DNA of 64,000 nt from an uncultured Collinsella sp. Lineage in GTDB: Bacteria; Actinomycetota; Coriobacteriia; Coriobacteriales; Coriobacteriaceae. Positions 1-64,000 of this stretch are shown here, in pieces. Both the position numbers and the translations under genes were made by a program. How positions within the stretch are numbered: the first letter of the stretch is position 1; every line of letters begins with the position of its first letter. Below the pieces are notes generated by a model. The model did no database searches, had not been told where the DNA came from, and saw nothing but the letters and a program-made list of their open reading frames with translations. The stretch spans positions 52,347 to 116,346 of the forward strand of contig CAJKCG010000001.1 of the NCBI GenBank assembly GCA_905198355.1. The letters run 5' to 3'.

Positions 1-34
1 GACCCCCGTGGGGTTCAGTGCCGAGGCGCGTCCC

Positions 35-442
35 CTACCACGAGGTCGTTGCCCGAGGCTGTCTGTCGGGCACGGACGGGGGATTAATAACCGATGCGCG
101 ATCGTCCTTAAGTGCCTTGCACAGCGCGACGAACGTCTCGGGCGAGTTCCAGGCGGCGCGGCGCGAGGCGAGCGCGGACCGGACGGCCGAGACCTCGGCG
201 ACGCTGCGGGCGCGGCGCCAGTTGTTGCAGCAACGATGTGCGGCGGCGACGTTGTCACGGTCGAAGGGCGATCCGCCGCGGCTGACCGGGACGAGCTCGT
301 CGCACTCGAAAGCCCGGGGGTCGCCCGCAGGCACCCCGTAGTCTATGGGTAGCCCACATATCCAGCAGGGCCTACCCTGCGAGCGCAGCCACCGCACGAC
401 ATGGCGGCGTCGGGCGCCGTTGGCCTTGCGCGGGTTGCCCAT
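35..442 (-). CDS. HNH endonuclease (phage-type)
   Basis: 135 aa; CWICG...ECDELVP...AHRCCNNW HNH/zinc motif. Confidence 0.8.
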   Translation of the reverse strand: MGNPRKANGARRRHVVRWLRSQGRPCWICGLPIDYGVPAGDPRAFECDELVPVSRGGSPFDRDNVAAAHRCCNNWRRARSVAEVSAVRSALASRRAAWNSPETFVALCKALKDDRASVINPPSVPDRQPRATTSW

Positions 443-445
443 CCC

Positions 446-655
446 CTACCACTCCACCGGGGAGCGCCCTCGGTTGGACATACACGCCTCGATGCCCCCG
501 TAGCGCAGCGCCTCCAGGCGCACGCCCCCGGCACTCCCCGGTCGGCGGCGGGGCGCCGCCGTGACCCCCAGGGCGCGACGGAACGCCCACGCCATGACCG
601 TGTCGTGGCGGCGGGCGGATCGCGTGATGTACTCTCGGCTGACCACGGGCATCAT
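446..655 (-). CDS. hypothetical small phage protein
   Basis: 69 aa ORF abutting the HNH gene start on the same strand. Confidence 0.3.
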   Translation of the reverse strand: MMPVVSREYITRSARRHDTVMAWAFRRALGVTAAPRRRPGSAGGVRLEALRYGGIEACMSNRGRSPVEW

Positions 656-806
656 CCCCTATTGAATTAAACGGAATAGAAAGGCCGGAGTCCCTGAACT
701 GCTGAAGGGAACCCCGGCCACTCATCTGTGCTTCCACGCACATCCGACCCGCAAGCCGCGCGGGCGGCGCTGCGAATCGACACCCTAGTTATATCCCAAT
801 CGCAAT

Positions 807-906
807 GTGCAACGGTGTGCAATCGCGTGCAACTATAGGCAATCTCGTGCAATCGTAGGTAATCGCGTGCAATTGCATGCAACGGCGTGCAATCGCGTGC
901 AGCCTA
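807..906. repeat. 10 copies of GTGCAA(Y) at exact 10-bp periodicity (iteron-like protein-binding array)
   Basis: GTGCAA or a 1-nt variant starts at 807, 817, 827, 837, 847, 857, 867, 877, 887 and 897, in the intergenic region directly downstream of the late-activator gene. Confidence 0.8.
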
Positions 907-963
907 CAGATAGAGAGAAACCCGCCGGCGCGGAGCCGACGGGTCACGACAGAGATATATAAC

Positions 964-1416
964 TCAGACTGCAGCGCGGCCAAGACCCGATCGGGCGGCC
1001 GCCAGACCGACCATATCCGTCCAGTCCAGGGCGGCGCACAGGTCGGAGTTAACCGACCTCACCGACACGCCCAGAGTCCCCGCGATCTCCTGCAGCGTGC
1101 GATCCTCGCAGTATCGCAGCTCCAGCACGTCGCCCCAGCGCTTGCCCGGGTTGGCCGAGCGCACCCCTGCGCACAGCTCGCGGCCCCGCTCCACCTCATG
1201 CCGCAACTCGGACAGCTCCGCGCCGCTGCGGCGCTCGTAGTCGATCCGGTCGTCGGTGGACCTCATAAAGTCCGTCCCGTGCGCGCCCTTGCCCACGGCG
1301 TCGTAGCGCTGGGCGCGCACCTGCTCGCGCGCCTGCATCGACTCGATGACCGCCAGGCGGCGGTCGATGCCGCGCTGGGCGGCCCGTACAGTCTCCAGAT
1401 ATTCCCTTGCGTCCAT
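964..1416 (-). CDS. ArpU/RinA-like phage late transcriptional activator (sigma-70 region-4-like HTH)
   Basis: 150 aa; C-terminal LELRYCEDRTLQEIAGTLGVSVRSVNSDL resembles sigma region 4. Confidence 0.55.
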   Translation of the reverse strand: MDAREYLETVRAAQRGIDRRLAVIESMQAREQVRAQRYDAVGKGAHGTDFMRSTDDRIDYERRSGAELSELRHEVERGRELCAGVRSANPGKRWGDVLELRYCEDRTLQEIAGTLGVSVRSVNSDLCAALDWTDMVGLAAARSGLGRAAV

Positions 1417-1535
1417 GTGACCTCCCGCGTGGTACCATGCTCTACGCCATATAGAGGATGCCGGGAGGCGTCTTTGCCAAAGGCCGCCGGCGCTCCAACG
1501 CCAGCGGCCTTGATTATATATCTACCTGCGGTAAC

Positions 1536-1865
1536 TCAATATCTCATCGCGACCTCGCGGCGCATGGCCATAATCTCGTCGTGAGCCGGCCCAGTGGGCG
1601 CCAGGTAGCGGTCGACACTGTCGCGCTTCGGCTTGGCACCCTTGCGGCGGGCCTCCTTCGCGCGGTCCTGCTCGTGCTTGCGCCGACAGTCCTCCGAGCA
1701 GTACTTGGCCTTCGGCGCCTGCGGGATGAAGATCCTCCCGCAGACTGCGCAGTTCCTCTCCTGCACGTCCCACATCACGGTCATCTCATCGGCCTCCTGC
1801 ACCTGCGGGCGCGCCGCGCCTCGATACTCTTGCGCACTCGGCGGTTCTCGATGATTATCCGCCAC
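1536..1865 (-). CDS. small zinc-ribbon protein
   Basis: 109 aa; CAVCG...CSEDC pairs; basic C-terminal tail. Confidence 0.5.
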   Translation of the reverse strand: MADNHREPPSAQEYRGAARPQVQEADEMTVMWDVQERNCAVCGRIFIPQAPKAKYCSEDCRRKHEQDRAKEARRKGAKPKRDSVDRYLAPTGPAHDEIMAMRREVAMRY

Positions 1866-2090
1866 AACCTCTCAAACAACCTCATCGCTTAGCCTTCCTC
1901 GACCTCTTGAGCGCACGGGCCCGGTCGCGTTCCAGCGCACGCGCCCTCCGCTCCGTCTCCCCGATCTGCGCCGACGTCACCCGCGGCGCGTCGGCCCGTC
2001 CATGCACGAGCGCCCGGCGCGCAGGACCCGACACCATATCGGGCACCGTGCGCCAGGCGGTTGCGCGGAACAAGTCGGTCGCCGAGCGGA

Positions 2091-2306
2091 TCACCGGCCG
2101 TTCCAGCTGTTCGCGAGCATGGCGACGGCCTCTTTTTGCGGCGTCGCCATCAAGCTCCCCCACGCGATGCTGTTGGACATCCCGCAGGAGGGACACGTCA
2201 CGCTCATCACATTGGGCCGGTCCAGGGAACGCTCACGCACGTCCTCCACCTTAGGCTCGGCCCCGCACCTGGGGCACGCCTTGAACTCGGCATCGTTAAA
2301 GGTCAC
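2091..2306 (-). CDS. Lar-like zinc-ribbon protein (restriction-alleviation family candidate)
   Basis: 71 aa; CPRCG...CPSCG. Size and motif fit the Lar family. Confidence 0.45.
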   Translation of the reverse strand: MTFNDAEFKACPRCGAEPKVEDVRERSLDRPNVMSVTCPSCGMSNSIAWGSLMATPQKEAVAMLANSWNGR

Positions 2307-2553
2307 AGCTCTCTCCCATCTCTCTGAACTCGGCCTCGTAGCACCTCGGGCAGACGGCGTAGCCGAACCCGAGGTCGTTGTGGATCAGCCGCGATGTATA
2401 GCTCTCGCCGAACGCGAGCTCGCACCCGCACTCCGCGCAGTCGACCACATTCGAGAAGTCATCCGCGCACACGCTCGCGCCGTCCGGCACGCGCCAGTCC
2501 CTATACCCGGACCGCGCCGGCACCCACCTAATCGCCCGTTTCATAGAACACAT
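2296..2553 (-). CDS. cysteine-rich small protein
   Basis: 85 aa; CAECGC...CPRC. Confidence 0.4.
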   Translation of the reverse strand: MCSMKRAIRWVPARSGYRDWRVPDGASVCADDFSNVVDCAECGCELAFGESYTSRLIHNDLGFGYAVCPRCYEAEFREMGESCDL

Positions 2554-3016
2554 CTCCCGTCGTGCGCCATCTCGAGTACGAGTCCATCAGCATCGCCCAG
2601 AGCAGGCAGAGCGTCGAATCTTCTCTCAGGCTCTTCACGGCTTGCATCTGAAGGTCATACGTAAGCCGCAGTGCGCCGCCGTCGTCGGGGCAGTAGACCT
2701 GCACGCCGAACGGCAGGAGCCGCTCATCGTACAGCTTGTGCGCGAGGTCGCGGGGGCACACGAGCCAGTTCTGGTCGCCGTGAAACGTGAGGCCGTGGCC
2801 GCTCTTGAAGTCCGCCATGCAAGATTTGACCTCAACGAAGACGAACCTCCCGTGCTCGAGCGCCGCGTTCCGTCCGCCGCTGCCGGGAGAGAAGGCCACG
2901 AAGTCGACCCTATGGTCAGGATCGACCCAGACTTCCTGCGCGACAAGGGCGAACTGCCTTCGGAGCTTCTTCTCAACCTTCTCGGACAGCTCTTTAGTCA
3001 CGTCTCCGCGCGTCAT
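2528..3016 (-). CDS. hypothetical protein, possible PD-(D/E)xK nuclease fold
   Basis: 162 aa; VDFVAF...FVEVKS motif. Overlapping start/stop with neighbouring genes. Confidence 0.4.
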   Translation of the reverse strand: MTRGDVTKELSEKVEKKLRRQFALVAQEVWVDPDHRVDFVAFSPGSGGRNAALEHGRFVFVEVKSCMADFKSGHGLTFHGDQNWLVCPRDLAHKLYDERLLPFGVQVYCPDDGGALRLTYDLQMQAVKSLREDSTLCLLWAMLMDSYSRWRTTGDVFYETGD

Positions 3017-3428
3017 CTAAAAACTCCTTCATCGCGTTGTACCTATTGATTTCTCTGGATATCTTCCAGCGGCCAAACTCATGTGCGGATTCATCTCGCA
3101 ACGAGCAGGGACCTACCATAATCTCGTCATCTACGGCGAAAAACTCTTGGTCGTACTGAAATATCAAGAAGTGCTCAACGGCGTTATGATCGGGAAGGTC
3201 GGCAAAGCAGTGCCCGTGACCGTTAAGGACGTACACCCTTGGAAGCGGATGTTCCAAGCGCACAATGTTCGCCTCCTTGTTTTCCAGCAGGTTTACGAAG
3301 CCACGCTTGACGCCCCCGACAAACGCGAGTTTATCCAAGTAGGTCTCGGCCTGTCGGATTGTCTCGAATCGACAGGTCGACATCTCTGTGATTCCAGTCC
3401 GCGTGTCTGTAACCTCGATCGCGTACAT
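2994..3428 (-). CDS. hypothetical phage protein
   Basis: 144 aa ORF in a co-directional overlapping gene train. Confidence 0.4.
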   Translation of the reverse strand: MYAIEVTDTRTGITEMSTCRFETIRQAETYLDKLAFVGGVKRGFVNLLENKEANIVRLEHPLPRVYVLNGHGHCFADLPDHNAVEHFLIFQYDQEFFAVDDEIMVGPCSLRDESAHEFGRWKISREINRYNAMKEFLDDARRRD

Positions 3429-3646
3429 CAGTCCTCCCCTCCCAGAAAACTAGGCACCAGCGCCGCGACCATGGCGACGGTCTCGAGTGTGGTCATCGCG
3501 TCCGCGATTTCATGGCAGCAGCCGAGGACCTCAACGTCATCGACCGCAACTGGGTCTTTGCCCTCAATCGCGCTCAGCACGTCGCGAGCGTTGGCGGCGA
3601 TATCGTTAATCAGATACGTCTTCGTTTTCGCATAGATCTCGTGCAC
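3428..3646 (-). CDS. hypothetical small protein
   Basis: 72 aa ORF; stop/start overlap with neighbours. Confidence 0.3.
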   Translation of the reverse strand: MHEIYAKTKTYLINDIAANARDVLSAIEGKDPVAVDDVEVLGCCHEIADAMTTLETVAMVAALVPSFLGGED

Positions 3647-3916
3647 CTAAAGCTCCTCTCCGCAGAACGGGCAGTACTTGACCCCATGGGCGTAACCATC
3701 AACGTAAATCGGAATCTTTACATGCTCGAAGTGCTCAACGCCGCACACCGACATGCTCGAGACCGAGACCATCGCACTTGCGTCCAATTCGATATGAATA
3801 TCGGATTCGCCAGCGCCATACCGCGTGAGAACTATAGCCCCCGCAGCCTTCCCCTCTCCTCGGGGCCGATCGTCTATGCCCGCTGCGCCCATCATGTTGC
3901 AGAAACTACAGCTCAT
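3647..3916 (-). CDS. zinc-ribbon protein (start trimmed from the ORF-track call)
   Basis: C-terminal CGVEHFEH...YCPFCGEEL. The longer ORF would overlap the upstream gene by 160 nt, so an internal ATG was chosen. Confidence 0.4.
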   Translation of the reverse strand: MSCSFCNMMGAAGIDDRPRGEGKAAGAIVLTRYGAGESDIHIELDASAMVSVSSMSVCGVEHFEHVKIPIYVDGYAHGVKYCPFCGEEL

Positions 3917-4346
3917 CAAAACTACCTCCGTCCCAGCCATCAGGCATGTCCTCCATGCGGCGGCGCGTCCTATACGTGCGCACGGTGGTAATTTCGACCT
4001 CGAATGCGCGCCCACATGCCGGGCACTCGATTTCGTCCTCACCCTCGTCGTACTCCCACGGGTCACTGATAGAGTTCTCGCAGTAGGGGCAGATCAGGCG
4101 TTCCTCAGCGAACTGCTCGTTCCGCCACTTGTACGAGATCTGGGCCTTCCTGGAGCACTCATCGCATGTCGAGGACCCCTGTTCGCCTAAAATCGCCGCC
4201 ACCGAAGGCGACCACTCGTGATAGTTCGGTGTCGGCTTCCCGCACACAGAGCAGGTGTACATCTTTGCCTCCCCACTCATCTCGTGCTCCATTCCTTCTC
4301 GATTGACCTCTCCTCCGCGACCATGATCAGCGCCTTGTTGAGGCAT
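3906..4346 (-). CDS. multi-zinc-ribbon protein
   Basis: 146 aa; CSVCG, CDEC, CPYC, CPAC motifs. Confidence 0.5.
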   Translation of the reverse strand: MPQQGADHGRGGEVNREGMEHEMSGEAKMYTCSVCGKPTPNYHEWSPSVAAILGEQGSSTCDECSRKAQISYKWRNEQFAEERLICPYCENSISDPWEYDEGEDEIECPACGRAFEVEITTVRTYRTRRRMEDMPDGWDGGSFDEL

Positions 4347-4483
4347 CGCCTCGCCTGGCGCAGCTCATCGCAGATGTCGCACCCCTGTCGCAGCCTGTCG
4401 CACTCCCTGAGCGACCTCTTGGCGTCCTCGAGCCTGCCGATGGCGAGGTCGATCCAGTCGGCGGGTCCGCACACGTAGCTCAT
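4277..4483 (-). CDS. hypothetical small protein (start trimmed)
   Basis: Plausible 68-aa product MSYVCGPADWIDL... The upstream half of the ORF is Arg-rich frame noise. ATGA overlap with the next gene. Confidence 0.35.
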   Translation of the reverse strand: MSYVCGPADWIDLAIGRLEDAKRSLRECDRLRQGCDICDELRQARRCLNKALIMVAEERSIEKEWSTR

Positions 4484-4851
4484 CGCGACTCGCCCCTCAC
4501 GCCGAAGACTTCCGCGAGGATGTCGCCGGGCGCGGCCACGAACGGATCCGCGCTGATCGGGTCGTACATGACCTCCAGATAGTCGGGATAGCCATCGGTT
4601 ATGCCCACGGTCCGGACCTTCATCTCGGTCTCCTCGCCGTCGTCGGCGGAATCGTCGGGCTCGAGCGCGGGCAGGCACTGGTAGCCCCAGATCACGCTCA
4701 CCTCGTGCTCGTCCAGGATGGTCTTGGTGCGCTCGATTCGCATCCGGTGGCAGCCCACCGGCCCCGTGTCGTACGTGTCGTCGGCCCAGGGGATCTGGTG
4801 CCTGTCGAGGGCATCACGGTAGGCCCTCATCACCGCTGAGATCTCGGTCAA
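4480..4851 (-). CDS. hypothetical phage protein
   Basis: 123 aa; 4-nt overlap with neighbours. Confidence 0.45.
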   Translation of the reverse strand: MTEISAVMRAYRDALDRHQIPWADDTYDTGPVGCHRMRIERTKTILDEHEVSVIWGYQCLPALEPDDSADDGEETEMKVRTVGITDGYPDYLEVMYDPISADPFVAAPGDILAEVFGVRGESR

Positions 4852-5237
4852 AGCCTCTCTCGCTTTCTCTCTTCGGACAATATGGCATTAATTGCGGCCT
4901 CGGCCTCCTCGGCCGTGCCGCCTGTGCCGTCTAGCGGCGGAAACCCCAGCGCCTGCTGCCCTAACTCCGCCGCGCCCGTTGGCACACTATTGACACACCT
5001 GCGCTCCGGGTCCTCGCCCTCCGGCTTTTTGCCGCCCGCGATGGCGGCGACCCTCTCGTACAGGTCGGCGCGCTGCGCCTCGCGCGCCTCCGTGTCGTGG
5101 AGCTCCTGCTCCTTGGTCAGCCGGGCGGCATCCCCGTGCGACATGACGTTTGCCATGTAGATCCGCGTCAGGTCGAGCGGGCGGCCGTGGGCGGGGTCGG
5201 CCTTCTCGTTCTCGAGCATCTCCCAAAGGGTGATCAT
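4848..5237 (-). CDS. hypothetical phage protein
   Basis: 129 aa; 4-nt overlaps on both sides. Confidence 0.45.
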   Translation of the reverse strand: MITLWEMLENEKADPAHGRPLDLTRIYMANVMSHGDAARLTKEQELHDTEAREAQRADLYERVAAIAGGKKPEGEDPERRCVNSVPTGAAELGQQALGFPPLDGTGGTAEEAEAAINAILSEERKRERL

Positions 5238-5920
5238 GACGCCTCACCCAGCTCGCGCCTGAGTTCGACTATGCGCTCCGCATCAGTCTTCACGGGCTTC
5301 CACACGGACGCCCGCTCGACCTCCTGGGAGGTCTGCCCGCCCCGCGCCTTGCGGTCCGCGTCGAAGCCGACCTGCTTGCGGCTCCAGTTGCGGGCGAGCG
5401 CCCACACGTCGGTCACGGGCAGGCCGCTCGGCAGCGTCCAGCCCTGTGCTGTGTAGTGGTCGAAGAACTGACGGGGGTCGCCGCGCAGGCAGTTGGCGGC
5501 GAAGTAGGCCTCGACGTCCTCCATCGAGGGCGGGTCGAAGTCGTCGGGGGCTTGGCGGGCCGCGCTATAACCCGCAAGGGTTATCTCCTTCTCCTTCTCC
5601 TTCTCCTTCTGTTGGTTACCCTGTTGGGTAGCCCCTTGGCTACCCCCTTGGCTACCCCCTTGGCTACCCCCTTGGCAAGGCACCCGACCGGAAGACTTGG
5701 CGGCCCTTGCGCGGCCGCCCATGCTGCCGTTCACCATGGCGTCGATGCGCCCCCTTGCGAAGCTGAAGGCCGCCATGGTCGCCGGCTTCAGCTTGGGCTC
5801 GACGCCCTCGTAGCCGTAGCGCAGCATCGCCCAGGCGAGCGCCATGCCCTCCCTGTCGCCGAGCGCGCGGCAGCCCTCGTAGAAGTCGCGGTTGAAGTTG
5901 AACTTATCCATCCATGTCAC
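5234..5920 (-). CDS. phage protein with low-complexity repeat linker (possible replication organiser)
   Basis: 228 aa; central QGGSQGGSQGGSQG and KEKEKEKE are encoded by in-frame 12-bp and 6-bp tandem DNA repeats at 5570-5690. Confidence 0.45.
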   Translation of the reverse strand: MTWMDKFNFNRDFYEGCRALGDREGMALAWAMLRYGYEGVEPKLKPATMAAFSFARGRIDAMVNGSMGGRARAAKSSGRVPCQGGSQGGSQGGSQGATQQGNQQKEKEKEKEITLAGYSAARQAPDDFDPPSMEDVEAYFAANCLRGDPRQFFDHYTAQGWTLPSGLPVTDVWALARNWSRKQVGFDADRKARGGQTSQEVERASVWKPVKTDAERIVELRRELGEAS

Positions 5921-7067
5921 CTCCGTAGATCGAATCGGTGAAGGCCGCGGCGGCCTCCCTGTCGCGGCCCGGCAGCACCGAGCCGTATATCTCGAGCGTC
6001 GTCTTGACGTTCGCGTGCCCCAGGCGCTCCTGCACCAGGCGCATGTCCCACCCGTGCGTGAGCAGCCACGTGGCGTGCGTGTGCCTGAGCGTGTGGAAGA
6101 CCGTCTCCCCGGGCAGCTCGAGCTCGCGCGCGATCGCCTTGAACCGGGCCGTCACGGTCGACGGCCTCGCGAGCCCTCCCGCGGGCCCGAAGGTGATCAG
6201 GGGCGCGGCCGGCCCCTTGCGGACGAGCCACGTGTCCTGCCACGCCAGGTGGCGCTCCAGCTGCGCCTCGACCGCCGGCGGGATCGAGACGTTCCGCGAG
6301 CGCTTGCCCTTAGTGAAGGGCTGCCTGTGCAGGCTGGGCTTCTCGACGGCCTGCCCGGCTACGTGGATGTCGTGCAGTGAGCGGCGCCAGTCGCGGCGCT
6401 GCAGGCCGCAGACCTCCCCGACCCGCATGCCCGTGTGGAGCGCGAGGAAGACCGCCATGGCCTCGGTGCGCCGGGCGATGTTGGCGCCCGTGGCGTCGCG
6501 CGAGGACATGGCGGACACCATCGCGCGGGACAGCCCGTCCGCATCGAGCTCGGACAGGGCGAACGGCTCCCCGGGTTTCACCTTGGGGGCCGGGACCTCG
6601 AGCATGACGTTGTAGCCGATGACATGGCGCCACTTCCCGTACGCGACCTTGAGCAGCGAGTGCATGAGCCGCACGGTCTTGGGCGACAGCCCCTTGCCCG
6701 TCCTGGGCGCGAGCAGCGTGCGGTACGCCGCCGACACGTCCCACGGCTGCAGCTGGTCGTAGGGGATGCGCCCGATGGTCGGCTCCACCATCGTCCTGAC
6801 CGCGCTGCGGTAGGCCGCGACGGAGTTGTCGGACAGGTTGTTGACGGGGTCGGAGATATAGGTCTCGAGCATCGATGACAGGCGCTTGGAGCTGTCCTGC
6901 GCCGAGGAGGGGATATAGGTCGCGACCCATTTGTCGCACTCGGCCTGGGCCTGTTCGCGGGGCAGGTCCCCGTCCCAGGACTTATACGGCCTGATCCGCC
7001 TGCCCGTGGCGCGGTCGGTGCCCATGTAGGGGCGGGCGAACCAGCGGCCGTCCGCCCCGCGCTGCAC
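5904..7067 (-). CDS. tyrosine recombinase/integrase (Int1)
   Basis: C-terminal HTLRHTHATWLLTHG...LGHANVKTTLEIY catalytic box. N-terminal ...QRGADGRWFARPY arm-type motif. GTG start at 7067 chosen (ATG alternative at 7025). The first ~100 aa of the long ORF are frame noise. Confidence 0.8.
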   Translation of the reverse strand: MQRGADGRWFARPYMGTDRATGRRIRPYKSWDGDLPREQAQAECDKWVATYIPSSAQDSSKRLSSMLETYISDPVNNLSDNSVAAYRSAVRTMVEPTIGRIPYDQLQPWDVSAAYRTLLAPRTGKGLSPKTVRLMHSLLKVAYGKWRHVIGYNVMLEVPAPKVKPGEPFALSELDADGLSRAMVSAMSSRDATGANIARRTEAMAVFLALHTGMRVGEVCGLQRRDWRRSLHDIHVAGQAVEKPSLHRQPFTKGKRSRNVSIPPAVEAQLERHLAWQDTWLVRKGPAAPLITFGPAGGLARPSTVTARFKAIARELELPGETVFHTLRHTHATWLLTHGWDMRLVQERLGHANVKTTLEIYGSVLPGRDREAAAAFTDSIYGGDMDG

Positions 7068-7083
7068 GACCGCCCGGCGCTCG

Positions 7084-7437
7084 CTAGGAGAGATCACTGG
7101 CGGCGAGCTCCTTAGCGATACGCGCGGTCCTGTCGCGGTCGTCGAGGTCGATATCCAGGAGCAGCTCGCCCGCGTCGGACGGGCTGACCGCCGCGAGCAT
7201 GACCTGCCCCCTTGCCTCGGTCTCATCGATCCCAAGGTTAACCATGACCCTGACGGACTCGCTGACGAGGCGCCGCATGATCCCGAGAGCGGTGCGCTGA
7301 TCCATGTAGCCTCCCGCAAAGACCAAAACGCCATCATCGACATCTCCGGCGCAGACGAGGCCATTCACCTCGAACTCGACGGGCTCGACGTTCTCGCGCT
7401 CGATCGTCACCTTCACCTTCGGCTCCTCGCTACTCAT
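7084..7437 (-). CDS. small acidic protein, paralogue A (MSSEE...)
   Basis: 117 aa; shares its N-terminal MSSE(E/D)..V.VT motif with the next gene. Confidence 0.4.
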   Translation of the reverse strand: MSSEEPKVKVTIERENVEPVEFEVNGLVCAGDVDDGVLVFAGGYMDQRTALGIMRRLVSESVRVMVNLGIDETEARGQVMLAAVSPSDAGELLLDIDLDDRDRTARIAKELAASDLS

Positions 7438-7786
7438 CCTTCTCCTCCTTGCCGGACTTCTCGTCCATGTCGATGTCGAGGTCGTAGCGGATCGCGCTCC
7501 GCTCTTCCTCCTCCGGGAACCCGCAGTGCACCGCGGCGTAGACGAGCTCGATGCGCATGGCGTCCATGGGGATGCCGGCGCGGACTCCGGCAGATAGCAG
7601 CTCCGAGAGGGCTGCTTCCGCGAGAACCCGAATCGACTTCGAGTCGAAGGTGCCGACGTGAAGCGATGGACCAGGCTTACCGTCGGCCGCCACCGTTGCC
7701 ACCATTGCCTCGCGGCAGAGGATGGAGCACTCGCGCCCCCTGGCCCTCACCGTCACCGTGACGTAGTTCTCATCCTCGCTACTCAT
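7430..7786 (-). CDS. small acidic protein, paralogue B (start trimmed to MSSEDENY)
   Basis: Tandem paralogue of 7084-7437; acidic C-terminal tail. Confidence 0.4.
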   Translation of the reverse strand: MSSEDENYVTVTVRARGRECSILCREAMVATVAADGKPGPSLHVGTFDSKSIRVLAEAALSELLSAGVRAGIPMDAMRIELVYAAVHCGFPEEEERSAIRYDLDIDMDEKSGKEEKDE

Positions 7787-9017
7787 CCTTCTCCTCCTCC
7801 TGGACACTCGCATTCACCCTCGCCATGAGCCACTCGTCGTCCCCGCCGGGCTCGAAGCCCGCCGAGCGGAACAGCTTCCAGTGGTCGAGCCATTCCCCGG
7901 CATCGTCGCCGCTATAGCTGCTGTTGAGCCGGACCATGTCCCTCGCCACCGACATCAGCCGCAGCCCCGCCTCGAACTCGCTGGGCCTTGAGGCCCCGAG
8001 GCGCTCCATGAACTCCTCGCGGACGCGCTCGCCGGCCTCGGTGCCGCCATCGCCCATCGCGTCGAAGGCCACGACCGGCTCCCCGCGGCGCTCGTGCACG
8101 AGGCCCTTGAGCTCCTCGGGCATGCCAAACGCGCCCGACGCGACGAAGCCGACCATGCGCCCGTACATGTCCTTGAGCGCGGCTTCCTCGCGCTCGGCCT
8201 CCTGCTCGGCTCGAATCTCCTCCTCGGTCTTCTCTGGCTCGGCGCCCGAGCCGTCATCCGGCCTGTAGAGCTCCCAGTAGTTGTCCTTCCGCACGGCCAC
8301 GAAGCCAGTGACATCTATCCCCTTGAGCTTCTCGGCGACAGTTCCGAGGTTGGCCCAGTACACGTAGGCGAAATCCTTGGGCACCTCCTTCACCACCGGG
8401 ATGCCCGCATCGCCGAAGGCGTCGTAGTCCTCGGCCTTGGCCTCCTCGCGCTCGTTGCGGCGGCGGATGCTGTCGGCCTTGCCCGCCCAGCCGTCACCCG
8501 CGGCGAGGACCGCCTCAACATCCTTCTCGTCGTCGAAGGCGGACGCCGCCTCGAGCTGGTCGAGCGTCACCTGCCGGCCCTCGATACTCCCGCGCAGCCT
8601 GCGCGCAGCCCGGATCTGCCCGGCGGTGGCTCGGCTCGCGCGCTCGATGCGCTGCTCGTCGACGCCAAGCACGAGCATCTGCTGCACGCCGCGTGCGCGC
8701 TCCGCCTCGGTCAGCTGGCGCTTGTCGTCGGTGGCGAGCATGGCCACGAGCTCGTTGGCCTCGTCCATGCTCTCCGCCACCAGCGCGGAGACCTCGCGGT
8801 CCTCCCCGTAGATGGACGACAGCGCGCGGTAGCGGCGCTCGCCGTCGACGATACGGAACACGTTGCCGTCCGCCACGACCACGGGCGGGTTCAGCGGCTC
8901 GCCGCCGGTCGCCTCGATGCTGCGGGCCAGGGCGCCGATGTCGCCGAAGTCCTCGCGCGGGTTCTGCTCACTCGGGCGGATGTCGCCCAGGCGAACCTGC
9001 CTCTTCTCAAACTGCAT
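7779..9017 (-). CDS. ParB/Srx N-terminal domain protein (ParB-like nuclease/partition family)
   Basis: 412 aa; N-terminal IRPSEQNPRED...VVVADGNVFRIVDGERRYRA matches the ParB N-terminal domain. Long acidic C-terminus. Confidence 0.6.
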   Translation of the reverse strand: MQFEKRQVRLGDIRPSEQNPREDFGDIGALARSIEATGGEPLNPPVVVADGNVFRIVDGERRYRALSSIYGEDREVSALVAESMDEANELVAMLATDDKRQLTEAERARGVQQMLVLGVDEQRIERASRATAGQIRAARRLRGSIEGRQVTLDQLEAASAFDDEKDVEAVLAAGDGWAGKADSIRRRNEREEAKAEDYDAFGDAGIPVVKEVPKDFAYVYWANLGTVAEKLKGIDVTGFVAVRKDNYWELYRPDDGSGAEPEKTEEEIRAEQEAEREEAALKDMYGRMVGFVASGAFGMPEELKGLVHERRGEPVVAFDAMGDGGTEAGERVREEFMERLGASRPSEFEAGLRLMSVARDMVRLNSSYSGDDAGEWLDHWKLFRSAGFEPGGDDEWLMARVNASVQEEEKDE

Positions 9018-9032
9018 GCCATATCCTCCTGA

Positions 9033-9191
9033 CTAGTAGTACATCCCGCTCGGGGCGGTCCCCTCGATGGCGCCGGCGACGGCGATCAGGCCGATGAGCG
9101 CCACGGCGCACACCACGCTGCGAACGCGCTCGGGCAGCGTGCTCCACCACGCGCCGAGCCTGCAGCCCGCCTCCCAGACCAGATCGACCAT
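9033..9191 (-). CDS. small membrane protein
   Basis: 52 aa MVDLVW...VVCAVALIGLIAVAGAI, a single TM helix. Sits in the 3' part of a long Arg-rich artefact ORF. 1-nt stop/start overlap with the upstream gene. Confidence 0.35.
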   Translation of the reverse strand: MVDLVWEAGCRLGAWWSTLPERVRSVVCAVALIGLIAVAGAIEGTAPSGMYY

Positions 9192-9421
9192 CACGCCACC
9201 CGCCTCGGACGGCGAGCGGGCACGCAGTCGGGCGAGGGCAGCGCCGGCACCGCGCCGCGCGCCTTGATGGCGGCGTCGATGTCCTCGCTGCTCACCACCT
9301 CGCGCGAGCTGTTGGGGTTGAGCGACGGGTAGCGCGGTATCACGCCCTGCATGACCATCGCGCGGAACGTGACGTTGTCGCAGCAGGCGTAACGCGCACC
9401 CTTGGCTATCGACATCCACAT
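9191..9421 (-). CDS. hypothetical protein
   Basis: 76 aa; strong RBS AAAGGAGAAGG upstream of the ATG. Confidence 0.45.
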   Translation of the reverse strand: MWMSIAKGARYACCDNVTFRAMVMQGVIPRYPSLNPNSSREVVSSEDIDAAIKARGAVPALPSPDCVPARRPRRVA

Positions 9422-9634
9422 GGCCTTCTCCTTTCATTCGTTGAGCCATTCCCTTGCCGGAGGGCCGCACCGATAGATGCGGCCGGAGGGCGCTCCCCCG
9501 CCAAAGGGAGCGGTGCCGCCGCCCCGCCAAGTCGGCGGCGGACACCTTATGGGCCGGAAGTCGGGGGTCCGGCCCCGTCGCGCCACGGGCCCAGTGGAAT
9601 GGGGGCGGTGCGGAACCCGTGGGGCGACGGGGGC

Positions 9635-9802
9635 GGGCCCGCCTCAACCGAAAAGCGAGTCGAGCACCCACGCCGCGATGAACGGCAGCGCGGCGGCAAA
9701 GCAGCAGCGCGCCAGGCCGTAGGCGCCCTGGCCGACGCAGAGCCACCCCGCGGCGTCCATCACGGCGGCCGAGGCGAGCAGCGCCCGTCTCTTCCCCGTC
9801 AT
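9635..9802 (-). CDS. small hydrophobic protein (55 aa; below ORF-track cutoff)
   Basis: ATGA overlap with the stop of the XRE gene. Product MTGKRRALLASAAVMDAAGWLCVGQ... found by manual translation. Confidence 0.3.
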
Positions 9803-10002
9803 TCCTCTTCCTCCAGATCCTCCATGAGTACGTCCAGCGCCCTCGCGATCCTCTTGACCGCCCCGTATCGGGCGTTCCCGATGCCCTTGGTCTCATAGTT
9901 CCTGACCGACTTCTCCGCGACCCCCGCCATGGCGGCGAGCCGGTAGCGTGACAGCCCCGCCTCTTTGCGGAGTTCCGCAATCCTGCATTTCTGTGTCCCC
10001 AC
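9799..10002 (-). CDS. XRE-family HTH protein
   Basis: 67 aa; IAELRKEAGLSRYRLAAMAGVAEKSVRNYE helix-turn-helix. Confidence 0.65.
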   Translation of the reverse strand: MGTQKCRIAELRKEAGLSRYRLAAMAGVAEKSVRNYETKGIGNARYGAVKRIARALDVLMEDLEEEE

Positions 10003-10053
10003 GGGTGCGTAACCTCTTCCGTATCAATCTCCCTGTCGAAAGGAGGTGATTAC

Positions 10054-10242
10054 ATGTCAAAGACCTTCCAAGGCCTCGAGATCGACCGAAAGGCCCTCAA
10101 CCGCGTCGCCGTCAGGGGAATCGAGAAGGCCGCTGCAACCGGCTCCCTCGAGATAACCTGCCAGGCATGCGGCAAGCGCTTCACGCTTCGCGGTCCCCAG
10201 ACGAGCTGTCCCCGCTGCGGGACGTCGTATCGCACGCGATAA
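10054..10242 (+). CDS. zinc-ribbon protein
   Basis: 62 aa; CQACG...CPRCG; strong RBS AAAGGAGGTGA. Confidence 0.5.
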   Translation: MSKTFQGLEIDRKALNRVAVRGIEKAAATGSLEITCQACGKRFTLRGPQTSCPRCGTSYRTR

Positions 10243-10408
10243 GGTCGGCCCCGATCGTCACGCCGTCCGCGAGCGAAACCAGGATCTCGCGGGCGGCGGC
10301 GATGTGGCCGGAGGCCACGTCGAGCCTCGCCTGCACCTCGTCCACGCCCTTCAGCTTCATGTCGAGCGCGAGCTCGCCCACCTTCTTGCCCTCCATCTCT
10401 TCCCCCAT
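10181..10408 (-). CDS. hypothetical protein
   Basis: 75 aa. Its 3' end overlaps the convergent zinc-ribbon gene, so confidence is lower. Confidence 0.3.
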   Translation of the reverse strand: MGEEMEGKKVGELALDMKLKGVDEVQARLDVASGHIAAAREILVSLADGVTIGADLIACDTTSRSGDSSSGDREA

Positions 10409-10410
10409 CC

Positions 10411-10638
10411 CTACGCGGCCTCGTCCGTGTGCCAGCCCATCAGGTCGTTGGGCGTGCAGCCGAGGGCCTGGGCGATGGCGTACGCCTTGTCGACGCCTGG
10501 AACCATCGAGCCGTTCTCGTATCCGATGATTGAAGATGCCGAGAGCCCCGCCTTGTTGGCGAGCTGCTCCTGCGACATATCGGCTCGGGCGCGGGCGGCG
10601 CGCAGGTTTGCGCCAAACTCGTCCTTTGAAAACTTCAT
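10411..10638 (-). CDS. Cro-like XRE HTH regulator
   Basis: 75 aa; ...SQEQLANKAGLSASSIIGYENG... Transcribed away from the int side, toward the early genes. Confidence 0.7.
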   Translation of the reverse strand: MKFSKDEFGANLRAARARADMSQEQLANKAGLSASSIIGYENGSMVPGVDKAYAIAQALGCTPNDLMGWHTDEAA

Positions 10639-10794
10639 GGCTTCCTCCTTCTGAAATAGGGAACTTATTCCCTGTGCAAATCAGAGTATAGGGAATCTTT
10701 TCCCGATTGCAATAGCAAACTAGGGCTTTTCTTGCCTTTTCTTTTGCCTATCTATAGAATCCTCGGTAAATACTTCCCTATATTGGAGGTGGCG
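10639..10794. promoter_or_regulatory. divergent promoter/operator region of the CI/Cro-like switch
   Basis: Palindromes AGGGAActtaTTCCCT (10658-10673) and GGGAAtcttTTCCC (10691-10704), plus TAGGG half-sites. AT-rich relative to surroundings. Confidence 0.6.
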
Positions 10795-11178
10795 ATGAAC
10801 CTAAAACTAAAGCAGGCTAGGAAAGAAAACGGATATTCGCAGGCCGATCTGGCAGACGCGTTGGGCGTTGACATCAAAACGGTAGGCAACTGGGAACGAG
10901 GGAAGACTCTTCCCGATATTGAGCAGCTTTGGAAGTGCGCTAAAGCTCTTAACACCGACCCCAACGACCTCCTCGGCTGGTACGAGGAGCATCCCGAGGA
11001 CAGGCCGGCGGCGCCGGCGGGCGCGGAGGGCGAGCTGATCACCTGCTACCGGCAGAGCACCGAGAAGAGGCGCTCGAAGATCCTGGAGACGGCACGCGAC
11101 CAGGCCGAGCTCTCCCAAGCTCAACCTGCAGCGCCTGAAGGCGAAGGGCTGGAAGAGGATCAAGTAAGGTCCGCGTAG
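10795..11178 (+). CDS. CI-like XRE HTH repressor
   Basis: 127 aa from ATG at 10795 with GGAGGT RBS; ...SQADLADALGVDIKTVGNWERG...; points toward the integrase. Confidence 0.7.
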   Translation: MNLKLKQARKENGYSQADLADALGVDIKTVGNWERGKTLPDIEQLWKCAKALNTDPNDLLGWYEEHPEDRPAAPAGAEGELITCYRQSTEKRRSKILETARDQAELSQAQPAAPEGEGLEEDQVRSA

Positions 11179-11346
11179 GCACGGGCTAATTGCTTTGTCC
11201 GCCAAAAAAGGTCTTCCGTGGCGGACAAACGAGCTTGTCCGCCACGGAAGACGGTCAGCGCACGGGCGGCAATGTACCAGTTGTCCCCCATTTTTGTGAT
11301 GTCACGAAAATGGGCGGCCGTCTTATTCATTTAGGAGTGCAAGTCA

Positions 11347-11942
11347 TGGATAACGCAATCGACGAGCTCATAGCGGAATGCGGGGAGATCCTCGCGGACC
11401 CCGATTCCTACAATCTCGTGAGCGAGGCAAAGAGGATCGAGTCGGCGCTAGAAACGGTCGTGCCCAAGGTCCGCGTGGGCCTGAAGATGTTTCGCGCATC
11501 GGTCGCCGGTCATTCGTCATACGGGAGAAGGGATGCCGCCGAGGACATAAGGCGGCTCCAGTCGAAGGCTAGGCTGTATGCCGACGAAAGGCGCATGAGT
11601 TATGAGATTGAGAAGATGAAGTCCTCGGCAGCGGGGACAAACGTGAAAGTCGAGCAGCACGCAGACAGCAACGCGACATCAAGCTCAAGCTCCTCGTCCT
11701 CATCTTCCCTGAGGGCATCCGTCGACAGCTTGATGGAGACGGTCGCCGCGGACCGGATGCTCACCACGGAAGACAAGGACATGCTCGCCGCCTGCCTCGT
11801 TCAGATGGAATTGGCAGCAAAACGCGGCGACCAGGCATCGCTGGCCGACCGCATGATCAAGGGATTGGAGATTGCGAAGAAGGGAGGGGAACTAGTGGCC
11901 GGTATCCTCGCCGTCGGCGGGAAGATCGCAGGGCTCCTCTAG
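11347..11942 (+). CDS. hypothetical protein with poly-Ser tract
   Basis: 198 aa from an internal ATG. The SSSSSSSSSS run is encoded by a TCN repeat. Confidence 0.4.
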
Positions 11943-12229
11943 ACGCCCATGTATCCGATGAGGACCCATTGACCGGTCTGCGGGCACCTCACGGCGCGCA
12001 CGTCGTATTCGGATGCCAGGGAGTATGCGCACGGCCTGAGCGTCGCAAACGGGACAGGGCCCGCAGCGTCGTCCTTCACTCCAAGGGCGACGACCCTCAC
12101 GGTGTCTCCGCGCTCCTGCGAAACGAGCTCGTACCCAAGGCTCAGCGGAATGCCCGTGAGCCCGTCGTAGATCATCGTGTCGAGGGAATCGTCCTCGTAC
12201 GTATATGAGCCGACGCCGTAGCGAGCCAT
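11939..12229 (-). CDS. hypothetical protein
   Basis: 96 aa ORF convergent with the previous gene. Confidence 0.35.
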   Translation of the reverse strand: MARYGVGSYTYEDDSLDTMIYDGLTGIPLSLGYELVSQERGDTVRVVALGVKDDAAGPVPFATLRPCAYSLASEYDVRAVRCPQTGQWVLIGYMGV

Positions 12230-12433
12230 GGGTACCTCCAGGAGCGTAAGTGGTGTTCATAACGATTATGACCCGCGGCGCGGCAGGTTTTTTAGGATTT
12301 TCCGAAAAAACCTCCAACGGCGCGGGCTCCGAAAAACCAGCCTCTCATCTAATTTAATCCTTAATTTCGCTAATCTTTTATATACTTTATTACTTAGCTG
12401 TGCTAATATTTAATTGTCGAAAGGAGTTAGGCG

Positions 12434-12613
12434 GTGACTAAGAAGAGGGACCTCGAGCGGGAGCTGACCGAAGCGGGCTACGTAAGGCTCAGCGGCACCG
12501 GCGCCAAGCACGACAAGTTCCGCCGCGGGGACGTGACGGTGACAGTGCCCAGGCACCGGGAGATAAAGGAGACGACCGCGAGGGGAATCAGGAAGGAAGC
12601 GGGGCTGCTCTAG
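12434..12613 (+). CDS. hicA: HicA-family mRNA interferase toxin
   Basis: 59 aa from GTG with AAGGAG RBS; ...GAKHDKFRRGDVTVTVPRH...; found manually (below ORF-track cutoff). AT-rich promoter with TAATAT upstream. Confidence 0.7.
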   Translation: MTKKRDLERELTEAGYVRLSGTGAKHDKFRRGDVTVTVPRHREIKETTARGIRKEAGLL

Positions 12614-12650
12614 CCCCGCCCTCCCCTTCACCGCAGGAAAGGAGACCACC

Positions 12651-13100
12651 ATGATCGTCATGCAGGAGTTCGAGGTCTACCCCGACCCCGAGGGCGGCTA
12701 CGCCGTGGAGCCGTGCGGGCTCGCCGGGGCCACCGAGGGCGATACCTACGAGGAGGCCGTGGAGATGGCCGTCGACTGGCTGCGCGTCCACGCCCTGGCG
12801 GCGCTGGAGCGCGGGGCGGAGTTCGAGGGTGGCGGGCTTGGCCATGCGCCGTCCCACGGTGGCACGATCGTCACCGTCGCGACCAGCGTCGAGCTGTCCG
12901 ACATCCCGGCCGTGACCGCGGCCGAGGCCGCCGAGATGCTCGGCGTGAGCACCGCGCGCGTGGCGCAGCTCTGCCGCGACGGGAGCCTGAGCAGCTGGAG
13001 GGTCGGCAACACCCGCATGGTGTCGCGCGACTCCATCGAGTACCGCCTCGCGGCCAAGCCCGGGGCGGGCCGTCCGTGCAAGGCCGCGGCGGAAGCATAG
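12651..13100 (+). CDS. hicB: HicB-family antitoxin with C-terminal excisionase/MerR-type HTH
   Basis: 149 aa; N-terminal MQEFEVYPDPEGGYAVEP... HicB fold; C-terminal AAEAAEMLGVSTARVAQLCRDG HTH. Confidence 0.75.
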   Translation: MIVMQEFEVYPDPEGGYAVEPCGLAGATEGDTYEEAVEMAVDWLRVHALAALERGAEFEGGGLGHAPSHGGTIVTVATSVELSDIPAVTAAEAAEMLGVSTARVAQLCRDGSLSSWRVGNTRMVSRDSIEYRLAAKPGAGRPCKAAAEA

Positions 13101-13208
13101 CTCCAGCAGGGCGGGCTCGGCATCTAAACAAAAAGCCCCGTGTGGCAATCTTGGCGGATCCGCACGGGGCATGCCCTCCGGCAAATAAGGGAAAGGCAGG
13201 ACCATTAT

Positions 13209-14447
13209 ATGGCAACCAATGATACTTCAAGGTCAAAACTCGGCTCCAAGCGAGAGGTCGCACCCGGCAAGTGGGTGATCCGCGTACAGGCGGGCTTCCG
13301 CGCGGACGGGCGCGTGCGGCGCGTGTCGCGCACGGTCCACGGAACCGAGACCGAGGCCGATATCGCCATCGCCCAGCTCGCGCAGGAGCTCGGCGTGTCC
13401 CAGGTGGCGCACGCCGGCGTGACGCTCGACATGTACTACTGGGGCGTGTTCCGCGACTCGCCAAGCAACCGCGGCAAGCCCCGCTCCAAGGCGAGCCTGC
13501 GCGAGTACGACGGGCAGATGGACAACTACATCTCCCCCGTCCTGGGCTCGACGGACATCTCGAAGATAACGCACGACATGATGCGAAGCTGCATCGAGCG
13601 CTCGGGCGCGCCGGCCAAGACCAAGACGACGCTGCGCGCCGTCATGCGCCGCGCCTTCGACGACGGCTGGGTGACGGTGGAGCCGTTCCGCCGGCGCGTC
13701 ATCGCACCCAAGGCCAAGCAGGCGCCCGTAGAGCCGTGGAGCATCCCCGAGGCCGCCGAGGCGCTGCGCAGGCTCGCCGCCAGCGACGACCGCGCGGACC
13801 TGGTCATGAACGCCTACCTCATTCTGGGCCTGAGCGGCCTGCGCAAGGAGGAGGCGCTGGCCGTGCGCCCGTGCGACCTCAAGGTCACCACGACCTACGA
13901 CTTCGCCACTGGGCAGCCGACCGTCTCGGAATACATCGAGGTCTGCCGCGCCTACACGGACGAGGACGGCATCAAGGAGACCAAGAACGCCCATTCCGTG
14001 CGCACCGTGCCGGTTTTATTGGCCGGCCGCGAGCGCCTGCACCGGATCATGGACGAGCTGCGGCCGTCCATAACCGTCGAGGGCGGCACTTCGGTTACGG
14101 AGCAGGTGCGCGAGTGGAGCGGGCAGCGCATCGTGAACATGCGCGGCGACAACCTCGTGCGCGCCTGGCGGCGCATGTGCGCACGCCATGACCTGCGGTA
14201 TATCCCTCCAAAGGCCCTAAGACACACGTCCGAGACCATCATGGCGGCGACCGAGGTCGACCCGCTGAGCATCATGGATCTGCATGGCCACACGGACCTG
14301 GGGACAGATTACCGCCATTACATCAAACCGGGTCTCGCGGAGCGCGAGAAGGCCGCCAGGCAGGTCGGGCGCGCGCTGCAGATCGTCGAGGGCGGCGGCG
14401 CGGACAGCGGTTTTAATGGCACCGGTCGGGACGCCGAAACGCTCTGA
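13209..14447 (+). CDS. int: tyrosine integrase (Int2), adjacent to tRNA-Lys
   Basis: 412 aa from an internal ATG; ...ALRHTSETIMAA...DLHGHTDLGTDYRHYI catalytic motifs. Confidence 0.85.
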   Translation: MATNDTSRSKLGSKREVAPGKWVIRVQAGFRADGRVRRVSRTVHGTETEADIAIAQLAQELGVSQVAHAGVTLDMYYWGVFRDSPSNRGKPRSKASLREYDGQMDNYISPVLGSTDISKITHDMMRSCIERSGAPAKTKTTLRAVMRRAFDDGWVTVEPFRRRVIAPKAKQAPVEPWSIPEAAEALRRLAASDDRADLVMNAYLILGLSGLRKEEALAVRPCDLKVTTTYDFATGQPTVSEYIEVCRAYTDEDGIKETKNAHSVRTVPVLLAGRERLHRIMDELRPSITVEGGTSVTEQVREWSGQRIVNMRGDNLVRAWRRMCARHDLRYIPPKALRHTSETIMAATEVDPLSIMDLHGHTDLGTDYRHYIKPGLAEREKAARQVGRALQIVEGGGADSGFNGTGRDAETL

Positions 14448-14565
14448 TTTGCGTTTTCTAGGTCCATTACCTGCAAAATGCATAAAACGCCCCCTGTCGC
14501 GCATAAACGGCAGGGGGCGTAAAACACGAACGGTAACGGACGGTTATGATTTGGCATCGCGGCAA

Positions 14566-14596
14566 ACAAAAAAGGTCAGCGCCGAAGCGCTGACCT
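14566..14596 (-). terminator. rho-independent terminator downstream of the tRNA-His/tRNA-Lys pair
   Basis: Minus strand GGTCAGCGCttcgGCGCTGACC followed by TTTTTT. Confidence 0.6.
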
Positions 14597-14606
14597 GTGC
14601 GTTCTT

Positions 14607-14682
14607 TGGTGGGCCGTCAGGGGGTCGAACCCTGGACCTTGGGATTAAGAGTCCCCTGCTCTACCAACTGAGCTAACGACCC
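14607..14682 (-). tRNA. tRNA-Lys (anticodon CTT)
   Basis: Manual fold: acceptor GGGTCGT/ACGGCCC, D-arm GCTCAGTTGGTAGAGC, anticodon loop CTCTTAA, T-arm CAGGGTTCGACCCCCTG, encoded CCA. Confidence 0.75.
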
Positions 14683-14704
14683 GATATCAACACGAAGCAA
14701 GAAC

Positions 14705-14782
14705 TGGGGTGGGTAAAGGGACTCGAACCCTCGACCTACGGGACCACAACCCGTCGCTCTAGCCAACTGAGCTACACCCACC
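14705..14782 (-). tRNA. tRNA-His (anticodon GTG) with encoded G-1
   Basis: Anticodon loop TTGTGGT; extra 5' G pairing with discriminator C; CCA encoded. Confidence 0.8.
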
Positions 14783-14947
14783 GTGTCCTGTGCGCTTCGC
14801 GCTCGACTATTATTGCAAGGAACGCCACGCGATGCAAGCCCCAATTTTCAAGAATTTTGAAAAGAGTTTTTCAAGCGCGTTTCGAGCAATTCCCACCGGT
14901 TTCATAGGAGTAAACTTGCCCCACTGCAAATGCTCGAAAGGACAAGC

Positions 14948-16129
14948 ATGAAAGAACTCTCCAACCGTACGGCAACGTTTACCGATTCGGTCATCCGCCG
15001 CATGACGCGCATCTCCAATAAGTATGGCGCCGTCAACCTGTCGCAGGGCTTCCCCGACTTCGATCCCCCGGCGCAGCTGCTCAACAGCCTGAGCGCCATC
15101 GCCAGCGACCCCAAGCCGCTCTATCACCAGTACTCCATCACCTGGGGCTCCCAGGCCATGCGTGAGGCGCTTGCCGCCAAGCAGGAGCACTTTATGGGCA
15201 TGCCGATCAACCCCAACGAGAACATCGTGGTCACCTGCGGCTCCACCGAGGCCATGATGGCCGCCATGATGACGGTCACAAACCCCGGCGACAAGGTCGT
15301 CATTTTCTCGCCGTTCTACGAGAACTACGGCGCCGACACGATCCTCTCGGGTGCCGAGCCCATCTACGTGCCGCTCAACCCGCCCACCTTTGACTTTGAC
15401 CGTGAGGTCCTGGAGGCGGCCTTCCGCGACAACGATCCCAAGGCAATCGTCCTATGCAACCCGTCCAACCCCTGTGGCAAGGTCTTTACGCGCGAGGAGC
15501 TCACTTTTATTGCCGACCTGTGCAAGAAGTGCGACGCCTACTGCATCACCGACGAGGTGTACGAGCACATCGTCTACGCGCCCCACGAGCATGTGTACAT
15601 GGCCACGCTGCCCGGCATGTTTGAGCGCACCATCAGCTGCAGCTCGCTGTCCAAGACCTACTCCATCACCGGCTGGCGCCTAGGCTACACCATCGCTCCC
15701 GCCGAAATCACCGAGCGCATCAAAAAGGTCCACGACTTCCTCACCGTAGGCGCCGCCGCTCCCCTGCAAGAGGCCGTCGTCACCGCCCTCAACTTCGACG
15801 ACAGTTATTACCAGGAGGTCCTCGACCTCTACACCGCCAAGCGCGACCTATTCTGTCAGGGACTCGACAGCATCGGCCTCACGCACAACGTGCCGCAGGG
15901 CGCCTACTACGTGATGATGGACATCTCTGAGTTTTGCTATGACAGCGACCTCGACTTCTGCGAGGACCTGGCCTCAAAGGTGGGCGTGGGCGCCGTGCCC
16001 GGCTCGAGCTTCTTCCGCGAGCCCGTCAACCACCTCATCCGCTTCCACTTTGCCAAGCGAGACGAGACGCTCAACGCAGCACTGGAGAACCTCAAGTTCC
16101 TGCGTGATAAAATCAAACCGCGCGGGTAA
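14948..16129 (+). CDS. PLP-dependent aminotransferase, class I/II
   Basis: 393 aa; NLSQGFPDFDPP and SLSKTYSITGWRLGY (lysine of the SxK motif); RBS GAAAGGA. Confidence 0.75.
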   Translation: MKELSNRTATFTDSVIRRMTRISNKYGAVNLSQGFPDFDPPAQLLNSLSAIASDPKPLYHQYSITWGSQAMREALAAKQEHFMGMPINPNENIVVTCGSTEAMMAAMMTVTNPGDKVVIFSPFYENYGADTILSGAEPIYVPLNPPTFDFDREVLEAAFRDNDPKAIVLCNPSNPCGKVFTREELTFIADLCKKCDAYCITDEVYEHIVYAPHEHVYMATLPGMFERTISCSSLSKTYSITGWRLGYTIAPAEITERIKKVHDFLTVGAAAPLQEAVVTALNFDDSYYQEVLDLYTAKRDLFCQGLDSIGLTHNVPQGAYYVMMDISEFCYDSDLDFCEDLASKVGVGAVPGSSFFREPVNHLIRFHFAKRDETLNAALENLKFLRDKIKPRG

Positions 16130-16146
16130 GGACGGCCCGGCACTAA

Positions 16147-16584
16147 ATGCACCCCGAGGCCGGTCACATCTTGGTCACGCGCGACCCGCGCGACACCATT
16201 GGCGAGCACAGCGGCTGCCCCTTCCACGACAACTGCCTCGAGGGCCTCATCGCCGGTCCCGGCGTCAAAAAGCGCTGGGGTGGCAAGAGCGCCGGAGAGA
16301 TGGCCGATGACCCGGAGGCCATGGGCCTGCTCGCCGGCTATCTGGCGCAGGCGCTCATGACCTACATCCTGTGCTACGCACCGCAAAAGATCGTCATCGG
16401 TGGCGGCGTGGCCGACCACACCCCCATCGTGCCGCTCGCGCGCAAGAAGTGCGCCGAGATGCTCAACGGCTACATCGTCACGCCCGAGATGGCCGACATC
16501 GATAACTACATCGTCAACAACAGCCTCGAGGGCAAGCAGGGCATTATGGGCTGCCTGGCCCTGGGCGCACAGGCGCTTCAGTAG
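16147..16584 (+). pseudogene. 3' fragment of a ROK-family sugar kinase gene
   Basis: 145 aa containing only the C-terminal ROK signature region (GEHSGCPFHDNCLEGL...). The N-terminal ~150 aa are absent and no upstream ORF exists. Confidence 0.45.
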
Positions 16585-16665
16585 CAGACGCACCCACAGG
16601 GCGTGGCGCGCCCGGCAAATCCGACCTACGGAACGACGCCACCACGTCTCATATAAGCCCTCAAA

Positions 16666-16716
16666 TAAAAAAGGCCGCCTAGGACCAAACAATACGTCCT
16701 AGGCGGCTTTTTTGGC
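16666..16716. terminator. bidirectional rho-independent terminator
   Basis: AAAAAAGGCCGCCTAGGAC-N10-GTCCTAGGCGGCTTTTTTGG. Confidence 0.65.
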
Positions 16717-17148
16717 GCGCATCAGCGGCCGTAAGAGATATCGGAGCACAACGCCCGTTGCCGCTCCGCAGCAGTCGATCATCACATCGGTGATCATGCC
16801 GGCGCGTCCCGGCACAAAGAGCTGAATCGTCTCGTCGATCGAAGGAATCAGCAGCAGGAACACCGCCGTGGGCAGCAGCACGTCAAAGGTGCGCCGGCCC
16901 TCAAAATCAAAGGCGTGCGTTGCCAAGATGCCGAGCACCATATACTCGGTAAAATGCGCGCATTTGCGAACAACAAAGTTGGTCACCCATTCATATGGAA
17001 GTCCCACGCTGTGCAGGAAACCGCGGATAGCTTCCATGACCGTTAGGCTCAGCGAGCCCGACCCCGAGCCGGGAACCAGCGAATTGCCCCAGATCAAGAG
17101 CGCCATCAGGCAGGTCACGACCGCCCATTTTCGATTGATCTTAACCAT
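16699..17148 (-). CDS. VanZ-family membrane protein
   Basis: 149 aa; RKCAHFTEYMVLG motif; 4 TM segments. Confidence 0.7.
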   Translation of the reverse strand: MVKINRKWAVVTCLMALLIWGNSLVPGSGSGSLSLTVMEAIRGFLHSVGLPYEWVTNFVVRKCAHFTEYMVLGILATHAFDFEGRRTFDVLLPTAVFLLLIPSIDETIQLFVPGRAGMITDVMIDCCGAATGVVLRYLLRPLMRAKKAA

Positions 17149-17155
17149 GCAGAAG

Positions 17156-18556
17156 TTATGCCTCCGCGCGGAGCGGCGCGAAGCTGGCGGTACCGCCCTC
17201 GATAACGCTCAGATAGGCACGGCCCGTACGCTTGGCGGTAGAGGACTGCAGGCGCTCGATCTCTTCCTCGAGGATCTGATTGACGCGCTCGTGACGACGG
17301 TTTTCCATAATGCCGGCGGCAATAGCCTCGGCCCGCTCGATGCTCTCGCGCGAGATACGGGCAGTATCCTCGGGGAACACAGCGCTGTGACGGCCGACAT
17401 AGGCGGGGGCAGCAGGCTGAGGGGCAGCGACGGGAGCGGGGGCTGCAACAGGAGCAGGCTCGTCAATCTCATCCAGAATCGCGGTGGCGGCGGCCCACAT
17501 GTCCTCGTGGCCCGAGTAATCGGCCATGGGGACATCAACCTCGAGCGAGGCGTCCGGAAGGTCGCCGGTGTCGATGCGATCTTGGGCATCAATCGATGCG
17601 GTGATGGCTGCAGGCTCATCGAGGTCATCGAGATCGATGTCCGCGGCACCGGAAATGATAGGCATGCTGGCGAGGTTTGCGTTGTACGGCGCAGCCTCAG
17701 CCGCCTGCTGCTGGGCAGGAGCGCCCCAAAGCGAGCTTTCGGCGGCACGGCGGGCGGCAACGGCCTCCTCGTCCGCGGTCATGGCTTCATCAACGTACGA
17801 ATTATCGGCAGAAACGTTCGCGTCCGCCGAGGTAGCGCTGTAGGCGTTATTGGCTGCCGCGTTGGCAACGAGTGCCACAAAAGCCGCCGTGCTGCCCGCA
17901 GGGGCGGCCTGGGAGCCCGACACGGCACGCGCCGCGGCGGCGATGTCGTCGCGATTGAAGGAGCCGGTCTGCCCGCCGTTGGTGAGCTCGTCGATGGCGA
18001 CTTGATAGACGTCGCGCGAGCGCGCAGGGTCGCAGCTCACCGGCGAATCGTCGTCGAGCATGCTGTCGATCATGGACCAAGCCTCGGCCTCGTCCATAGC
18101 ATCTGCGGCACGAGCAATGGTAGGAACACCATCGTCGGCATGACGACGCTGGAACGCACCAGTCAGGCCGGAAAGGAATGCCGAGTTAGACTGCTCCGAC
18201 TGAGCCTGAGAAGCAGAAGTCGCAGCGTAAGGAGTCGCATCCTGCTGCTGAGCTGGAATCGAGGCGGTCTTGAACTCGCTTTGATGCTGATTGAGATTGG
18301 CGGCACCGCCCATGGCATCGGGCTGGAACAGACGCTCTTCACGCTGCGCACGATACTCGGAGATACCCAGCGAGGCGGCATAGATACCCACGCCCGCCAC
18401 CGCGCCCACGGCGAAGGGAACAGCGCCCGCGACAACCGTCTCGTTGACCGACGAGAACGGCAGCGTCGCGGCATACATCACCACGGGGGCGGCAAGGCCG
18501 ATCCCGCAGGAAAGTCCGGCAAGGACTGCTCGTTGTGTTGCATCAGAAGAAGCCAT
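17156..18556 (-). CDS. membrane-anchored Ala/Asp-rich protein of unknown function
   Basis: N-terminal 2 TM helices, long low-complexity region, C-terminal coiled coil. ATG at 18556 with GGGGAG RBS. Confidence 0.5.
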   Translation of the reverse strand: MASSDATQRAVLAGLSCGIGLAAPVVMYAATLPFSSVNETVVAGAVPFAVGAVAGVGIYAASLGISEYRAQREERLFQPDAMGGAANLNQHQSEFKTASIPAQQQDATPYAATSASQAQSEQSNSAFLSGLTGAFQRRHADDGVPTIARAADAMDEAEAWSMIDSMLDDDSPVSCDPARSRDVYQVAIDELTNGGQTGSFNRDDIAAAARAVSGSQAAPAGSTAAFVALVANAAANNAYSATSADANVSADNSYVDEAMTADEEAVAARRAAESSLWGAPAQQQAAEAAPYNANLASMPIISGAADIDLDDLDEPAAITASIDAQDRIDTGDLPDASLEVDVPMADYSGHEDMWAAATAILDEIDEPAPVAAPAPVAAPQPAAPAYVGRHSAVFPEDTARISRESIERAEAIAAGIMENRRHERVNQILEEEIERLQSSTAKRTGRAYLSVIEGGTASFAPLRAEA

Positions 18557-18870
18557 GAGCTCTCCCCATCTTCCAGCACCCAAATCGCATCATTAAGTTG
18601 GCTGCGCGAGAGAAGATGAAGCGGGACATGCGTCCCAAAGCAACGGTATATGGTTCGTTTCATCTGCGTTTTCCGTCGCGAAGCTTAAAAGTTATTATGC
18701 GAAACCGACCCTCCGATTGCAAGCGGCGATGCCGGATTGTGGCTCGAAAACCGCTGCTTGTCGGTCATAAGGTCAAAAAATGTTGCCGAGTGGCACCATA
18801 AAGAAAGGGCCGGGATATAAACCCCGGCCCTATTGCCCATTCTTATGGCAGCTTTGCGCGCAGTTATGGT

Positions 18871-21420
18871 CTAAAACGTCTGCTCGTAATCACTGTGTTT
18901 TTTGGCCGAACGCACCAGGAACTCCTGGTTGGTGTTGGTGCCCTTAAGACCCTTGATAAACGACGTCGCCGCGCGCTCGGTATTGTTCATGCCGGCGAGT
19001 ATGCGACGCAGGCCAAAGACAAACGGGCGCATCTGCTCGTCGACCAGCAGGTCCTCGTTGCGCGTACCGGAGGCAACGGGATCGATGGCCGGGAAGATGC
19101 GACGATCGGCAAGGTCGCGGTCGAGCTTGAGCTCCATGTTACCGGTGCCCTTGAACTCCTCAAAGATGACCTCGTCCATCTTTGAGCCGGTGTCGATGAG
19201 GGCGGAGGCAAGAATGGTAAGCGAGCCGCCGTTCTCGATGTTGCGGGCTGCACCCAGGAAGCGCTTGGGCGGATACAGGGCCGCCGAATCGACACCGCCC
19301 GAAAGGATACGGCCCGAAGCGGGCGCCGCCAGGTTGTAGGCGCGGGCAAGACGCGTGATGGAGTCGAGCACCACCACGACATCGCCGCCCAGCTCCACGA
19401 TGCGCTTGGCGCGCTCGATGACGAGCTCGGCCACGCGGGTGTGGTTGTCGGCGGGCATATCGAAGGTCGAGGCCACGACCTCGCCCTTGATGGAGCGCTG
19501 CATATCGGTGACCTCTTCGGGGCGCTCGTCGACGAGCAGGCAGATCAGGTGCACCTCGGGGTTATTGATCGAGATGGACTGGCAGATCTTCTTGAGGATC
19601 GTGGTCTTGCCGGCCTTGGGCGGCGACACGATCAGGCCGCGCTGGCCCTTGCCGATCGGCGACACGATATCGATGGCGCGACCGGTGATGGAGTCCTTGC
19701 CGTGCTCCATACGCAGCGGCTCGTTGGGATAGACCGGGGTCAGATCGCCGAACTTGGGGCGGTTGCGGATCTGCTCGGGATCCAGCCCGTTGACGGTCGT
19801 GATCTTGGCGAGGCCGGCGCGCTTGTCGCCGCCGCGCGAGGGGCGCAGGGAGCCCTCAATGACATCGCCCGTGCGCAGGCGCGCGGAGCGGATGAGGTAA
19901 GCCGGAACGAAGGCGTCGTCGTTGGACTTCATATAGCCATGGGCATGGATGATGCCGGAGCTGTCCGGACGAATCTGCAGGATACCCTTAATGTCGCGGA
20001 AGCCCTCGGCCTTCGCGGCGGTGGTGTAGATCTCCTCGACGAGCTCAGCCTTCTTTTTGCCGGTCGTCTCGATCTCGAACTCTTTTGCCTTCTCGCGCAG
20101 CTCGGCGACCTTCATGGCCGCAAGCTCCTCGCGCGAAAGCGTGGGCTCGGTGGGGGCGGCGTTACGCTCCTTGTTGCGCTGCTTGCGGTCGCGCTGGCGG
20201 TTGCGGCGGTCGTTGTTGCGATCGTCCTTGCGCTCGTTGCGCTCGTCGTTGCGCTTGTGCTGGCGACGGTTGGGACGAGTGCCGTCTTCGCCCTCGGCGG
20301 GCGCGGCGCCATCGGTTGCGACGGCGTCAACATTGGCCGCAGCGGCGTCATTGGCCTCGGCGCCGGTATCGACCTGCGCTTCGACGCCAGCCTGCTGCTC
20401 GGCGGCCTTGGCCTTAGCGGACTTCTTACGGCCGCGCTTGGGTTTCTCGGACGCAGGCTGTTCGACGTCCTGGGGCTCGGCGGCATCAGCCGATGCATCG
20501 GCGGTCGTCTCGGCGGAATCCTCGGACGCACCCTTCTTGGCAGCCTTGGCCTTGGACGTGCGCTTAGCAGCAGTACGACGGCTGCGACCGGGACGGACGT
20601 CGGCGGGCTCGGCATCGGCGGGAGCGGCCTCGGAAGTCGTAGCATCCTGGACGGGTGCATCGGCAGCGGTTGCAGACTCGGCGGTCGCCGCAGCATCCCG
20701 AGCGGCGGCGGCTGCTGCTGCGGCCTTCTCTGCCTCGACAAAGGCCTTGGGCTTGCGACCGCGACGGTGCGGGCGCAAAGCCGGATCGACAACGGGAACT
20801 TCGCTGGCCTCGACAGGCACAGCGGGCTCAACAGGCGATGTGCCCTCCCCTGCCGCGGAACGGACCGAAGCCTCAGTGAGCTCGGGGGTTACCTGTTCAG
20901 CAACCTGCTCGGCCTTAGCAGCCGTGCGGCGGCGTGTGCGCGGTACCGGCTTCTCGGTCGGCTGGTCGGCGACAGGGGTCTCGGTGGCGGCAGGCGTCTC
21001 GGGCACAGACGGAGCTGCAAGCTCGGTCAGAGCCGCGGCCTCGCGCTCGGCAGCACGACGGCGGGCGCGCACCACCTGAGCCTCGCTAATCTGCGCCAAC
21101 GCACGTGCCTGCGCGACCTCATCGGAAATCGGCGCCGAGGAGTCAGCTGCAACGGTGCGCTTGACGCGCGTCGTGCGCGTGGTACGGCGCTTGGGCTTGG
21201 TGACCTCCTCGCCGTCAGCGGTAGGCTTGGCCGTGCGGCTCGTACGCATGGGCTTTGCCGGAGCAGCCTCCTCACCAGTTGCAGGCGCAGGCGTCGAAGC
21301 AGCCTTAGGCGTCTCGGGAGCCGAGGCTTGCGCGGGCGCCGCGACCTGGTCCGACGCAACCGGTGCAGCGGGAGCGGCTTGCGTCGTCGTTATTTCGTTT
21401 TCTTGCTGTTGATCAGACAC
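18871..21420 (-). CDS. rho: transcription termination factor Rho with ~400-aa disordered N-terminal extension
   Basis: C-terminal core with Walker A GKTTILK... and Rho RNA-binding/ATPase motifs; GTG start. Confidence 0.9.
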   Translation of the reverse strand: MSDQQQENEITTTQAAPAAPVASDQVAAPAQASAPETPKAASTPAPATGEEAAPAKPMRTSRTAKPTADGEEVTKPKRRTTRTTRVKRTVAADSSAPISDEVAQARALAQISEAQVVRARRRAAEREAAALTELAAPSVPETPAATETPVADQPTEKPVPRTRRRTAAKAEQVAEQVTPELTEASVRSAAGEGTSPVEPAVPVEASEVPVVDPALRPHRRGRKPKAFVEAEKAAAAAAAARDAAATAESATAADAPVQDATTSEAAPADAEPADVRPGRSRRTAAKRTSKAKAAKKGASEDSAETTADASADAAEPQDVEQPASEKPKRGRKKSAKAKAAEQQAGVEAQVDTGAEANDAAAANVDAVATDGAAPAEGEDGTRPNRRQHKRNDERNERKDDRNNDRRNRQRDRKQRNKERNAAPTEPTLSREELAAMKVAELREKAKEFEIETTGKKKAELVEEIYTTAAKAEGFRDIKGILQIRPDSSGIIHAHGYMKSNDDAFVPAYLIRSARLRTGDVIEGSLRPSRGGDKRAGLAKITTVNGLDPEQIRNRPKFGDLTPVYPNEPLRMEHGKDSITGRAIDIVSPIGKGQRGLIVSPPKAGKTTILKKICQSISINNPEVHLICLLVDERPEEVTDMQRSIKGEVVASTFDMPADNHTRVAELVIERAKRIVELGGDVVVVLDSITRLARAYNLAAPASGRILSGGVDSAALYPPKRFLGAARNIENGGSLTILASALIDTGSKMDEVIFEEFKGTGNMELKLDRDLADRRIFPAIDPVASGTRNEDLLVDEQMRPFVFGLRRILAGMNNTERAATSFIKGLKGTNTNQEFLVRSAKKHSDYEQTF

Positions 21421-21590
21421 AGTGTTTGCTCAACTTTCTTTCCAAGCCCTGTGATCACATGCTCCCTGCATAAACCTTCAGGGCGGCTAAACAGTCTAGT
21501 TCCGTTCAAAACGACGGACATCATTGATCTGTATCGAGATGATTGCGTCAACTACGCAGCGTTAGTGTAACACAACCGCCGTCACCTGCA

Positions 21591-21640
21591 ACTTAGTCAT
21601 CGGGGACGTTCATAAACGACTAGTCAAAAGGGATACTCTT
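21591..21640. repeat. ~50-bp repeat (copy 1): ACTAGTCatcggggacgttcataaacGACTAGT hairpin plus GGATACTCTT
   Basis: Near-identical copy at 41131-41180. Confidence 0.6.
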
Positions 21641-21686
21641 TGGTTTACCGCCCACAAATCCGACCGCCTCCGCCAAAACTATGGCG

Positions 21687-21815
21687 GTTTACTACGATGA
21701 ATCGCTCAACCGCGACTACTCCGAAACCGGTTGAACTAAAACCGCAGGTAGATGCCTTGCGCTTTTTTGCGAAAAGCCGGCGTGGTTGGAAATTCTCAAT
21801 TCATCGTAGTAAACC
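21687..21815. promoter_or_regulatory. rho leader region with a 17-bp perfect inverted repeat (GGTTTACTACGATGAAT / ATTCATCGTAGTAAACC) separated by ~95 bp
   Basis: Seen directly, inside the 530-bp 5' leader of rho. Confidence 0.5.
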
Positions 21816-21870
21816 GGCATAGTTTCGTATTTCCAGCAGTTCCAAATTCGTCAATACGTCGGCATTTGCG

Positions 21871-21903
21871 AAAAAAGCCCGACCTCCGTGGGAGATCGGG
21901 CTT
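21871..21903 (-). terminator. argS rho-independent terminator
   Basis: GCCCGATCTCCCACGGAGGTCGGGC followed by TTTTTT on the minus strand. Confidence 0.65.
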
Positions 21904-21949
21904 ATAGGGCTCAGTTAAACCAAACCTGCGCGGTCAAATGACCCGTAGC

Positions 21950-23803
21950 TTACATCTGCTCGGGAGCGGAGACACCAACGAGGGTGAGCACCAGGGCGAG
22001 CGTCACACGGACGGCATCACAAGCGGCCAGACGGGCACGCGAAAGCTCGGGGTCGACGGGACGACCCTCGCTCGGCAGCACCTGGCAGGCAGCGTAAAAG
22101 CTGTGGAAGTCACCGGCGAGTTCCTCGGCAAAGTGGGTCAGACGGAACGGAGCGCGATCGCGAGCGCAGCTGGCGATCAGGTCGGTGAGCTCGTTGAGCT
22201 TGCGCGAAAGGGCGAGCTCGGTCGGGTCGGTCAGCAGCGAGTAATCGACGTTCTCACCGATGGCCTTGGCGGCAACGGCCTTCATGCCCATCTCGTCGGC
22301 CTGCTCGGGCGTAACGTCGGCGGCACGGCGCAGGATGGAGCACACGCGGGCATGAGCATACTGCACGTAATAGACCGGGTTGGAGTTGTCGCGCTTCTTG
22401 ACGGCCTCGATATCGAAGTCGACCATCTGGTTGGAGCTCTTGGAGATGAGCGTGTAGCGAGCGGCATCGGAGCCGACCTCGTCGACGAGCTCCTGCAGGG
22501 TCACCATGGTGCCCTTGCGCTTGGACATACGGACGGGCTTGCCGTTACGCAGCAGGTTGACGAGCTGGCCCAGTAGAACCTCGAACTTGCCGGGGTAACC
22601 CAGAGCGTCGCAGACGCAGCGGACGCGCTCGATGTAACCGTGGTGGTCGGCGCCCCAGATGTCGATGACGTGATCGACGCGCTGGAACTTATCCCAGTGA
22701 TAGGCAACATCGGAGGCGAAGTAGGTGTACTCGCCGTCGGACTTGATCAGGACGCGGTCCTTGTCGTCGCCCAGGTCGGTGGAACGGAACCACAGGGCGC
22801 CGTCCTTGGTGTAGAGGTAGCCCATCTTGTCGAGCTTCTCAAAAGCGCGGTCGACGGCAGAGGTACCGGCGGTCTCGCCCTCGGTGTCCTTCACGTACAG
22901 CGAGCGCTCGGAGTACCAACGATCGAAGTCGCAATTGACGGCGTGGCAGAGGTCGCGCATGTTGTCGACCATCTTCACATAGCCGCGCTCGCGGAAGCTC
23001 TCCATGCGCTCCTGCGGATCGGCATTGACCCACTTGTCGCCGTCGGTGCGCCAGAACTCGGCAGCCTCGTCGATGATGTAGTCGCCGCCGTAGGAGTCCT
23101 TGCCCAGAGTCTCGGCAAAGTTGTCCTGATACGGATGGGTCTCGGGGTGCTCGTCGTTCTCGTCGGCAACAAAGGCGTCGCGGTCGGCGATCAGCAGCTT
23201 GTGAGCCTCGTCGATATCCACGCCCTGCTTGGCGATGATGTCGGCAAGCTGCATATAGCGCGTGCTGATGGAGTTGCCGAAGGTGTTCATCTGAGAGCCG
23301 TGGTCGTTGATGTAGAACTCACGCTGGATGTCGTAACCGGCGTGGTCCATAACACGGCAGAGCGAGTCGCCCAGCGCGGCCCAGCGGCCGTGGCCGATGT
23401 GCATGGGGCCGACGGGGTTAGCGGAAACGAACTCGACCTGGGTCTTCAGGCCACCACCGACGTTAGACTTAGCGAAGTCCATACCCTTCTCGCGAGCCTC
23501 GCCAAAGATGGCATTCTTGACGGCAACGGAGAGGTAGAAGTTGATGAAGCCGGGGCCTGCGATCTCGACCTTCTCGATCGCGGGGTCCTCGGGCATATGG
23601 GCAACGATGGCCTCGGCGATCTTGCGCGGGGCGCAGTGGGCCAGCTTGGCGGACTTCAGGGCCATGGTAGAGGTCCACTCGCCATGAGAAGTGTCAGCCG
23701 GTCGCTCGATGGCGCAATCGTCAAGTTCAAATGCGGAAAGGTCGCCGGCCTCCTGAGCCGCAGCAAGCGCAGCGCGTACCAGCTCTTCAATCTTCTCGGG
23801 CAT
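21950..23803 (-). CDS. argS: arginine--tRNA ligase
   Basis: 617 aa from ATG at 23803 with AAGGAGGA RBS; HIGH-type motif PMHIGHGR and class I ArgRS architecture. Confidence 0.9.
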   Translation of the reverse strand: MPEKIEELVRAALAAAQEAGDLSAFELDDCAIERPADTSHGEWTSTMALKSAKLAHCAPRKIAEAIVAHMPEDPAIEKVEIAGPGFINFYLSVAVKNAIFGEAREKGMDFAKSNVGGGLKTQVEFVSANPVGPMHIGHGRWAALGDSLCRVMDHAGYDIQREFYINDHGSQMNTFGNSISTRYMQLADIIAKQGVDIDEAHKLLIADRDAFVADENDEHPETHPYQDNFAETLGKDSYGGDYIIDEAAEFWRTDGDKWVNADPQERMESFRERGYVKMVDNMRDLCHAVNCDFDRWYSERSLYVKDTEGETAGTSAVDRAFEKLDKMGYLYTKDGALWFRSTDLGDDKDRVLIKSDGEYTYFASDVAYHWDKFQRVDHVIDIWGADHHGYIERVRCVCDALGYPGKFEVLLGQLVNLLRNGKPVRMSKRKGTMVTLQELVDEVGSDAARYTLISKSSNQMVDFDIEAVKKRDNSNPVYYVQYAHARVCSILRRAADVTPEQADEMGMKAVAAKAIGENVDYSLLTDPTELALSRKLNELTDLIASCARDRAPFRLTHFAEELAGDFHSFYAACQVLPSEGRPVDPELSRARLAACDAVRVTLALVLTLVGVSAPEQM

Positions 23804-24145
23804 AGATCCTCCTTGTGTTAAAGCCCCCGAGCTCTTGGTCACTCGTAGGGCAAAAGCCAGAGTTTGTAGCACTCTATCACAAGCGACGGGCACTGTCGCA
23901 GGGTAAAGCTAATAGATATCGCATATGCACAAAAATGACTACAGCTTGTATGGAGTCACTCAAAGATGCCAGTCTGCCTGCAGATTATGCAGGCGTTGAA
24001 AATGCATAAAGGTGTGAATGAGCTGCGTCTGTTATCGAATACTCTTACCTATCAGAGTTGTGTGCTTTTCCTGCATAAAGTGAGGATTTGCGCACGTCAG
24101 CGTGTTATTCTAGACATACGTAAATTCGTATAAGTTGGAGGTAGC

Positions 24146-24631
24146 ATGTTCTCAATCGGTCAACACGTCATTCATCCGGGTCAGGGAGTCTGCACCGTCG
24201 TCGGTTTTAGGGACGACACACCGCAGCCCATGCTGTTGCTCGAGACCAAGCAGGGACATGCGCAGACGATCCTTATGTACCCCGTGGCGCAGGCCGACCG
24301 TTTGCACGCCGCCATCTCGCAGCAAGATGCCGAGCACCTGCTGAGCCACTATGACGAGCTGGAGTGCGACACCTTTACCGAGCGCAACAGCTCGCTTGAG
24401 GAGACGCACTTTAAGCAGCAGCTCAAGCTGGGCGCGCCCGAGACGGTCCGCGTGGCAAAGACCATGATGCACCGCATTCGCCAGGCCGAGGAAGCCGATA
24501 AAAAGCCCAGCTCTTACTATATGCGTGTACTCAAGGAAGCCAAGCGCCGCTCCATCGAGGAGTTCGCCGTGGCATTGGGCGTCACCGAGGAGGCCGCCGA
24601 AGCCCGCCTAGCCCAAGCCGCCCTCAACTAA
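24146..24631 (+). CDS. CarD/CdnL-family RNAP-binding transcription regulator
   Basis: 161 aa; the N-terminal Tudor-like domain resembles CarD_CdnL_TRCF. Confidence 0.5.
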   Translation: MFSIGQHVIHPGQGVCTVVGFRDDTPQPMLLLETKQGHAQTILMYPVAQADRLHAAISQQDAEHLLSHYDELECDTFTERNSSLEETHFKQQLKLGAPETVRVAKTMMHRIRQAEEADKKPSSYYMRVLKEAKRRSIEEFAVALGVTEEAAEARLAQAALN

Positions 24632-24643
24632 CCCATCCGCGCC

Positions 24644-24687
24644 AAAAACCACCACAAAGGGGACAGGCACCTTTGTGGTGGTTTTTT
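24644..24687. repeat. 40-bp hairpin repeat, copy 1 (AAAACCACCACAAAGG-loop-CCTTTGTGGTGGTTTT)
   Basis: Perfect 16-bp stem; loop GGACAGGCA. Confidence 0.8.
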
Positions 24688-24748
24688 CGTTCTAGTCGTT
24701 CTAGTAGTATTCATTCTTATTGATACCCACGAGCACAAGGAGTCTCTT

Positions 24749-25348
24749 ATGGCAGAGCCGCTTACCGCCGGAATCACCCGCGACCGCGCGTTCGAACTGC
24801 TCAACGAACACAACAAGGACCCGTTCCACATCACCCATGGCGAGACGGTCGAGGGCACTATGCGCTACTTTGCGCGCGAGTTCGACCCCGAGAACGAGGA
24901 GTTTTGGGGCATCGTCGGTCTGCTGCACGACCTGGATTGGGAGGAGCATGAGGACGACCCCATGAACCACACCATCTATGCGGCCGAGATCCTTGAAGGC
25001 GAGGGCGCCTCTCCCGATCTCATTCGCGCCATTCAGACGCACACGTCGGACTTCAACACCTCGCTGCCCAAGCCCGAGCTGCAGATGGAAAAGATCCTGT
25101 TTGCCTGCGACGAGCTCACCGGCCTGATCGGTGCTGCCGTCATCATGCGTCCGAGTAAGAGCGTCATGGACTTTACGACCAAGTCGCTCAAGAAAAAGTT
25201 CAAGGACAAGCGCTTTGCCGCCGGCTGCTCGCGCGACGTGATTACGCAGGGTGCCGAGATGCTGGGCTGGGAGCTCCCCGAACTCTTCGACCGTACCATC
25301 GCGGCCATGCAGTCCTTCGCCCCCGACCGCGACACCTTTCAGGCTTAA
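24749..25348 (+). CDS. HD-domain phosphohydrolase
   Basis: 199 aa; H...HD...D metal-binding residues (HITHGE...LHDLDW); AAGGAG RBS. Confidence 0.65.
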   Translation: MAEPLTAGITRDRAFELLNEHNKDPFHITHGETVEGTMRYFAREFDPENEEFWGIVGLLHDLDWEEHEDDPMNHTIYAAEILEGEGASPDLIRAIQTHTSDFNTSLPKPELQMEKILFACDELTGLIGAAVIMRPSKSVMDFTTKSLKKKFKDKRFAAGCSRDVITQGAEMLGWELPELFDRTIAAMQSFAPDRDTFQA

Positions 25349-25352
25349 TTCC

Positions 25353-25394
25353 AAAACCACCACAAAGGGGACAGGCACCTTTGTGGTGGTTTTT
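25353..25394. repeat. 40-bp hairpin repeat, copy 2
   Basis: Identical stem; same loop orientation as copy 1. Confidence 0.8.
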
Positions 25395-25407
25395 GTTTGC
25401 GCGGGCG

Positions 25408-26694
25408 TTAGGGGCGGACCTGGCCGGTGCCTCGGAGCTTGTATTTGTAGGTGGTGAGGGCCTCGGCGGCAAAGGGGCCGCGGGCGTGGAGCTTTTGGGT
25501 CGAGATGCCGATCTCGGCGCCCAGTCCAAACTCGCCGCCGTCGGTGAAGCGCGTGCTGGCGTTGGCGTACACGGCCGAGGCGTCAACCTGATCCAGGAAG
25601 CGCTCGCAGGCGTCCACATCCTCGGCGATGATGGCCTCGGAATGCATGGTGCCATAGCGGTTGATGTGCGCGATGGCCTCATCCTCGTTCGCAACGACCT
25701 TCACGCTCATCTCGAGCGCCAGGTACTCGCGGCCCCAGTCTTCCTCGGTCGCGGCCGCGTAGTCATCGCCCTCAGCAAGACCGGCATCAGCGCACGCGGC
25801 GCACGTGGCCTCGTCACCGTGAATCAGTACACCGTGGTCGTGCAGCACGGCCGCGGCCGCAGACAAAAACGAATCTGCCACGGCGCGGTCGACCAGCAGC
25901 GACTCGGCGGCATTGCACACGCCCACGCGCTGGGTCTTGGCATTGACGATAATGTTGAGCGCTTTATCGAAGTCGGCGGATTCATGGACGTAGATATGGC
26001 AGTTGCCCGTACCCGTCTCGATCACCGGTACGAGCGACTCGCGCACGCAGCGCTGGATCAGGCCCGCACCGCCACGTGGGATGAGCACATCGACAATACC
26101 GCGGAGCTTCATGAGCTCGCCGGTGGCCTCGCGGTCGGTAGACTCGATCATCGAGACGGCCTCGCGCGGGAAACCCTGAGCCTCAAGTGCATCGGCCAGC
26201 AGTTCGGCAATCATGGCGCACGAGTGATACGCCAGCGAACCGCCGCGCAGGATGCAGGAGTTGCCGGTGCGGATGCAGATGCCCGCGGCGTCGGCCGTCA
26301 CGTTGGGGCGCGCCTCGTAGACCATGGCGACCAGGCCCAGCGGCACAGTCACACGCGTAAGGTCCACACCGCTTGCAAGCACGCGGTGGTCGAGCACGCG
26401 GCCGACGGGATCGGGCAGATCGGCAAGCTTCTCCAGGCCGGCGGCCATGCCCTCGACGCGCTCGGGCGTCAGCAGCAGGCGGTCGAGAAGCCCCGCCGAG
26501 GTGCCCGCATCGCGCGCGGCGGACATATCGAACTCGTTGGCGGCAACGATGGAATCAGCGCCATCGCGCAGCGCCGCGGCCATGGCGCGCACGGCCTCCT
26601 GGCGCTGGGCATCGCTCGCCGTGGCAAGCGCGGCAGAAGCGACCTTGGCCTCGACAGCAAGATCGTGGACATACGTGGCTATATCGACCGACAT
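25408..26694 (-). CDS. proA: gamma-glutamyl phosphate reductase
   Basis: 428 aa; aldehyde dehydrogenase-type ProA family with catalytic Cys region. Confidence 0.9.
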   Translation of the reverse strand: MSVDIATYVHDLAVEAKVASAALATASDAQRQEAVRAMAAALRDGADSIVAANEFDMSAARDAGTSAGLLDRLLLTPERVEGMAAGLEKLADLPDPVGRVLDHRVLASGVDLTRVTVPLGLVAMVYEARPNVTADAAGICIRTGNSCILRGGSLAYHSCAMIAELLADALEAQGFPREAVSMIESTDREATGELMKLRGIVDVLIPRGGAGLIQRCVRESLVPVIETGTGNCHIYVHESADFDKALNIIVNAKTQRVGVCNAAESLLVDRAVADSFLSAAAAVLHDHGVLIHGDEATCAACADAGLAEGDDYAAATEEDWGREYLALEMSVKVVANEDEAIAHINRYGTMHSEAIIAEDVDACERFLDQVDASAVYANASTRFTDGGEFGLGAEIGISTQKLHARGPFAAEALTTYKYKLRGTGQVRP

Positions 26695-26807
26695 GGACGG
26701 CCCTTTCTCTTAGACGTTTGCCAACCATGGTAGCCGATTTATGCGCATCCTCGCCGACGGCGGTAGAATTGGTCAACCCGAAACACCGCAACGAATGGAA
26801 GCATCAC

Positions 26808-28226
26808 ATGGCGCTCATCACTTCGTACCACGTCCCCGGCCTGTATGTCGAGGACCACAGCATCGACGTCCCCCTCGACTGGCGCGGCCTGGAGCCGATG
26901 CTCCTGGCCGTCGGCAGCACTATGCGCCGCGGCGCCATGCCGGCGCCCATCGCCGGCGCGCCCGAGAGCATCAAGCTCTTCTACCGCGTGGTCTGCGCAC
27001 CCGACCGCATCAACGACGATCTGCCGCTGCTCCTGTTTTTGCAGGGCGGGCCCGGTGGCGAGAGCCCGCGTCCGCTGTCGCCCACGAGCGACGGCTGGAT
27101 TGAGGAGGCTGTCAAGCATTTCCGCGTCGTGCTGCCCGACCAGCGCGGAACGGGGCGCAGCAACTGCGTAGACGGGCGCACGATCGCGGCTCTGGGCGAG
27201 CGCGCGACGGCGGCCGGCTCCGATGCGGCCCGCTCGCAGGCGGACTTCCTCAAGCGCCACCTCGCCAGCTCCATCGTTCGCGATTTTGAGTACCTGCGCC
27301 TCGTGGGCTTTGGCGGCAGGCCGTGGGTCACGCTCGGCCAAAGCTACGGCGGCTTTTTAACGCTGAGCTATCTGTCGCTCTTCCCCGAGGGCGTGTCGGC
27401 GAGCTTTACCTGCGGTGGCATTCCGCATGTGCCGGCGAGCGCCAGTGAAGTCTACGCGCACACCTTTCCGCGCATGGCAGCCAAGACACAGCAATATTAC
27501 GACCGCTACCCCGCCGACGTCGAGCGCGTGGCGGCTCTTGCCGATGCGCTTGAGGAACAGAAGCCCGTGCTGCCCGACGGCTCGCCAATGACGGTGGAAC
27601 GCCTGCAGCTTATGGGCAGCGACTTTGGCATGAAGCCGAGCTTTGAGCGCATGCATTGGATTATCGATCACGCTTTTGTTGACGGCGACGGAACGCTGAG
27701 CTGCGGTGCCTCGGTATCCGATAGCTTTTTGATGCGCGCCTTCGAGCGCACCAACACACGCACGAATCCGCTGTACTGGACGTTGCAGGAATTCATCTAC
27801 GCCGACGGCGACACCATGCCCATTCGCTGGGCCGCGGCAGGAGAGAAAGCCCATCGTGCCGAGTTCGACACACTCGCGCGCCCGCTCATGTTTACCGGCG
27901 AGGCCACGTTCCCGTGGATGTTTGAGCAGATGCCCGAACTCAAGCCCTTCAAGCCCGCGATGGATCTGCTAATGGAAGACACCAGCTGGGACAAGATCTA
28001 CGACCCGCAGCGACTTGCCCGCAACGAGGTGCCACTCCAGGCCGCCGTGTATTTCGACGACATGTACGTGGACTCGGGCATGCAGCTCGACACGCTCAGC
28101 CACGTGGGCAACTCGCACGCCTGGGTGACGAACGAGTTTGAGCACGACGGCCTGCACGGCAGCGTGGTATTCAAGCACCTCTTCGACGAAGCCCTCAACC
28201 GCGGAGACCTGCGCCGAATCTTCTAG
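26808..28226 (+). CDS. alpha/beta hydrolase, prolyl aminopeptidase-like (S33 family)
   Basis: 472 aa; LLFLQGGPGG oxyanion-region motif and GQSYGG nucleophile elbow. Confidence 0.7.
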   Translation: MALITSYHVPGLYVEDHSIDVPLDWRGLEPMLLAVGSTMRRGAMPAPIAGAPESIKLFYRVVCAPDRINDDLPLLLFLQGGPGGESPRPLSPTSDGWIEEAVKHFRVVLPDQRGTGRSNCVDGRTIAALGERATAAGSDAARSQADFLKRHLASSIVRDFEYLRLVGFGGRPWVTLGQSYGGFLTLSYLSLFPEGVSASFTCGGIPHVPASASEVYAHTFPRMAAKTQQYYDRYPADVERVAALADALEEQKPVLPDGSPMTVERLQLMGSDFGMKPSFERMHWIIDHAFVDGDGTLSCGASVSDSFLMRAFERTNTRTNPLYWTLQEFIYADGDTMPIRWAAAGEKAHRAEFDTLARPLMFTGEATFPWMFEQMPELKPFKPAMDLLMEDTSWDKIYDPQRLARNEVPLQAAVYFDDMYVDSGMQLDTLSHVGNSHAWVTNEFEHDGLHGSVVFKHLFDEALNRGDLRRIF

Positions 28227-28555
28227 TGAAGAAGCGTCCCCGTCAACCGGCACAACAGGAACGTCCCCAAGTGCCGAATTCCCGAGCGCCGGATGACGCC
28301 CTTCGCCACGAAAGCGGCCCATCTACTACGTTTCGCCCGCATGGCCCAACCAGATGCCATAAATAAAGAAAACCGCAGGCGTTCTACCTGCGGTTTTCTT
28401 TTTGCAATTCTTTGCACGGTCACCGATAGCCTATTAAAAGTAGTAGATGGGCCGTTTTCGTGGCGACCAGCTCGGACATAAGCGCGGCGGGGCAAAGTTA
28501 CCCTGGTAATTTCGCCCCACGTGCATTGCAGATCGAAGGCGCCCGGCGTCGAGGC

Positions 28556-29683
28556 CTAAGCAAATACAATCAAGTTGTCCCTGTGGATCGCGGGCTTCTC
28601 GGCCAGGTCTGCCAGCAGGCGGTTGCTGGCGATCTGGTCCTGGCGGCGGCCGGCTGCAAGCTCCAGCACGTCCGAATCGGCCTCGGCGATACCGCGGGCG
28701 ACGACCATACCGCTCGGGTCGCACACGTCGAGCACATCGCCCTCGGAAAACACGCCATCGACCTCGCGAATACCCACCGTAAGCAAGGAAGAGCCACGGC
28801 TTACCAGCGCCTTCGCAGCACCATCATCGACCGTCACCGAGCCATGTGCCTTGTCACCCAGCGCGATCCACAGCTTGCGCGGCGCAATGTCCAGGCGCTC
28901 CGCCGGCGGATCGAACAGCGTACCCACGCTCTCGCCGCGGGCCAGACGCACGAGCGCATCGGGCTCCTCGCCCGAGCAAATCACGCTCTGAATGCCCGCC
29001 GTCATGAGAATGCGGCTCGCGCGGATCTTGGTGATCATGCCGCCCGTGCCCACCGATGTGGAAGAATCGCCCGCCGAGGCGATGATCTTGGCGTCGATCT
29101 TATGCACGACCGGGACGAACTCGGCCGTGGGATCCTCGTGCGGATTGGCGGTGTAGAGGCCATCGATGTCCGAGAGCGTCACGCACAGATCGGCAGAAAC
29201 CAGGCAGCTCACAAGCGCCGCCAGCGTGTCGTTGTCGCCAAACTTGATCTCATCGACGGTGACGGTATCGTTCTCGTTGACGACCGGCACCACGCCGAGC
29301 TCCACCAGGCGAAGCAGGGCGTCGCGCGCGTGCAGATAGGACGTGCGGCGCGCCGTGTCGTGGCGCGTGAGCAGCACGAGCGAGGTTAGTAGGTCACGCG
29401 CATGGAATTCCTCGTCGTAGGCCGACGAGATGATGCACTGGCCGGCCGAAGCGCATGCCTGAAGGCTCGGCAGATCGCCGACCGGCTTGCGGTCGAAGCC
29501 CAGCACGGGATAACCGCAGGCAATGGCGCCCGAGCTCACCACGACCAAGCGCCAGCCGAGCTTGCGCAGGGCCGCGGCCTGATCGGCCAGGCCACCGATA
29601 AAGGCGCGGTTGACCTTGCCGTCGGCACCCACCACCGTGGACGAACCGATCTTTACCACCATCGTTTTATAGGAAGTCGTCAT
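28556..29683 (-). CDS. proB: glutamate 5-kinase with PUA domain
   Basis: 375 aa; MVVKIGSS... amino-acid kinase fold; C-terminal PUA. Confidence 0.9.
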   Translation of the reverse strand: MTTSYKTMVVKIGSSTVVGADGKVNRAFIGGLADQAAALRKLGWRLVVVSSGAIACGYPVLGFDRKPVGDLPSLQACASAGQCIISSAYDEEFHARDLLTSLVLLTRHDTARRTSYLHARDALLRLVELGVVPVVNENDTVTVDEIKFGDNDTLAALVSCLVSADLCVTLSDIDGLYTANPHEDPTAEFVPVVHKIDAKIIASAGDSSTSVGTGGMITKIRASRILMTAGIQSVICSGEEPDALVRLARGESVGTLFDPPAERLDIAPRKLWIALGDKAHGSVTVDDGAAKALVSRGSSLLTVGIREVDGVFSEGDVLDVCDPSGMVVARGIAEADSDVLELAAGRRQDQIASNRLLADLAEKPAIHRDNLIVFA

Positions 29684-29762
29684 GCGTCAAACCAATCGAA
29701 TGTCGAGCGTTCGGGCGAGCCGGCGGCCGAGGGCATGCGATCCGCCCCTTCCGCCCAACGAA

Positions 29763-31268
29763 TTAGTGAGCCCAAGGGAAGGCCGAAGCCGCGGCCATGT
29801 TCTTGCGCACGAGCTCGTCGCGCACCTGGGCCAGGCCCTGCTCCATGCCCACCACGTAGGTCTGCGGGTACAGGAAGCGCTTGAAAGCCGCGTCCAGATG
29901 ATCGATTGACCAGGCACAACGCTCGCGCGCGTCCTCGATGCTCTCACGCGGAGCCACCGCGCTGCCGTCGCGGACGATCGGCACCAGCAGCTCACGATAC
30001 TCGAGCTCGGACACATCGGTCACCAAGGCGGCATCGTTCACAGCCACAAGGGTATTGCCGCGAGCGGCGCCCTCTCCTGCCAGATGGTCCTCGTCATAGA
30101 TCATGTCGCAGACCGGGCCGCCAAAGCCATCGTAATAGCGTCGCACGCGCTGCACGCCGGGGATCGTGCGCTTGCAGGGCTGCTCGGAAAGCTTCACCAC
30201 CGGCGTCCACGGCTCCCCGTCGCTCGCCCGACGGGCCGAAAGCTTGTACACGCCACCCAGCGCCGGCTGATCGTAGCAGGTCGCGAGCTTGGTGCCCACG
30301 CCAAAGCTGTCGATGGGCGCGCCCTGGTCGAGCAGCGACTGAATCGTGTACTCGTCCAGATCGTTGGAGACCGAAATCCCCACATAGGGCAGGCCCTCGG
30401 CGTCAAAACGGCCGCGAACATACTTGGACAACTTAGCCAGGTCGCCCGAGTCGATGCGAATGGCCGACAGGCGCTCACCCGCCGCCTCCATCTCCTTGGC
30501 AACCGTAATGGCATGTTCACAGCCCTCGCGCACGTCGTACGTGTCGATAAGCAGCGTGCAGTTCTTGGGGCTTGACTTGGCAAACGCACGGAAGGCCTCG
30601 AGCTCGGAGTCAAAGCTCATCACCCAGCTGTGCGCATGCGTGCCAAAGACGGGAATGCCGTAGCGGCGCCCGGCAAGCACGTTGGACGTAGAGGAGCAGC
30701 CGGCAACGTAGCTCGCGCGCGCAACGGCCAGGCCGCCATCGGGACCCTGGGCTCGACGCAGGCCAAACTCCGCCACAGGGCGACCGTCGGCGGCGAGCAC
30801 CACGCGCGCCGTCTTGGTGGCGACAAGCGTCTGGAACCCGACGATGTTGAGCAGCGCCGTCTCGAGCAGCTGGCACTCCAGCGCGGGGCCAGTGACGCGC
30901 ACCATGGGCTCGCGCGGAAAGACGAGCTCGCCCTCGGGCACGGCGTCAATGTTCACGTGTGCACGGAAGTTGCGCAGGTAGTCGAGGAATGCAGGCTTAA
31001 ACATCGCGCCGCCGGCCGGAGCCTGGAGCGAAGCTAGATAGTCGATGTCCTCGGGCGTAAAGCGCAGGTTCTCGACAAGCTCGGGCAGCTCGGCGGTGCC
31101 GCACATGACGGCATACGCGCTGCCGAAGGGATGGTCGCGGTAAAACGCGGTAAAACAACCCTGCTCATTGGCCTTGCCGCTCTCCCACAGGCCCTGGGCC
31201 ATAGTGAGCTCGTACAGATCGGTGAGCATTGCAATGTCGGTGGGATGCGAAATGTCGGTCAAAGCCAT
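29763..31268 (-). CDS. pncB: nicotinate phosphoribosyltransferase
   Basis: 501 aa from ATG at 31268; NAPRTase family. Confidence 0.85.
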   Translation of the reverse strand: MALTDISHPTDIAMLTDLYELTMAQGLWESGKANEQGCFTAFYRDHPFGSAYAVMCGTAELPELVENLRFTPEDIDYLASLQAPAGGAMFKPAFLDYLRNFRAHVNIDAVPEGELVFPREPMVRVTGPALECQLLETALLNIVGFQTLVATKTARVVLAADGRPVAEFGLRRAQGPDGGLAVARASYVAGCSSTSNVLAGRRYGIPVFGTHAHSWVMSFDSELEAFRAFAKSSPKNCTLLIDTYDVREGCEHAITVAKEMEAAGERLSAIRIDSGDLAKLSKYVRGRFDAEGLPYVGISVSNDLDEYTIQSLLDQGAPIDSFGVGTKLATCYDQPALGGVYKLSARRASDGEPWTPVVKLSEQPCKRTIPGVQRVRRYYDGFGGPVCDMIYDEDHLAGEGAARGNTLVAVNDAALVTDVSELEYRELLVPIVRDGSAVAPRESIEDARERCAWSIDHLDAAFKRFLYPQTYVVGMEQGLAQVRDELVRKNMAAASAFPWAH

Positions 31269-31350
31269 GGGGCGACCTTTCGGATGCGTTGTGCAGAAGT
31301 TGAGGGTTGGACGAGGCGAACGTGCGGGCATGGAGCCCGGCGCGAACAGG

Positions 31351-31800
31351 TTAGTGCAGGCCCATGCTGCCCGTGATCGTGTAGACCATAAAGACGATAA
31401 ACGCGATGAGGGCGAGCACGATGATGATTTTTTGAGCCGGAGCCATGCCGGGGATCTCATTCTCGCCCGTAGGCTCCTTGGAGGTGACCATGCGCTGGGC
31501 AAAGGTCATCTCGTCACGGCTTGGTTTGGGCTCGACGGGCTTGGGGTGAACGGCTTTTTTGGGCTGAGGCTTGGGTGCGGGCGCAGGCTTCGCGGCAGCG
31601 GGCTTGGGCGCGGGCGCCGGTGCGGGTGCGGCGTTCGCGGCGACCTCCTCGGCCTTCGCACGCTCGGCACGCAGGGCAGCCAGCTCCTCACGCTCGCGAC
31701 GGGCCTCTTCCCGAGCCTCGCGGCGTGCCTTCTCAGCGCGGAGCTCTTCCAACTCAGCGCGCTCCTCGTCGGACAATGGTTGGGACTCAAGCTCGGCCAT
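31351..31800 (-). CDS. membrane-anchored coiled-coil/Pro-Ala-rich protein
   Basis: 149 aa; charged coiled coil, PAPAPAPKP repeats, C-terminal TM helix. Confidence 0.5.
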   Translation of the reverse strand: MAELESQPLSDEERAELEELRAEKARREAREEARREREELAALRAERAKAEEVAANAAPAPAPAPKPAAAKPAPAPKPQPKKAVHPKPVEPKPSRDEMTFAQRMVTSKEPTGENEIPGMAPAQKIIIVLALIAFIVFMVYTITGSMGLH

Positions 31801-31864
31801 GGTACAGCCCTTTCTTTTAAAAAAAGCCGCCGACACAATGTCAGCGGCTTATCAAATCCAAGGG

Positions 31865-31937
31865 TGGAGACGAAGGGAGTCGAACCCTCGGCCTCTGCCA
31901 TGCGACGGCAGCGCTCTCCCAACTGAGCTACGTCCCC
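31865..31937 (-). tRNA. tRNA-Ala (anticodon CGC)
   Basis: G3:U70 identity pair; anticodon loop GTCGCAT; D- and T-arms fold. Confidence 0.8.
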
Positions 31938-31990
31938 AGGACAAGTCGATATTTTACCTACGGCTCGCCAACTGTCAACGCCCAATAACC

Positions 31991-32156
31991 AGTCTTTTTG
32001 GGGCGGGGCTATTTTAGCTACTTTCAGATGCCGGCTCGACCCCTGCCGAGAGTAGTCTTTTTGGGACGGGGCTTTTTAGCTGCCCCTGCCGTTAATCGGC
32101 CAAAACGTGTGCGCTCTCTGCTGGGGCTAAAAAAGCCCCGTCCCAAAAAGACTACT
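31991..32156. repeat. three copies of a ~30-bp unit AGTCTTTTTGGGRCGGGGCTWTTTTAGC (two direct, one inverted)
   Basis: Copies at 31991-32019, 32051-32081 and 32126-32156 (inverted). The latter two form a near-perfect 31-bp inverted repeat. Confidence 0.7.
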
Positions 32157-32164
32157 CAGCAGAG

Positions 32165-33118
32165 CTACTTTGCGCTGGTAAGAACACCGGTGGTGTCAAA
32201 CGCCGGGGTAAAGCTCTCGTCTACCGCGCCGCCCTCTTGCCAAAACATCGTCGTAAAGCCCAGGTCGTCGGCATGGTCGAGCGCCTGCTCGTACTCCTCG
32301 CGCGTTACGGCACGGGCCAACTCGCCGCCCTGCTCGCGCATGAGTGCATTGGGCGTGTACTGGTTCATAACCGAAATCGGCACGTCGCCCACCGTCTGCC
32401 ACACCAGGTCCAGCACGCGGCACGAATCGTCCGCATGCCCCGGCAGCACCAGGTGGCGCACGATGATACCGCGCTTCATGAGCCCGTCCTCGTCCACCAG
32501 CTCTCCCCCGCGGCGCTCGATCTCGCACGCCATCTGTGCCAGGCCCGACACGGCCACGCGCGGGTAATCCTTAATATGAGAAAGCGACTGCGCAAGCCCG
32601 GCATCGGCATATTTAAAGTCGGTGAGCCACACATCGACCAGGTCACCCAGGGCAGCTACGGCACTCGCCCGCTCATAGCCGCTCGTGTTGTAAACGATCG
32701 GGATGTCCAGCCCGCGCTCCCTCGCTGCGGCAATCGCGGCCGGCAGCAGGTGAGCATAATGCGTCGCAGTCACCAGGTTGATGTTGTTGGCTCCCTGGTC
32801 CTGCAGTTCCAGCATAATCTCGACCAGACGCTCAGGCGAAATCTCAAGGCCAAAATTGCCGGTCGAGATCTCGTGGTTCTGGCAGTAGATACATTTAAGC
32901 GAGCAGCCGCTAAAGAAGATCGTGCCCGAACCGGCCTCGCCCGAGATAGGCGGCTCCTCCCACATATGAAGCGCCGCGCGGGCCACCCTGAGCGTGTCGT
33001 TAGCACCGCATACGCCGCGCACGCCCTCATCGCGCGCCGCACCGCAACGGCGGGGACACAAATGGCAGGCGGGCGAAAAAAGTTCGGTCAACGACGTCGG
33101 CATAAAAACATGCTCCAA
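32165..33118 (-). CDS. radical SAM protein, PflX-like glycyl-radical-activase family
   Basis: 317 aa; N-terminal CHLCPRRC...GVCG cluster and GCSLKCIYCQN CxxxCxxC motif. Start uncertain (TTG at 33118 or ATG at 33103). Confidence 0.7.
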   Translation of the reverse strand: MEHVFMPTSLTELFSPACHLCPRRCGAARDEGVRGVCGANDTLRVARAALHMWEEPPISGEAGSGTIFFSGCSLKCIYCQNHEISTGNFGLEISPERLVEIMLELQDQGANNINLVTATHYAHLLPAAIAAARERGLDIPIVYNTSGYERASAVAALGDLVDVWLTDFKYADAGLAQSLSHIKDYPRVAVSGLAQMACEIERRGGELVDEDGLMKRGIIVRHLVLPGHADDSCRVLDLVWQTVGDVPISVMNQYTPNALMREQGGELARAVTREEYEQALDHADDLGFTTMFWQEGGAVDESFTPAFDTTGVLTSAK

Positions 33119-33368
33119 AACAACGATTCAGCAGCTCAAACGTAAAGGGCCAGGCCGCGTAGACGGCTCGAGCCCCAAGGCGCCGTAATCGTCCGACACG
33201 ATTTTTGTAATGTCAAGACTGGAATCGATAAAGTGCCGCTTTATGATGTAGGTATTCCGCCCCCCGCGGAGCAACTGGGTGAACCGTCGCGTTTATTTAG
33301 GGAGCCCACACAGTCGTACCTAGTACAGGTATCCTTCGTTGTTAAGGACGCTGGAACAGTCGATGAGG

Positions 33369-33396
33369 GCACCCACCTGTTTTAGGTGGGTTCATT
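33369..33396 (+). terminator. terminator-like hairpin inside a 480-bp noncoding region (CCCACCTGTTTTAGGTGGG followed by TTCATTTT)
   Basis: Seen directly. Could end a small RNA or attenuate a leader upstream of the wecA-like gene. Confidence 0.35.
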
Positions 33397-33629
33397 TTCG
33401 TAACGTGGGGGGTGGTTTTCTTTTGCCGAAAATCACCATTACAGTCCATATGGATCCCCGTCGGCATCCCGACAAGCCATCGACAACATCCCAATATCTG
33501 GTAAGCGCGTGATTATCGCTGCGTGCAATTACATGCACCCCCCTTGGTCGAGTATTATGGTTCGGCTATGCCCTTTGCGCATGGCGTTCTTCTGACCTTT
33601 TCCTTCGACGCTTGGCGGTTTTTAGATTC

Positions 33630-34829
33630 ATGGCTTCATCCCCGAGCTACATACCGTACCTATGCGTGGCAGCGGCGGCCTTTATCACGACCTTCCTCGC
33701 GGTGCCCCTGGTCAAGCGCTTGGCAATTAAGCTCGATGCCGTCGACTATCCTTCTAAGCGCCGCATCAACACAAAGCCCATCCCGCGTTTGGGCGGAACG
33801 GCGGTGTTTTTGGGCCTGGTCGTTGCCTGCATTGTGCAAATCCTAGGCACCTGGCACCTAGGCTGGCCACCCGTCCTGGTGCCGCACCCGCGCCTTCACA
33901 TTAGCTATCCCATGCTGGCGCTCTCCTTTACCGTCATCTTTGCGACCGGCGCTATCGACGACGTCTTCCAACTCAAGCCCAAGCAAAAGCTGGCCGGGCA
34001 GGTCCTCGCCGCGCTCATCGCCTGTATCGGCGGCCTGCGGATCGGCGTCATCGTCAACCCGTTTGCCCCCGGCGAAATCATGCTCGGGTGGCTCGCCTAC
34101 CCCATCACCGTAATCTATCTGGCGGCATTCACCAACATCATTAACCTCATCGACGGCCTCGACGGCTTGGCCACGGGCATCTGCGGCATCGCCTCGTTCA
34201 CCATGTTTTCGATGGCCGTTCTCTCGGGCCGCATCGACGCCGCCGCGCTCTCCATTGCGCTCTTTGGCGCCTGCCTGGCCTTTTTGCGCTACAACTTCAA
34301 CCCCGCAAGCATCTTCTTGGGCGACTCGGGGTCGCTGCTTCTGGGCTTTGCACTGGGCTCCATCTCGCTGCTCAACGTGAGCCGCACCGCCGCGCTCACC
34401 TCGCTTATCATCCCGCTCATCGTTGCCGGCGTGCCCATCATCGACACGTTTAGCGCCATCGTGCGCCGCAGGCGCGCCCACATTAGCATTGGGCAGGCCG
34501 ACAAGGGCCACATCCACCACCGCCTAATCCAAGAAGGCTACAACCAAAAACAGGCCGTGCTGCTCATCTATGCCTGGTGCATCATGCTTTCGGCCGGCGC
34601 CGCCGCGATTAACCAGGTCGAAGTGCCCATGCGTGTGCTCATCTTTACCGTGCTCGCCATTGGCTCGGCGGCCTTCGCCAAGCACCTGCACCTGTTTGAA
34701 CCCGTGCTACGCCACCATTACAACAAGCGCACGCACGAGGACGAGCTCGTCACCCCCGACGACCCCGCCTTTAAGCAGGAGGAGCAGGCAGCCGAGGAGC
34801 GCAAAGAAGAGCGCCACCACAAGCTCTAG
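33630..34829 (+). CDS. undecaprenyl-phosphate N-acetylhexosamine-1-phosphate transferase (WecA/TagO, MraY-like)
   Basis: 399 aa; NLIDGLDGLATG motif and multiple TM helices. Confidence 0.8.
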   Translation: MASSPSYIPYLCVAAAAFITTFLAVPLVKRLAIKLDAVDYPSKRRINTKPIPRLGGTAVFLGLVVACIVQILGTWHLGWPPVLVPHPRLHISYPMLALSFTVIFATGAIDDVFQLKPKQKLAGQVLAALIACIGGLRIGVIVNPFAPGEIMLGWLAYPITVIYLAAFTNIINLIDGLDGLATGICGIASFTMFSMAVLSGRIDAAALSIALFGACLAFLRYNFNPASIFLGDSGSLLLGFALGSISLLNVSRTAALTSLIIPLIVAGVPIIDTFSAIVRRRRAHISIGQADKGHIHHRLIQEGYNQKQAVLLIYAWCIMLSAGAAAINQVEVPMRVLIFTVLAIGSAAFAKHLHLFEPVLRHHYNKRTHEDELVTPDDPAFKQEEQAAEERKEERHHKL

Positions 34830-34999
34830 GGCAAGCTGCCGAGGATGTGCCAAGGCACCGTTGGCCAAGCGCGGCCGCGCCGCGCCCATCGCACAAGCCG
34901 CACCACGCGCGTCCCTCTCCCGCCCCTCGCCTACTTACGCACCGCCCCTCCAATAAACGCGTTATCATCTTGACCCATGAACATACGTTAGGAGCAATC

Positions 35000-36049
35000 A
35001 TGCCAAACGAGAACAGCTACGAAGTCGCGCTGCAAAAGAGCAACGCCATTCGCGAGGGCCTGACCAAAACGCCCGAGAAGTTCACCATGCTCACCGGCGA
35101 CCGCCCCACCGGCCGTCTGCACCTGGGCCACTACTTCGGTACCCTCAAGGGCCGTGTTGAGCTGCAGAACATGGGCGCCAAGACCAACGTGCTCATCGCC
35201 GACTACCAGGTCATCACTGACCGCGACACGACCGAGCACATCCAGGACAACGTGTACAACATGGTCATGGACTACCTTGCCTGCGGCATCGATCCCGACA
35301 AGACCATGATCTACGCGCACTCCGCCGTGCCCGCCGCCAACCAGCTCATGCTGCCGTTCCTGTCGCTGGTCTCCGAGGCCGAGCTGGCGCGCAACCCCAC
35401 CGTCAAGGCCGAGATGGAGGCCTCGGGCCACGAGCTCACCGGCCTTCTGCTCACCTACCCGGTGCATCAGGCCTGCGACATCCTGTTCTGCAAGGGCAAC
35501 GTCGTGCCCGTCGGCCGCGACCAGCTGCCGCACATCGAGCTCACCCGCACCATCGCCCGCCGCTTTAACAACCGCTACGGCAAGGTGTTCCCCGAGGTCG
35601 ACGCGCTGCTGTCCGAGACCCCGCTGCTGCCGGGCCTGGACGGTCGCAAGATGAGCAAGAGCTACGGCAACGCCATCAACATCTCGATGACCGCCGAGGA
35701 AACGGCCAAACGCATCAAGAAGAGCCAGACCGACTCCGAGCGCATGATCACGTTCGATCCCGAGAACCGCCCCGGCGTGTCTGGCCTGCTTTCAACAGCC
35801 GCCATCTGCACCGGCCGTTCCGAAGTCGAGATTGCCGAGGAGATCGGCATGGGCGGCTCCGGCCAGCTCAAGAAGTACGTGACCGAGGCCGTCAACGAGT
35901 ACTTCGCCCCGATCCGTGAGCGTCGCCAGCGCTACGAGAACGACCTGGATTACGTCAAGGACGTCCTGCACGAGGGCAATCGTCGCGCCAACGAGATCGC
36001 CGAGCGGACCCTGGCCGAGGTTCAGGACGCCATGGGCATGGTGTACTAG
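35000..36049 (+). CDS. trpS: tryptophan--tRNA ligase
   Basis: 349 aa; HLGHY and KMSKS class I motifs; AGGAG RBS. Confidence 0.9.
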   Translation: MPNENSYEVALQKSNAIREGLTKTPEKFTMLTGDRPTGRLHLGHYFGTLKGRVELQNMGAKTNVLIADYQVITDRDTTEHIQDNVYNMVMDYLACGIDPDKTMIYAHSAVPAANQLMLPFLSLVSEAELARNPTVKAEMEASGHELTGLLLTYPVHQACDILFCKGNVVPVGRDQLPHIELTRTIARRFNNRYGKVFPEVDALLSETPLLPGLDGRKMSKSYGNAINISMTAEETAKRIKKSQTDSERMITFDPENRPGVSGLLSTAAICTGRSEVEIAEEIGMGGSGQLKKYVTEAVNEYFAPIRERRQRYENDLDYVKDVLHEGNRRANEIAERTLAEVQDAMGMVY

Positions 36050-36102
36050 GCAAAGCGCTTTCGCACAACATAAACGGTGAGATTAGATTTCTCCCCGAAA
36101 CA

Positions 36103-36144
36103 GGAACAGGCCCGCTGGCAGCCAGTTGCCAGCGGGCCTGTTCC
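36103..36144 (+). terminator. 18-bp-stem hairpin after trpS (GGAACAGGCCCGCTGGCA gccagt TGCCAGCGGGCCTGTTCC)
   Basis: Perfect palindrome seen directly; no T-run follows. Confidence 0.55.
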
Positions 36145-36320
36145 CGAAGTACACCGTTGAATCGCACAGAGGGGAGGGATGCGAATCAAACTCAACAGGG
36201 CAGGCTTTTTCATCGCCTATTGCCTGCTCCGTTGCTGAAACCAATATAGTTCACCGTGGTTTACTTTGTAGCGGCAATAAGCGCCGCCATAGCTTCTCCA
36301 TAAGTTAGCTCTGGTAAACT

Positions 36321-36361
36321 AAAACCACCACAAAGAGGACAGGCACCTTTGTGGTGGTTTT
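36321..36361. repeat. 40-bp hairpin repeat, copy 3 (variant GAGGACAGGCA loop)
   Basis: Same ACCACCACAAAG stem. Confidence 0.8.
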
Positions 36362-36377
36362 AGCCACGGCAGAGCTG

Positions 36378-36698
36378 TTAGAGTCCGGCAGGCCAGCGAC
36401 AGGCGTCCAGATCGACGTGCATGGGATCGGTAAACGTCACGCGCTCCCCCATTAAGAGCTCACGCTGAGCATCGGGGCCGCCAAACGCAAAGCCATCGCA
36501 AATGCGGCCATCGGCAAACACCACACGATGGCAGGGAATCTGACCAGGGCGCGGATTGCTGTGCAGCGCATAGCCCACGTACCGCGCGCTTCGTGGACGA
36601 CCGGCGAGCAGCGCCACTTGGCCGTACGTGGCGACCATCCCCTCGGGAATCTGCTCGACCACCTCGTACACCCGCTCAAAAAAGCCCTCAGACGCCAT
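36378..36698 (-). CDS. MGMT-family protein (methylated-DNA--protein-cysteine methyltransferase DNA-binding domain)
   Basis: 106 aa; PCHRVV active-site motif. Confidence 0.75.
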   Translation of the reverse strand: MASEGFFERVYEVVEQIPEGMVATYGQVALLAGRPRSARYVGYALHSNPRPGQIPCHRVVFADGRICDGFAFGGPDAQRELLMGERVTFTDPMHVDLDACRWPAGL

Positions 36699-36727
36699 CG
36701 TCCACTCCTTTCAACCGGAACCAGCAT

Positions 36728-36768
36728 AAACCACCACAAAGGTGCCTGTCCCCTTTGTGGTGGTTTTT
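36728..36768. repeat. 40-bp hairpin repeat, copy 4 (loop inverted: GGTGCCTGTCCCC)
   Basis: Same stem; the loop is the reverse complement of copies 1, 2 and 5. Confidence 0.8.
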
Positions 36769-36778
36769 GGCAGGTCGG

Positions 36779-37633
36779 TTAGTTGGCGGGCTGGAAGAAG
36801 GCTACGGCTACGGCGCCGGGACCTACGTGGGTGCCGATGGTGGCGCCGATGGTGTGGACGGGCAGCTCGCCCTCGGTGCGGTCAGCCCACAGGGCCGCGC
36901 TGTCCTCGATATACTTCTTGAGCACCGCATCCGAAAGACCCGTATAGCCAAGCGCCAGCGGCATGGCAAAGTCGACGCCGCCCGCCTTTTCGACCTTCTG
37001 GTTCAGCAGGTTACGACCGTTCTTGGAGCCGCGCGCCTTGCCCAGCTGTACGATCAGACCGTCCTCTACAGCCACCACAGGCTTTACGTTGAGCAGTGTA
37101 CCCACGGCGCCCGCAGCAGCAGACAGGCGACCGCCGCGCACCAGATACTCCAGCGTCTCGAGCAGGCCGATAACCACCACACGGTCGCGCACGGCCTCGA
37201 CAGCCGCCGCAATCTGAGATGCACTGCGGCCCTCGTCCACCAAGCGCAGCGCATACTCGACCAGGACGCGCTCGCCCAGGGTGACGTTGTTGCTGTCTAC
37301 CACGAACACGTCGCCACCTGGCGCCTCGGCAAGTGCGGTACGGGCACTCTGATTGGTGCCTGATAGCTTAGCGCCCACGGTAATAATCACAGCCTCATCG
37401 CCGGCTTCACGAACCTTGGCAATCGCCTGCGAAAACGTGTACGGGTTGACCTGGCCGGTCTTGGGCAGCTCATCGCGCTCCACGAGCATCTCGTAAAAGC
37501 GCTGGTGATCGATGTCGATGCCATCCATGTACACATCGGTGCCAAAGGTGACGGACAGCGGCAAAACGGCCAGCGCCGGATGCTCCGACGGCGACATATC
37601 GCTTGCAGAATCGGTAATAATACGGACGGACAT
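36779..37633 (-). CDS. DegV-family fatty-acid-binding protein
   Basis: 284 aa from ATG at 37633; MSVRIITDSASD N-terminus typical of DegV. Confidence 0.8.
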   Translation of the reverse strand: MSVRIITDSASDMSPSEHPALAVLPLSVTFGTDVYMDGIDIDHQRFYEMLVERDELPKTGQVNPYTFSQAIAKVREAGDEAVIITVGAKLSGTNQSARTALAEAPGGDVFVVDSNNVTLGERVLVEYALRLVDEGRSASQIAAAVEAVRDRVVVIGLLETLEYLVRGGRLSAAAGAVGTLLNVKPVVAVEDGLIVQLGKARGSKNGRNLLNQKVEKAGGVDFAMPLALGYTGLSDAVLKKYIEDSAALWADRTEGELPVHTIGATIGTHVGPGAVAVAFFQPAN

Positions 37634-37752
37634 AGTGAATCCTTTCTTGCGCAGGTCTCGCACAGGGAATTTTGACAGCAATGCCCCGGCGCGGCGTACG
37701 CGCTCAAACGGGACTCTGCAGTTGTTTATTGAAAGCAAATGCTCCAGCGACT

Positions 37753-38202
37753 CTACAGCTCGCGCAGGGTGTTGAGAATCGTGCGCAGCGACGCGTACAT
37801 CTGCTCGCGCTGCTCCACGCCCATGGTCTTGCCGGTGGTGTCGAGCACTTCGCGAATAATGCGATCGGCCTCGTTCATGCTCTCGCCGCCCAACGTGGTC
37901 AGGCGAACCGGAGCACGGTATTTAACGGCGGCATCGCCCGAATCTTCGACCTCGACGTAGCCGCCCTCCTCCAGATGCGCCAGCGTGCGCGAAACGGCGG
38001 CACGGGTCACGCCTGCCATGCGGGCGAGGTCAGCGCCAGTCAAGCCGTCCTTGCTGCGCTCAAGATAGTACAGGCACATGACATCGGAGCCCTTAAGGCC
38101 GAGCCTTGCGCCTTCGGACGTCTTAATGCGCTGGATCTCCTTGTAGAGACCGCTGATCAGTCCGACAAAGTCCTCGAAACGTGTCTCGTCGCTCTGCTGC
38201 AT
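37753..38202 (-). CDS. MarR-family transcriptional regulator
   Basis: Winged-helix ...LTGADLARMAGVTRAAVSRTLAHLEEGGYV...; start uncertain. Confidence 0.7.
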   Translation of the reverse strand: MQQSDETRFEDFVGLISGLYKEIQRIKTSEGARLGLKGSDVMCLYYLERSKDGLTGADLARMAGVTRAAVSRTLAHLEEGGYVEVEDSGDAAVKYRAPVRLTTLGGESMNEADRIIREVLDTTGKTMGVEQREQMYASLRTILNTLREL

Positions 38203-38305
38203 GGGAGACAACCGCCTTTCGCTTGCATAATGCTTACGGGTAAACATCTTAGTCGCATAAGGCGACACCCATACCCAAATACCCCATTTGTTAACCCATC
38301 AACAT

Positions 38306-38347
38306 AAAAACCACCACAAAGGGGACAGGCACCTTTGTGGTGGTTTT
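38306..38347. repeat. 40-bp hairpin repeat, copy 5
   Basis: Same stem and loop as copy 1. Confidence 0.8.
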
Positions 38348-38375
38348 GACCGGCGAACATGATCCGCTGGCGTCG

Positions 38376-39095
38376 CTACAGCTCCACGCAGGGATTGTCG
38401 CGGGTCACAAGCGCCTTAACGACAACCGTAGCGCCCAGATAGCGCTTAAGCAGCTCGGCTAAGCGATCGATCGCAGCCTGGCAATCCCCCATCCGCTCGG
38501 GCTCCACGCACTCAATCGCCAGGAACGCATCGGCCGAATCGTCGGACAGGGCCGTTCGAACGCCGTCGCGCCAGTTCCAGCAGCGGCACACGGCGCCCGC
38601 ATCATCGATGTAGGCGAGCTCGCCGGGCAGCGTCGGATCGTCCGCCTCCTCGCCAAGCGGCAAGAACGCATCGCCACCGTCGGTCACCTTCAAGCGAAGG
38701 TCTCCCTCGATCGCATGCAGATCCTCGCCTCCCACGGGCAGCGCGTAGGTCAGCGACACCGTGTTGTAGATGTCCACCGCGGGCGTAATGTGGCCCACAG
38801 GCTTGCCCTTAAGCACGCGCTTGAGCAAGTTCTCGATTGAGCAGCGGGCGCCCTTTTTAGTCTTGAACAGCCGGTACGCGTCGCGCCATGCCTTGACCGG
38901 CGCGTTCTCGCTGATGGTATCGCTAGTCAGGTGGCGCTCCGCATCGATGTTGGCGCGGTCAAGCAGCGCGGCGATCGCATCCACGTCCTCCTGGGGAATC
39001 TGAGCCGCGGGCTTCATGCCCTTTACGACCACCACACCGACCGCTGCCTGCGGAAACAGCTCCCAAAACGAATTCTCGGCAATAAAGCTCTTCAT
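38376..39095 (-). CDS. B3/4-domain protein (PheT-related tRNA-binding domain family)
   Basis: 239 aa; conserved SIENLLKRV...ITPAVDIYN region typical of stand-alone B3/4 proteins. Confidence 0.5.
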   Translation of the reverse strand: MKSFIAENSFWELFPQAAVGVVVVKGMKPAAQIPQEDVDAIAALLDRANIDAERHLTSDTISENAPVKAWRDAYRLFKTKKGARCSIENLLKRVLKGKPVGHITPAVDIYNTVSLTYALPVGGEDLHAIEGDLRLKVTDGGDAFLPLGEEADDPTLPGELAYIDDAGAVCRCWNWRDGVRTALSDDSADAFLAIECVEPERMGDCQAAIDRLAELLKRYLGATVVVKALVTRDNPCVEL

Positions 39096-39266
39096 ACGCT
39101 CTCCCTTCATTGTGCGCGCCCGAGTGAGGGCGCCTAAACAAAAAGCGCCCTTACAACGGCCACCTTCAAAGTCCTACGGTGCCGTCACAAGAACGCTTGC
39201 GCTGTCCCCATCCGGAGAAGGGGACGATATGTCAGGCGTATTGTAACCCGAGTCATCCACGCGAGC

Positions 39267-39303
39267 AAAACCACCACAAAGGTGCCTGTCCCCTTTGTGG
39301 TGG
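39267..39303. repeat. 40-bp hairpin repeat, copy 6 (inverted loop, truncated right arm)
   Basis: AAAACCACCACAAAGGTGCCTGTCCCCTTTGTGGTGG. Confidence 0.75.
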
Positions 39304-39322
39304 ATATGGACTTGAGGCGACG

Positions 39323-40993
39323 CTAGTGGCGAAGCCCCAGCAGCCCACGGCCGCGATGACGGGCCTCGGCGGACACCTGGGCGTGCGGGCCGGCGGCCTT
39401 GACGGACTCGGGCAGGTGCGAGTACTTCTTCTCGAAGTTCTCCTCGAACATCACCGCCAGGTTGTGCGCGGCCTCGTCGTAGCGCGCGGTGCTCTGCCAG
39501 TACTGGCGCGGCACCAGGATGCCGTCGGGCACACCGTGGCACGTCGTGGGAATGTCGACATTAAAGATATCGTCGTGCAAGAACTCGCTGTCCTCGATGG
39601 TGCCGTCGAGGGCGCGGGCCACCAGGGCGCGCGTGTAGGCAAGCTCGATGCGATGGCCCACGCCATAACCGCCGCCAATCCAGCCGGTGTTGACCAGATA
39701 AACGCGGGTGCGGCCGTCGGCGATACGCTCGCCGAGCATCTTGGCATAGACCATGGGGTCGAGCGGCATAAACGGCTCGCCAAACAGCGAGGAGAACGTG
39801 GGCGTGGGCTCGGTGACGCCGACCTCGGTGCCGGGGATCTTGGCCGTAAAGCCCGTCACAAAGTGGTACATGGCGGCATCGGCCGTCAGGCGTGAGATGG
39901 GCGGCAACACGCCAAAGGCGTCGCAGGTCAAAAACAGCACGACGCTCGGGGTGGTGCCCATACCCTTGGTCCACGCGTTGGGAATGTGCTCCACAGGGTA
40001 GGCCACGCGCGTGTTGTGCGTGATCGAGACGTCGTCGTAGTTGGGCTTGCGATTCTCATCGAGCACCACGTTTTCGCAAATGGCGCCAAAGCGAACGGCG
40101 TTGAAGATCTCGGGCTCGTGGAACGCGTCCAGGCCCTCACACTTGGCGTAGCAGCCGCCCTCGACGTTAAAGATGCCCATGTCGGACCAACCGTGCTCGT
40201 CGTCGCCGATCAGCAGGCGCGTGGGGTTGGCCGAAAGCGTAGTCTTGCCGGTGCCCGACAGGCCAAAGAACACGGCGGTCTCGTGCGTGACGGGATCCAT
40301 GCTGGCCGAGCAGTGCATGGGCAGTACGTCGTCCTCGACAGGCAGCAGGTAATTCATGACGCTGAAGATGGACTTTTTGATTTCGCCGGAGTAGCCGGTG
40401 CCGGCAACCAGAATCACGCGTTCCTGGAAGTTGATGACCACGGCGGCGCTGGAGTTGAGGCCCTTGATGGCAGGATCGCACTGGTAACCGGGTGCCGCGA
40501 GCACGCAAAAGTCCGGCTCGCCAGTGCGTGCGATTTCGCGGGCGAGCGGGCGAGCGAGCATCTGCTTAATAAAGAGCGCCTGGCTGGCACGCTCGCAGGC
40601 GACGAGCAGGCGGCGCGTATGGTTACGGTCGGCGCCTGCCATGCCGCGGGTGACGAACACGTCGCGCTCGTTGAGATAGTCGACGACGCCGGCCTTGATG
40701 GCCTCATAGCTCTCGACGGACAGCGGTCGGTTGACGGCACCCCAGGCGATCTTGTCGTGGACATCGGGGGTGTCAACGATAAAGCGGTCGTTAGGCGAGC
40801 GGCCAGTGCGCTCCCCCGTCTCGATCACGAGTGCGCCGTTGGAGGCCATGCGGCCTTCTTCGCGACGGATGGCATACTCGACGAGCTCTGCCGCCGGCAG
40901 GTCCACCAGCAGGCGGGGCTGGTTCTCGGCGGGATCTTCGACCAGAGTAATACCAAAATTGGACAGAACTTCTGCAGGGGTAACACCAGGCAT
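39323..40993 (-). CDS. pckA: phosphoenolpyruvate carboxykinase (ATP)
   Basis: 556 aa from ATG at 40993 with AAAGGAGG RBS; GLSGTGKTTLS kinase-1a and NTGWIGGGYG motifs. Confidence 0.9.
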   Translation of the reverse strand: MPGVTPAEVLSNFGITLVEDPAENQPRLLVDLPAAELVEYAIRREEGRMASNGALVIETGERTGRSPNDRFIVDTPDVHDKIAWGAVNRPLSVESYEAIKAGVVDYLNERDVFVTRGMAGADRNHTRRLLVACERASQALFIKQMLARPLAREIARTGEPDFCVLAAPGYQCDPAIKGLNSSAAVVINFQERVILVAGTGYSGEIKKSIFSVMNYLLPVEDDVLPMHCSASMDPVTHETAVFFGLSGTGKTTLSANPTRLLIGDDEHGWSDMGIFNVEGGCYAKCEGLDAFHEPEIFNAVRFGAICENVVLDENRKPNYDDVSITHNTRVAYPVEHIPNAWTKGMGTTPSVVLFLTCDAFGVLPPISRLTADAAMYHFVTGFTAKIPGTEVGVTEPTPTFSSLFGEPFMPLDPMVYAKMLGERIADGRTRVYLVNTGWIGGGYGVGHRIELAYTRALVARALDGTIEDSEFLHDDIFNVDIPTTCHGVPDGILVPRQYWQSTARYDEAAHNLAVMFEENFEKKYSHLPESVKAAGPHAQVSAEARHRGRGLLGLRH

Positions 40994-41130
40994 GGGGCCT
41001 CCTTTAAAAACGCGGCACGTGGACGCGGCGCGCACTTTACTCACGTAAAGCCCGTTGTACCCGATATGCAAAAACGTTTTTGCGGCAACGGCGAAGCGCC
41101 CGCCCAACGGTCAAAAATCGCACGCAAGCG

Positions 41131-41180
41131 GACTAGTCATTGGGGACGTTCTTAAACGACTAGCCATCAGGGACACTCTT
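41131..41180. repeat. ~50-bp repeat (copy 2), in the divergent pckA/flippase promoter region
   Basis: GACTAGTCATTGGGGACGTTCTTAAACGACTAG...GGACACTCTT; copy 1 at 21591-21640. Followed by two further hairpins (GGGACACTC...GAGTGTCCC; GCCGGCACTT...AAGTGCCGGC). Confidence 0.6.
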
Positions 41181-41344
41181 GAACAGGCAACAACCAAGGA
41201 GTGTCCCCAGATGCCGGCACTTAGGAACGTTCCCAAAGTGCCGGCTACTGAATGGCGCCGCCGAAATTATTGAACAAACTGTTCAAAAACACGAATGGAT
41301 ACCACCGCGACTATACTAGAGCGCAGCAATAGAAAGGAATCTCC

Positions 41345-42928
41345 TTGAGCATCACGCCCCTCGATAGCATTCGCCGCGCCATCGCCCGCCGCAACGGCAT
41401 CTCCAACCCCGCTGCATCGAAAGACGGCGCCGCGAAGGCCCAGGGCGGACGCATCGAGAATGGCCTGTTCCCCGCCTCCCACACGGCCGAAGAGCTCGCG
41501 CGCATCCAGGAGCTGAGCCAGCGCAACGCCGGCGGCCCCGACAGCAGCCAGGCCACGCGCCGTCGCCGGCGCGAACGCGATCGGGAGCCCGGCCCCGTCC
41601 GCCGCATGGTCAACGCTTGGTGGAACCGTCTGCTCGGTGCCGTCTACGGCGGCGGCTTCTCCATGCAGGAAGCGGAATACGAGGAGCACGCCACCAGTCG
41701 CGACTATCTTTGGAACACCCTCGGCACCGCCGTGTGGGGCTTGGCATTTCCGCTGCTCACCATCGTGTCTACGCAGCTCGTGGGCGCCGAAGAAGCAGGC
41801 AAATTCTCCATCGCCTTTGTCACCGGCACGCTCATCATGATCGCGTGCAACTACGGCGTGCGCAATTTCCAGGTCTCGGACATCGACGAAAAGACGTCGT
41901 TCGCCTCCTACCAGCTCAACCGCTGGCTTTGCGGAGCGCTCGCCCTAGGCTGCGGCCTCATGTACAGCAGCGCCCGCGGCTATGACACGCAGATGGCGAC
42001 GATCGGCCTGGGCGTCTACCTGTATAAGGTCATCGACGGCGTCGCCGACGTGTACGAAGGCCGCCTGCAGCAGGCCGACAAGCTCTACCTGGCTGGCATG
42101 AGCCAAACGCTACGCTCCGTCGGCGTCATCGCGGTCTTCAGCGTGGCGCTGTTCCTCACGCGCAGCATGCCCATCGCGGCCATGGCCATGGGTGTCACCG
42201 CCATCGCCTCGCTCGTGCTGGTCACCGCGCCGCTCGCCCTGCTCGAGACCGAAAAATCGCGCCGTGTGAGCCTGCGCGAGGTCGGCCACCTGTTTGTCCA
42301 GTGCGCTCCGCTCTTTGGTGCACTGTTCCTGTTCAACCTCATCGAGAGCATGCCCAAGTTTGTAATGGAAGGCGCGCTGGCCTACAAATACCAGCTGTAC
42401 TTTAATGCCCTGTTCTTTCCGGCGCAGGCTATTTTGCTGAGCATCGGATTTGTCTATAAACCGCAGCTTTTGCATCTGTCGAGCATTTGGGCGAACCCGC
42501 GCAAACGCCGCCGTTTTGACTTGATTATTGTTGCCGTTATGGCGCTGATCGTGGCCATCACCGGCGTGTGCGCCGCATTTATGGCAGGTCCCGGTATTCC
42601 CCTCATGAGCTTTATGTACGGTCTCAGCTTTGAGCGCTACCGTACGCTGGCGCTGCTAATGGTCGTCGCCGGCGGCGTCACCGCGGCCATCGATTTTATC
42701 TACGCCATCATCACGGTGCTGCGCCACGCTGGAGACGTCACCAAGATCTACCTGATCTGCTTCGCCGTAAGCGTGGTGCTGCCGGTGATCCTGATTAAGC
42801 TGCTGGGTCTGATGGGCGCCGTGGTGAGCTACCTAGCCATCATGGCCCTTCTGCTGGTGCTGCTGATAATCGAGTACGCCCACATCCGCCAACGCATCGA
42901 ACGCGACCGCAACCCATACGGCGCCTAA
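41345..42928 (+). CDS. MOP-superfamily polysaccharide/lipid-II flippase-like membrane protein
   Basis: 527 aa; ~12 TM helices after a basic N-terminal tail; TTG start with AAAGGA RBS. Confidence 0.55.
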   Translation: MSITPLDSIRRAIARRNGISNPAASKDGAAKAQGGRIENGLFPASHTAEELARIQELSQRNAGGPDSSQATRRRRRERDREPGPVRRMVNAWWNRLLGAVYGGGFSMQEAEYEEHATSRDYLWNTLGTAVWGLAFPLLTIVSTQLVGAEEAGKFSIAFVTGTLIMIACNYGVRNFQVSDIDEKTSFASYQLNRWLCGALALGCGLMYSSARGYDTQMATIGLGVYLYKVIDGVADVYEGRLQQADKLYLAGMSQTLRSVGVIAVFSVALFLTRSMPIAAMAMGVTAIASLVLVTAPLALLETEKSRRVSLREVGHLFVQCAPLFGALFLFNLIESMPKFVMEGALAYKYQLYFNALFFPAQAILLSIGFVYKPQLLHLSSIWANPRKRRRFDLIIVAVMALIVAITGVCAAFMAGPGIPLMSFMYGLSFERYRTLALLMVVAGGVTAAIDFIYAIITVLRHAGDVTKIYLICFAVSVVLPVILIKLLGLMGAVVSYLAIMALLLVLLIIEYAHIRQRIERDRNPYGA

Positions 42929-42960
42929 TTAGCTGCCCCGGTCATCGGAATTTGCGATGG

Positions 42961-43135
42961 AATCGCCCCGGCTGGGGTCTCGTTGAAGACAATATGCATC
43001 ACGTAAAACTAAGTGAGTAGATTTTTACCGAATCCCCGACCATACCGACAGAGCACTAGTCTGTGACCTGCGGTTTTATTGAGGCAAATATGTTGGGTGC
43101 TCGGCATTTCCAAAAAAGCCTACTCACTTAGCCAG
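42961..43135. repeat. 175-bp MITE-like element, copy 1 (13-bp terminal inverted repeats CTAAGTGAGTAG / CTACTCACTTAG)
   Basis: TIRs at 43009-43020 and 43120-43131. Direct copy at 45980-46158. Confidence 0.7.
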
Positions 43136-43242
43136 CGGGCAGCCAAATGATTTTAAAATCCCCGTCCCAGAGAAATCAATTAGCGGGCAGAAGGGCAAAA
43201 GTGGTCAAAAACCCTTCCCAAATTAGCTACCCCTTGCACCGA

Positions 43243-44082
43243 TTATTCGCCCGGGTTGATGTTCGCGTAGAACTCCGCCCCGTCGTCCAGGCGCAGGATG
43301 CCCACGCGACCGAACTCGGAGCCGGTGGCGGCGGCGCAGTCGATATCGATGCGATCGGGCACACCGGCGGTATCCTCGCCGCCCAGGCGCACAATCTGCC
43401 CGCGACCCGACTCCTCATCGAGCCCCGCCAGGCCGCCCACCTCGCAATAACGCCCGAGCGACACCGTGGGCGTGTGGCCGCTCACCACGACCGGGCCCTT
43501 GCCGTCGGCAGAAAGCAACCCTGTCGGCGCATCCCAGTAGCCGTGACGAATCCACAGCAAGTCATCGGACGACTGCACGGCAAGCATTTGCTGCAGCAAC
43601 TCGGCATCGACATCGACCGCTCCCCTGCCGTTGCCGCAATCGACACCGTGCTCAAGCAAAAAAGCGCGAGCAGCCTCGGTCTGGATGCCGGCATGCACCA
43701 GCAAATACGGGCGCTCGGCAGTCTGGGCCACTGCATAGAGCGGCAGCGCGGCCATCCATCGCACGAGCTCCTCGTATGCCTCAAATTCCATGTCGTTGAG
43801 CTGCTGACGGGTAGTCCAACCGCCGTTGATATCCCAGGTCTCGGCATCGAGCGGATCCTGGCCAATGATGGCATCGAGCATGATCTGCTCGTGATTGCCC
43901 TTGAGCACGCGGGCGTTGGGCAGCGAGCGCACGAGCTTAATAACGCCGACCGGATCGGGCCCGCGATCGATCATGTCGCCCAGCACGTACAGCGTGTCGT
44001 CGGAAGTCAACGAGATCTTAGACAGGGCCTCGTCAAGCGCACGCATGTGCCCGTGAGCATCAGATGTCACATAGATCGCCAT
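43243..44082 (-). CDS. metallophosphoesterase (PPP-family Ser/Thr phosphatase, ApaH/PrpE-like)
   Basis: 279 aa; DAHG...GDMIDRGPD...GNHE motifs. Confidence 0.75.
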   Translation of the reverse strand: MAIYVTSDAHGHMRALDEALSKISLTSDDTLYVLGDMIDRGPDPVGVIKLVRSLPNARVLKGNHEQIMLDAIIGQDPLDAETWDINGGWTTRQQLNDMEFEAYEELVRWMAALPLYAVAQTAERPYLLVHAGIQTEAARAFLLEHGVDCGNGRGAVDVDAELLQQMLAVQSSDDLLWIRHGYWDAPTGLLSADGKGPVVVSGHTPTVSLGRYCEVGGLAGLDEESGRGQIVRLGGEDTAGVPDRIDIDCAAATGSEFGRVGILRLDDGAEFYANINPGE

Positions 44083-44335
44083 GGTACGCCTCTCCTTGCA
44101 TTGCGGCCGAAGCCAGGCGCCGCAACTAAAACTTCAAGTTGAACTTAAACGTTACCCATTGTACTCCGTTGCAATAAAGCTGGAAAGGGTTTCCGAGCAG
44201 AGGCAAAGACGGAAGCCGTCTATGACGATATCGCGCACGCCCGCAATCCAACCCCATAAACCCACCATCTTTGGGTACAAATAACCGCAGACAACTGATC
44301 GTGCCACGCCAACCACCTAGGAGCGGACACTCCCT

Positions 44336-45937
44336 ATGAACCAGATTCTTCTCTTTATCGGCCTCGTCATTATTCTGTGCCTGACCATCAAACCCGTCGG
44401 CAAAAAGCTCCCCTTCCCCACCCTGCTCATCTTTATCGCGCTCGGCATGCTGTTGGGCGTCAACGGCCCGGCACATATCGACTTTAGCGACTATACGCTC
44501 ACCGAAACCGTCTGCAGTACGGCGCTGCTGTTCATCATGTTCTACGGCGGCTTTAACACCAATATCGACCGCGCCAAGCCCGTCGCTGCGCCGGCGGTGC
44601 TGCTGAGCACGCTCGGCGTCGTCATCACCGCAGGCATCACCGGCGTGTTCGCCCACTTCGCGCTGGGGTTCGACTGGATCGGCGGCCTGCTGCTGGGCTC
44701 GGTCGTGGCATCCACCGACGCGGCCAGCGTCTTTAGTGTTCTACGCGAGCACAACCTGTCGCTGAGGGGCGGGACTGACTCGCTGCTCGAGGTCGAATCG
44801 GGCTCCAACGACCCCGTCGCCTACATGCTCACCGCCGTGCTCGCGACCCTTGCGGCCGGCGGCGACATCAACATTCCCGCACTGCTGGCTAAGCAGATTA
44901 TCCTGGGTGTGGGCCTGGGCCTTGCCATCGGCTGGGCGGCGGGCCGCCTGATTGAACGCGCGCACGCAACTGCCGAAGGCGCGCAGACCATCTTTTTGTT
45001 CGCCGTGGCCATCATCGCCTACGCGCTGCCGAGCTACCTGGGCGGCAACGGCTTTTTGGCTGTATACCTGGCCGGCATTGTGCTGGGCGCCAGTGACATC
45101 ACCGGCAAAGTCGAGATGGCGCACTTCTTTGACACCCTCACCGAGATGGCCGAGATGACGATCTTCTTCTTGCTCGGCCTGCTCGTGACGCCCGCGCGCT
45201 TGCCGCAGATGCTGCTGCCGGGCCTGGCGCTCATGGCGTTTATGCTCTTTGCGAGCCGCCCCATCGCCGTCGGCGTGCTCCTGGCGCCCTTTAAGACGAA
45301 CCCCCGCCAGGTCGCGCTCGTAAGCTGGGCGGGCCTGCGCGGAGCAGCTTCGGTCGTCTTTAGTCTCTTTGCCGTGGTGGCCGGCGTTCCCGGCGGACAC
45401 GACCTATTTGACCTGGTGTTCGTGATTGCCGTGTCGAGCATTGTGGTACAGGGCTCGCTGCTGCCGGCGGTGGCGAAGAAGCTCGATATGATCGATGAGA
45501 CCGGCGACGTGCGCCGCACCTTTAACGACTACCGCGACGAGGACGGCATGTCGTTTGTAAAGCTCAAGGTGGGCGCTGGACATCCGTTTGCCGGACGCTC
45601 GCTCGCCGATATTGGCAGCGCGACGGACATGCTCGTGGTCCTGGTGCTGCGCGATGGCGCGCACCCGGTGCTGCCCAACGGCGATACCGTAATCCAGGAA
45701 GGCGATCTGCTGGTGATGGCCGCCCCAACGTTCGAAGAGCGTGCCGAGGTTACGCTGCGCGAAGTCACCGTAACGCCCCACGGTCGTCTGGCAGGCCAGC
45801 GCCTGCGCGACGTGCCGCAGGGCAAGCACCCCTTTATCGTCGTGATGCTCAAGCGCGAAGGCCAGACGATAATCCCCGATGGCAACACCCTCATATACGC
45901 CGGCGACGAAGCCGTCATCGCCACGCTGGCGTCGTAG
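44336..45937 (+). CDS. K+/H+ (CPA1, NhaP2-type) antiporter with C-terminal TrkA-C domains
   Basis: 533 aa; N-terminal 12-13 TM Na_H exchanger domain plus two RCK_C-like domains. Confidence 0.8.
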   Translation: MNQILLFIGLVIILCLTIKPVGKKLPFPTLLIFIALGMLLGVNGPAHIDFSDYTLTETVCSTALLFIMFYGGFNTNIDRAKPVAAPAVLLSTLGVVITAGITGVFAHFALGFDWIGGLLLGSVVASTDAASVFSVLREHNLSLRGGTDSLLEVESGSNDPVAYMLTAVLATLAAGGDINIPALLAKQIILGVGLGLAIGWAAGRLIERAHATAEGAQTIFLFAVAIIAYALPSYLGGNGFLAVYLAGIVLGASDITGKVEMAHFFDTLTEMAEMTIFFLLGLLVTPARLPQMLLPGLALMAFMLFASRPIAVGVLLAPFKTNPRQVALVSWAGLRGAASVVFSLFAVVAGVPGGHDLFDLVFVIAVSSIVVQGSLLPAVAKKLDMIDETGDVRRTFNDYRDEDGMSFVKLKVGAGHPFAGRSLADIGSATDMLVVLVLRDGAHPVLPNGDTVIQEGDLLVMAAPTFEERAEVTLREVTVTPHGRLAGQRLRDVPQGKHPFIVVMLKREGQTIIPDGNTLIYAGDEAVIATLAS

Positions 45938-45979
45938 CGGCCAGGGACAGCCGTCCCGTATTGGCTACATTTGAGCATC

Positions 45980-46158
45980 AATCGCCCCGACAGGGGTCTC
46001 GTTGAGGACAGTTAGTGTCTCCCAAGACTAAGTGAGTAGGCTTTTGTCGAATCGCCGACCACGTCATCAAAGCACAAGTCTGTGACCTGCAGGTTTGTTG
46101 AAGAAAAGACTTCGGGTGCTCAGCATTTCCAAAAAAGCCTACTCACTTAGCCGGCGGG
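45980..46158. repeat. 175-bp MITE-like element, copy 2
   Basis: Same orientation as copy 1. Together they bracket the phosphatase/antiporter pair. Confidence 0.7.
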
Positions 46159-46393
46159 TGGCCATAATAGAACCGCCGCGACGTCGTTGGACTCCGTTGC
46201 GGCGGTTTATCATGCATTTTCGCACAGCCGTGGGCACAAACACCCCGTCGCCCCATATGACAAAGGGGCAGTCCCTTTGTCACATTAAATAGAACTTCAG
46301 CAAGAAGCTGAGGAAAAAGAAGACCGAATGAGCCACCGCTCGCATCGCAACCATGGTATAAATGGATTGCGCTCCTTTATGGAGGGCAGTCAA

Positions 46394-46420
46394 GGGCCGG
46401 GGGATCCCCCCGGCATTTTT
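46394..46420 (+). terminator. terminator-like hairpin unit 1 (GCCGGGGGATCCCCCCGGC followed by ATTTTTG)
   Basis: Seen directly; a similar unit lies ~125 bp downstream. Confidence 0.5.
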
Positions 46421-46519
46421 GTTTTTAGGTCAACAGGAAATCGAGCGAAATGTCTCGTGTAGACCCGACATGCGGTTTCTGTTATAAAGATGTCGGTACC
46501 CTCGAATAGAGGGGCCTCC

Positions 46520-46548
46520 AAGAGCCGGGGTCTTACCTCCGGCATTTT
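46520..46548 (+). terminator. terminator-like hairpin unit 2 (GCCGGGGTCTTACCTCCGGC followed by ATTTTTT)
   Basis: Flanking sequence resembles unit 1 (GAGGGGC..CAAG.GCCGGGG). Confidence 0.5.
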
Positions 46549-46571
46549 TTATGCAATACGAGGCCTGCCCA

Positions 46572-47246
46572 TTAGACGACAGCCTTCTTTCTTATTTCTT
46601 TTAGTAAGCCTTTTTTAAACGCAGTACTACCACCAAAAAACTTCTGGTCAGTATTAGTCTGCTTATTCGCCTGATATTTCAGACTCGTGAACTCAATGGT
46701 ACAGATATAGTCCACAGCCTGAGCCAAATAGTAATCCGATGAAGTTGTTGGCTTATAGATAACTGCATTTTTAGCCAAAGCGTAATCGATTGCCTTGTGA
46801 AGCGCGCTCGAAACCGAACCCTGTCCTCCGTCGTAGTAAATCTTCACAGCATCAAACTGCTGAAACCAACTCAAATTATCGAATATGAAATCGATGATTT
46901 CACGCCGCATCGCATCAGCGATCTGTTTGAGAGTTCGATACCGATGCGTCTTGAATACAAACACCTTGTACGAGATGGGCAAATGTCGAAACATAACTCG
47001 AAATAGTGAAAACAGCCTTTTTCTCTCACTGATGTCCAAGTCCTTGAACTGATCTTTTCCATTCATGAGAGGAGAAGCATGGAACGGAAGGAGCGGCAAT
47101 CCGCTATCGGCTACCGCCCTTTCATATTTCTCTATTCCCTCAGCGATGGGAATATTTTGTTCATGAAAAACAAAGGCCACAAGATAGTATCTTTCACGAA
47201 GATCATCGCTTCCAGATTCATCAATAAAGATACTCAGCTCTCGCAT
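46572..47246 (-). CDS. DUF3800-family protein
   Basis: 224 aa from ATG with AAGGA RBS; N-terminal LSIFIDESGS motif. The gene and its flanks are markedly AT-rich versus the genome. Confidence 0.6.
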   Translation of the reverse strand: MRELSIFIDESGSDDLRERYYLVAFVFHEQNIPIAEGIEKYERAVADSGLPLLPFHASPLMNGKDQFKDLDISERKRLFSLFRVMFRHLPISYKVFVFKTHRYRTLKQIADAMRREIIDFIFDNLSWFQQFDAVKIYYDGGQGSVSSALHKAIDYALAKNAVIYKPTTSSDYYLAQAVDYICTIEFTSLKYQANKQTNTDQKFFGGSTAFKKGLLKEIRKKAVV

Positions 47247-47261
47247 GGGCAATCCTTAATA

Positions 47262-47290
47262 AAAAAGCCGGGGAAAACGTCCCCGGCACT
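47262..47290 (-). terminator. rho-independent terminator closing the BREX operon
   Basis: Minus strand GCCGGGGACGTTTTCCCCGGC followed by TTTTTTATTA. Confidence 0.6.
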
Positions 47291-47401
47291 TGGAAGCCCT
47301 CTCTTAAGAGATGACCACCTAATTTATACCATGAAGTTGGACGTATATTCAAGCATGAGTATAAAATACAAACATATGTTCGTCAATAGCAAAGGTGGCC
47401 A

Positions 47402-47599
47402 TCATTCAGCGTCGTCATCGGCGGCAAAGTCGCGGAGGTCGAGGCCTTCGCGTTCGGCTCGGGCTAGGAGCTCTTGAGGTGACTCGTCCTCGATATCCAT
47501 CACGTCGAGCATAGCGGCCGGAAAACCCACGCCTGCCGCACTCCCCGCGCGGTCGAGCAGGCTCTCGCGCAACTGGTCTACATCAACTTCGATTTTCAT
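47402..47599 (-). CDS. small acidic protein (65 aa), BREX-linked, unknown function
   Basis: GC-rich ORF with BREX-like codon usage, 28 bp downstream of the 450-aa gene. Confidence 0.4.
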   Translation of the reverse strand: MKIEVDVDQLRESLLDRAGSAAGVGFPAAMLDVMDIEDESPQELLARAEREGLDLRDFAADDDAE

Positions 47600-47626
47600 G
47601 GTGAAACCTCCTACCGGGCCAGGGCC

Positions 47627-48979
47627 TTACTCACCAGCACTGAGCTCATCCACGGCAGCAACAAAAGCAGCCACCTGGTTGTCGTCCATCTGCGCGGCCA
47701 GGCGCCCCACGGGCTCGTCGTAGGCAAACTGTACTTTATCGATAAAGCAATCCCAGGCACGCTCATCCACACGCACGGCGGCCTCGCAATACTGGCTGAG
47801 CTTTTTGAGTCCATACCAAAACGCATTCACATGGCGCGCAGGATCCTCATCCAGCACCCCATCGTAGCGCCGACCGTTAAACTCACGCATGCGCGCCACG
47901 GCAACCTCGAGCGAGTCGCCGCCGTCGGCCGAAGCCTCGTCCACAAGCTCGGGAATCGCAACCTCGCGCCGGACATTGTGCCTGGTAGCACCGTCGTACT
48001 CGCCCACCAACACGTCTTCGTCAAACCGATCATCGTAGTCGAAATAACTGCTGCCCCGGCAAATCCCATGCAGCGAACCGGTGCCAAAGGCACGGAACAA
48101 CCCGCCATCGGCAACAACGCACCTATAAGTCTCAAACGACTTCTTAACCTGAGCGAGCAACTCGGAAAGCTCTCCGGCATCGCACCCCGTCTCGCACGCG
48201 ACGCAAGCAGACTTCGGCAACGATACCGGCTCCACCGTGCTCCCTGCAACGCGGGCAGCGCGCTCGGCCCGATACGCTTGGGCTGCCAAGCGCGCTCGCT
48301 GCGCAGCACCGCGCACATTAGTAAGCTCGCGCTCCAGCGCCACATCGCCAGCCACATCGCTCGCAAACGCGTCAGCACCCTGCGGGCCGGTCGCACTCAG
48401 CTCGGACTCAAACGTCGCCGTGATCATGCCGGCAAGGTCCGTTGCGTCGGCGGCACAACGCAGCTGCTCCAACTGCGTGCACAGCAGATCGGCATCCAGG
48501 GGCACCGCATCCACAACGCACACGTCACTCAGACGCACCGCGCCCTGCAGCACCAAAGCCCCCGCAGCATCGTACGCCGCACGAACCCTGTCCGCCGTAT
48601 TGGCACGCAGCTTTACCTCGATAAACGCAAGCGTCTGCTCCAAGCGGGCCAACAGCTCGGCCTTGTCCTCCATACGCAAAAAGGCAGCGTAGCGCCGCTC
48701 CATCTGCAACGGGCCCACAACGCCCATCTGCTTGCGAGCCCGCGCAAGCGACTCGGCTTCAACGCGGCGCACATACCCGTCAACGGCCTGCACGGCAGAC
48801 TCACGCGCAGCACGCTCGGCAGACTCGACGCCCTCGATCACGGCCAGCAGCTCGCGGGAGCGCGCCTTGCGCACCAACTCCCCGCGGTCGTACTGCTCAA
48901 GCGCCGCCTGACGCTTGGCTACCGACTCAAAGCCAAACAGCTCGTCGAGCAGCTCGCCAACAGAACGTTCTTCCGCCAT
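47627..48979 (-). CDS. 450-aa protein of unknown function, immediately downstream of brxL
   Basis: Long GC-rich ORF, co-oriented, 94 bp after brxL. No motif I can assign; CVACETGC and CRGSSYFDYDD segments. Confidence 0.5.
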   Translation of the reverse strand: MAEERSVGELLDELFGFESVAKRQAALEQYDRGELVRKARSRELLAVIEGVESAERAARESAVQAVDGYVRRVEAESLARARKQMGVVGPLQMERRYAAFLRMEDKAELLARLEQTLAFIEVKLRANTADRVRAAYDAAGALVLQGAVRLSDVCVVDAVPLDADLLCTQLEQLRCAADATDLAGMITATFESELSATGPQGADAFASDVAGDVALERELTNVRGAAQRARLAAQAYRAERAARVAGSTVEPVSLPKSACVACETGCDAGELSELLAQVKKSFETYRCVVADGGLFRAFGTGSLHGICRGSSYFDYDDRFDEDVLVGEYDGATRHNVRREVAIPELVDEASADGGDSLEVAVARMREFNGRRYDGVLDEDPARHVNAFWYGLKKLSQYCEAAVRVDERAWDCFIDKVQFAYDEPVGRLAAQMDDNQVAAFVAAVDELSAGE

Positions 48980-49072
48980 GGCAAGGCCTCCTCACGCGCA
49001 GCGCGCCACCATGCTCGCGGGCTCATGTGCGCATCAAACGCCTCGCGCACGCAAGCCCGCACGCTCGCATCC

Positions 49073-51445
49073 CTATAGATCCAACGCCTTCTTCGCGGCA
49101 TCGACCGGGTCGCCATCCATGTAGAACACCGGGCTCAACCCCGAGATAATCTCGGAGGAAACGCTCTGCAGGCCCGCGATGGCGCTCAGCGGCAATATCA
49201 CGCGCTTGGCGCCGGCGTTTTTGGCCACGCGCATGATGTCCTCGAGCCCGCGGATCTCATCCATAGATCCCGACATGCGCAAGATTCCCGGAACCGCCAG
49301 CGCGGACATCACCGGGCGGTTGCACGCCGCGGAGCACAGGCCCACAAACTCGGCAAGCGAGACTTCTTCGGACAGACCCTTGCTCTGCAGGTCGTTATAG
49401 AACAGCAGGTAGTCCTTTGAACCAATGTGCATGCCCGGCGCCACACGGTTCGCCAGGTTCACAAAGTTGTCGAACGCGGCCTCCAGCGTATCGCGCACCG
49501 GCTTGTTAAAGGCAACGCCCTCGTGCTTAAACTTGCACTCGCCGGCGACAGCCTTGTTCTCCAGCTTGTACACGGCAACCTCGCCGCCCTGCGATCTGCC
49601 CACGCCAAACACATGGCCGGACAACAGCGGCCCGTCGGGAATCAGCGTGTCCTCGCTCTGCTCGGGCACGCGCACCACGTGCACGTCCTGCGGGTTGTCG
49701 GCATCCATATAGCCCAGGTTAACGTCGATAAACTCAACGCCCGCCATAATCTTGAGCTGCTCCTTTACGCGGCGACGGCCCTCGATGGCGTAGTCCAGCA
49801 ACCAGCGCACGTCGTCCTTGTCCATGGCCTCGTCGGGGAACAGCAGCTTGGCCAGGCCGCTAAAGGTCTTGCGCACGGCGATCTCGTCACGCTTGTTAAA
49901 GTCGCTGTTAAAGCGGAAATACCGGTCGATATGGTGCGTAAAGTCCTTGCGGCGCATCTCCTTGCAAAACTCCGACAGGCAGTCGGTAATCAGGCCGTAA
50001 TGCCCGGTCAGCAGGCTCGAGCGCATCTTGGGAATCTCCCAGCCCGGCAGGTAGTAATGGATGCGGTCGAAGAAGGCCGAATCGTTGTTAAACTCCGGCG
50101 GAAACGGATCAAACAGGTGCGTGGTCTTAAGGACATTTTGCACGGTGTCGTTGATGTTGCCCTCAAAGACCATGGAGGCATCGGCGTTAATCTGGTCGCG
50201 GCCGCGCGCGTAGCTGCCACTCGCCATGTAGTCCTTCATGATCTGCACGGCGTTGGTGTCCTTAAAGCGCATGCCGGCGACCTCGTCGAACGTCACGCAG
50301 TCCCAGTGGCCCACCAAGCCCACGCGATCGGCGCGCATGGAGTTCATACGGCCGAACAGGTTGGCCGTGGTGGTCTGGCCGCCCGAAAGCAAGATGGCAT
50401 AGGGCGAGACCTCTTTGTAGATATGGCTCTTGCCGGTGCCACGGGGACCCAACTCGCACAGATTGTAATTGCGCTCGATCAGCGGCACCATGCGCTCGAT
50501 AAAGTGCAGGCGCTCCTTCTCCGAAAGCTCGCTGGGCTCATAGCCGGCAGAGCGCAGCAGCATGTTGAGCCACTCGTCGCGCGAGAAATACTGGCGCTCG
50601 TCGATCATGGCCTCCAGGTCCAGGTTGGGCATCTGGATGGGCGTGAGCGACGCCACGCTAAACGGAGAGTCCTCGGGTCCGCGCTTTTTGCGTTTGGCCT
50701 TGGAACGGCGCGGCGCATCGTCGCCAAAGACCTCCATGCCAAACTCGTCTTCCTCTTCCATGGGATGACGATACTCGATGCTCATGATGCACCAAATGCC
50801 GCCCTGCAGAATCTTGGAGTAGTCGCGCACGTACTCGGCCGGCATCACAAACGGCTCAATGGTCAGATTGGCAAACGACGCCACGTAGATGTCTTTGTAT
50901 TCGTCGAGCTTGGCCGTCACCTTATCGATAATGGTAAAGCGACCCAGCTCGCGAATCTTGGACTTGATGCGCTCGGACTCGTCGGGACGCACGTAGTTAT
51001 CGGTGAGGATCTTGCGGATGCGCTCCAGGCCCTCTGCCACGGCATCCTCGTCATCGGTTGAGCAGTACATGCCCAGCAGGTACTCCAGCACAAAGGTGGG
51101 CACGTTGGCGCCACGCTTCATAAGGGCCGTAAGGTCCTTGCGCACGATCTTGCCGCCAAAGTGCTCGAGCAGCTTACCGTCCAGTCCATCCATGTCGTAA
51201 CCGTCATCCTCGGGAGCGTCGGCCACGGCCTGGGCATAGCCATCGGTCGAGGACTCGTCCTCGGCGGGCGCCGCAACCTCATCGGGCGCAGCGGCCGCCA
51301 CCGGCTCCGGAACAGGCGCGGCGGCCACGGCCTCCGGGGCAGGCACAGCCTCCACCGCAGGCACCGCGGCCTCCACCGGCGCACTCACATCAATCGAGGG
51401 AACTTCCCACAGATCGTCGTCATGGCTATCAAACATAGGGCACAC
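49073..51445 (-). CDS. brxL: BREX Lon-like protease BrxL
   Basis: 790 aa; central ATPase GPRGTGKSH Walker A; C-terminal Lon-protease-like domain. Confidence 0.8.
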   Translation of the reverse strand: MCPMFDSHDDDLWEVPSIDVSAPVEAAVPAVEAVPAPEAVAAAPVPEPVAAAAPDEVAAPAEDESSTDGYAQAVADAPEDDGYDMDGLDGKLLEHFGGKIVRKDLTALMKRGANVPTFVLEYLLGMYCSTDDEDAVAEGLERIRKILTDNYVRPDESERIKSKIRELGRFTIIDKVTAKLDEYKDIYVASFANLTIEPFVMPAEYVRDYSKILQGGIWCIMSIEYRHPMEEEDEFGMEVFGDDAPRRSKAKRKKRGPEDSPFSVASLTPIQMPNLDLEAMIDERQYFSRDEWLNMLLRSAGYEPSELSEKERLHFIERMVPLIERNYNLCELGPRGTGKSHIYKEVSPYAILLSGGQTTTANLFGRMNSMRADRVGLVGHWDCVTFDEVAGMRFKDTNAVQIMKDYMASGSYARGRDQINADASMVFEGNINDTVQNVLKTTHLFDPFPPEFNNDSAFFDRIHYYLPGWEIPKMRSSLLTGHYGLITDCLSEFCKEMRRKDFTHHIDRYFRFNSDFNKRDEIAVRKTFSGLAKLLFPDEAMDKDDVRWLLDYAIEGRRRVKEQLKIMAGVEFIDVNLGYMDADNPQDVHVVRVPEQSEDTLIPDGPLLSGHVFGVGRSQGGEVAVYKLENKAVAGECKFKHEGVAFNKPVRDTLEAAFDNFVNLANRVAPGMHIGSKDYLLFYNDLQSKGLSEEVSLAEFVGLCSAACNRPVMSALAVPGILRMSGSMDEIRGLEDIMRVAKNAGAKRVILPLSAIAGLQSVSSEIISGLSPVFYMDGDPVDAAKKALDL

Positions 51446-51447
51446 TC

Positions 51448-54156
51448 CTAAAAACCAAAGTCAGCAACAGGGGCAAACGAAACAGCGATGGTGTACGTCT
51501 CGCGCCAAACGATCTTGCCCGTCTCGCGCTCGCGGCAGACCAGATAGTACGGACCCTTGGCCGAGAATCCATCCGCTGCATGCAACGCAAACTTGGCATG
51601 CACCACGCGCTCCTGCGAGTTAACAGAAGTCTTGCTGGCATGCGCCTTGACCGTATCGCTCACCTCGTTGCCACTTGCATCGGTAAACACCAGCTCGTAC
51701 TCGCACGGCAAGACCTTACCTTGGGCAGGCTCTTCCTGGATCAAGTTGACCGAGAAGAGCGAGTTGGTCACTCGGCGTCCCTCGCTTAGCACGCGCAGCG
51801 TCGCCGCGCGCGTGTCGACAAAGTCCTTGGAACCCGAGCGCGCACGCCAAAAACCGATAACGGGCACGCAGAGCTCCTGCAGGCTCATGCCGCCGTGGAC
51901 GTAGTTGTTAGTGCCGCCGGGACGCTTGAAGTGCACGTTCTCGCGCGGGGCAAACCCCTCAAAACCGGCGCCCAAACGTCCCATGTTAACATTAACAAAC
52001 ACCCCGCATGCCTCTTCCGAAAGCTTGGCCACGGCCTCGTTGGGTACCACCAGATGACGCTTGCCGTGCATGACAGGAGCGTCAAGGAAGGGAAGGTCTG
52101 GCTTGCCGAGCATCTGGCACTCGCTGAGCTCCCGACGCGTGTAGATAAAGCCGTGGTCCGCCGTTATAACAACACGGGCGCCCGGGGCGTCGGTGCACAC
52201 GCGACGCGCCAACGCAGCAAGTTCCTCCACGGTGTCCGCACAGGCATCGAAGACGTCATCCTGCGTAGCGGCCTTCTCGCCCGTAGCATCGATCTTGTTG
52301 TGGTAGAGATAAACGAGCTTGGAGTCCTTGAGCAGCGCCTTGCGCTCGGTTCCCGCCATGTTGAGGTATGCGCTCGAGCGCAAAGCGCGGCCCGTAGACT
52401 CAACGTTGGCAAGCACGGCCTCGCGCTGCGGAGTCGTCGAAGTGGGCATGCCGTCAGCCAGCACGTACGTGCCATCCGCTGCAAGCCCAAGCGCCTGGTG
52501 CGGCAGCAGCGCGGGCATACCCACCTCGGTAATGGAGGGAAAGACCGCCTGCATGCTAGAGACCTTGACGTTGCCGCCGCGCTCGCGCTCGAGCAGCGCC
52601 GCAACGTCGCGGGCCACCTCATAGCGCAGCGCGTCGCTCACGATAACGACCGTCGTTTTGGTAGAGCCCACAAAGGTGGGCAGTACATGCCAGTAGAATT
52701 CATCCTGCCGTGCGGGACCCTCGATGTAGCCGCAATCGGCCCACTCCCCTTGCGCAGCGGTCGCCCAGCATGCATTAGCATCGGCCAAGAACCAGTTACT
52801 GTAAAGATTCTCCGCCCAGTCCACCACAGCTCGGGCAGGCTCCTCGAGCACATCGCACTCGACGGAACGCGCCCGCAGATACGCGGTGCACACATGGCGA
52901 TAGGCAGCGTCCATGGCATACCAATCGGACGTGTAGGCATCCCACACCTGCTGGGGCTGCGCCAGATGGAACCCGCCCGCATGCGCCTGCCTAAACGCAC
53001 ACATATCGGCCACAGCGACAAGCAGGTCAAAGTAGCTCTTGACACGGCGGTACCAGCTCAGGTCGCAGCGACGCGACGCAAAAGTGCGCGCGTCCTCAAC
53101 ACGGTCCGCACCCTGAGCAAACGAGCTGAACAGCTGCGAGAGCACGGCCTCATTGACGCACGGGAACACATCAAGCGAGGCTAGCACATCGATCGGCAGA
53201 GCCTCAAACCGCGCAAAGAGCCCGCGAGCATCCTCCACCAAACGGCAGATCTCAAATAAATCCTCGCTCGACGCCTGAGCATCAGCAGTCTGGTCCCACG
53301 TACGCACTGCCTCAAGGCAATAGGGTCCGTAGGCGGGAGCCACATAGCTTTCGAGTCCCTTGAGCGCTCCCTCGGGAAGCGCGGTGGATGACGCCGTGAT
53401 GAGCATATGGGATGCCAGCGCAAGCAGCGAATCACGCTCATACAGCGGCCCCTCAAACCCATAGCAACGTACAATGAAGGCAGAGAGGACATCGCGCACG
53501 CAGTACTTGTCCACCAACTCGGCCAGCGCTTCGGGGCCCTCGTGCAGCAGCGTGGTCATACAGCCGCGCAGCACAAACGCGGGGCGCGCGTCGCCAAGCT
53601 CTTTACCGCCAAAAATCACCGTAAGGGTGCCGAGTTCGATATCGGATGCGCCCGAGGCATGCGGAACACACGCGGCAAACTTAGCGCAACGGGTCTTGGC
53701 ATCAAAGAACGTCTTGTGCTCGCGCAGGCTCTCGCGCACGGCGTCGATATTCTCGATGCCCAGCTGATCGGCCAAAAGCGAAAGATAGTCAGCCTGGAAC
53801 TGATCTGCATACAGCTCAACATCGGCAAGCCAATCACCCTCAAGCCTGCCGCGCGGGCAACGGCGATACAGCAAGATATCGCTCGCAAGGTCATCGCGGT
53901 TGATGAGCTTCTTAACGGCAAACATGTGGCCCTCGCAGGCCTCAACAAAGCGCACTGGGCGCTCAAAGTCACCGTGAGCGGGCATAACGCCGTCATCGGC
54001 CCCCGCGCCGTCGAAACCCTCGGCAGCCAATCGCTCAAACTCAGGAGCAAACTCGCCGTCCGCATCGTGCCAAATCACCACACGGCGCAGCATACATGCG
54101 GGCAACGGCTGCAAAAAACGCAGCTTGAGCTGTTCTTCTACATCGATCTTGGGCAT
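51448..54156 (-). CDS. pglZ: BREX alkaline-phosphatase-superfamily protein PglZ
   Basis: 902 aa; TVVIVSDALRYE PglZ-domain signature. Confidence 0.8.
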   Translation of the reverse strand: MPKIDVEEQLKLRFLQPLPACMLRRVVIWHDADGEFAPEFERLAAEGFDGAGADDGVMPAHGDFERPVRFVEACEGHMFAVKKLINRDDLASDILLYRRCPRGRLEGDWLADVELYADQFQADYLSLLADQLGIENIDAVRESLREHKTFFDAKTRCAKFAACVPHASGASDIELGTLTVIFGGKELGDARPAFVLRGCMTTLLHEGPEALAELVDKYCVRDVLSAFIVRCYGFEGPLYERDSLLALASHMLITASSTALPEGALKGLESYVAPAYGPYCLEAVRTWDQTADAQASSEDLFEICRLVEDARGLFARFEALPIDVLASLDVFPCVNEAVLSQLFSSFAQGADRVEDARTFASRRCDLSWYRRVKSYFDLLVAVADMCAFRQAHAGGFHLAQPQQVWDAYTSDWYAMDAAYRHVCTAYLRARSVECDVLEEPARAVVDWAENLYSNWFLADANACWATAAQGEWADCGYIEGPARQDEFYWHVLPTFVGSTKTTVVIVSDALRYEVARDVAALLERERGGNVKVSSMQAVFPSITEVGMPALLPHQALGLAADGTYVLADGMPTSTTPQREAVLANVESTGRALRSSAYLNMAGTERKALLKDSKLVYLYHNKIDATGEKAATQDDVFDACADTVEELAALARRVCTDAPGARVVITADHGFIYTRRELSECQMLGKPDLPFLDAPVMHGKRHLVVPNEAVAKLSEEACGVFVNVNMGRLGAGFEGFAPRENVHFKRPGGTNNYVHGGMSLQELCVPVIGFWRARSGSKDFVDTRAATLRVLSEGRRVTNSLFSVNLIQEEPAQGKVLPCEYELVFTDASGNEVSDTVKAHASKTSVNSQERVVHAKFALHAADGFSAKGPYYLVCRERETGKIVWRETYTIAVSFAPVADFGF

Positions 54157-54179
54157 GAATATCCTTACCGTATTTGCAG

Positions 54180-55148
54180 TTACTTAATCTTTGCCAGCAC
54201 ATCCTGAAACTTGGCGTAGTTGACCTTGACGCCGTCATCCAGGTCGATCTTGATCATCTGGTCTGCCAAGTGGTGAAGTTTCTCTTCATAGACAATGGTC
54301 TCTTTGAGCTGGTCGTTGAGCTTTTTGACGCGCTTATCCAAACGCACGCGCTCGCCGCGCTCGGCACTGGCAAGGGCATCGTTGGCATAGCCGATCTGGG
54401 CACGGTAGCGCTCCTGCTGCTCATGCACATAGTCGGTGCGGATGCGAGCCAACAGGTCGGGCTGATAGCGATGCATGTAAACAAGGCACTTGAAGCCATT
54501 CTTCTTGCCACTGTCGAACAGCCAGTAGATGGGGCGCTTCTTATAGGTCTGACAGTGGTCCTTAAAGAAATCCTTTAGGAAATAGGCACGAATCACCTCG
54601 CGCGAGGTACCCTTGCCGCCGAGCGCCTCGGCACTAAAGGCCAGGTTCTGCTCGAGCGTCTCCTCGCCATACACAGTGCGCACAAAGTCGATAAAGTAAC
54701 GCACGATGTCGTCATCAAAGTACTCGTCGTCGGTAATCGGCAGCACGTTGTCGCTATCGGGCATAAAGGCCACATGCGCCGGGTCGGGCATCTTGGCCAG
54801 ATAGTCGTTGACCGTGGCACCCTGATCGGCCAAGACCAGACCGTCCACGTCCAGCGAATAGCGGCCAAACATGCAGCCCACGGCATAGCTTATGAGCGAG
54901 GTGATCTCGTCGCGCTTAGTGCGCACGTATTTGTTGCCCTTATAGCTCTCGGGAATCTCGTCGGCGGTGTCGAAGATGCGCGCCACCGAGACGTACTTAT
55001 CCTCGACCTCGATGGGCACCTCCCCCTCCATGTTGTAGATCTTGGCAAAGATTCGGTTGAGCTCCTCCTCGTTAGCGCGAAGCTGCTCAAAGCGAGCATT
55101 AACCTCGGCCTTGCGGGCCTCGTATTTATCTTGAAGCAAAGTGGCCAT
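54180..55148 (-). CDS. pglX: PglX C-terminal fragment (last ~320 aa of the BREX methyltransferase)
   Basis: ...RPIYWLFDSGKKNGFKCLVYMHRYQPD... C-terminal PglX signature. Only 6 sense codons lie upstream before a stop. Own RBS GAAAGG. Confidence 0.65.
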   Translation of the reverse strand: MATLLQDKYEARKAEVNARFEQLRANEEELNRIFAKIYNMEGEVPIEVEDKYVSVARIFDTADEIPESYKGNKYVRTKRDEITSLISYAVGCMFGRYSLDVDGLVLADQGATVNDYLAKMPDPAHVAFMPDSDNVLPITDDEYFDDDIVRYFIDFVRTVYGEETLEQNLAFSAEALGGKGTSREVIRAYFLKDFFKDHCQTYKKRPIYWLFDSGKKNGFKCLVYMHRYQPDLLARIRTDYVHEQQERYRAQIGYANDALASAERGERVRLDKRVKKLNDQLKETIVYEEKLHHLADQMIKIDLDDGVKVNYAKFQDVLAKIK

Positions 55149-55324
55149 AACTACAGACCTTTCAATTTATCAATACAGTAGAAGTTAGAAAACCCGAGCC
55201 CATTCCATCAATCAATTAACACCAAGACTCGTGAGCTGAAAAACAGCGAAAGCCTTCCGATGCTCGACCGATATCTTCAGGACAAGTCTGGCTATCAATA
55301 AATCCCATAAGTGAGAGACGACAA

Positions 55325-55915
55325 CTACAATAAAGTCAATAAAAGATGGGACAGAAAAACGAATGCCATGATTAACGACAGAACAGTCAGGCCAGTTGAT
55401 ATTTTCAATCGCTTCCACATGTTGTTATGTTTCAAAAGGTAAGCCCGATAGGTAATGTTTAGGGAAGAGCAGTAGGACTTAAGCAAGTCCCGTTCCCTAA
55501 TTTGCCCGCCCTCGTCGCAAGCCTCTTTGTAAGTAGTCGAATACCTATCAAATTGTTCAGAAGGAGATGCGAGTGCAATATTGCTCCTTAAAAATATTGC
55601 ACTGACAGCTATAACAAGAGCACAGCCAAGAAGACCAAGAAGAATCAAATAGACAAACAGTATTTGCCTCGTTGAAATCCCATAAACTTCCTCAAGACCT
55701 TGAATATTTGAAATATAGTCGAGAGGTGCCAGGTACGCAACGGACAGAATCGTGATGGTAACCATAAGGTTATCAACGTAGCGATTTAAGCTATCCCCCC
55801 TCTCTTTTTCAAATTCAAGTGAGGAAAGAACAATGTCTCTCAAGTAATCGCTAATCTGCCCCTCCTTGGAGAGAGCGCTTTTATCGACGTCATGTCGCTT
55901 GTTCTTTTTGCCCAT
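55325..55915 (-). CDS. 3-TM membrane protein encoded in the AT-rich insertion within pglX (candidate abortive-infection-type effector)
   Basis: 196 aa from ATG with AAAGGTGA RBS; TM helices at ~55-70, ~95-118 and the C-terminus; region ~37% GC. Confidence 0.5.
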   Translation of the reverse strand: MGKKNKRHDVDKSALSKEGQISDYLRDIVLSSLEFEKERGDSLNRYVDNLMVTITILSVAYLAPLDYISNIQGLEEVYGISTRQILFVYLILLGLLGCALVIAVSAIFLRSNIALASPSEQFDRYSTTYKEACDEGGQIRERDLLKSYCSSLNITYRAYLLKHNNMWKRLKISTGLTVLSLIMAFVFLSHLLLTLL

Positions 55916-55926
55916 GAAAGTCACCT

Positions 55927-56076
55927 TTACTACTTGGTTTTTCGATCAGGTAAACCCGCCGGTTTTTCATAAGTAAATTGCGTTAACCTTGTTATGGGTC
56001 CAGGAATCGTGACCGGCTTCTTTGCTCCCGCCCCTTCATCTTTTCTTTTCTTGTCATCTTTCTTTTTTTCAGACAT
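55927..56076 (-). CDS. Lys-rich 49-aa peptide (manual call, low confidence)
   Basis: MSEKKKDDKKRKDEGAGAKKPVTIPGP...; first ORF after the PglX N-fragment stop, inside the AT-rich insertion; weak RBS. Confidence 0.25.
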
Positions 56077-56144
56077 ATTTAATTTCAATCCAATCTATCC
56101 AATGACGTTCTTTTGTTAAAGATAGGTGAGTCCTAACAAGACAG

Positions 56145-58661
56145 CTAAATTAAAGGATGACGCTTGAAATCCCAAGAAGTTTCAAACGAGTCATAGTCAG
56201 CCTTTGAAATTGAGCGAGAGTCTTCAACGAGTGAACAAACAGTCGGTTCGGCGGCCTTATCTTGGATGATCGGTAACTGACCGATTTGGCCTACCTCAAA
56301 GTTTAGAGTCGGCGACATAAACGCCAAATCAATTTCGGCAATGGAACAGTTGCAGAAAGCCTGGATGTATCGAAGCTCGTTCGGCTCCGCAAAAAGACAT
56401 GCTCCAGCTACCTCAAAAAGCATCCCTCGAGGTGCAAACCTAAAGGAGGCGAGGCTGGAAGAAATTTTAGACCAGGAAACTGCGGGCTTGAAATAGTCGT
56501 TCTGGTTCTTGATCACAAAATCAGGTGTAGAGAGATAGGCATACTTGGACAGAATTGCCTCCTTCATCTCCCGACCGTCATCAAACCAATTAACCACCTC
56601 ATCGTAGTCACCCCACCACTTTCGATAGGAGCCGCCCCGAATAATCGGAAACCAACGGGAACCACTTTGCTTTGCCTCGGGCCTGCCACTGCAATCTCGC
56701 GATGTGTTGGAAGGCACCACTTCCCACCATTTCCTCAAAAAGCGGCCATTATCGCTCGTCGCCAAGCCCTGTCGCGGAGTAGCAATGGCATCGAGCCTCT
56801 TTCCTTTTGTGAACGATTCAACAAGAGCATCGCTGGCCCAGTAGGCTATGGGGCTGCCGGGGATCTGCTTGAAGGTCTCGGCGTCGCGGCGATAGAACCA
56901 GCCGCAGTCGGGGTTTCGGATCGCCTCGAGGGCCTTGGGAGCCTGGACAGCGGCGCCAACGAAGTCAGAAAGGCGCACGTAGCCTCCCTTGTAGCCCTTG
57001 ATGAGTGAGTTGTGAAACGTGTAGGTGCAGATGGGCACAGTCGCGCCAGCGAAGCCCGAGTACTCAAGTTGAATGAGGGAGGTAAGCGTTCTGTTGTCGA
57101 TAATCTCGTTGCGGAGCTTCTCATAGCTTCCGATGAACATCCAGACGAAAGGCGACATGACTCCGCACTCGCCGTGGTCCTTGGCGAGACTGAACATGCG
57201 AACGACAAAGCTGGAGAAGAGGTCGCTCTTCACGTCGGGGTAGTTCTTCTTGACCCACTTGCTCATAAAGGGGTTAAAGCTGCTGCTGCCCATATACGGA
57301 GGATTCGCCACGACGCAGGTAAAACGACGGGACAGTTTCTCGCAGATGGCGGCAGCGCATTCGAGCTTAGTTTTAGTCGCAGAAGCAAAAAGATCGTCGG
57401 AACAGCTCACGGCGGCGGCCTTAAGCTCGTCAATCTCGTCCTCTGAAGGATTAAGAAGCGAGCCGATCTCGCCCAAATGACTCAGCTCCTCGGCGAGCTT
57501 CTTGTTACCCGGCAGCTCGTCCTCCCCAAGCGGGATGCTCGAGAGCACGGTAACGTCGGCGCGAACGCCACGCCTAAAGAAGCGACGGTCGTGCTCGCGG
57601 GCGCACATGGCAAGCGCCAGCTCCGCGATCTGTGCCGCGCGGGAATCGATTTCCATACCTGCAAGGTTTTTAGTAAGAATGAGCTCGGGAATCTCGCGCT
57701 CACGATAGCCGCGCTCCTCGTACATATGAAAGAGCAGCTCAAACGCATAGACCAAGATATGGCCCGAGCCGCATACGGGGTCGCAGAGGGTTATCTCCTC
57801 GGGGCTCGAGATGCGGATGAAGTCCTCGTGCTCAGCATCGGGCTCGATGTAGTATTTCATGCGCTCGCGTAGCGAACTCCCCGGATTGTTGAGCATCCAC
57901 AGACGGCCGAGCGAGTTCTCGACCATATAGCGCACGATCCACTCGGGGGTGAAGAGCTGAGTGGCGGGAGCGATGTCCGCCGCTGCGGCCTTGCGCTTGG
58001 ACTTGAAGAACTCGTCTTTAACGTCAGCGTTGTAGTACTGATACATCCAGCCCAGAACGGTCACGCCCTCGCGCCAGTCCTCGTCAGTGAGGACAACATT
58101 GAGTTTGCCCACCACGCCGTCGGCCATCATGAGGCCCTGGGGCAACAGCAACTCCATGGCTCCGCCTACGCGATCAAAGACGCCTGGCAGGCAATCGGCA
58201 AGCTCCTCGCACTGAGCAACAAACAGGTAGCGCCACAACGGTTCATCCAAGCCCGCCATTTTGAGCTCGGCTATGCGATCGGTATCGGCCGTCGTTATCT
58301 CCACATCCAGTGCGTTCTCCACGGCCTCGCTGCCATGGCTGCCGTCCGCACGACTTAGCATGCGCATACGGCTGGGAAGCCATCCGCGTGCATCCATGAA
58401 GCGAATGGCCACGATGCGGTTGAACCAGGTGTAGGCCGCACGGTCGCGCAGCGCCTCGTGACCCACCTCTGCCTGCATGCGCAGTAGTTCGTCGCGTTGC
58501 TCAATCTCAGCCGGACTTAGGGGCAGGCCGTTGACGGTCTCGGAGCCAACGGGCGCGGGTGCAGGTTCGGTGATGCCGTAGCGCACCATCTGCGCCTCCA
58601 CGCCTTTGATGAGCTCCGTACGGGCCCAGGTGCAGAAACTCTTAAGAGCAGAATCGTTCAT
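56145..58661 (-). CDS. pglX: PglX N-terminal fragment (N6-adenine methyltransferase domain)
   Basis: 838 aa; VVANPPY catalytic motif and DPVCGSGH SAM-binding motif; ends ...ETSWDFKRHPLI followed by a stop. Confidence 0.8.
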   Translation of the reverse strand: MNDSALKSFCTWARTELIKGVEAQMVRYGITEPAPAPVGSETVNGLPLSPAEIEQRDELLRMQAEVGHEALRDRAAYTWFNRIVAIRFMDARGWLPSRMRMLSRADGSHGSEAVENALDVEITTADTDRIAELKMAGLDEPLWRYLFVAQCEELADCLPGVFDRVGGAMELLLPQGLMMADGVVGKLNVVLTDEDWREGVTVLGWMYQYYNADVKDEFFKSKRKAAAADIAPATQLFTPEWIVRYMVENSLGRLWMLNNPGSSLRERMKYYIEPDAEHEDFIRISSPEEITLCDPVCGSGHILVYAFELLFHMYEERGYREREIPELILTKNLAGMEIDSRAAQIAELALAMCAREHDRRFFRRGVRADVTVLSSIPLGEDELPGNKKLAEELSHLGEIGSLLNPSEDEIDELKAAAVSCSDDLFASATKTKLECAAAICEKLSRRFTCVVANPPYMGSSSFNPFMSKWVKKNYPDVKSDLFSSFVVRMFSLAKDHGECGVMSPFVWMFIGSYEKLRNEIIDNRTLTSLIQLEYSGFAGATVPICTYTFHNSLIKGYKGGYVRLSDFVGAAVQAPKALEAIRNPDCGWFYRRDAETFKQIPGSPIAYWASDALVESFTKGKRLDAIATPRQGLATSDNGRFLRKWWEVVPSNTSRDCSGRPEAKQSGSRWFPIIRGGSYRKWWGDYDEVVNWFDDGREMKEAILSKYAYLSTPDFVIKNQNDYFKPAVSWSKISSSLASFRFAPRGMLFEVAGACLFAEPNELRYIQAFCNCSIAEIDLAFMSPTLNFEVGQIGQLPIIQDKAAEPTVCSLVEDSRSISKADYDSFETSWDFKRHPLI

Positions 58662-58727
58662 GGTTGATGAGCCTTTCTAAACGCCATAAACCACCGGTGC
58701 GCGCTTTGGCACCGATGGCTCCGCGGG

Positions 58728-61700
58728 TTAGTTGATACGGATCTCGTCGTTTGCAGCGAGCGCCTGCATAAGGCGAGAGCGCAGGTCGTCCACGTAGTGC
58801 TCCACGTCCTCTGCGGACAAGAGACGACTCGGCTTGGCCAGATCGGCGCGGCGCACGGTCTTAATCTTGCGCTGGGGCACGGGTGTAGGCGTGGGCGCGG
58901 ACGCAGACAACGCGGCTCCCTTGCTGGAGACCTTCTTGACCACCTCACCCGTACTCGTGACCTCGGTGGTGCGGTGCTCGTTGTCCATACGCGCGCGAGC
59001 CTCATCCACAGCGTCGTACATCTCATTGGCTGCCACACTGAGCCAGTCGCCCCAGTTAGTTGCAACAACGCTCAGTTCGTTGAGACTTTGAGCGCTGTGG
59101 GCACGGTTTTTGAACGACTCGTATTTGGTGCCGGCGCCTGCTATGGCATCCTTGGCCTGATTGACAAAGCCCTTTTGGCTCTCGGCCTGCGCCCGCAGGT
59201 CTTGCAGATCGCTCTCGATGCGACACAAAAACTCATTGCGGCGGATGCCCAACAGCTTTTTCATGTCGTCCTCGACGGGATCCATAAGCGGCTGCAGGTC
59301 TTTAATATGGCCGTAGGGCTTGGGATCTTTGAGGATCTCGCGCACCTTTGCCACGTTCTTCACCGCGTCGGGAATGTCATCGGAGGCATACTCGATACCC
59401 TCGGTGCGGCTCAAGAAATCCTTGGCGTGGTCAAACGCTGTTCGTTGGTTGGACCCGAAGAACTCAACCACCCTGTCAAAGTCTTCCTTGGCATCGAGCA
59501 GGCGGTCCTCATGCTTGGTAAACGTAGTCAAGAACGCCTCGGCCTCGTTCTGGTCCTTAAGGACGTCGGCCACCTCCGAGCGCATCTTCTCGCACTCGCC
59601 CTCACCGGGATACGGGTAGGCCGGCTTGATGCCCGTGTAGTAGTCGCGTGCCATGGCGACGCACACCTCACGCAAGTCCTCAAGGCGCTCCTTGAGCTCG
59701 GCCACGAGCTTATCCTCGTTGGAGGGCACGGTCTTGAGATCAAACAGGTCGCGCATGAGCTCACCCGCACCGCTCAGCAAACGGTCGTTCATGCGCACGC
59801 GCAAGCGCACCTGGGCCTTATCGGCATCCTTGCGCAGGAGTGCTACCATGCGGCTGTCGTTAGCTTGAACCGTCTGACCGCCAAACAGCACCTGCGCGCG
59901 CTGCTCCACCACAAGCTGCGCCACCACATTTGCGATATCGACCTCGCGCCAGCCAAAGGGCCTTTGCTGGTACTGGCGCTGGATATCGCCCATAGCGGTA
60001 TCCAGGTGGCGCTGGTGCTGAACTTTGAGGTAGTCCTCGACCTCCTTGAGCGCACGCGTGTTGCCCGCGTCCATGCCAGCGAGCCCCGCCTGGACGTTGC
60101 CCGCCAGAGTGGAGCGGATATCGGAATCGCTCGTGACCGGCGCGCCGATATAGTCGGCCTTTTCAAAGACTACATCGCACAGCTGCGCCAGCACCTGCTC
60201 AAAGACCTGGGCGGGCTTGGTCGCGCGGACCTCAACCATGCGGCCGTTGACTGCACAACGTGCATGGAGCACGGCCTCGCTCAAAAGGGTATCGGCCTCC
60301 TTCTCGTTATAGGCCGCCTCGCGCATCTTGGACTCGACGATCTGGCGCGTACTCAGCTGAAGCTCCTGGAGATTTCGCGTCTTGGCGTACTTGCGGATCT
60401 TGGCGGCCCTGACGAGCGTCTCCCAATAATCCGCCTCGTCACTCAAGGCCACGATGGCTTTGCCCGAAGAAGCCAAAGCCAGCTCGGTATCGTCCGCACG
60501 GCCCAGGTCGCTCGCCATAGTCGCCACGTAAAGCTCCATGCCGCCCATGCTGGTACCGTGGATTGAGCCGTCCACATAGCGGTCAAACGGGAAGTCGTTG
60601 GCCCCGCGATTGAGCTTGCGCGCGGTGTAGATGCTGTCGAACAGGCGCTTTTTGATAGACTCGATCACCTGCGCGTTGTCGATCGGGGTGCGTGCGATCT
60701 CCTGCGCTATCTCCTGCTCCTCGTCGGTGAGGAAGCTATAGGTATCGCCCTGGCGTGCCACGTAGTTCTCGCGCTCCAAACGGGCGAGGGATTCCTTGAC
60801 GCGGTCCTTGAGGGCGCGCTTGTCCACGTCGAGGCTATCGATCATGAGGATGGAGATGTTCTCGACCGTGGCCTTGACGTAGCCGATGTAGCGGATCAAG
60901 TACAGGAGCTTAAGCACCCGGACATCGTAGCTCTCAAGACCCTCTGCGTTTTCAGCCGCGCGCTCCGCACAGACGACGACTTGAATGATGCCGTGCTCCA
61001 AATCCTTGGAGATTGTGTCGAAGAAGCGCCAGAACGGCACGAGTGCACCAGTCTGGTCATGCTGGATGGCCTGAGCGCTCTCCTGAAACGCGCTCAGCAT
61101 GGAGCGCTCGCCCGTGGACATGTGCTTGGCCTTAACACCATGCTTGCGTACCTCGGTCATCACGTCGGGCAGAAGCTTAAACTGGTAGCCCACAAACGGG
61201 TAGCTGGCCACAAAATCCTTGGAGTTGGCGAAGCCGGCAAGGTCGGAGCGCGAGCCCCCCTCAAAGGTAAAGTTGTTTTTGAGGACGGCGGCGTCTTGCT
61301 CGTAGACCTGTGCAAGCGTATCGGCCGCCGGCGCGGTCTTCTCGAGCACACGGCGTTGGATGACCTCGTCCACGCTGGAGCTGGAGAGCGAAAGGCGGGT
61401 ATTGAAACGGCCCTGGATCTTTGAAAAGTCGTTGCCCACGGGCAGGCTCAGGTTGTCGATGGCCTCCTGGCTCGTGACCATCACCCACACGCGGCCACCG
61501 CAGGCGGCACCCAGCTCCTCGACGATGGTCTGAAGGCTCAGCATAAGGCTTGGGTCCTGGTCGTTTGTAATAAACTGACCCACCTCGTCGACCATAAAGA
61601 GCAAACGGAAGTTGCCACCGTGGGCCGCTGCCTGAGCGTCCACGTAATCCTTGACCTTTTTGGCAAAGACATCGGGGGCCAAAACCTCGTCCTCAGAACC

Positions 61701-62396
61701 CTCGAGCCAGTTCCATGCGGCCTTTTCGCTCATGCCGAGCACGCTCTGCAGCACCTCGACGACGTCGTCCTCAAAGTAGCTGTAGGTGTCGCGGGCCTGG
61801 AGCCAGGACTCGCCGTTGACGCGCTCAAAGGCCTCGCGGAACTCCTGGGTCTTGCCCAGGGAATCGATGTAGTCCTCGAGCTTTGCAAGCTTGAGGTCCT
61901 CGCCGTAGAAGCCGCGCGCCTCGTAGAACATGCGCTCAAAGCCGCGAAGCAGCGCCGTGGGAGCCGTATCGCCCTGCTTCCACTGGCCCGCCTTGCTATC
62001 GATGTTAAAGAGGATGGCCTGCGTGGGCACCGAGCAGGCGCGCTCCATGGCAGCCGCGACCATGGGGTCGACGATTTTGCCGTCAAAGTAGCGGATGGCG
62101 CTCTTGCCGCCGATCTGGCGATTCTCGAGCAGGTAGCTCAGCATCTTGAGGAAGTGCGATTTACCGGAACCGAAGAAACCACTGATCCACACGCCGATCT
62201 TGTCGGTGCGTGCATCGATGGCATCGCCGTAGGCCTTGAAGAACGTGGCAAAGTGCCTCTGCAACTCGCGCGTCACCACGTACTCGTCAAGCTCCTGGCG
62301 GATGGACCCATCTTTTGAATCCTGGACCTTGACCACGCCGTTGATGGAGCGGTTGATGTCTTTTGCAAAGAGGTCGCGAATGATCGTGTTGTCCAT
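58728..62396 (-). CDS. brxC: BREX P-loop ATPase BrxC
   Basis: 1222 aa; GFFGSGKSHFLKML Walker A near the N-terminus. Confidence 0.8.
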   Translation of the reverse strand: MDNTIIRDLFAKDINRSINGVVKVQDSKDGSIRQELDEYVVTRELQRHFATFFKAYGDAIDARTDKIGVWISGFFGSGKSHFLKMLSYLLENRQIGGKSAIRYFDGKIVDPMVAAAMERACSVPTQAILFNIDSKAGQWKQGDTAPTALLRGFERMFYEARGFYGEDLKLAKLEDYIDSLGKTQEFREAFERVNGESWLQARDTYSYFEDDVVEVLQSVLGMSEKAAWNWLEGSEDEVLAPDVFAKKVKDYVDAQAAAHGGNFRLLFMVDEVGQFITNDQDPSLMLSLQTIVEELGAACGGRVWVMVTSQEAIDNLSLPVGNDFSKIQGRFNTRLSLSSSSVDEVIQRRVLEKTAPAADTLAQVYEQDAAVLKNNFTFEGGSRSDLAGFANSKDFVASYPFVGYQFKLLPDVMTEVRKHGVKAKHMSTGERSMLSAFQESAQAIQHDQTGALVPFWRFFDTISKDLEHGIIQVVVCAERAAENAEGLESYDVRVLKLLYLIRYIGYVKATVENISILMIDSLDVDKRALKDRVKESLARLERENYVARQGDTYSFLTDEEQEIAQEIARTPIDNAQVIESIKKRLFDSIYTARKLNRGANDFPFDRYVDGSIHGTSMGGMELYVATMASDLGRADDTELALASSGKAIVALSDEADYWETLVRAAKIRKYAKTRNLQELQLSTRQIVESKMREAAYNEKEADTLLSEAVLHARCAVNGRMVEVRATKPAQVFEQVLAQLCDVVFEKADYIGAPVTSDSDIRSTLAGNVQAGLAGMDAGNTRALKEVEDYLKVQHQRHLDTAMGDIQRQYQQRPFGWREVDIANVVAQLVVEQRAQVLFGGQTVQANDSRMVALLRKDADKAQVRLRVRMNDRLLSGAGELMRDLFDLKTVPSNEDKLVAELKERLEDLREVCVAMARDYYTGIKPAYPYPGEGECEKMRSEVADVLKDQNEAEAFLTTFTKHEDRLLDAKEDFDRVVEFFGSNQRTAFDHAKDFLSRTEGIEYASDDIPDAVKNVAKVREILKDPKPYGHIKDLQPLMDPVEDDMKKLLGIRRNEFLCRIESDLQDLRAQAESQKGFVNQAKDAIAGAGTKYESFKNRAHSAQSLNELSVVATNWGDWLSVAANEMYDAVDEARARMDNEHRTTEVTSTGEVVKKVSSKGAALSASAPTPTPVPQRKIKTVRRADLAKPSRLLSAEDVEHYVDDLRSRLMQALAANDEIRIN

Positions 62397-62474
62397 GGGT
62401 GCTCCTTTGGGTTTGGGAACGTTATGGCAAAGGGTTGTTACCGGCGGCAGGGACTTGCCTGCGGGGAGCCGTGC

Positions 62475-63167
62475 TTACGAGATATCGATGGCGCGGTAGT
62501 AGTTGTCGGCCGGCAGACGGTTAAAGAGCTGGAAAGAAGAGCCGTTGAAACTGCCCGGATAGGCGGCGACCACAGGCACCTCATCAAAATCCGCAAGCAT
62601 GCAATGGAGAAGCGTGTGCATGCGAAAGAATGGGAAGACCTCGCCCGCGCCGGTGAGGAGAACGACGTCTCCAGGCGCGTACGGCTTGGTCTGCTCAAGG
62701 ATGTACGCGGCGACTTTCTCGGGCGAGGCGAACTTGGCCACGTCCTCGAGCACGCGCTGGGTACCGCGGCGCTCCTCTTGGTGCGGGATAGCCTTGAGGA
62801 CACGGCGCTTTTCGAGAATTGCCAGCACGGCGTCGTAGAGGTTCACGACCTTGAGCGTGCACGGAAGCTTGTCGGCCTCGGCATCGCGTGAAAGGGTGTC
62901 AAATAATGCACGCGCCTCAAACTCCAGCGCGGGGTCATAGCAAAAGGTGTGGAAGCCGATCTCATTGCCTATGCCCTTGTTAGCCAAAAAGTCCTCGCTG
63001 CACAGGCATTCGCGCAGAAGCTGCGCGCGGCGCTCAAATTCCTGACAGGCGTGCTGAGAGCGGACATGCGCCGCCACGACGCTCTTACGGGAATGGATGC
63101 CGATATTGGTGGTGAAATCGGTCGCCGGGGTGATAGCAGGTTCGGCGGCGCTGTTGACGGGAGCCAC
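62475..63167 (-). CDS. brxB: BrxB (DUF1788-like)
   Basis: 230 aa; position and size in the operon; stop/start coupling with brxA. Confidence 0.55.
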   Translation of the reverse strand: MAPVNSAAEPAITPATDFTTNIGIHSRKSVVAAHVRSQHACQEFERRAQLLRECLCSEDFLANKGIGNEIGFHTFCYDPALEFEARALFDTLSRDAEADKLPCTLKVVNLYDAVLAILEKRRVLKAIPHQEERRGTQRVLEDVAKFASPEKVAAYILEQTKPYAPGDVVLLTGAGEVFPFFRMHTLLHCMLADFDEVPVVAAYPGSFNGSSFQLFNRLPADNYYRAIDIS

Positions 63168-63168
63168 G

Positions 63169-63786
63169 CTACATCACCACCCTGCCGGTAAGGGCCGCGA
63201 TAAGCGACTGCTCGCCCAGCAGAACCAAGGCTCGCTCGAAATCGGAATCGAGGAAGAGTGGTGACAGACGCTCGGACTCCGGGCCCTGGCCCTCGCCGAT
63301 AAGGCCGGCATGGCGGAGCGTCTGGCGGAGCGAGCCCTTAATGCGCTTGACCGTGGCCTCAGTCCAGCGGGCCGCGTCCGGATACTCCGTGGTAAAGCGT
63401 GTCATAAAGGCATTGAGGTCAACCGCCGTAAAGGCATAATCGAAGTTTTGTAGGCGCTCCCCTACCTCGACGAGCACGAGCTCGCGCACGATATCGTAGC
63501 GGCAGATCATGCTGTAGAAGATGGCCTGGTCCGCCTGCGTGGGAGTGCCGGATGCCATGAGCCTGGTTAGGGATGACACAGCCTCGACGGCGATATTGGA
63601 GTCGATGCCACGCACGGCGCATGCGGCGTCCGTGGGCACCATGGCGTCGAGGCGTCGAAGGCACACGGTTGCGCGGTTGGCGACCATGCGCTCCGTGGGA
63701 TATTGAAAGAGGTTCTCGCTCTTTACGCGTACAATGACCTGCTCGTCGCTTGCGCCCTGCATACGAAGGGCAGCGACGATGCGCAT
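63169..63786 (-). CDS. brxA: BrxA (DUF1819-like)
   Basis: ~205 aa from ATG at 63786. The ORF-track start (GTG at 63819) abuts the G10 tract. First gene of the operon. Confidence 0.55.
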   Translation of the reverse strand: MRIVAALRMQGASDEQVIVRVKSENLFQYPTERMVANRATVCLRRLDAMVPTDAACAVRGIDSNIAVEAVSSLTRLMASGTPTQADQAIFYSMICRYDIVRELVLVEVGERLQNFDYAFTAVDLNAFMTRFTTEYPDAARWTEATVKRIKGSLRQTLRHAGLIGEGQGPESERLSPLFLDSDFERALVLLGEQSLIAALTGRVVM

Positions 63787-63818
63787 CTCATGCGGGAGGA
63801 ATTGCTCGCGGGTGAGCA

Positions 63819-63828
63819 CCCCCCCCCC
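63819..63828. repeat. homopolymeric C10 (G10 on the brxA coding strand)
   Basis: Seen directly, at the 5' boundary of the brxA ORF. Confidence 0.9.
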
Positions 63829-64000
63829 GAACGCTTTTTGTGGTTATATCCACAGTACACGCTCCAAGGGTGTCAAAGGCTGTCACAAGTGCGCCGCAAC
63901 CCGGCAGGCAGGTGCGGCGCACATGACAATAATCATACCTGTTGGTAAAAAAGTTACCACGCCCAGAGTGTCAAATGTTGAGCAACAAAATTAAATCCGG

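Follow-up and report, generated by a model that had tools for sequence, protein, structure and literature searches.

Type 1 BREX systems canonically end at brxL. The product of this gene is an MCM-like, ATP-dependent DNA-binding motor that is needed for restriction, and BrxR is a known regulator of BREX. To our knowledge, it is not yet settled how BREX halts the replication of phage DNA, and BrxL ranks among the components whose role is least understood. A 2026 survey regards BrxL as the helicase-like arm of type 1 BREX and, for the BrxD-BrxHI dyad of type 2 BREX, proposes that the partner assists loading or activation (PMC12839542). The text of the survey makes no mention of Coriobacteriia, Collinsella or a protein like the 450-residue one considered here, and a literature search on BREX in Collinsella, Eggerthella or Coriobacteriia, or on new BrxL partners, yielded nothing relevant.

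A type 1 BREX locus followed by two additional genes

The window, that is, the whole 64,000-nt stretch of DNA from an uncultured Collinsella sp. that was analysed, carries a type 1 BREX system in which brxA, brxB, brxC, pglX, pglZ and brxL are all present and co-oriented; these genes and all other features located below are on the minus strand. Its nearest annotated record is C. aerofaciens NZ_OY725717. The brxA (63169-63819), brxB (62475-63167) and brxC (58728-62396) genes correspond to genes that RefSeq annotates as DUF1819, DUF1788 and brxC, respectively, in a near-identical C. aerofaciens locus. The pglX gene is represented by an N part (56145-58661) and a C part (54180-55148), both assigned to NCBIfam BREX_1_MTaseX, with a low-GC ORF, orf199 (55325-55924), between them. 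They are followed by pglZ (51448-54156), recognized as PglZ by both Pfam and PADLOC, and by brxL (49073-51445), whose 790-aa product contains the Pfam domains BrxL_N and BrxL_ATPase, matches the PADLOC BrxL model with E = 2.9e-267, and has an acidic Ala/Pro-rich extension of ~85 aa at its N-terminus.

Two further ORFs with ATG starts, here termed p450 (47627-48979; a 450-aa protein) and p65 (47402-47599; a 65-aa protein), follow brxL in the same orientation, as an earlier sequence-only reading of this DNA had described. The same reading had called them GC-rich, which agrees with their GC contents of 63% and 61%; in both GC and GC3 they resemble the BREX genes, unlike the DUF3800 gene located further downstream. 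It had also placed them within 94 and 28 bp, and the tight linkage holds, with actual gaps of 93 nt between brxL and p450 (48980-49072) and 27 nt between p450 and p65 (47600-47626). The former spacer holds a GAGGAGG ribosome-binding site, and the latter holds the GGAGG ribosome-binding site of p65 and coincides with a cassette junction discussed below. Neither spacer contains a terminator-like or promoter-like site, and an RNA element was dismissed for the spacers and the 3' region, which had no Rfam match at E <= 1. Because of the short spacing and the lack of a terminator between them, brxL and p450 are most probably co-transcribed, and p65 appears, from its position in the sequence, to be placed for read-through from p450 and the BREX operon.

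Both ORFs are kept in hundreds of assemblies, and both are real genes. Among Collinsella strains, dN/dS was 0.15 for p450 and 0.09 for p65, as compared to 0.07 for BrxL and 0.14 for PglZ, with a dS of ~0.37-0.40 for the p450 and p65 comparison. Given its dN/dS, p450 is a functional gene that is under purifying selection, and p65 is under purifying selection as well.

The p450 family and its linkage to brxL

For the survey of p450 across genomes, the full alignment of 45 sequences offered no block conserved enough for a genome pattern, and a subset of 13 sequences was used instead. Scanning one genome per species with the resulting pattern identified 25 loci, almost all of them from Coriobacteriia (Eggerthellaceae, Coriobacteriaceae, Atopobiaceae and Collinsella), with a few on MAG contigs binned outside this class. 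The brxL gene is located upstream on the same strand in 23 of these loci and directly adjoins p450 in 22, with a gap of ~2 to 300 nt that is often within 20 nt; as counts these numbers are inflated by shared ancestry, the sample being almost wholly confined to one bacterial class. The adjacency is not absolute, since in locus L018 the two genes are separated by an inserted 807-aa gene. Two loci (L023 and L024) retain only a 180-aa C-terminal remnant of p450, in fusion with the initial 54 codons of the C part of pglX. These are decayed BREX loci in which a deletion took pglZ and brxL, and p450 therefore decays together with BREX. At two other loci (L017 and L021) brxL and p450 form a unit of their own, which is divergent from brxA-brxB-brxC-pglX.

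The same arrangement was identified by other routes. The p450 gene also adjoins brxL, downstream and on the same strand, in L007, L034-L040, L123 and L124, and two distant homologues, P0124 (44% identical) and P0210 (20% identical), are likewise encoded downstream of brxL. In Collinsella assemblies, the close relatives all have the gene order pglZ-brxL-p450-p65 at this end of the locus, and every BREX locus that was reached via p65 has a p450 homologue after brxL. As a sample independent of p450, 80 metagenome contigs were anchored on the neighbouring antiporter gene; brxL is carried by 21 of them, and p450 is next to it in all 21. Among the loci examined no intact p450 was found away from brxL, and the BREX-less alleles contain no remnants of p450 or BREX. 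Thus, apart from the insertion in L018, every intact p450 homologue examined directly follows brxL, and the outcome named at the outset as fatal to a BREX connection, namely a predominance of homologues in non-defence contexts, did not materialize. The linkage of p450 and brxL is strict in this sample, the two genes being inherited, rearranged and lost together. As it directly follows brxL in the same orientation, the p450 of the window belongs to the brxL-linked family of helical proteins that we propose here.

Among 72,556 plasmid records p450 was found in one, from Collinsella, and BrxL in 333; p450 is therefore restricted to a lineage and is no general part of BREX. The BREX systems that have been studied well do not contain it, and BrxL therefore has no general need of it.

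A HMMER search of 1.84 billion representative proteins identified 113 representatives related to p450, about 50 of which are full length (420-485 aa) and show 20-44% identity. The p450 protein had no match at E <= 1 in Pfam, NCBIfam, PADLOC or PHROGs, 45 family members scanned singly had no Pfam family in common, and RefSeq lists it under the name 'hypothetical protein'; it is the first described member of a family new to all libraries searched. The N-terminal and middle parts of the alignment are variable, and the conserved blocks comprise residues 256-300 and 343-405, with a DNGLFAAF-like motif at residues 289-298 and the motif IP..VEED.GGD...ERMR.FN...Y.G.LDDDF..HVDAFWYG.KKL at residues 343-395 (in the alignment, IP..VEED.GGD...ERMR.FN...Y.G.LDDDF..HVDAFWYGFKKLM). 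Residues G293, F387, W388 and Q435 are invariant. Nearly invariant positions are chiefly occupied by glycine, aromatic and aliphatic residues with no apparent catalytic pattern, in line with the earlier remark that the 450-aa product has no recognizable catalytic motif. The protein has a pI of 4.7 and a net charge of -25, or -5.6 per 100 residues, which is about twice the charge density of the neighbouring proteins, and the family is uniformly acidic (-18 to -38).

The AlphaFold2 model of p450, computed with the alignment as input (pLDDT 87.8, pTM 0.78), is nearly all alpha-helical, with one 69-residue helix and a small beta element. The structural comparison that the sequence-only reading had recommended was carried out, and Foldseek with this model found no match at E <= 0.001 in the PDB or in BFVD; a profile search of PDB sequences with the p450 family also returned nothing. 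The family contains no transmembrane-like or conserved hydrophobic segment, and p450 is a soluble protein.

Several other assignments were considered for p450 and rejected. Matches to alpha-pore-forming toxins of the ClyA family (ClyA, AhlB/C, SmhA/B) were weak (Foldseek E >= 0.5, TM <= 0.13), and the 19-residue Kyte-Doolittle mean peaks below 1.6, at a position that is not conserved. An origin as a detached domain of a core BREX protein was dismissed, as hhalign detected no relation between the p450 family and BrxC, PglX-N, PglZ or BrxL of the window. The earlier suggestion of an anti-defence pair, taken as a function of phage origin, was also abandoned for p450: a pattern search and tblastn found no relatives in IMG/VR, tblastn against 50,697 phage records gave no match, and the predicted fold has no match in BFVD. 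The comparison with Ocr-like DNA mimics concerns bulk charge alone (-25 for p450 and -13 for p65), and no known mimic was present among the fold matches.

The p65 gene and the serC-antiporter hotspot

The p65 family is larger than that of p450, comprising 1688 clusters of ~60-residue proteins from Coriobacteriia with the consensus IDVDxLRDYLLDYCGTAMFSGFPAAxLDVxDIExxSGxELCxxAExLGVDLRRF. The protein is strongly acidic (pI 4.05, net charge -13), and its AlphaFold2 model has 3-4 short helices with a pLDDT of 74. A profile-HMM search, proposed earlier for both proteins, found no match for p65 in Pfam, NCBIfam, PADLOC or PHROGs, just as for p450. A sub-threshold match to ZCCHC24_C, seen in 15 of the 43 p65 family members scanned, was judged to be noise.

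Collinsella and several distant genera have p65 directly after p450, as does the locus with the most divergent p450 (L040); in five more loci p65 is located 2-7 kb further downstream, past inserts such as HEC-07/NsnC-like ATPases. At least six species-level genomes have p450 and no p65 in the 5-10 kb downstream (L008, L010, L017, L020, L021 and L032). In 13 Collinsella contigs p65 is found beside a GIY-YIG/Schlafen-type helicase in the absence of BREX, BREX remnants and p450. In Olsenella p65 follows housekeeping genes (L033), and at other loci it comes after a Schlafen-group-3-type helicase (L036) or near PIN and UvrD-like genes (L122). It occurs twice in a type III restriction/HEPN-like island (L125) that occupies the chromosomal site of L122. 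The p65 gene is not specific to BREX; in Coriobacteriia it forms a conserved terminal module at the 3' end of several alternative defence cassettes. The initial view of p450 and p65 as a pair appended to BREX is not supported by this distribution, and the related idea of an accessory or regulatory BREX component survives for p450, through its linkage to brxL, and fails for p65, which occurs without BREX.

In Collinsella, at least three alleles exist for the region that is bounded by serC and the K+/H+ antiporter gene. Allele A contains BREX, p450 and p65, with or without a DUF3800 cassette; allele B (13 contigs) contains neither BREX nor p450 and has the GIY-YIG/Schlafen-type helicase gene, in some cases accompanied by a MazG-like gene, in divergent orientation to p65; and allele C is empty, with the antiporter gene adjoining serC. 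When alleles A and B are aligned, their homology begins ~25 nt upstream of the p65 start codon and ends near the p65 stop codon, and p65 is therefore a terminal module of different cassettes and no component of BREX. The C-terminal tails of p65 and its 3' flanks vary between strains. The locus thus illustrates cleanly, in a natural setting, how the exchangeable cassettes of a defence hotspot can share one small terminal gene.

An intrinsic terminator, formed by the hairpin GCCGGGGA-CGUUU-UCCCCGGC followed by a U run (47287-47259; dG -17.8 kcal/mol, z = -2.6), is located downstream of p65. It had been described as a strong terminator that comes only after the two ORFs, which is correct. However, only strains with the same low-GC DUF3800 cassette share this terminator and the sequence that follows the p65 stop codon; the terminator thus belongs to this cassette and does not mark a constant end of the BREX operon. 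The DUF3800 gene itself (46572-47252; 42% GC) lies between p65 and the antiporter gene as a variable cassette that in other strains is absent, inverted or swapped for a 44-45% identical allele, and it is outside the BREX/p450 unit.

Possible role of p450 and comparison with known systems

Based on gene linkage and predicted structure, on which all functional statements made here about p450 rest, it is plausible that p450 is a BREX accessory protein that functions with BrxL, as an undescribed and lineage-restricted component of type 1 BREX that is genetically coupled to brxL. We hold this reading with moderate confidence, and any specific biochemical role with much less. The protein may be a non-enzymatic partner of the BrxL ring, for instance an adaptor, a loader, or a regulator or gate that would set when and where BrxL engages DNA or other BREX proteins. 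Its conserved C-terminal blocks may provide a constant contact. The fast-evolving helical parts may face something variable, as p450 diverges far more than BrxL (BrxL proteins are 86-87% identical where the p450 proteins are 43-44% identical). A physical interaction of p450 with BrxL and a role in restriction would be expected for such a partner. A stronger version, possible yet rather doubtful, would be a seven-component BREX of Coriobacteriia in which p450 and BrxL are both required for restriction and p65 is a generic terminal module and recombination anchor. If this were true, p450 would be a loader, gate or infection sensor of BrxL, and the conserved p65 coding sequence would let BREX, Schlafen-type helicase and type III restriction-like cassettes swap at hotspots.

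Other explanations of the p450 gene differ in how well they agree with its distribution. It could act on its own, as a single-gene defence or abortive-infection function that piggy-backs in the BREX island, as might be expected at a hotspot with alternative cassettes such as the serC-antiporter locus; unrelated HEC-07/NsnC-like ATPases and an LRR-like protein are inserted around p450 elsewhere, and lineage-specific cargo beside BREX is common (PMC12839542). However, a module of this kind would be expected away from brxL as well, which was not observed in any locus examined, and p450 stays with brxL even where brxL is split from the other BREX genes (L017, L021) and decays alongside BREX (L023, L024). 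The searches likewise revealed no effector-type domain, nuclease fold or membrane segment in it, and we regard this explanation as unlikely. Still less probable is an obligate two-gene module of p450 and p65, of a toxin-antitoxin or sensor-effector type, appended to BREX. The order of the two genes would suit such a module, with p65 directly following p450, sometimes with stop/start overlap, both in Collinsella and where p450 is only 20-44% identical (L007, L015, L018, L025, L026 and L037-L040), and with p65 on the same strand at the greater distance noted above in five more loci. Yet each gene is found without the other, p65 in the 13 Collinsella contigs and in L033, L036, L122 and L125, and p450 in the six genomes without a nearby p65. 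The homology break between haplotypes falls between the two genes, and they display neither the co-occurrence nor the joint loss of a two-gene module, so that this distribution largely refutes an obligate pair.

An acidic protein with no catalytic motif might also restrain BREX, for example as a DNA-mimic-like blocker that would occupy the BrxL pore until infection. Such a negative regulator or safety catch is consistent with the negative charge kept across the family, with variable parts that evolve faster than BrxL, and with the fact that BREX systems do carry regulators such as BrxR. On the other hand, the charge density exceeds that of neighbouring proteins by a factor of just about two, and fold searches of the PDB revealed no likeness to known DNA mimics; the probability of this explanation appears low, and it is a sub-case of a function with BrxL that is computationally inseparable from it. 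Finally, many long spurious ORFs arise in GC-rich DNA, and p450 and p65 might be chance frames or decaying pseudogenes. The chance of this is negligible, and the explanation is refuted by the low dN/dS of both ORFs at appreciable dS, by full-length p450 homologues down to 20% identity with invariant motifs, by the confident AlphaFold2 model of p450, and by the Shine-Dalgarno sequence before each ORF. With p450 as a probable accessory of BrxL, the locus provides a new handle on BrxL coupling, in the form of a dedicated and conserved partner gene with no fold match.

Compared to the auxiliary BREX nucleases (HNH, PD-(D/E)XK, HKD, OLD/TOPRIM, HEPN, PIN and Schlafen; PMC12839542), p450 is similarly recurrent and similarly located in or beside the core locus, but it is acidic and predicted to be all-helical, with no nuclease or ATPase fold or motif; by sequence and by fold it has no domain of the auxiliary nucleases or of the OLD-ABC, HEPN or Schlafen effectors. 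The BrxD-BrxHI dyad of type 2 BREX also combines a motor with a dedicated, tightly linked partner gene. As BrxD is an ATPase and p450 has no NTPase motif, this likeness is one of analogy and not of homology.

With BrxR, BrxU/GmrSD, BrxD, BrxE, BrxF, BrxHI/HII, BrxP and PglW, p450 shares the character of a lineage-restricted extra gene tightly linked to BREX. Neither p450 nor p65 matched any PADLOC family at E <= 1, which sets them apart from the known BREX accessories, and p450 differs from these in having no HTH/WYL, ATPase, helicase, kinase or nuclease domain. It is also fixed in its position after brxL, whereas BrxR is encoded upstream of brxA and the others are variable in position. The agreement with type 1 BREX is extensive, as the six core genes are co-oriented and have strong family-model scores, and p450 follows at the brxL end, apparently in the same operon. 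The pglX gene of the window departs from the type 1 arrangement in consisting of two ORFs separated by a variable insert, and the Coriobacteriia loci depart from it in having a seventh conserved gene after brxL. The BREX systems of Actinobacteria that are abundant in the human gut (Collinsella, Eggerthellaceae and Atopobiaceae) thus differ from the E. coli and Acinetobacter models, and the locus described here is a BREX with an additional, previously undescribed and lineage-specific component, p450.

Alternative cassettes around p65

In Collinsella, the interval from the K+/H+ antiporter gene to serC (about 44336-64000 in the window) is a defence hotspot, with at least three alleles identified in the window and the Collinsella loci L041-L121. 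One allele carries BREX followed by p450, the 450-aa acidic helical protein encoded directly after brxL, and p65, the very acidic 65-aa protein encoded after p450; another combines a GIY-YIG/Schlafen-group-3 helicase with p65, a MazG-like gene being present or absent; and in a further allele the interval is empty. In the window and seven comparison loci (L046, L057, L062, L071, L080, L115 and L125), the homology shared by alternative cassettes begins about 25 nt 5' of the p65 ATG and stops near the p65 stop codon (window 47402-47626), and two p65 copies flank a 293-aa gene in L125, which lacks BREX. The p65 coding region may be a recombination anchor in cassette exchange.

Extra genes separate p450 from p65 in some genomes (L011, 11360-13330; L022, 8720-10768; L034, 3906-7947). 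The inserts encode candidate defence ATPases of HEC-07/NsnC-like (SMC/ABC-like) type, together with several proteins of 174-554 aa that have no family match. Downstream of p65 lies a low-GC (42%) DUF3800 gene that, with its upstream signals, occupies 46572-47400 (-); a promoter-like site is located upstream of it (47386-47358), and the terminator hairpin (47259-47287, -) is immediately 5' of its start codon. Other strains lack this cassette, carry it inverted or have a 44-45% identical allele in its place.

Possible modularity of the split pglX

The minus-strand pglX gene (54180-58661) is split into separate ORFs, an N part of 838 aa and a C part of 322 aa, which cover positions 1-899 and 906-1209, respectively, of the 1210-position profile, with a low-GC ORF of 199 aa (55325-55924) between them. 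The gene is split in this same way, with other inserts, in further Coriobacteriia (L015, L025, L027, L079, L084, L101 and L103). Between Collinsella strains the N part falls to 46-51% identity, whereas in the same strains the C part, pglZ and brxL are 92-98% identical, which suggests that the methyltransferase/specificity part of pglX is swapped as a module.

Variable regions of p450 and BrxL

The p450 protein occurs in variants of 450, 454 and 458 aa, set apart by how many copies each has of a 12-nt 'GDVA' repeat (about 48340-48370; residues about 205-215), which is placed in a predicted low-confidence loop. BrxL begins with an acidic, Ala/Pro-rich, low-complexity extension of about 85 residues (51191-51445; residues 1-85). 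Alignments with BrxL of E. coli and Acinetobacter lack this extension and begin at residue 79-88. Acidic N-termini of a similar kind are present on other Coriobacteriia BrxL proteins.

What the first reader, a model, noticed from the sequence alone, without database searches (positions are those of the whole stretch)
63787..64000. G10 homopolymer at the brxA start plus duplicated TTTGACAC promoter-like boxes: candidate phase-variable BREX switch
A run of 10 G (on the coding strand) lies immediately 5' of the brxA reading frame. The longest ORF starts with a GTG that uses the last G of the tract. The first ATG is 33 nt downstream. Upstream are two direct copies of TTTGACAC(T/C)CT(G/T)GG, each containing a TTGACA -35-like box. 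Homopolymer length changes by slipped-strand mispairing could toggle translation or transcription of the first BREX gene, and possibly the operon. BREX loci are costly and are known to be phase-varied in some bacteria.
Basis: partly seen in the sequence, partly recalled or inferred. Interest (0 to 1): 0.65.

Follow-up and report, generated by a model that had tools for sequence, protein, structure and literature searches.

The report
Poly-G frameshift switch inside brxA
A run of ten G's in the first gene of a phage-defence (BREX) operon of the gut bacterium Collinsella sits inside the gene's original reading frame and changes length freely between strains, so it most likely works as a slippage switch for that gene, and this genome carries an out-of-frame length.

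Summary
G10 lies on the − strand at 63828..63819, its last G starts a GTG, the first ATG is 33 nt downstream, and two TTTGACACYCTKGG copies lie upstream. The interpretation needs correcting. The tract is not 5' of brxA. Relatives without a tract start 11 codons upstream, behind the same GGAG-N8-GTG that the window has (SD 63865-63862, GTG 63853-63851). They encode M-D-x-x-x-K-x-x-R-G-G-[V/S/A]-LTREQFL with ordinary codons. In the window, R-G-G is CGG GGG GGG, so the tract covers codons 9-12. G9 gives the full 227-aa BrxA. The window's G10 gives a 21-aa peptide, which leaves only the internal GTG (the annotated 216-aa ORF). In 164 Collinsella assemblies the tract is G10 (65%), G9 (16%), G11, G8, G7, G12 or G13. 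Its length shows no phylogenetic signal and differs between contigs with identical flanks, while a nearby T6 run varies in 2%. The tract occurs in at least four BrxA lineages that do not group together. Box 2 overlaps the ribosome-binding site, and neither box has a −10 partner. This is a classical homopolymer contingency locus in a gene where none has been reported. Switching within a clone and its effect on defence are untested.

The parts
63819..63828 (-). G10 homopolymer. In the ancestral frame it forms codons 9-12 of brxA (C-GG GGG GGG G-TG at G9). This window has one G more than the in-frame length.
   Evidence: sequence. (length is G3-G13 in 164 assemblies). (one extra base compared with in-frame relatives).
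63851..63853 (-). Conserved GTG start codon of full-length (227-aa) BrxA.
   Evidence: relatives start at the homologous GTG/TTG; the gene caller used it in the G9 contig L001 (227 aa).
63862..63865 (-). Shine-Dalgarno GGAG, 8 nt upstream of the conserved start.
   Evidence: ccttGGAGcgtg-N-GTG is conserved in every lineage; invariant in 108 haplotypes.
63788..63853 (-). The reading frame that the conserved start opens in this G10 allele. It encodes a 21-aa peptide, VDITTKSVRGGGAHPRAIPPA, ending at TGA 63790-63788.
63169..63819 (-). brxA as annotated and called in G10 genomes: 216 aa from the internal GTG 63819-63817. It lacks the 11 N-terminal residues.
   Evidence: identical to WP_117639691.1, 'BrxA family protein'.
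63784..63786 (-). It lies 1 nt after the TGA of the frameshifted peptide (UGAGAUG). A product starting here would lack the invariant LTREQFL motif.
63864..63877 (-). Box 2, TTTGACACCCTTGG. It overlaps the SD and lies in the leader, so it is not a −35 element.
63962..63975 (-). Box 1, TTTGACACTCTGGG. It is conserved within this lineage and absent from relatives. It lies 31 nt upstream of the −10-like hexamer. Its function is unknown.
63932..63937 (-). TATGAT, the likely −10 element. It sits within an invariant CCAACAGGTATGAT and reads GGTATCAT in relatives.
   Evidence: conservation only. One search found no full sigma-70 consensus. No transcription start data are available.
63889..63922 (-). 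GC-rich hairpin in the presumed 5' leader: GTGCGCCGCA-N14-TGCGGCGCAC.
62475..63167 (-). brxB. Its start lies 1 nt after the brxA stop (TAG-C-GTG), so translational coupling to brxA is likely.
49073..62396 (-). The rest of the type 1 BREX operon: brxC 62396-58728; pglX N-part 58661-56145; a 1-kb low-GC insert; pglX C-part 55148-54180; pglZ 54156-51448; brxL 51445-49073.

Best explanation
The G tract is a hypermutable homopolymer inside the 5' end of brxA, the first gene of a type 1 BREX operon in Collinsella. Translation normally starts at GTG 63853-63851, behind a GGAG Shine-Dalgarno. Codons 9-11 (Arg-Gly-Gly) are written CGG GGG GGG and are followed by GTG, which makes a run of nine G's in the in-frame state.

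Slipped-strand mispairing during replication adds or removes G's.
- G9 (also G6 and G12) gives the full 227-aa BrxA.
- G10, G7 and G13 end the frame after 21 codons.
- G8 and G11 end it after about 44 codons.

The window carries G10, so the conserved start is uncoupled from the BrxA body.

Shown here:
- the anatomy of the start region;
- homology of the start with relatives that lack the tract;
- extreme length polymorphism that is independent of strain phylogeny.

Inferred, not shown:
- out-of-frame alleles strongly reduce BrxA, and, through lost translational coupling and polarity, brxB and the genes downstream, which lowers or switches off BREX methylation and defence;
- switching is reversible within clones;
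- residual initiation at the internal GTG 63819, using the G run as a makeshift ribosome-binding site, may make the OFF state leaky or yield an N-terminally truncated isoform.
For: (1) Protein alignment A1. BrxA homologs at 40-59% identity all carry an N-terminal extension ending R/L-G-G before the invariant LTREQFL. The G9 allele encodes exactly this (MDITTKSVRGG-VLTREQFL).

(2) DNA of relatives. The same GGAG-N8-GTG/TTG is present, and the G-G residues are encoded without a repeat: CGA GGA GGG (R-G-G), AGA GGC GGT (R-G-G) and CTG GGA GGC (L-G-G). The window has exactly one extra base compared with them.

(3) The solved homolog 3BHW aligns residue 20 to residue 20 of the 227-aa form.

(4) Substitutions in the 8 upstream codons are synonymous or conservative in this frame: GAT>GAC, GTT>GTC, ATA<>GTA, GAT>GAA.

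(5) Length polymorphism.
- 73 metagenome contigs: G10 x45, G9 x14, G8 x6, G11 x4, G7 x3, plus one interrupted tract.
- 80 GTDB species representatives: G6 to G13.
- Cultured isolates span G7, G8, G9, G10, G11 and G13.
- Pooled, 57 of 164 are non-modal, against 3 of 133 for a non-coding T6 run 124 nt away and no variation in the six control runs of five bases; a G6 run inside brxC read G7 in 1 of 16 contigs.

(6) No phylogenetic signal. 37 changes are needed on a 121-tip tree, against a mean of 36.2 when tips are shuffled. Six pairs have identical 1600-nt flanks but different tracts.

(7) Codon usage. GGG is 10% of Gly codons and CGG 5.7% of Arg codons, so the chance probability is about 6e-4.

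(8) The tract recurs at the same codons in at least four BrxA lineages that are not each other's closest relatives. It is polymorphic in the window's lineage and in the P0051/P0048 lineage (G10, G8); the P0039 and P0036 lineages were each seen in one contig only (G6, G9).

(9) In one of those lineages the tract is followed by GTA, so the internal GTG is not a required part of the device.

(10) Precedent: a G tract in pglX phase-varies the S. coelicolor Pgl system (PMC4365076). BrxA is required for methylation and restriction in Acinetobacter BREX (PMC9122589).
Against: - No read-level data were available. Switching within a clone, and its rate, are not shown. Some G9/G10/G11 calls in low-coverage assemblies could be consensus errors.
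- The out-of-frame G10 is the majority allele (65%), and the in-frame class is only about 18%. That fits an 'OFF by default' state, but it fits equally well if G10 is functionally adequate through the internal GTG.
- The internal GTG exists at every tract length and is preceded by a G-rich sequence that could act as a Shine-Dalgarno, so OFF may not be null.
- BrxA is dispensable for defence and methylation in E. coli HS BREX (PMC6326788), so losing BrxA alone may not switch BREX off.
- In this strain lineage pglX is interrupted by a 1-kb insert, so here the state of the tract may have no consequence.
- The neighbouring leader is also more than 97% conserved. The purity of the tract is therefore not by itself evidence of selection for mutability.
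Confidence: 0.7

Rival explanations
1. Isoform or level switch rather than ON/OFF. BrxA is always made from the internal GTG 63819, with the G run acting as its ribosome-binding site (a longer run gives better spacing). Tract length only decides whether the 11-residue N-terminal extension is added (G9) and tunes the amount made. This is the closest surviving version of the reader's idea that the tract modulates initiation at that GTG.
For: - The GTG forms at any tract length.
- GGGGG can pair with the anti-SD through one G·U wobble (established knowledge).
- G10 to G13 leave 4-7 nt of spacing, and G10 is the commonest allele.
- The 216-aa product keeps the whole Pfam BrxA domain (residues 2-198 match profile positions 7-180).
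- Three of the four tract-bearing lineages have GTG right after the tract, against one of three tract-free lineages examined at DNA level.
Against: - One tract-bearing lineage has GTA after the tract, and two genomes have mutated the GTG to GGG (L148, L163). The internal start is therefore not conserved.
- Ribosomes coming from the strong conserved start read across this GTG in another frame.
- In the predicted fold the G run pairs with a downstream CCUCCC.
- The N-terminal extension is conserved across genera, which implies that it matters.
Confidence: 0.17
2. A neutral mutational hotspot in a decaying locus. The tract slips because it is a homopolymer, but nothing depends on it. BREX is being lost in these strains, as the split pglX here suggests.
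For: - pglX is interrupted in the window's lineage.
- Most assemblies carry an out-of-frame length.
- In four assemblies foreign DNA is fused to a shortened tract.
Against: [quoted passage not shown] BrxA and BrxB are conserved, with identical proteins found in dozens of contigs.
- The tract is uninterrupted in 161 of 164 loci even though flanks diverge by up to 22%.
- The rare-codon run recurs in lineages that do not group together.
- A decaying gene would accumulate other lesions, and none are seen in brxA.
Confidence: 0.09
3. A sequencing or assembly artefact. The real tract has one length, and the observed variation is homopolymer error.
For: Many contigs come from low-coverage Illumina metagenomes (coverage 1.5-6x in several contig names). 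Differences of ±1 dominate.
Against: - Isolate genomes range from G7 to G13, including assemblies at 23x and 75x coverage (titles).
- Differences of 3 nt are not typical consensus errors.
- The T6 control varies in only 2% of contigs.
- Independent samples of the same strain lineage agree on G10.
Confidence: 0.04

Closest known systems
G-tract phase variation of the Pgl system (BREX type 2) in Streptomyces coelicolor A3(2) (Sumby & Smith 2003; summarised in PMC4365076)
   Same: An intragenic poly-G tract in an actinobacterial BREX-family phage-defence locus. ±1 G shifts the frame (G8 is ON in Pgl), and expansions and contractions are both seen. The proposed purpose is the same: switching a costly or toxic defence on and off.
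   Different: The Pgl tract is in pglX, the methyltransferase, in a type 2 system. Here it is in brxA, the first gene of a type 1 operon, 25 nt after the start codon, and the window's pglX has no long run. Pgl switching rates and phenotype were measured. Here only variation between strains is shown.
Classical homopolymeric-tract contingency loci near the 5' end of ORFs (for example Neisseria lgt poly-G, PMC2192423; Campylobacter jejuni poly-G genes, PMC5808241)
   Same: An uninterrupted G run of 8-13 early in the coding sequence. Length is decoupled from strain phylogeny, the modal length is around G9-G10, and frame classes define ON and OFF.
   Different: The host is a Gram-positive, high-GC gut commensal (Coriobacteriia), where such loci are little documented. 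The target is a cytoplasmic defence operon rather than a surface structure. An in-frame GTG directly after the tract offers a possible restart.
Phase variation of type 1 BREX by pglX inversion or shufflon and by pglX disruption (PMC9881135; Goldfarb 2015 as cited in PMC9122589)
   Same: Both create population heterogeneity in type 1 BREX activity. The window's pglX is itself disrupted.
   Different: Those mechanisms use site-specific recombination or change the specificity domain. This one is replication slippage in a different gene. No recombinase gene was seen in the operon.
SSR switches in promoters or leaders (for example spacer-length tracts between −35 and −10)
   Different: The tract lies downstream of the conserved start codon and about 76 nt downstream of the conserved −10-like element. 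It does not lie between promoter hexamers.

Membership tests
Homopolymeric-tract (slipped-strand) contingency locus | An uninterrupted mononucleotide run long enough to slip (about 7 or more) within an ORF or promoter | tested here: met
   G10 at 63828-63819. It is the only G/C run of 7 or more in 64 kb.
Homopolymeric-tract (slipped-strand) contingency locus | Tract length differs among closely related strains while the flanks stay identical | tested here: met
   G3-G13 in 164 loci. Six pairs have identical 1600-nt flanks and different tracts. 37 independent changes are needed on 121 tips. The T6 control varies in 2%.
Homopolymeric-tract (slipped-strand) contingency locus | Length changes move the gene in and out of frame with its start codon | tested here: met
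   The conserved start GTG 63853-63851 is in frame only at G6, G9 or G12. G10 gives a 21-aa peptide.
Homopolymeric-tract (slipped-strand) contingency locus | Reversible, high-frequency switching within a clonal population | not testable with these tools
   No read-level or single-colony data were available. Only assembly consensus sequences could be compared.
Homopolymeric-tract (slipped-strand) contingency locus | A switch in expression and phenotype that follows tract length | not testable with these tools
   This needs reporter fusions, proteomics, methylomes or phage assays.
Type 1 BREX system | Gene set brxA-brxB-brxC-pglX-pglZ-brxL in one cluster | tested here: met
   Pfam and PADLOC hits for all six genes, in order, on the − strand from 63819 to 49073.
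Type 1 BREX system | An intact PglX methyltransferase | tested here: not met
   PglX is split. An 838-aa piece matches profile positions 1-869 and a 322-aa piece matches positions 877-1170 of 1174, separated by about 1 kb of 40% GC DNA. The same split occurs in related contigs. Whether the two halves still function is unknown.
Pgl-type switch (G tract in pglX) | A homopolymer inside pglX | tested here: not met
   There is no run of 7 or more G/C anywhere else in the window, pglX included.
   The tract is 25 nt downstream of the conserved start codon. No sigma-70-like promoter was found in the region. Box 2 overlaps the SD. Box 1 lies 31 nt from the conserved TATGAT.
BrxA / DUF1819 (PF08849) | A significant match to the family profile over most of its length | tested here: met
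   E = 5e-32, with residues 2-198 matching profile positions 7-180 of 184. There are weak hits to the solved BrxA structures 7ZGE and 3BHW.

The most novel reading that the evidence does not exclude
The poly-G tract is a selected switch that has evolved repeatedly. Several Coriobacteriia BREX lineages independently rewrote the same Arg-Gly-Gly codons of brxA into a slippery G9-G10 run. This places the whole type 1 BREX operon under a stochastic first-gene switch. In the human gut most Collinsella cells sit one slip away from ON (G10), so BREX is held as a standby, bet-hedged defence. The GTG after the tract may provide a second, truncated BrxA isoform. If so, this would be the first SSR switch described in brxA. 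It would also offer a natural genetic handle on what BrxA and its N-terminus do.
Probability: 0.4. Interest if true: 0.65.

Novelty: new member of a known kind. Interest (0 to 1): 0.55.

Why it matters
- **Regulation of defence in a gut commensal.** Collinsella is a common human gut commensal, and almost nothing is known about how it regulates phage defence. A slippage switch in the first BREX gene would mean that defence and self-methylation vary from cell to cell. That bears on phage-host dynamics, on horizontal gene transfer and on strain-level methylome differences in the gut.
- **A natural allelic series for BrxA.** The alleles run from G7 to G13, with the 11-residue N-terminus present or absent. 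This could be used to test the still unclear role of BrxA, which is required in some BREX systems and dispensable in E. coli HS.
- **Annotation.** RefSeq and the gene callers record the 216-aa internal-start ORF in out-of-frame genomes, which hides both the true start and the frameshift.
- **Genome-wide screens.** The same codons carry the tract in several lineages and ordinary codons in others. That contrast gives a clean comparative signature for finding contingency loci in high-GC Gram-positive bacteria.

Tried and rejected
- **Promoter reading of the TTGACA boxes.** The consensus scan found no sigma-70-like promoter and no terminator in the full intergenic region. Spacing to any −10 is wrong, and box 1 is absent from relatives. 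Rejected as −35 elements. Their role, if any, is unknown.
- **Known RNA element in the leader, or an intron in pglX or at the odd junction.** Rfam found nothing at E ≤ 1 in L002 1650-2450, in L136, or in window 53800-58800.
- **The foreign sequence fused to the tract in L008, L132, L136 and L139.** It is not present in the window or elsewhere in the fetched loci. The other junction could not be recovered.
- **Exact look-up of the isoforms predicted for G6, G8, G9, G11 and G12 of the window's haplotype.** None is in the protein collection. Only the 216-aa form was found, so this gave no large-sample allele count.
- **NCBIfam, Pfam and PADLOC searches of the 199-aa ORF inside pglX and the 450-aa ORF after brxL.** No hits.
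- **Using BrxC and PglZ exact look-ups to see pglX in other strains.** They returned only the window's own strain lineage. How common the pglX split is remains unknown.
- **Literature searches for a brxA tract or for Collinsella BREX.** Nothing relevant was found.
- **Alignment A2.** One slice (L193) was mis-specified. That row should be ignored.

Full report
**1. The observation.** On the − strand the window reads ...CACAAAAAGCGTTC-GGGGGGGGGG-TGCTCACCCGCGAGCAA....
- The G10 run occupies 63828..63819.
- The longest ORF (63819..63169, 216 aa) starts with the GTG made from the last G of the run plus TG. It is BrxA (Pfam PF08849, E = 5e-32).
- The first in-frame ATG is at 63786-63784, 33 nt downstream.
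- The two boxes are at 63877-63864 (TTTGACACCCTTGG) and 63975-63962 (TTTGACACTCTGGG). They are the only matches in the window, against none in shuffles. Together they form a 19-nt direct repeat at 79% identity, 98 nt apart.

The run stands out. It is the only G/C run of 7 or more in 64 kb. An i.i.d. model expects 23 such runs, so long G/C runs are strongly avoided here. A first-order Markov model expects 0.13 runs of 10 or more.

**2. Context.** Downstream on the same strand lie:
- brxB (63167-62475) and brxC (62396-58728);
- pglX, in two pieces (58661-56145 and 55148-54180);
- pglZ (54156-51448) and brxL (51445-49073).

This is a type 1 BREX operon. The organism is Collinsella, of the C. aerofaciens complex. 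The identical 216-aa protein is RefSeq WP_117639691.1, 'BrxA family protein [unclassified Collinsella]'. Upstream, beyond the end of the window, other assemblies show a divergently oriented 57-aa ORF and serC/serA-like genes.

It is built from the tract's last G, so it exists at any tract length. A length change matters only if translation starts further upstream. At G10 the brxA frame is closed upstream by TAA 63846-63844. The GTG at 63853-63851 is in frame at G6, G9 and G12, and the GTG at 63860-63858 at G8 and G11.

**4. Where BrxA really starts.** BrxA homologs at 40-59% identity come from Collinsella sp. KGMB02528, Paratractidigestivibacter faecalis, Anaerotardibacter muris and uncultured relatives. 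All carry an N-terminal extension of about 11 residues, M-[D/E/A]-x-x-x-[K/R]-x-x-[R/L]-G-G. It precedes [V/S/A]-LTREQFL, the most conserved stretch of the protein.

Their DNA shows the same layout in each case:
- a GGTATCAT −10-like element;
- ccttGGAGcgtg followed by an 8-nt spacer;
- a GTG or TTG start and eight codons;
- then the G-G residues in ordinary codons: CGA GGA GGG and AGA GGC GGT (R-G-G) and CTG GGA GGC (L-G-G).

The window has the homologous cccttGGAGcgtgtactGTG GAT ATA ACC ACA AAA AGC GTT C-G10-TG. With nine G's this reads M-D-I-T-T-K-S-V-R-G-G-V-L-T-R-E-Q-F. In alignment A2 the window carries exactly one extra base compared with every in-frame relative.

Further support:
- Gene callers used this start in a G9 contig (L001, 227 aa).
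- The representative of the protein cluster is the 227-aa form.
- The solved homolog 3BHW aligns residue 20 to residue 20 of the 227-aa form.
- The few substitutions seen in the eight upstream codons are synonymous or conservative in this frame and radical in the other frame.

The tract therefore lies inside the ancestral ORF, at codons 9-12. At G10 the conserved start yields only VDITTKSVRGGGAHPRAIPPA-stop, ending at TGA 63790-63788.

**5. Is the tract hypermutable?** I sampled the same locus three ways:
- by exact-protein look-ups;
- by a gapped DNA pattern against metagenome contigs (73 human-gut contigs);
- by a protein-guided scan of one genome per GTDB species (80 Collinsella genomes).

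Pooled and de-duplicated, this gives 164 loci:

| Tract | Count |
|---|---|
| G10 | 107 |
| G9 | 26 |
| G11 | 11 |
| G8 | 8 |
| G7 | 4 |
| G13 | 3 |
| G6 | 2 |
| G12 | 1 |
| shorter remnants (G5, G3) | 2 |

Cultured isolates alone span G7, G8, G9, G10, G11 and G13.

Controls in the same contigs:
- A non-coding T6 run 124 nt upstream varies in 3 of 133.
- The six control runs of five bases (A5, C5, G5, T5) do not vary; a G6 run inside brxC read G7 in 1 of 16 contigs.

On a neighbour-joining tree of 1600-nt flanks (121 non-redundant loci; median divergence 3.3%, maximum 22%), parsimony needs 37 tract-length changes. Shuffled tips need 36.2 on average, and the maximum possible is 38. Six pairs have identical flanks but different tracts. 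Length is therefore fully decoupled from ancestry, which is the signature of a very high slippage rate. Assembly error cannot explain 3-nt differences in well-covered isolates, but it may add to the ±1 calls in thin metagenomes.

**6. Is the run more than a coincidence of codons?** In genes of this window GGG is 10% of Gly codons and CGG 5.7% of Arg codons. The chance of R-G-G being written CGG GGG GGG is about 6e-4.

The same run at the same codons occurs in at least three further BrxA lineages:
- P0051/P0048, with G10 and G8;
- P0039, with G6;
- P0036, with G9 followed by GTA.

These lineages are not each other's closest relatives. P0051 is 72% identical to the tract-free KGMB02528 lineage but only 54% identical to the window's lineage. 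The tract has therefore been gained or lost several times. This argues for selection on the nucleotide sequence, although mutational bias at a G-rich R-G-G motif cannot be excluded.

**7. Mechanism.**

Shown:
- The tract sits 25 nt into the conserved ORF.
- Only lengths of 3n (G6, G9, G12) are in frame.
- The window is at 3n+1.

Inferred:
- Replication slippage toggles full-length BrxA.
- The brxA stop and the brxB start are 1 nt apart (TAG-C-GTG), and the frameshifted peptide ends about 620 nt before them. Loss of translational coupling and Rho-type polarity would then lower expression of brxB and the genes downstream, so the first-gene switch could govern the whole operon.

What is known of BrxA from the literature:
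- In Acinetobacter it is required for methylation and for restriction (PMC9122589).
- In E. coli HS it is dispensable (PMC6326788).

The main uncertainty is how leaky the OFF state is. The internal GTG is always present and is preceded by a G run that could serve as a weak Shine-Dalgarno with 4-7 nt of spacing at G10 to G13. This could give a 216-aa isoform. That G10 is the majority allele fits either 'OFF by default, one slip from ON' or 'G10 is good enough'. Against an essential internal start, one tract-bearing lineage has GTA there and two genomes have mutated it to GGG. The TGA of the short peptide lies 1 nt before the ATG at 63786, but a restart there would remove the invariant LTREQFL motif.

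**8. The boxes and the promoter.**
- Across 108 distinct haplotypes the 170 nt upstream of the tract are 97-100% conserved, against 84-94% further upstream. CCAACAGGTATGAT is invariant.
- TATGAT (63937-63932) matches the GGTATCAT of relatives and is the best −10 candidate. No transcription-start data exist, and the consensus scan found no full sigma-70 promoter.
- Box 2 contains the SD and lies in the leader. Box 1 lies 31 nt upstream of TATGAT and is missing in relatives.
- Neither box behaves as a −35 element. The pair may be a lineage-specific duplication or a pair of protein-binding sites. I could not tell which.

**9. Comparison with what is known.** The closest precedent is the G tract in pglX that phase-varies the S. 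coelicolor Pgl (BREX type 2) system, where G8 is ON and the measured rates are 1e-2 to 1e-4 (PMC4365076). A homopolymer in brxX has also been noted as a possible route to BREX phase variation (PMC6326788). pglX inversions and disruptions are known as well (PMC9881135, PMC9122589). My searches found no report of a tract in brxA and nothing on BREX in Collinsella. The literature library is incomplete, so this is absence of evidence only. The device meets the sequence-level criteria of a homopolymer contingency locus. The criteria of within-clone reversibility and phenotype could not be tested. It is not the Pgl-type switch, because pglX has no long run, and it is not a promoter-spacer switch.

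**10. Verdict.**
This is a candidate phase-variable BREX switch, but the anatomy was wrong. The tract is intragenic, not 5' of the gene. The boxes are not −35 elements. The window carries an out-of-frame allele.
- Novelty: a new member of a known kind.
- Interest: moderate (0.55). The mechanism is classical. The gene, the host, the strength of the population evidence and the recurrence across lineages are new and directly testable.

Noticed in passing
window 54180-58661 (− strand); insert about 55149-56144: pglX is split. An 838-aa piece matches PglX profile positions 1-869, and a 322-aa piece matches positions 877-1170. They are separated by about 1 kb of 40% GC DNA (flanks 55-60%) that carries a 199-aa hydrophobic ORF (55924-55325) with no family hit and no Rfam intron match. 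The same split occurs in all contigs of this strain lineage (L196, L197). BREX may be inactive or altered here whatever the tract length.
   Followed up: partly
L008:1-40, L132:1-60, L136:1-145, L139:1-60: In four independent assemblies the normal brxA upstream region is replaced. The foreign sequence ends ...CCATCGAAATTTATCG(A/G)TGG-CC(T/C)A(T/C)TTCAGACTGTAAT, which includes a perfect subterminal hairpin. It is fused directly to a shortened tract (G3-G6). Each contig ends no more than 139 nt upstream. This looks like a repeated mobile element inserted in the tract. The other junction was not found.
   Followed up: partly
L148 and L163 (tract region, about 2490-2505): Two genomes (Collinsella sp. 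CAG:166 and HGM04261) read TTC-G13-CTCACC. The T of the internal GTG has become G, which destroys that start codon and lengthens the run. The result is in frame with the alternative GTG at 63860-63858.
   Followed up: no
window 63943-63959 (− strand): A perfect palindrome, TGGTAA-CTTTT-TTACCA, covers the −35 position relative to the invariant TATGAT (63937-63932). It looks like an operator, and no regulator gene is evident next to it.
   Followed up: no
window 63889-63922 (− strand): A GC-rich hairpin (10-13 bp stem, 14-nt loop) in the presumed brxA leader, with no T-run after it. P. faecalis has a different hairpin at the same place. The leader folds better than shuffles (z = −3.3).
   Followed up: partly
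L020:515-558: The only interrupted tract among the contigs is G11-A-GG. It is possibly a stabilised allele.
   Followed up: no
L154:1-40: The contig starts with 27 nt that are the reverse complement of a stretch of the normal upstream region about 220 nt upstream of the tract, joined directly to a G9 tract. This is probably an assembly chimera at the homopolymer, though an inversion is not excluded.
   Followed up: no
window 46572-48979 (− strand): Directly after brxL come a 450-aa ORF with no hit in Pfam, NCBIfam or PADLOC and then a DUF3800 protein. They may be accessory genes of the defence island.
   Followed up: partly
brxC, 2568 nt downstream of the tract in L002 coordinates: A G6 run inside brxC reads G7 in 1 of 16 contigs with matching flanks. 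This is either a second, minor slippage site or an assembly error.
   Followed up: no
L002:1834-2007 and homologous positions: The 57-aa ORF divergent from brxA, and the DNA around it, is far more variable between strains (84-94% column conservation, with indels) than the brxA leader (97-100%).
   Followed up: no
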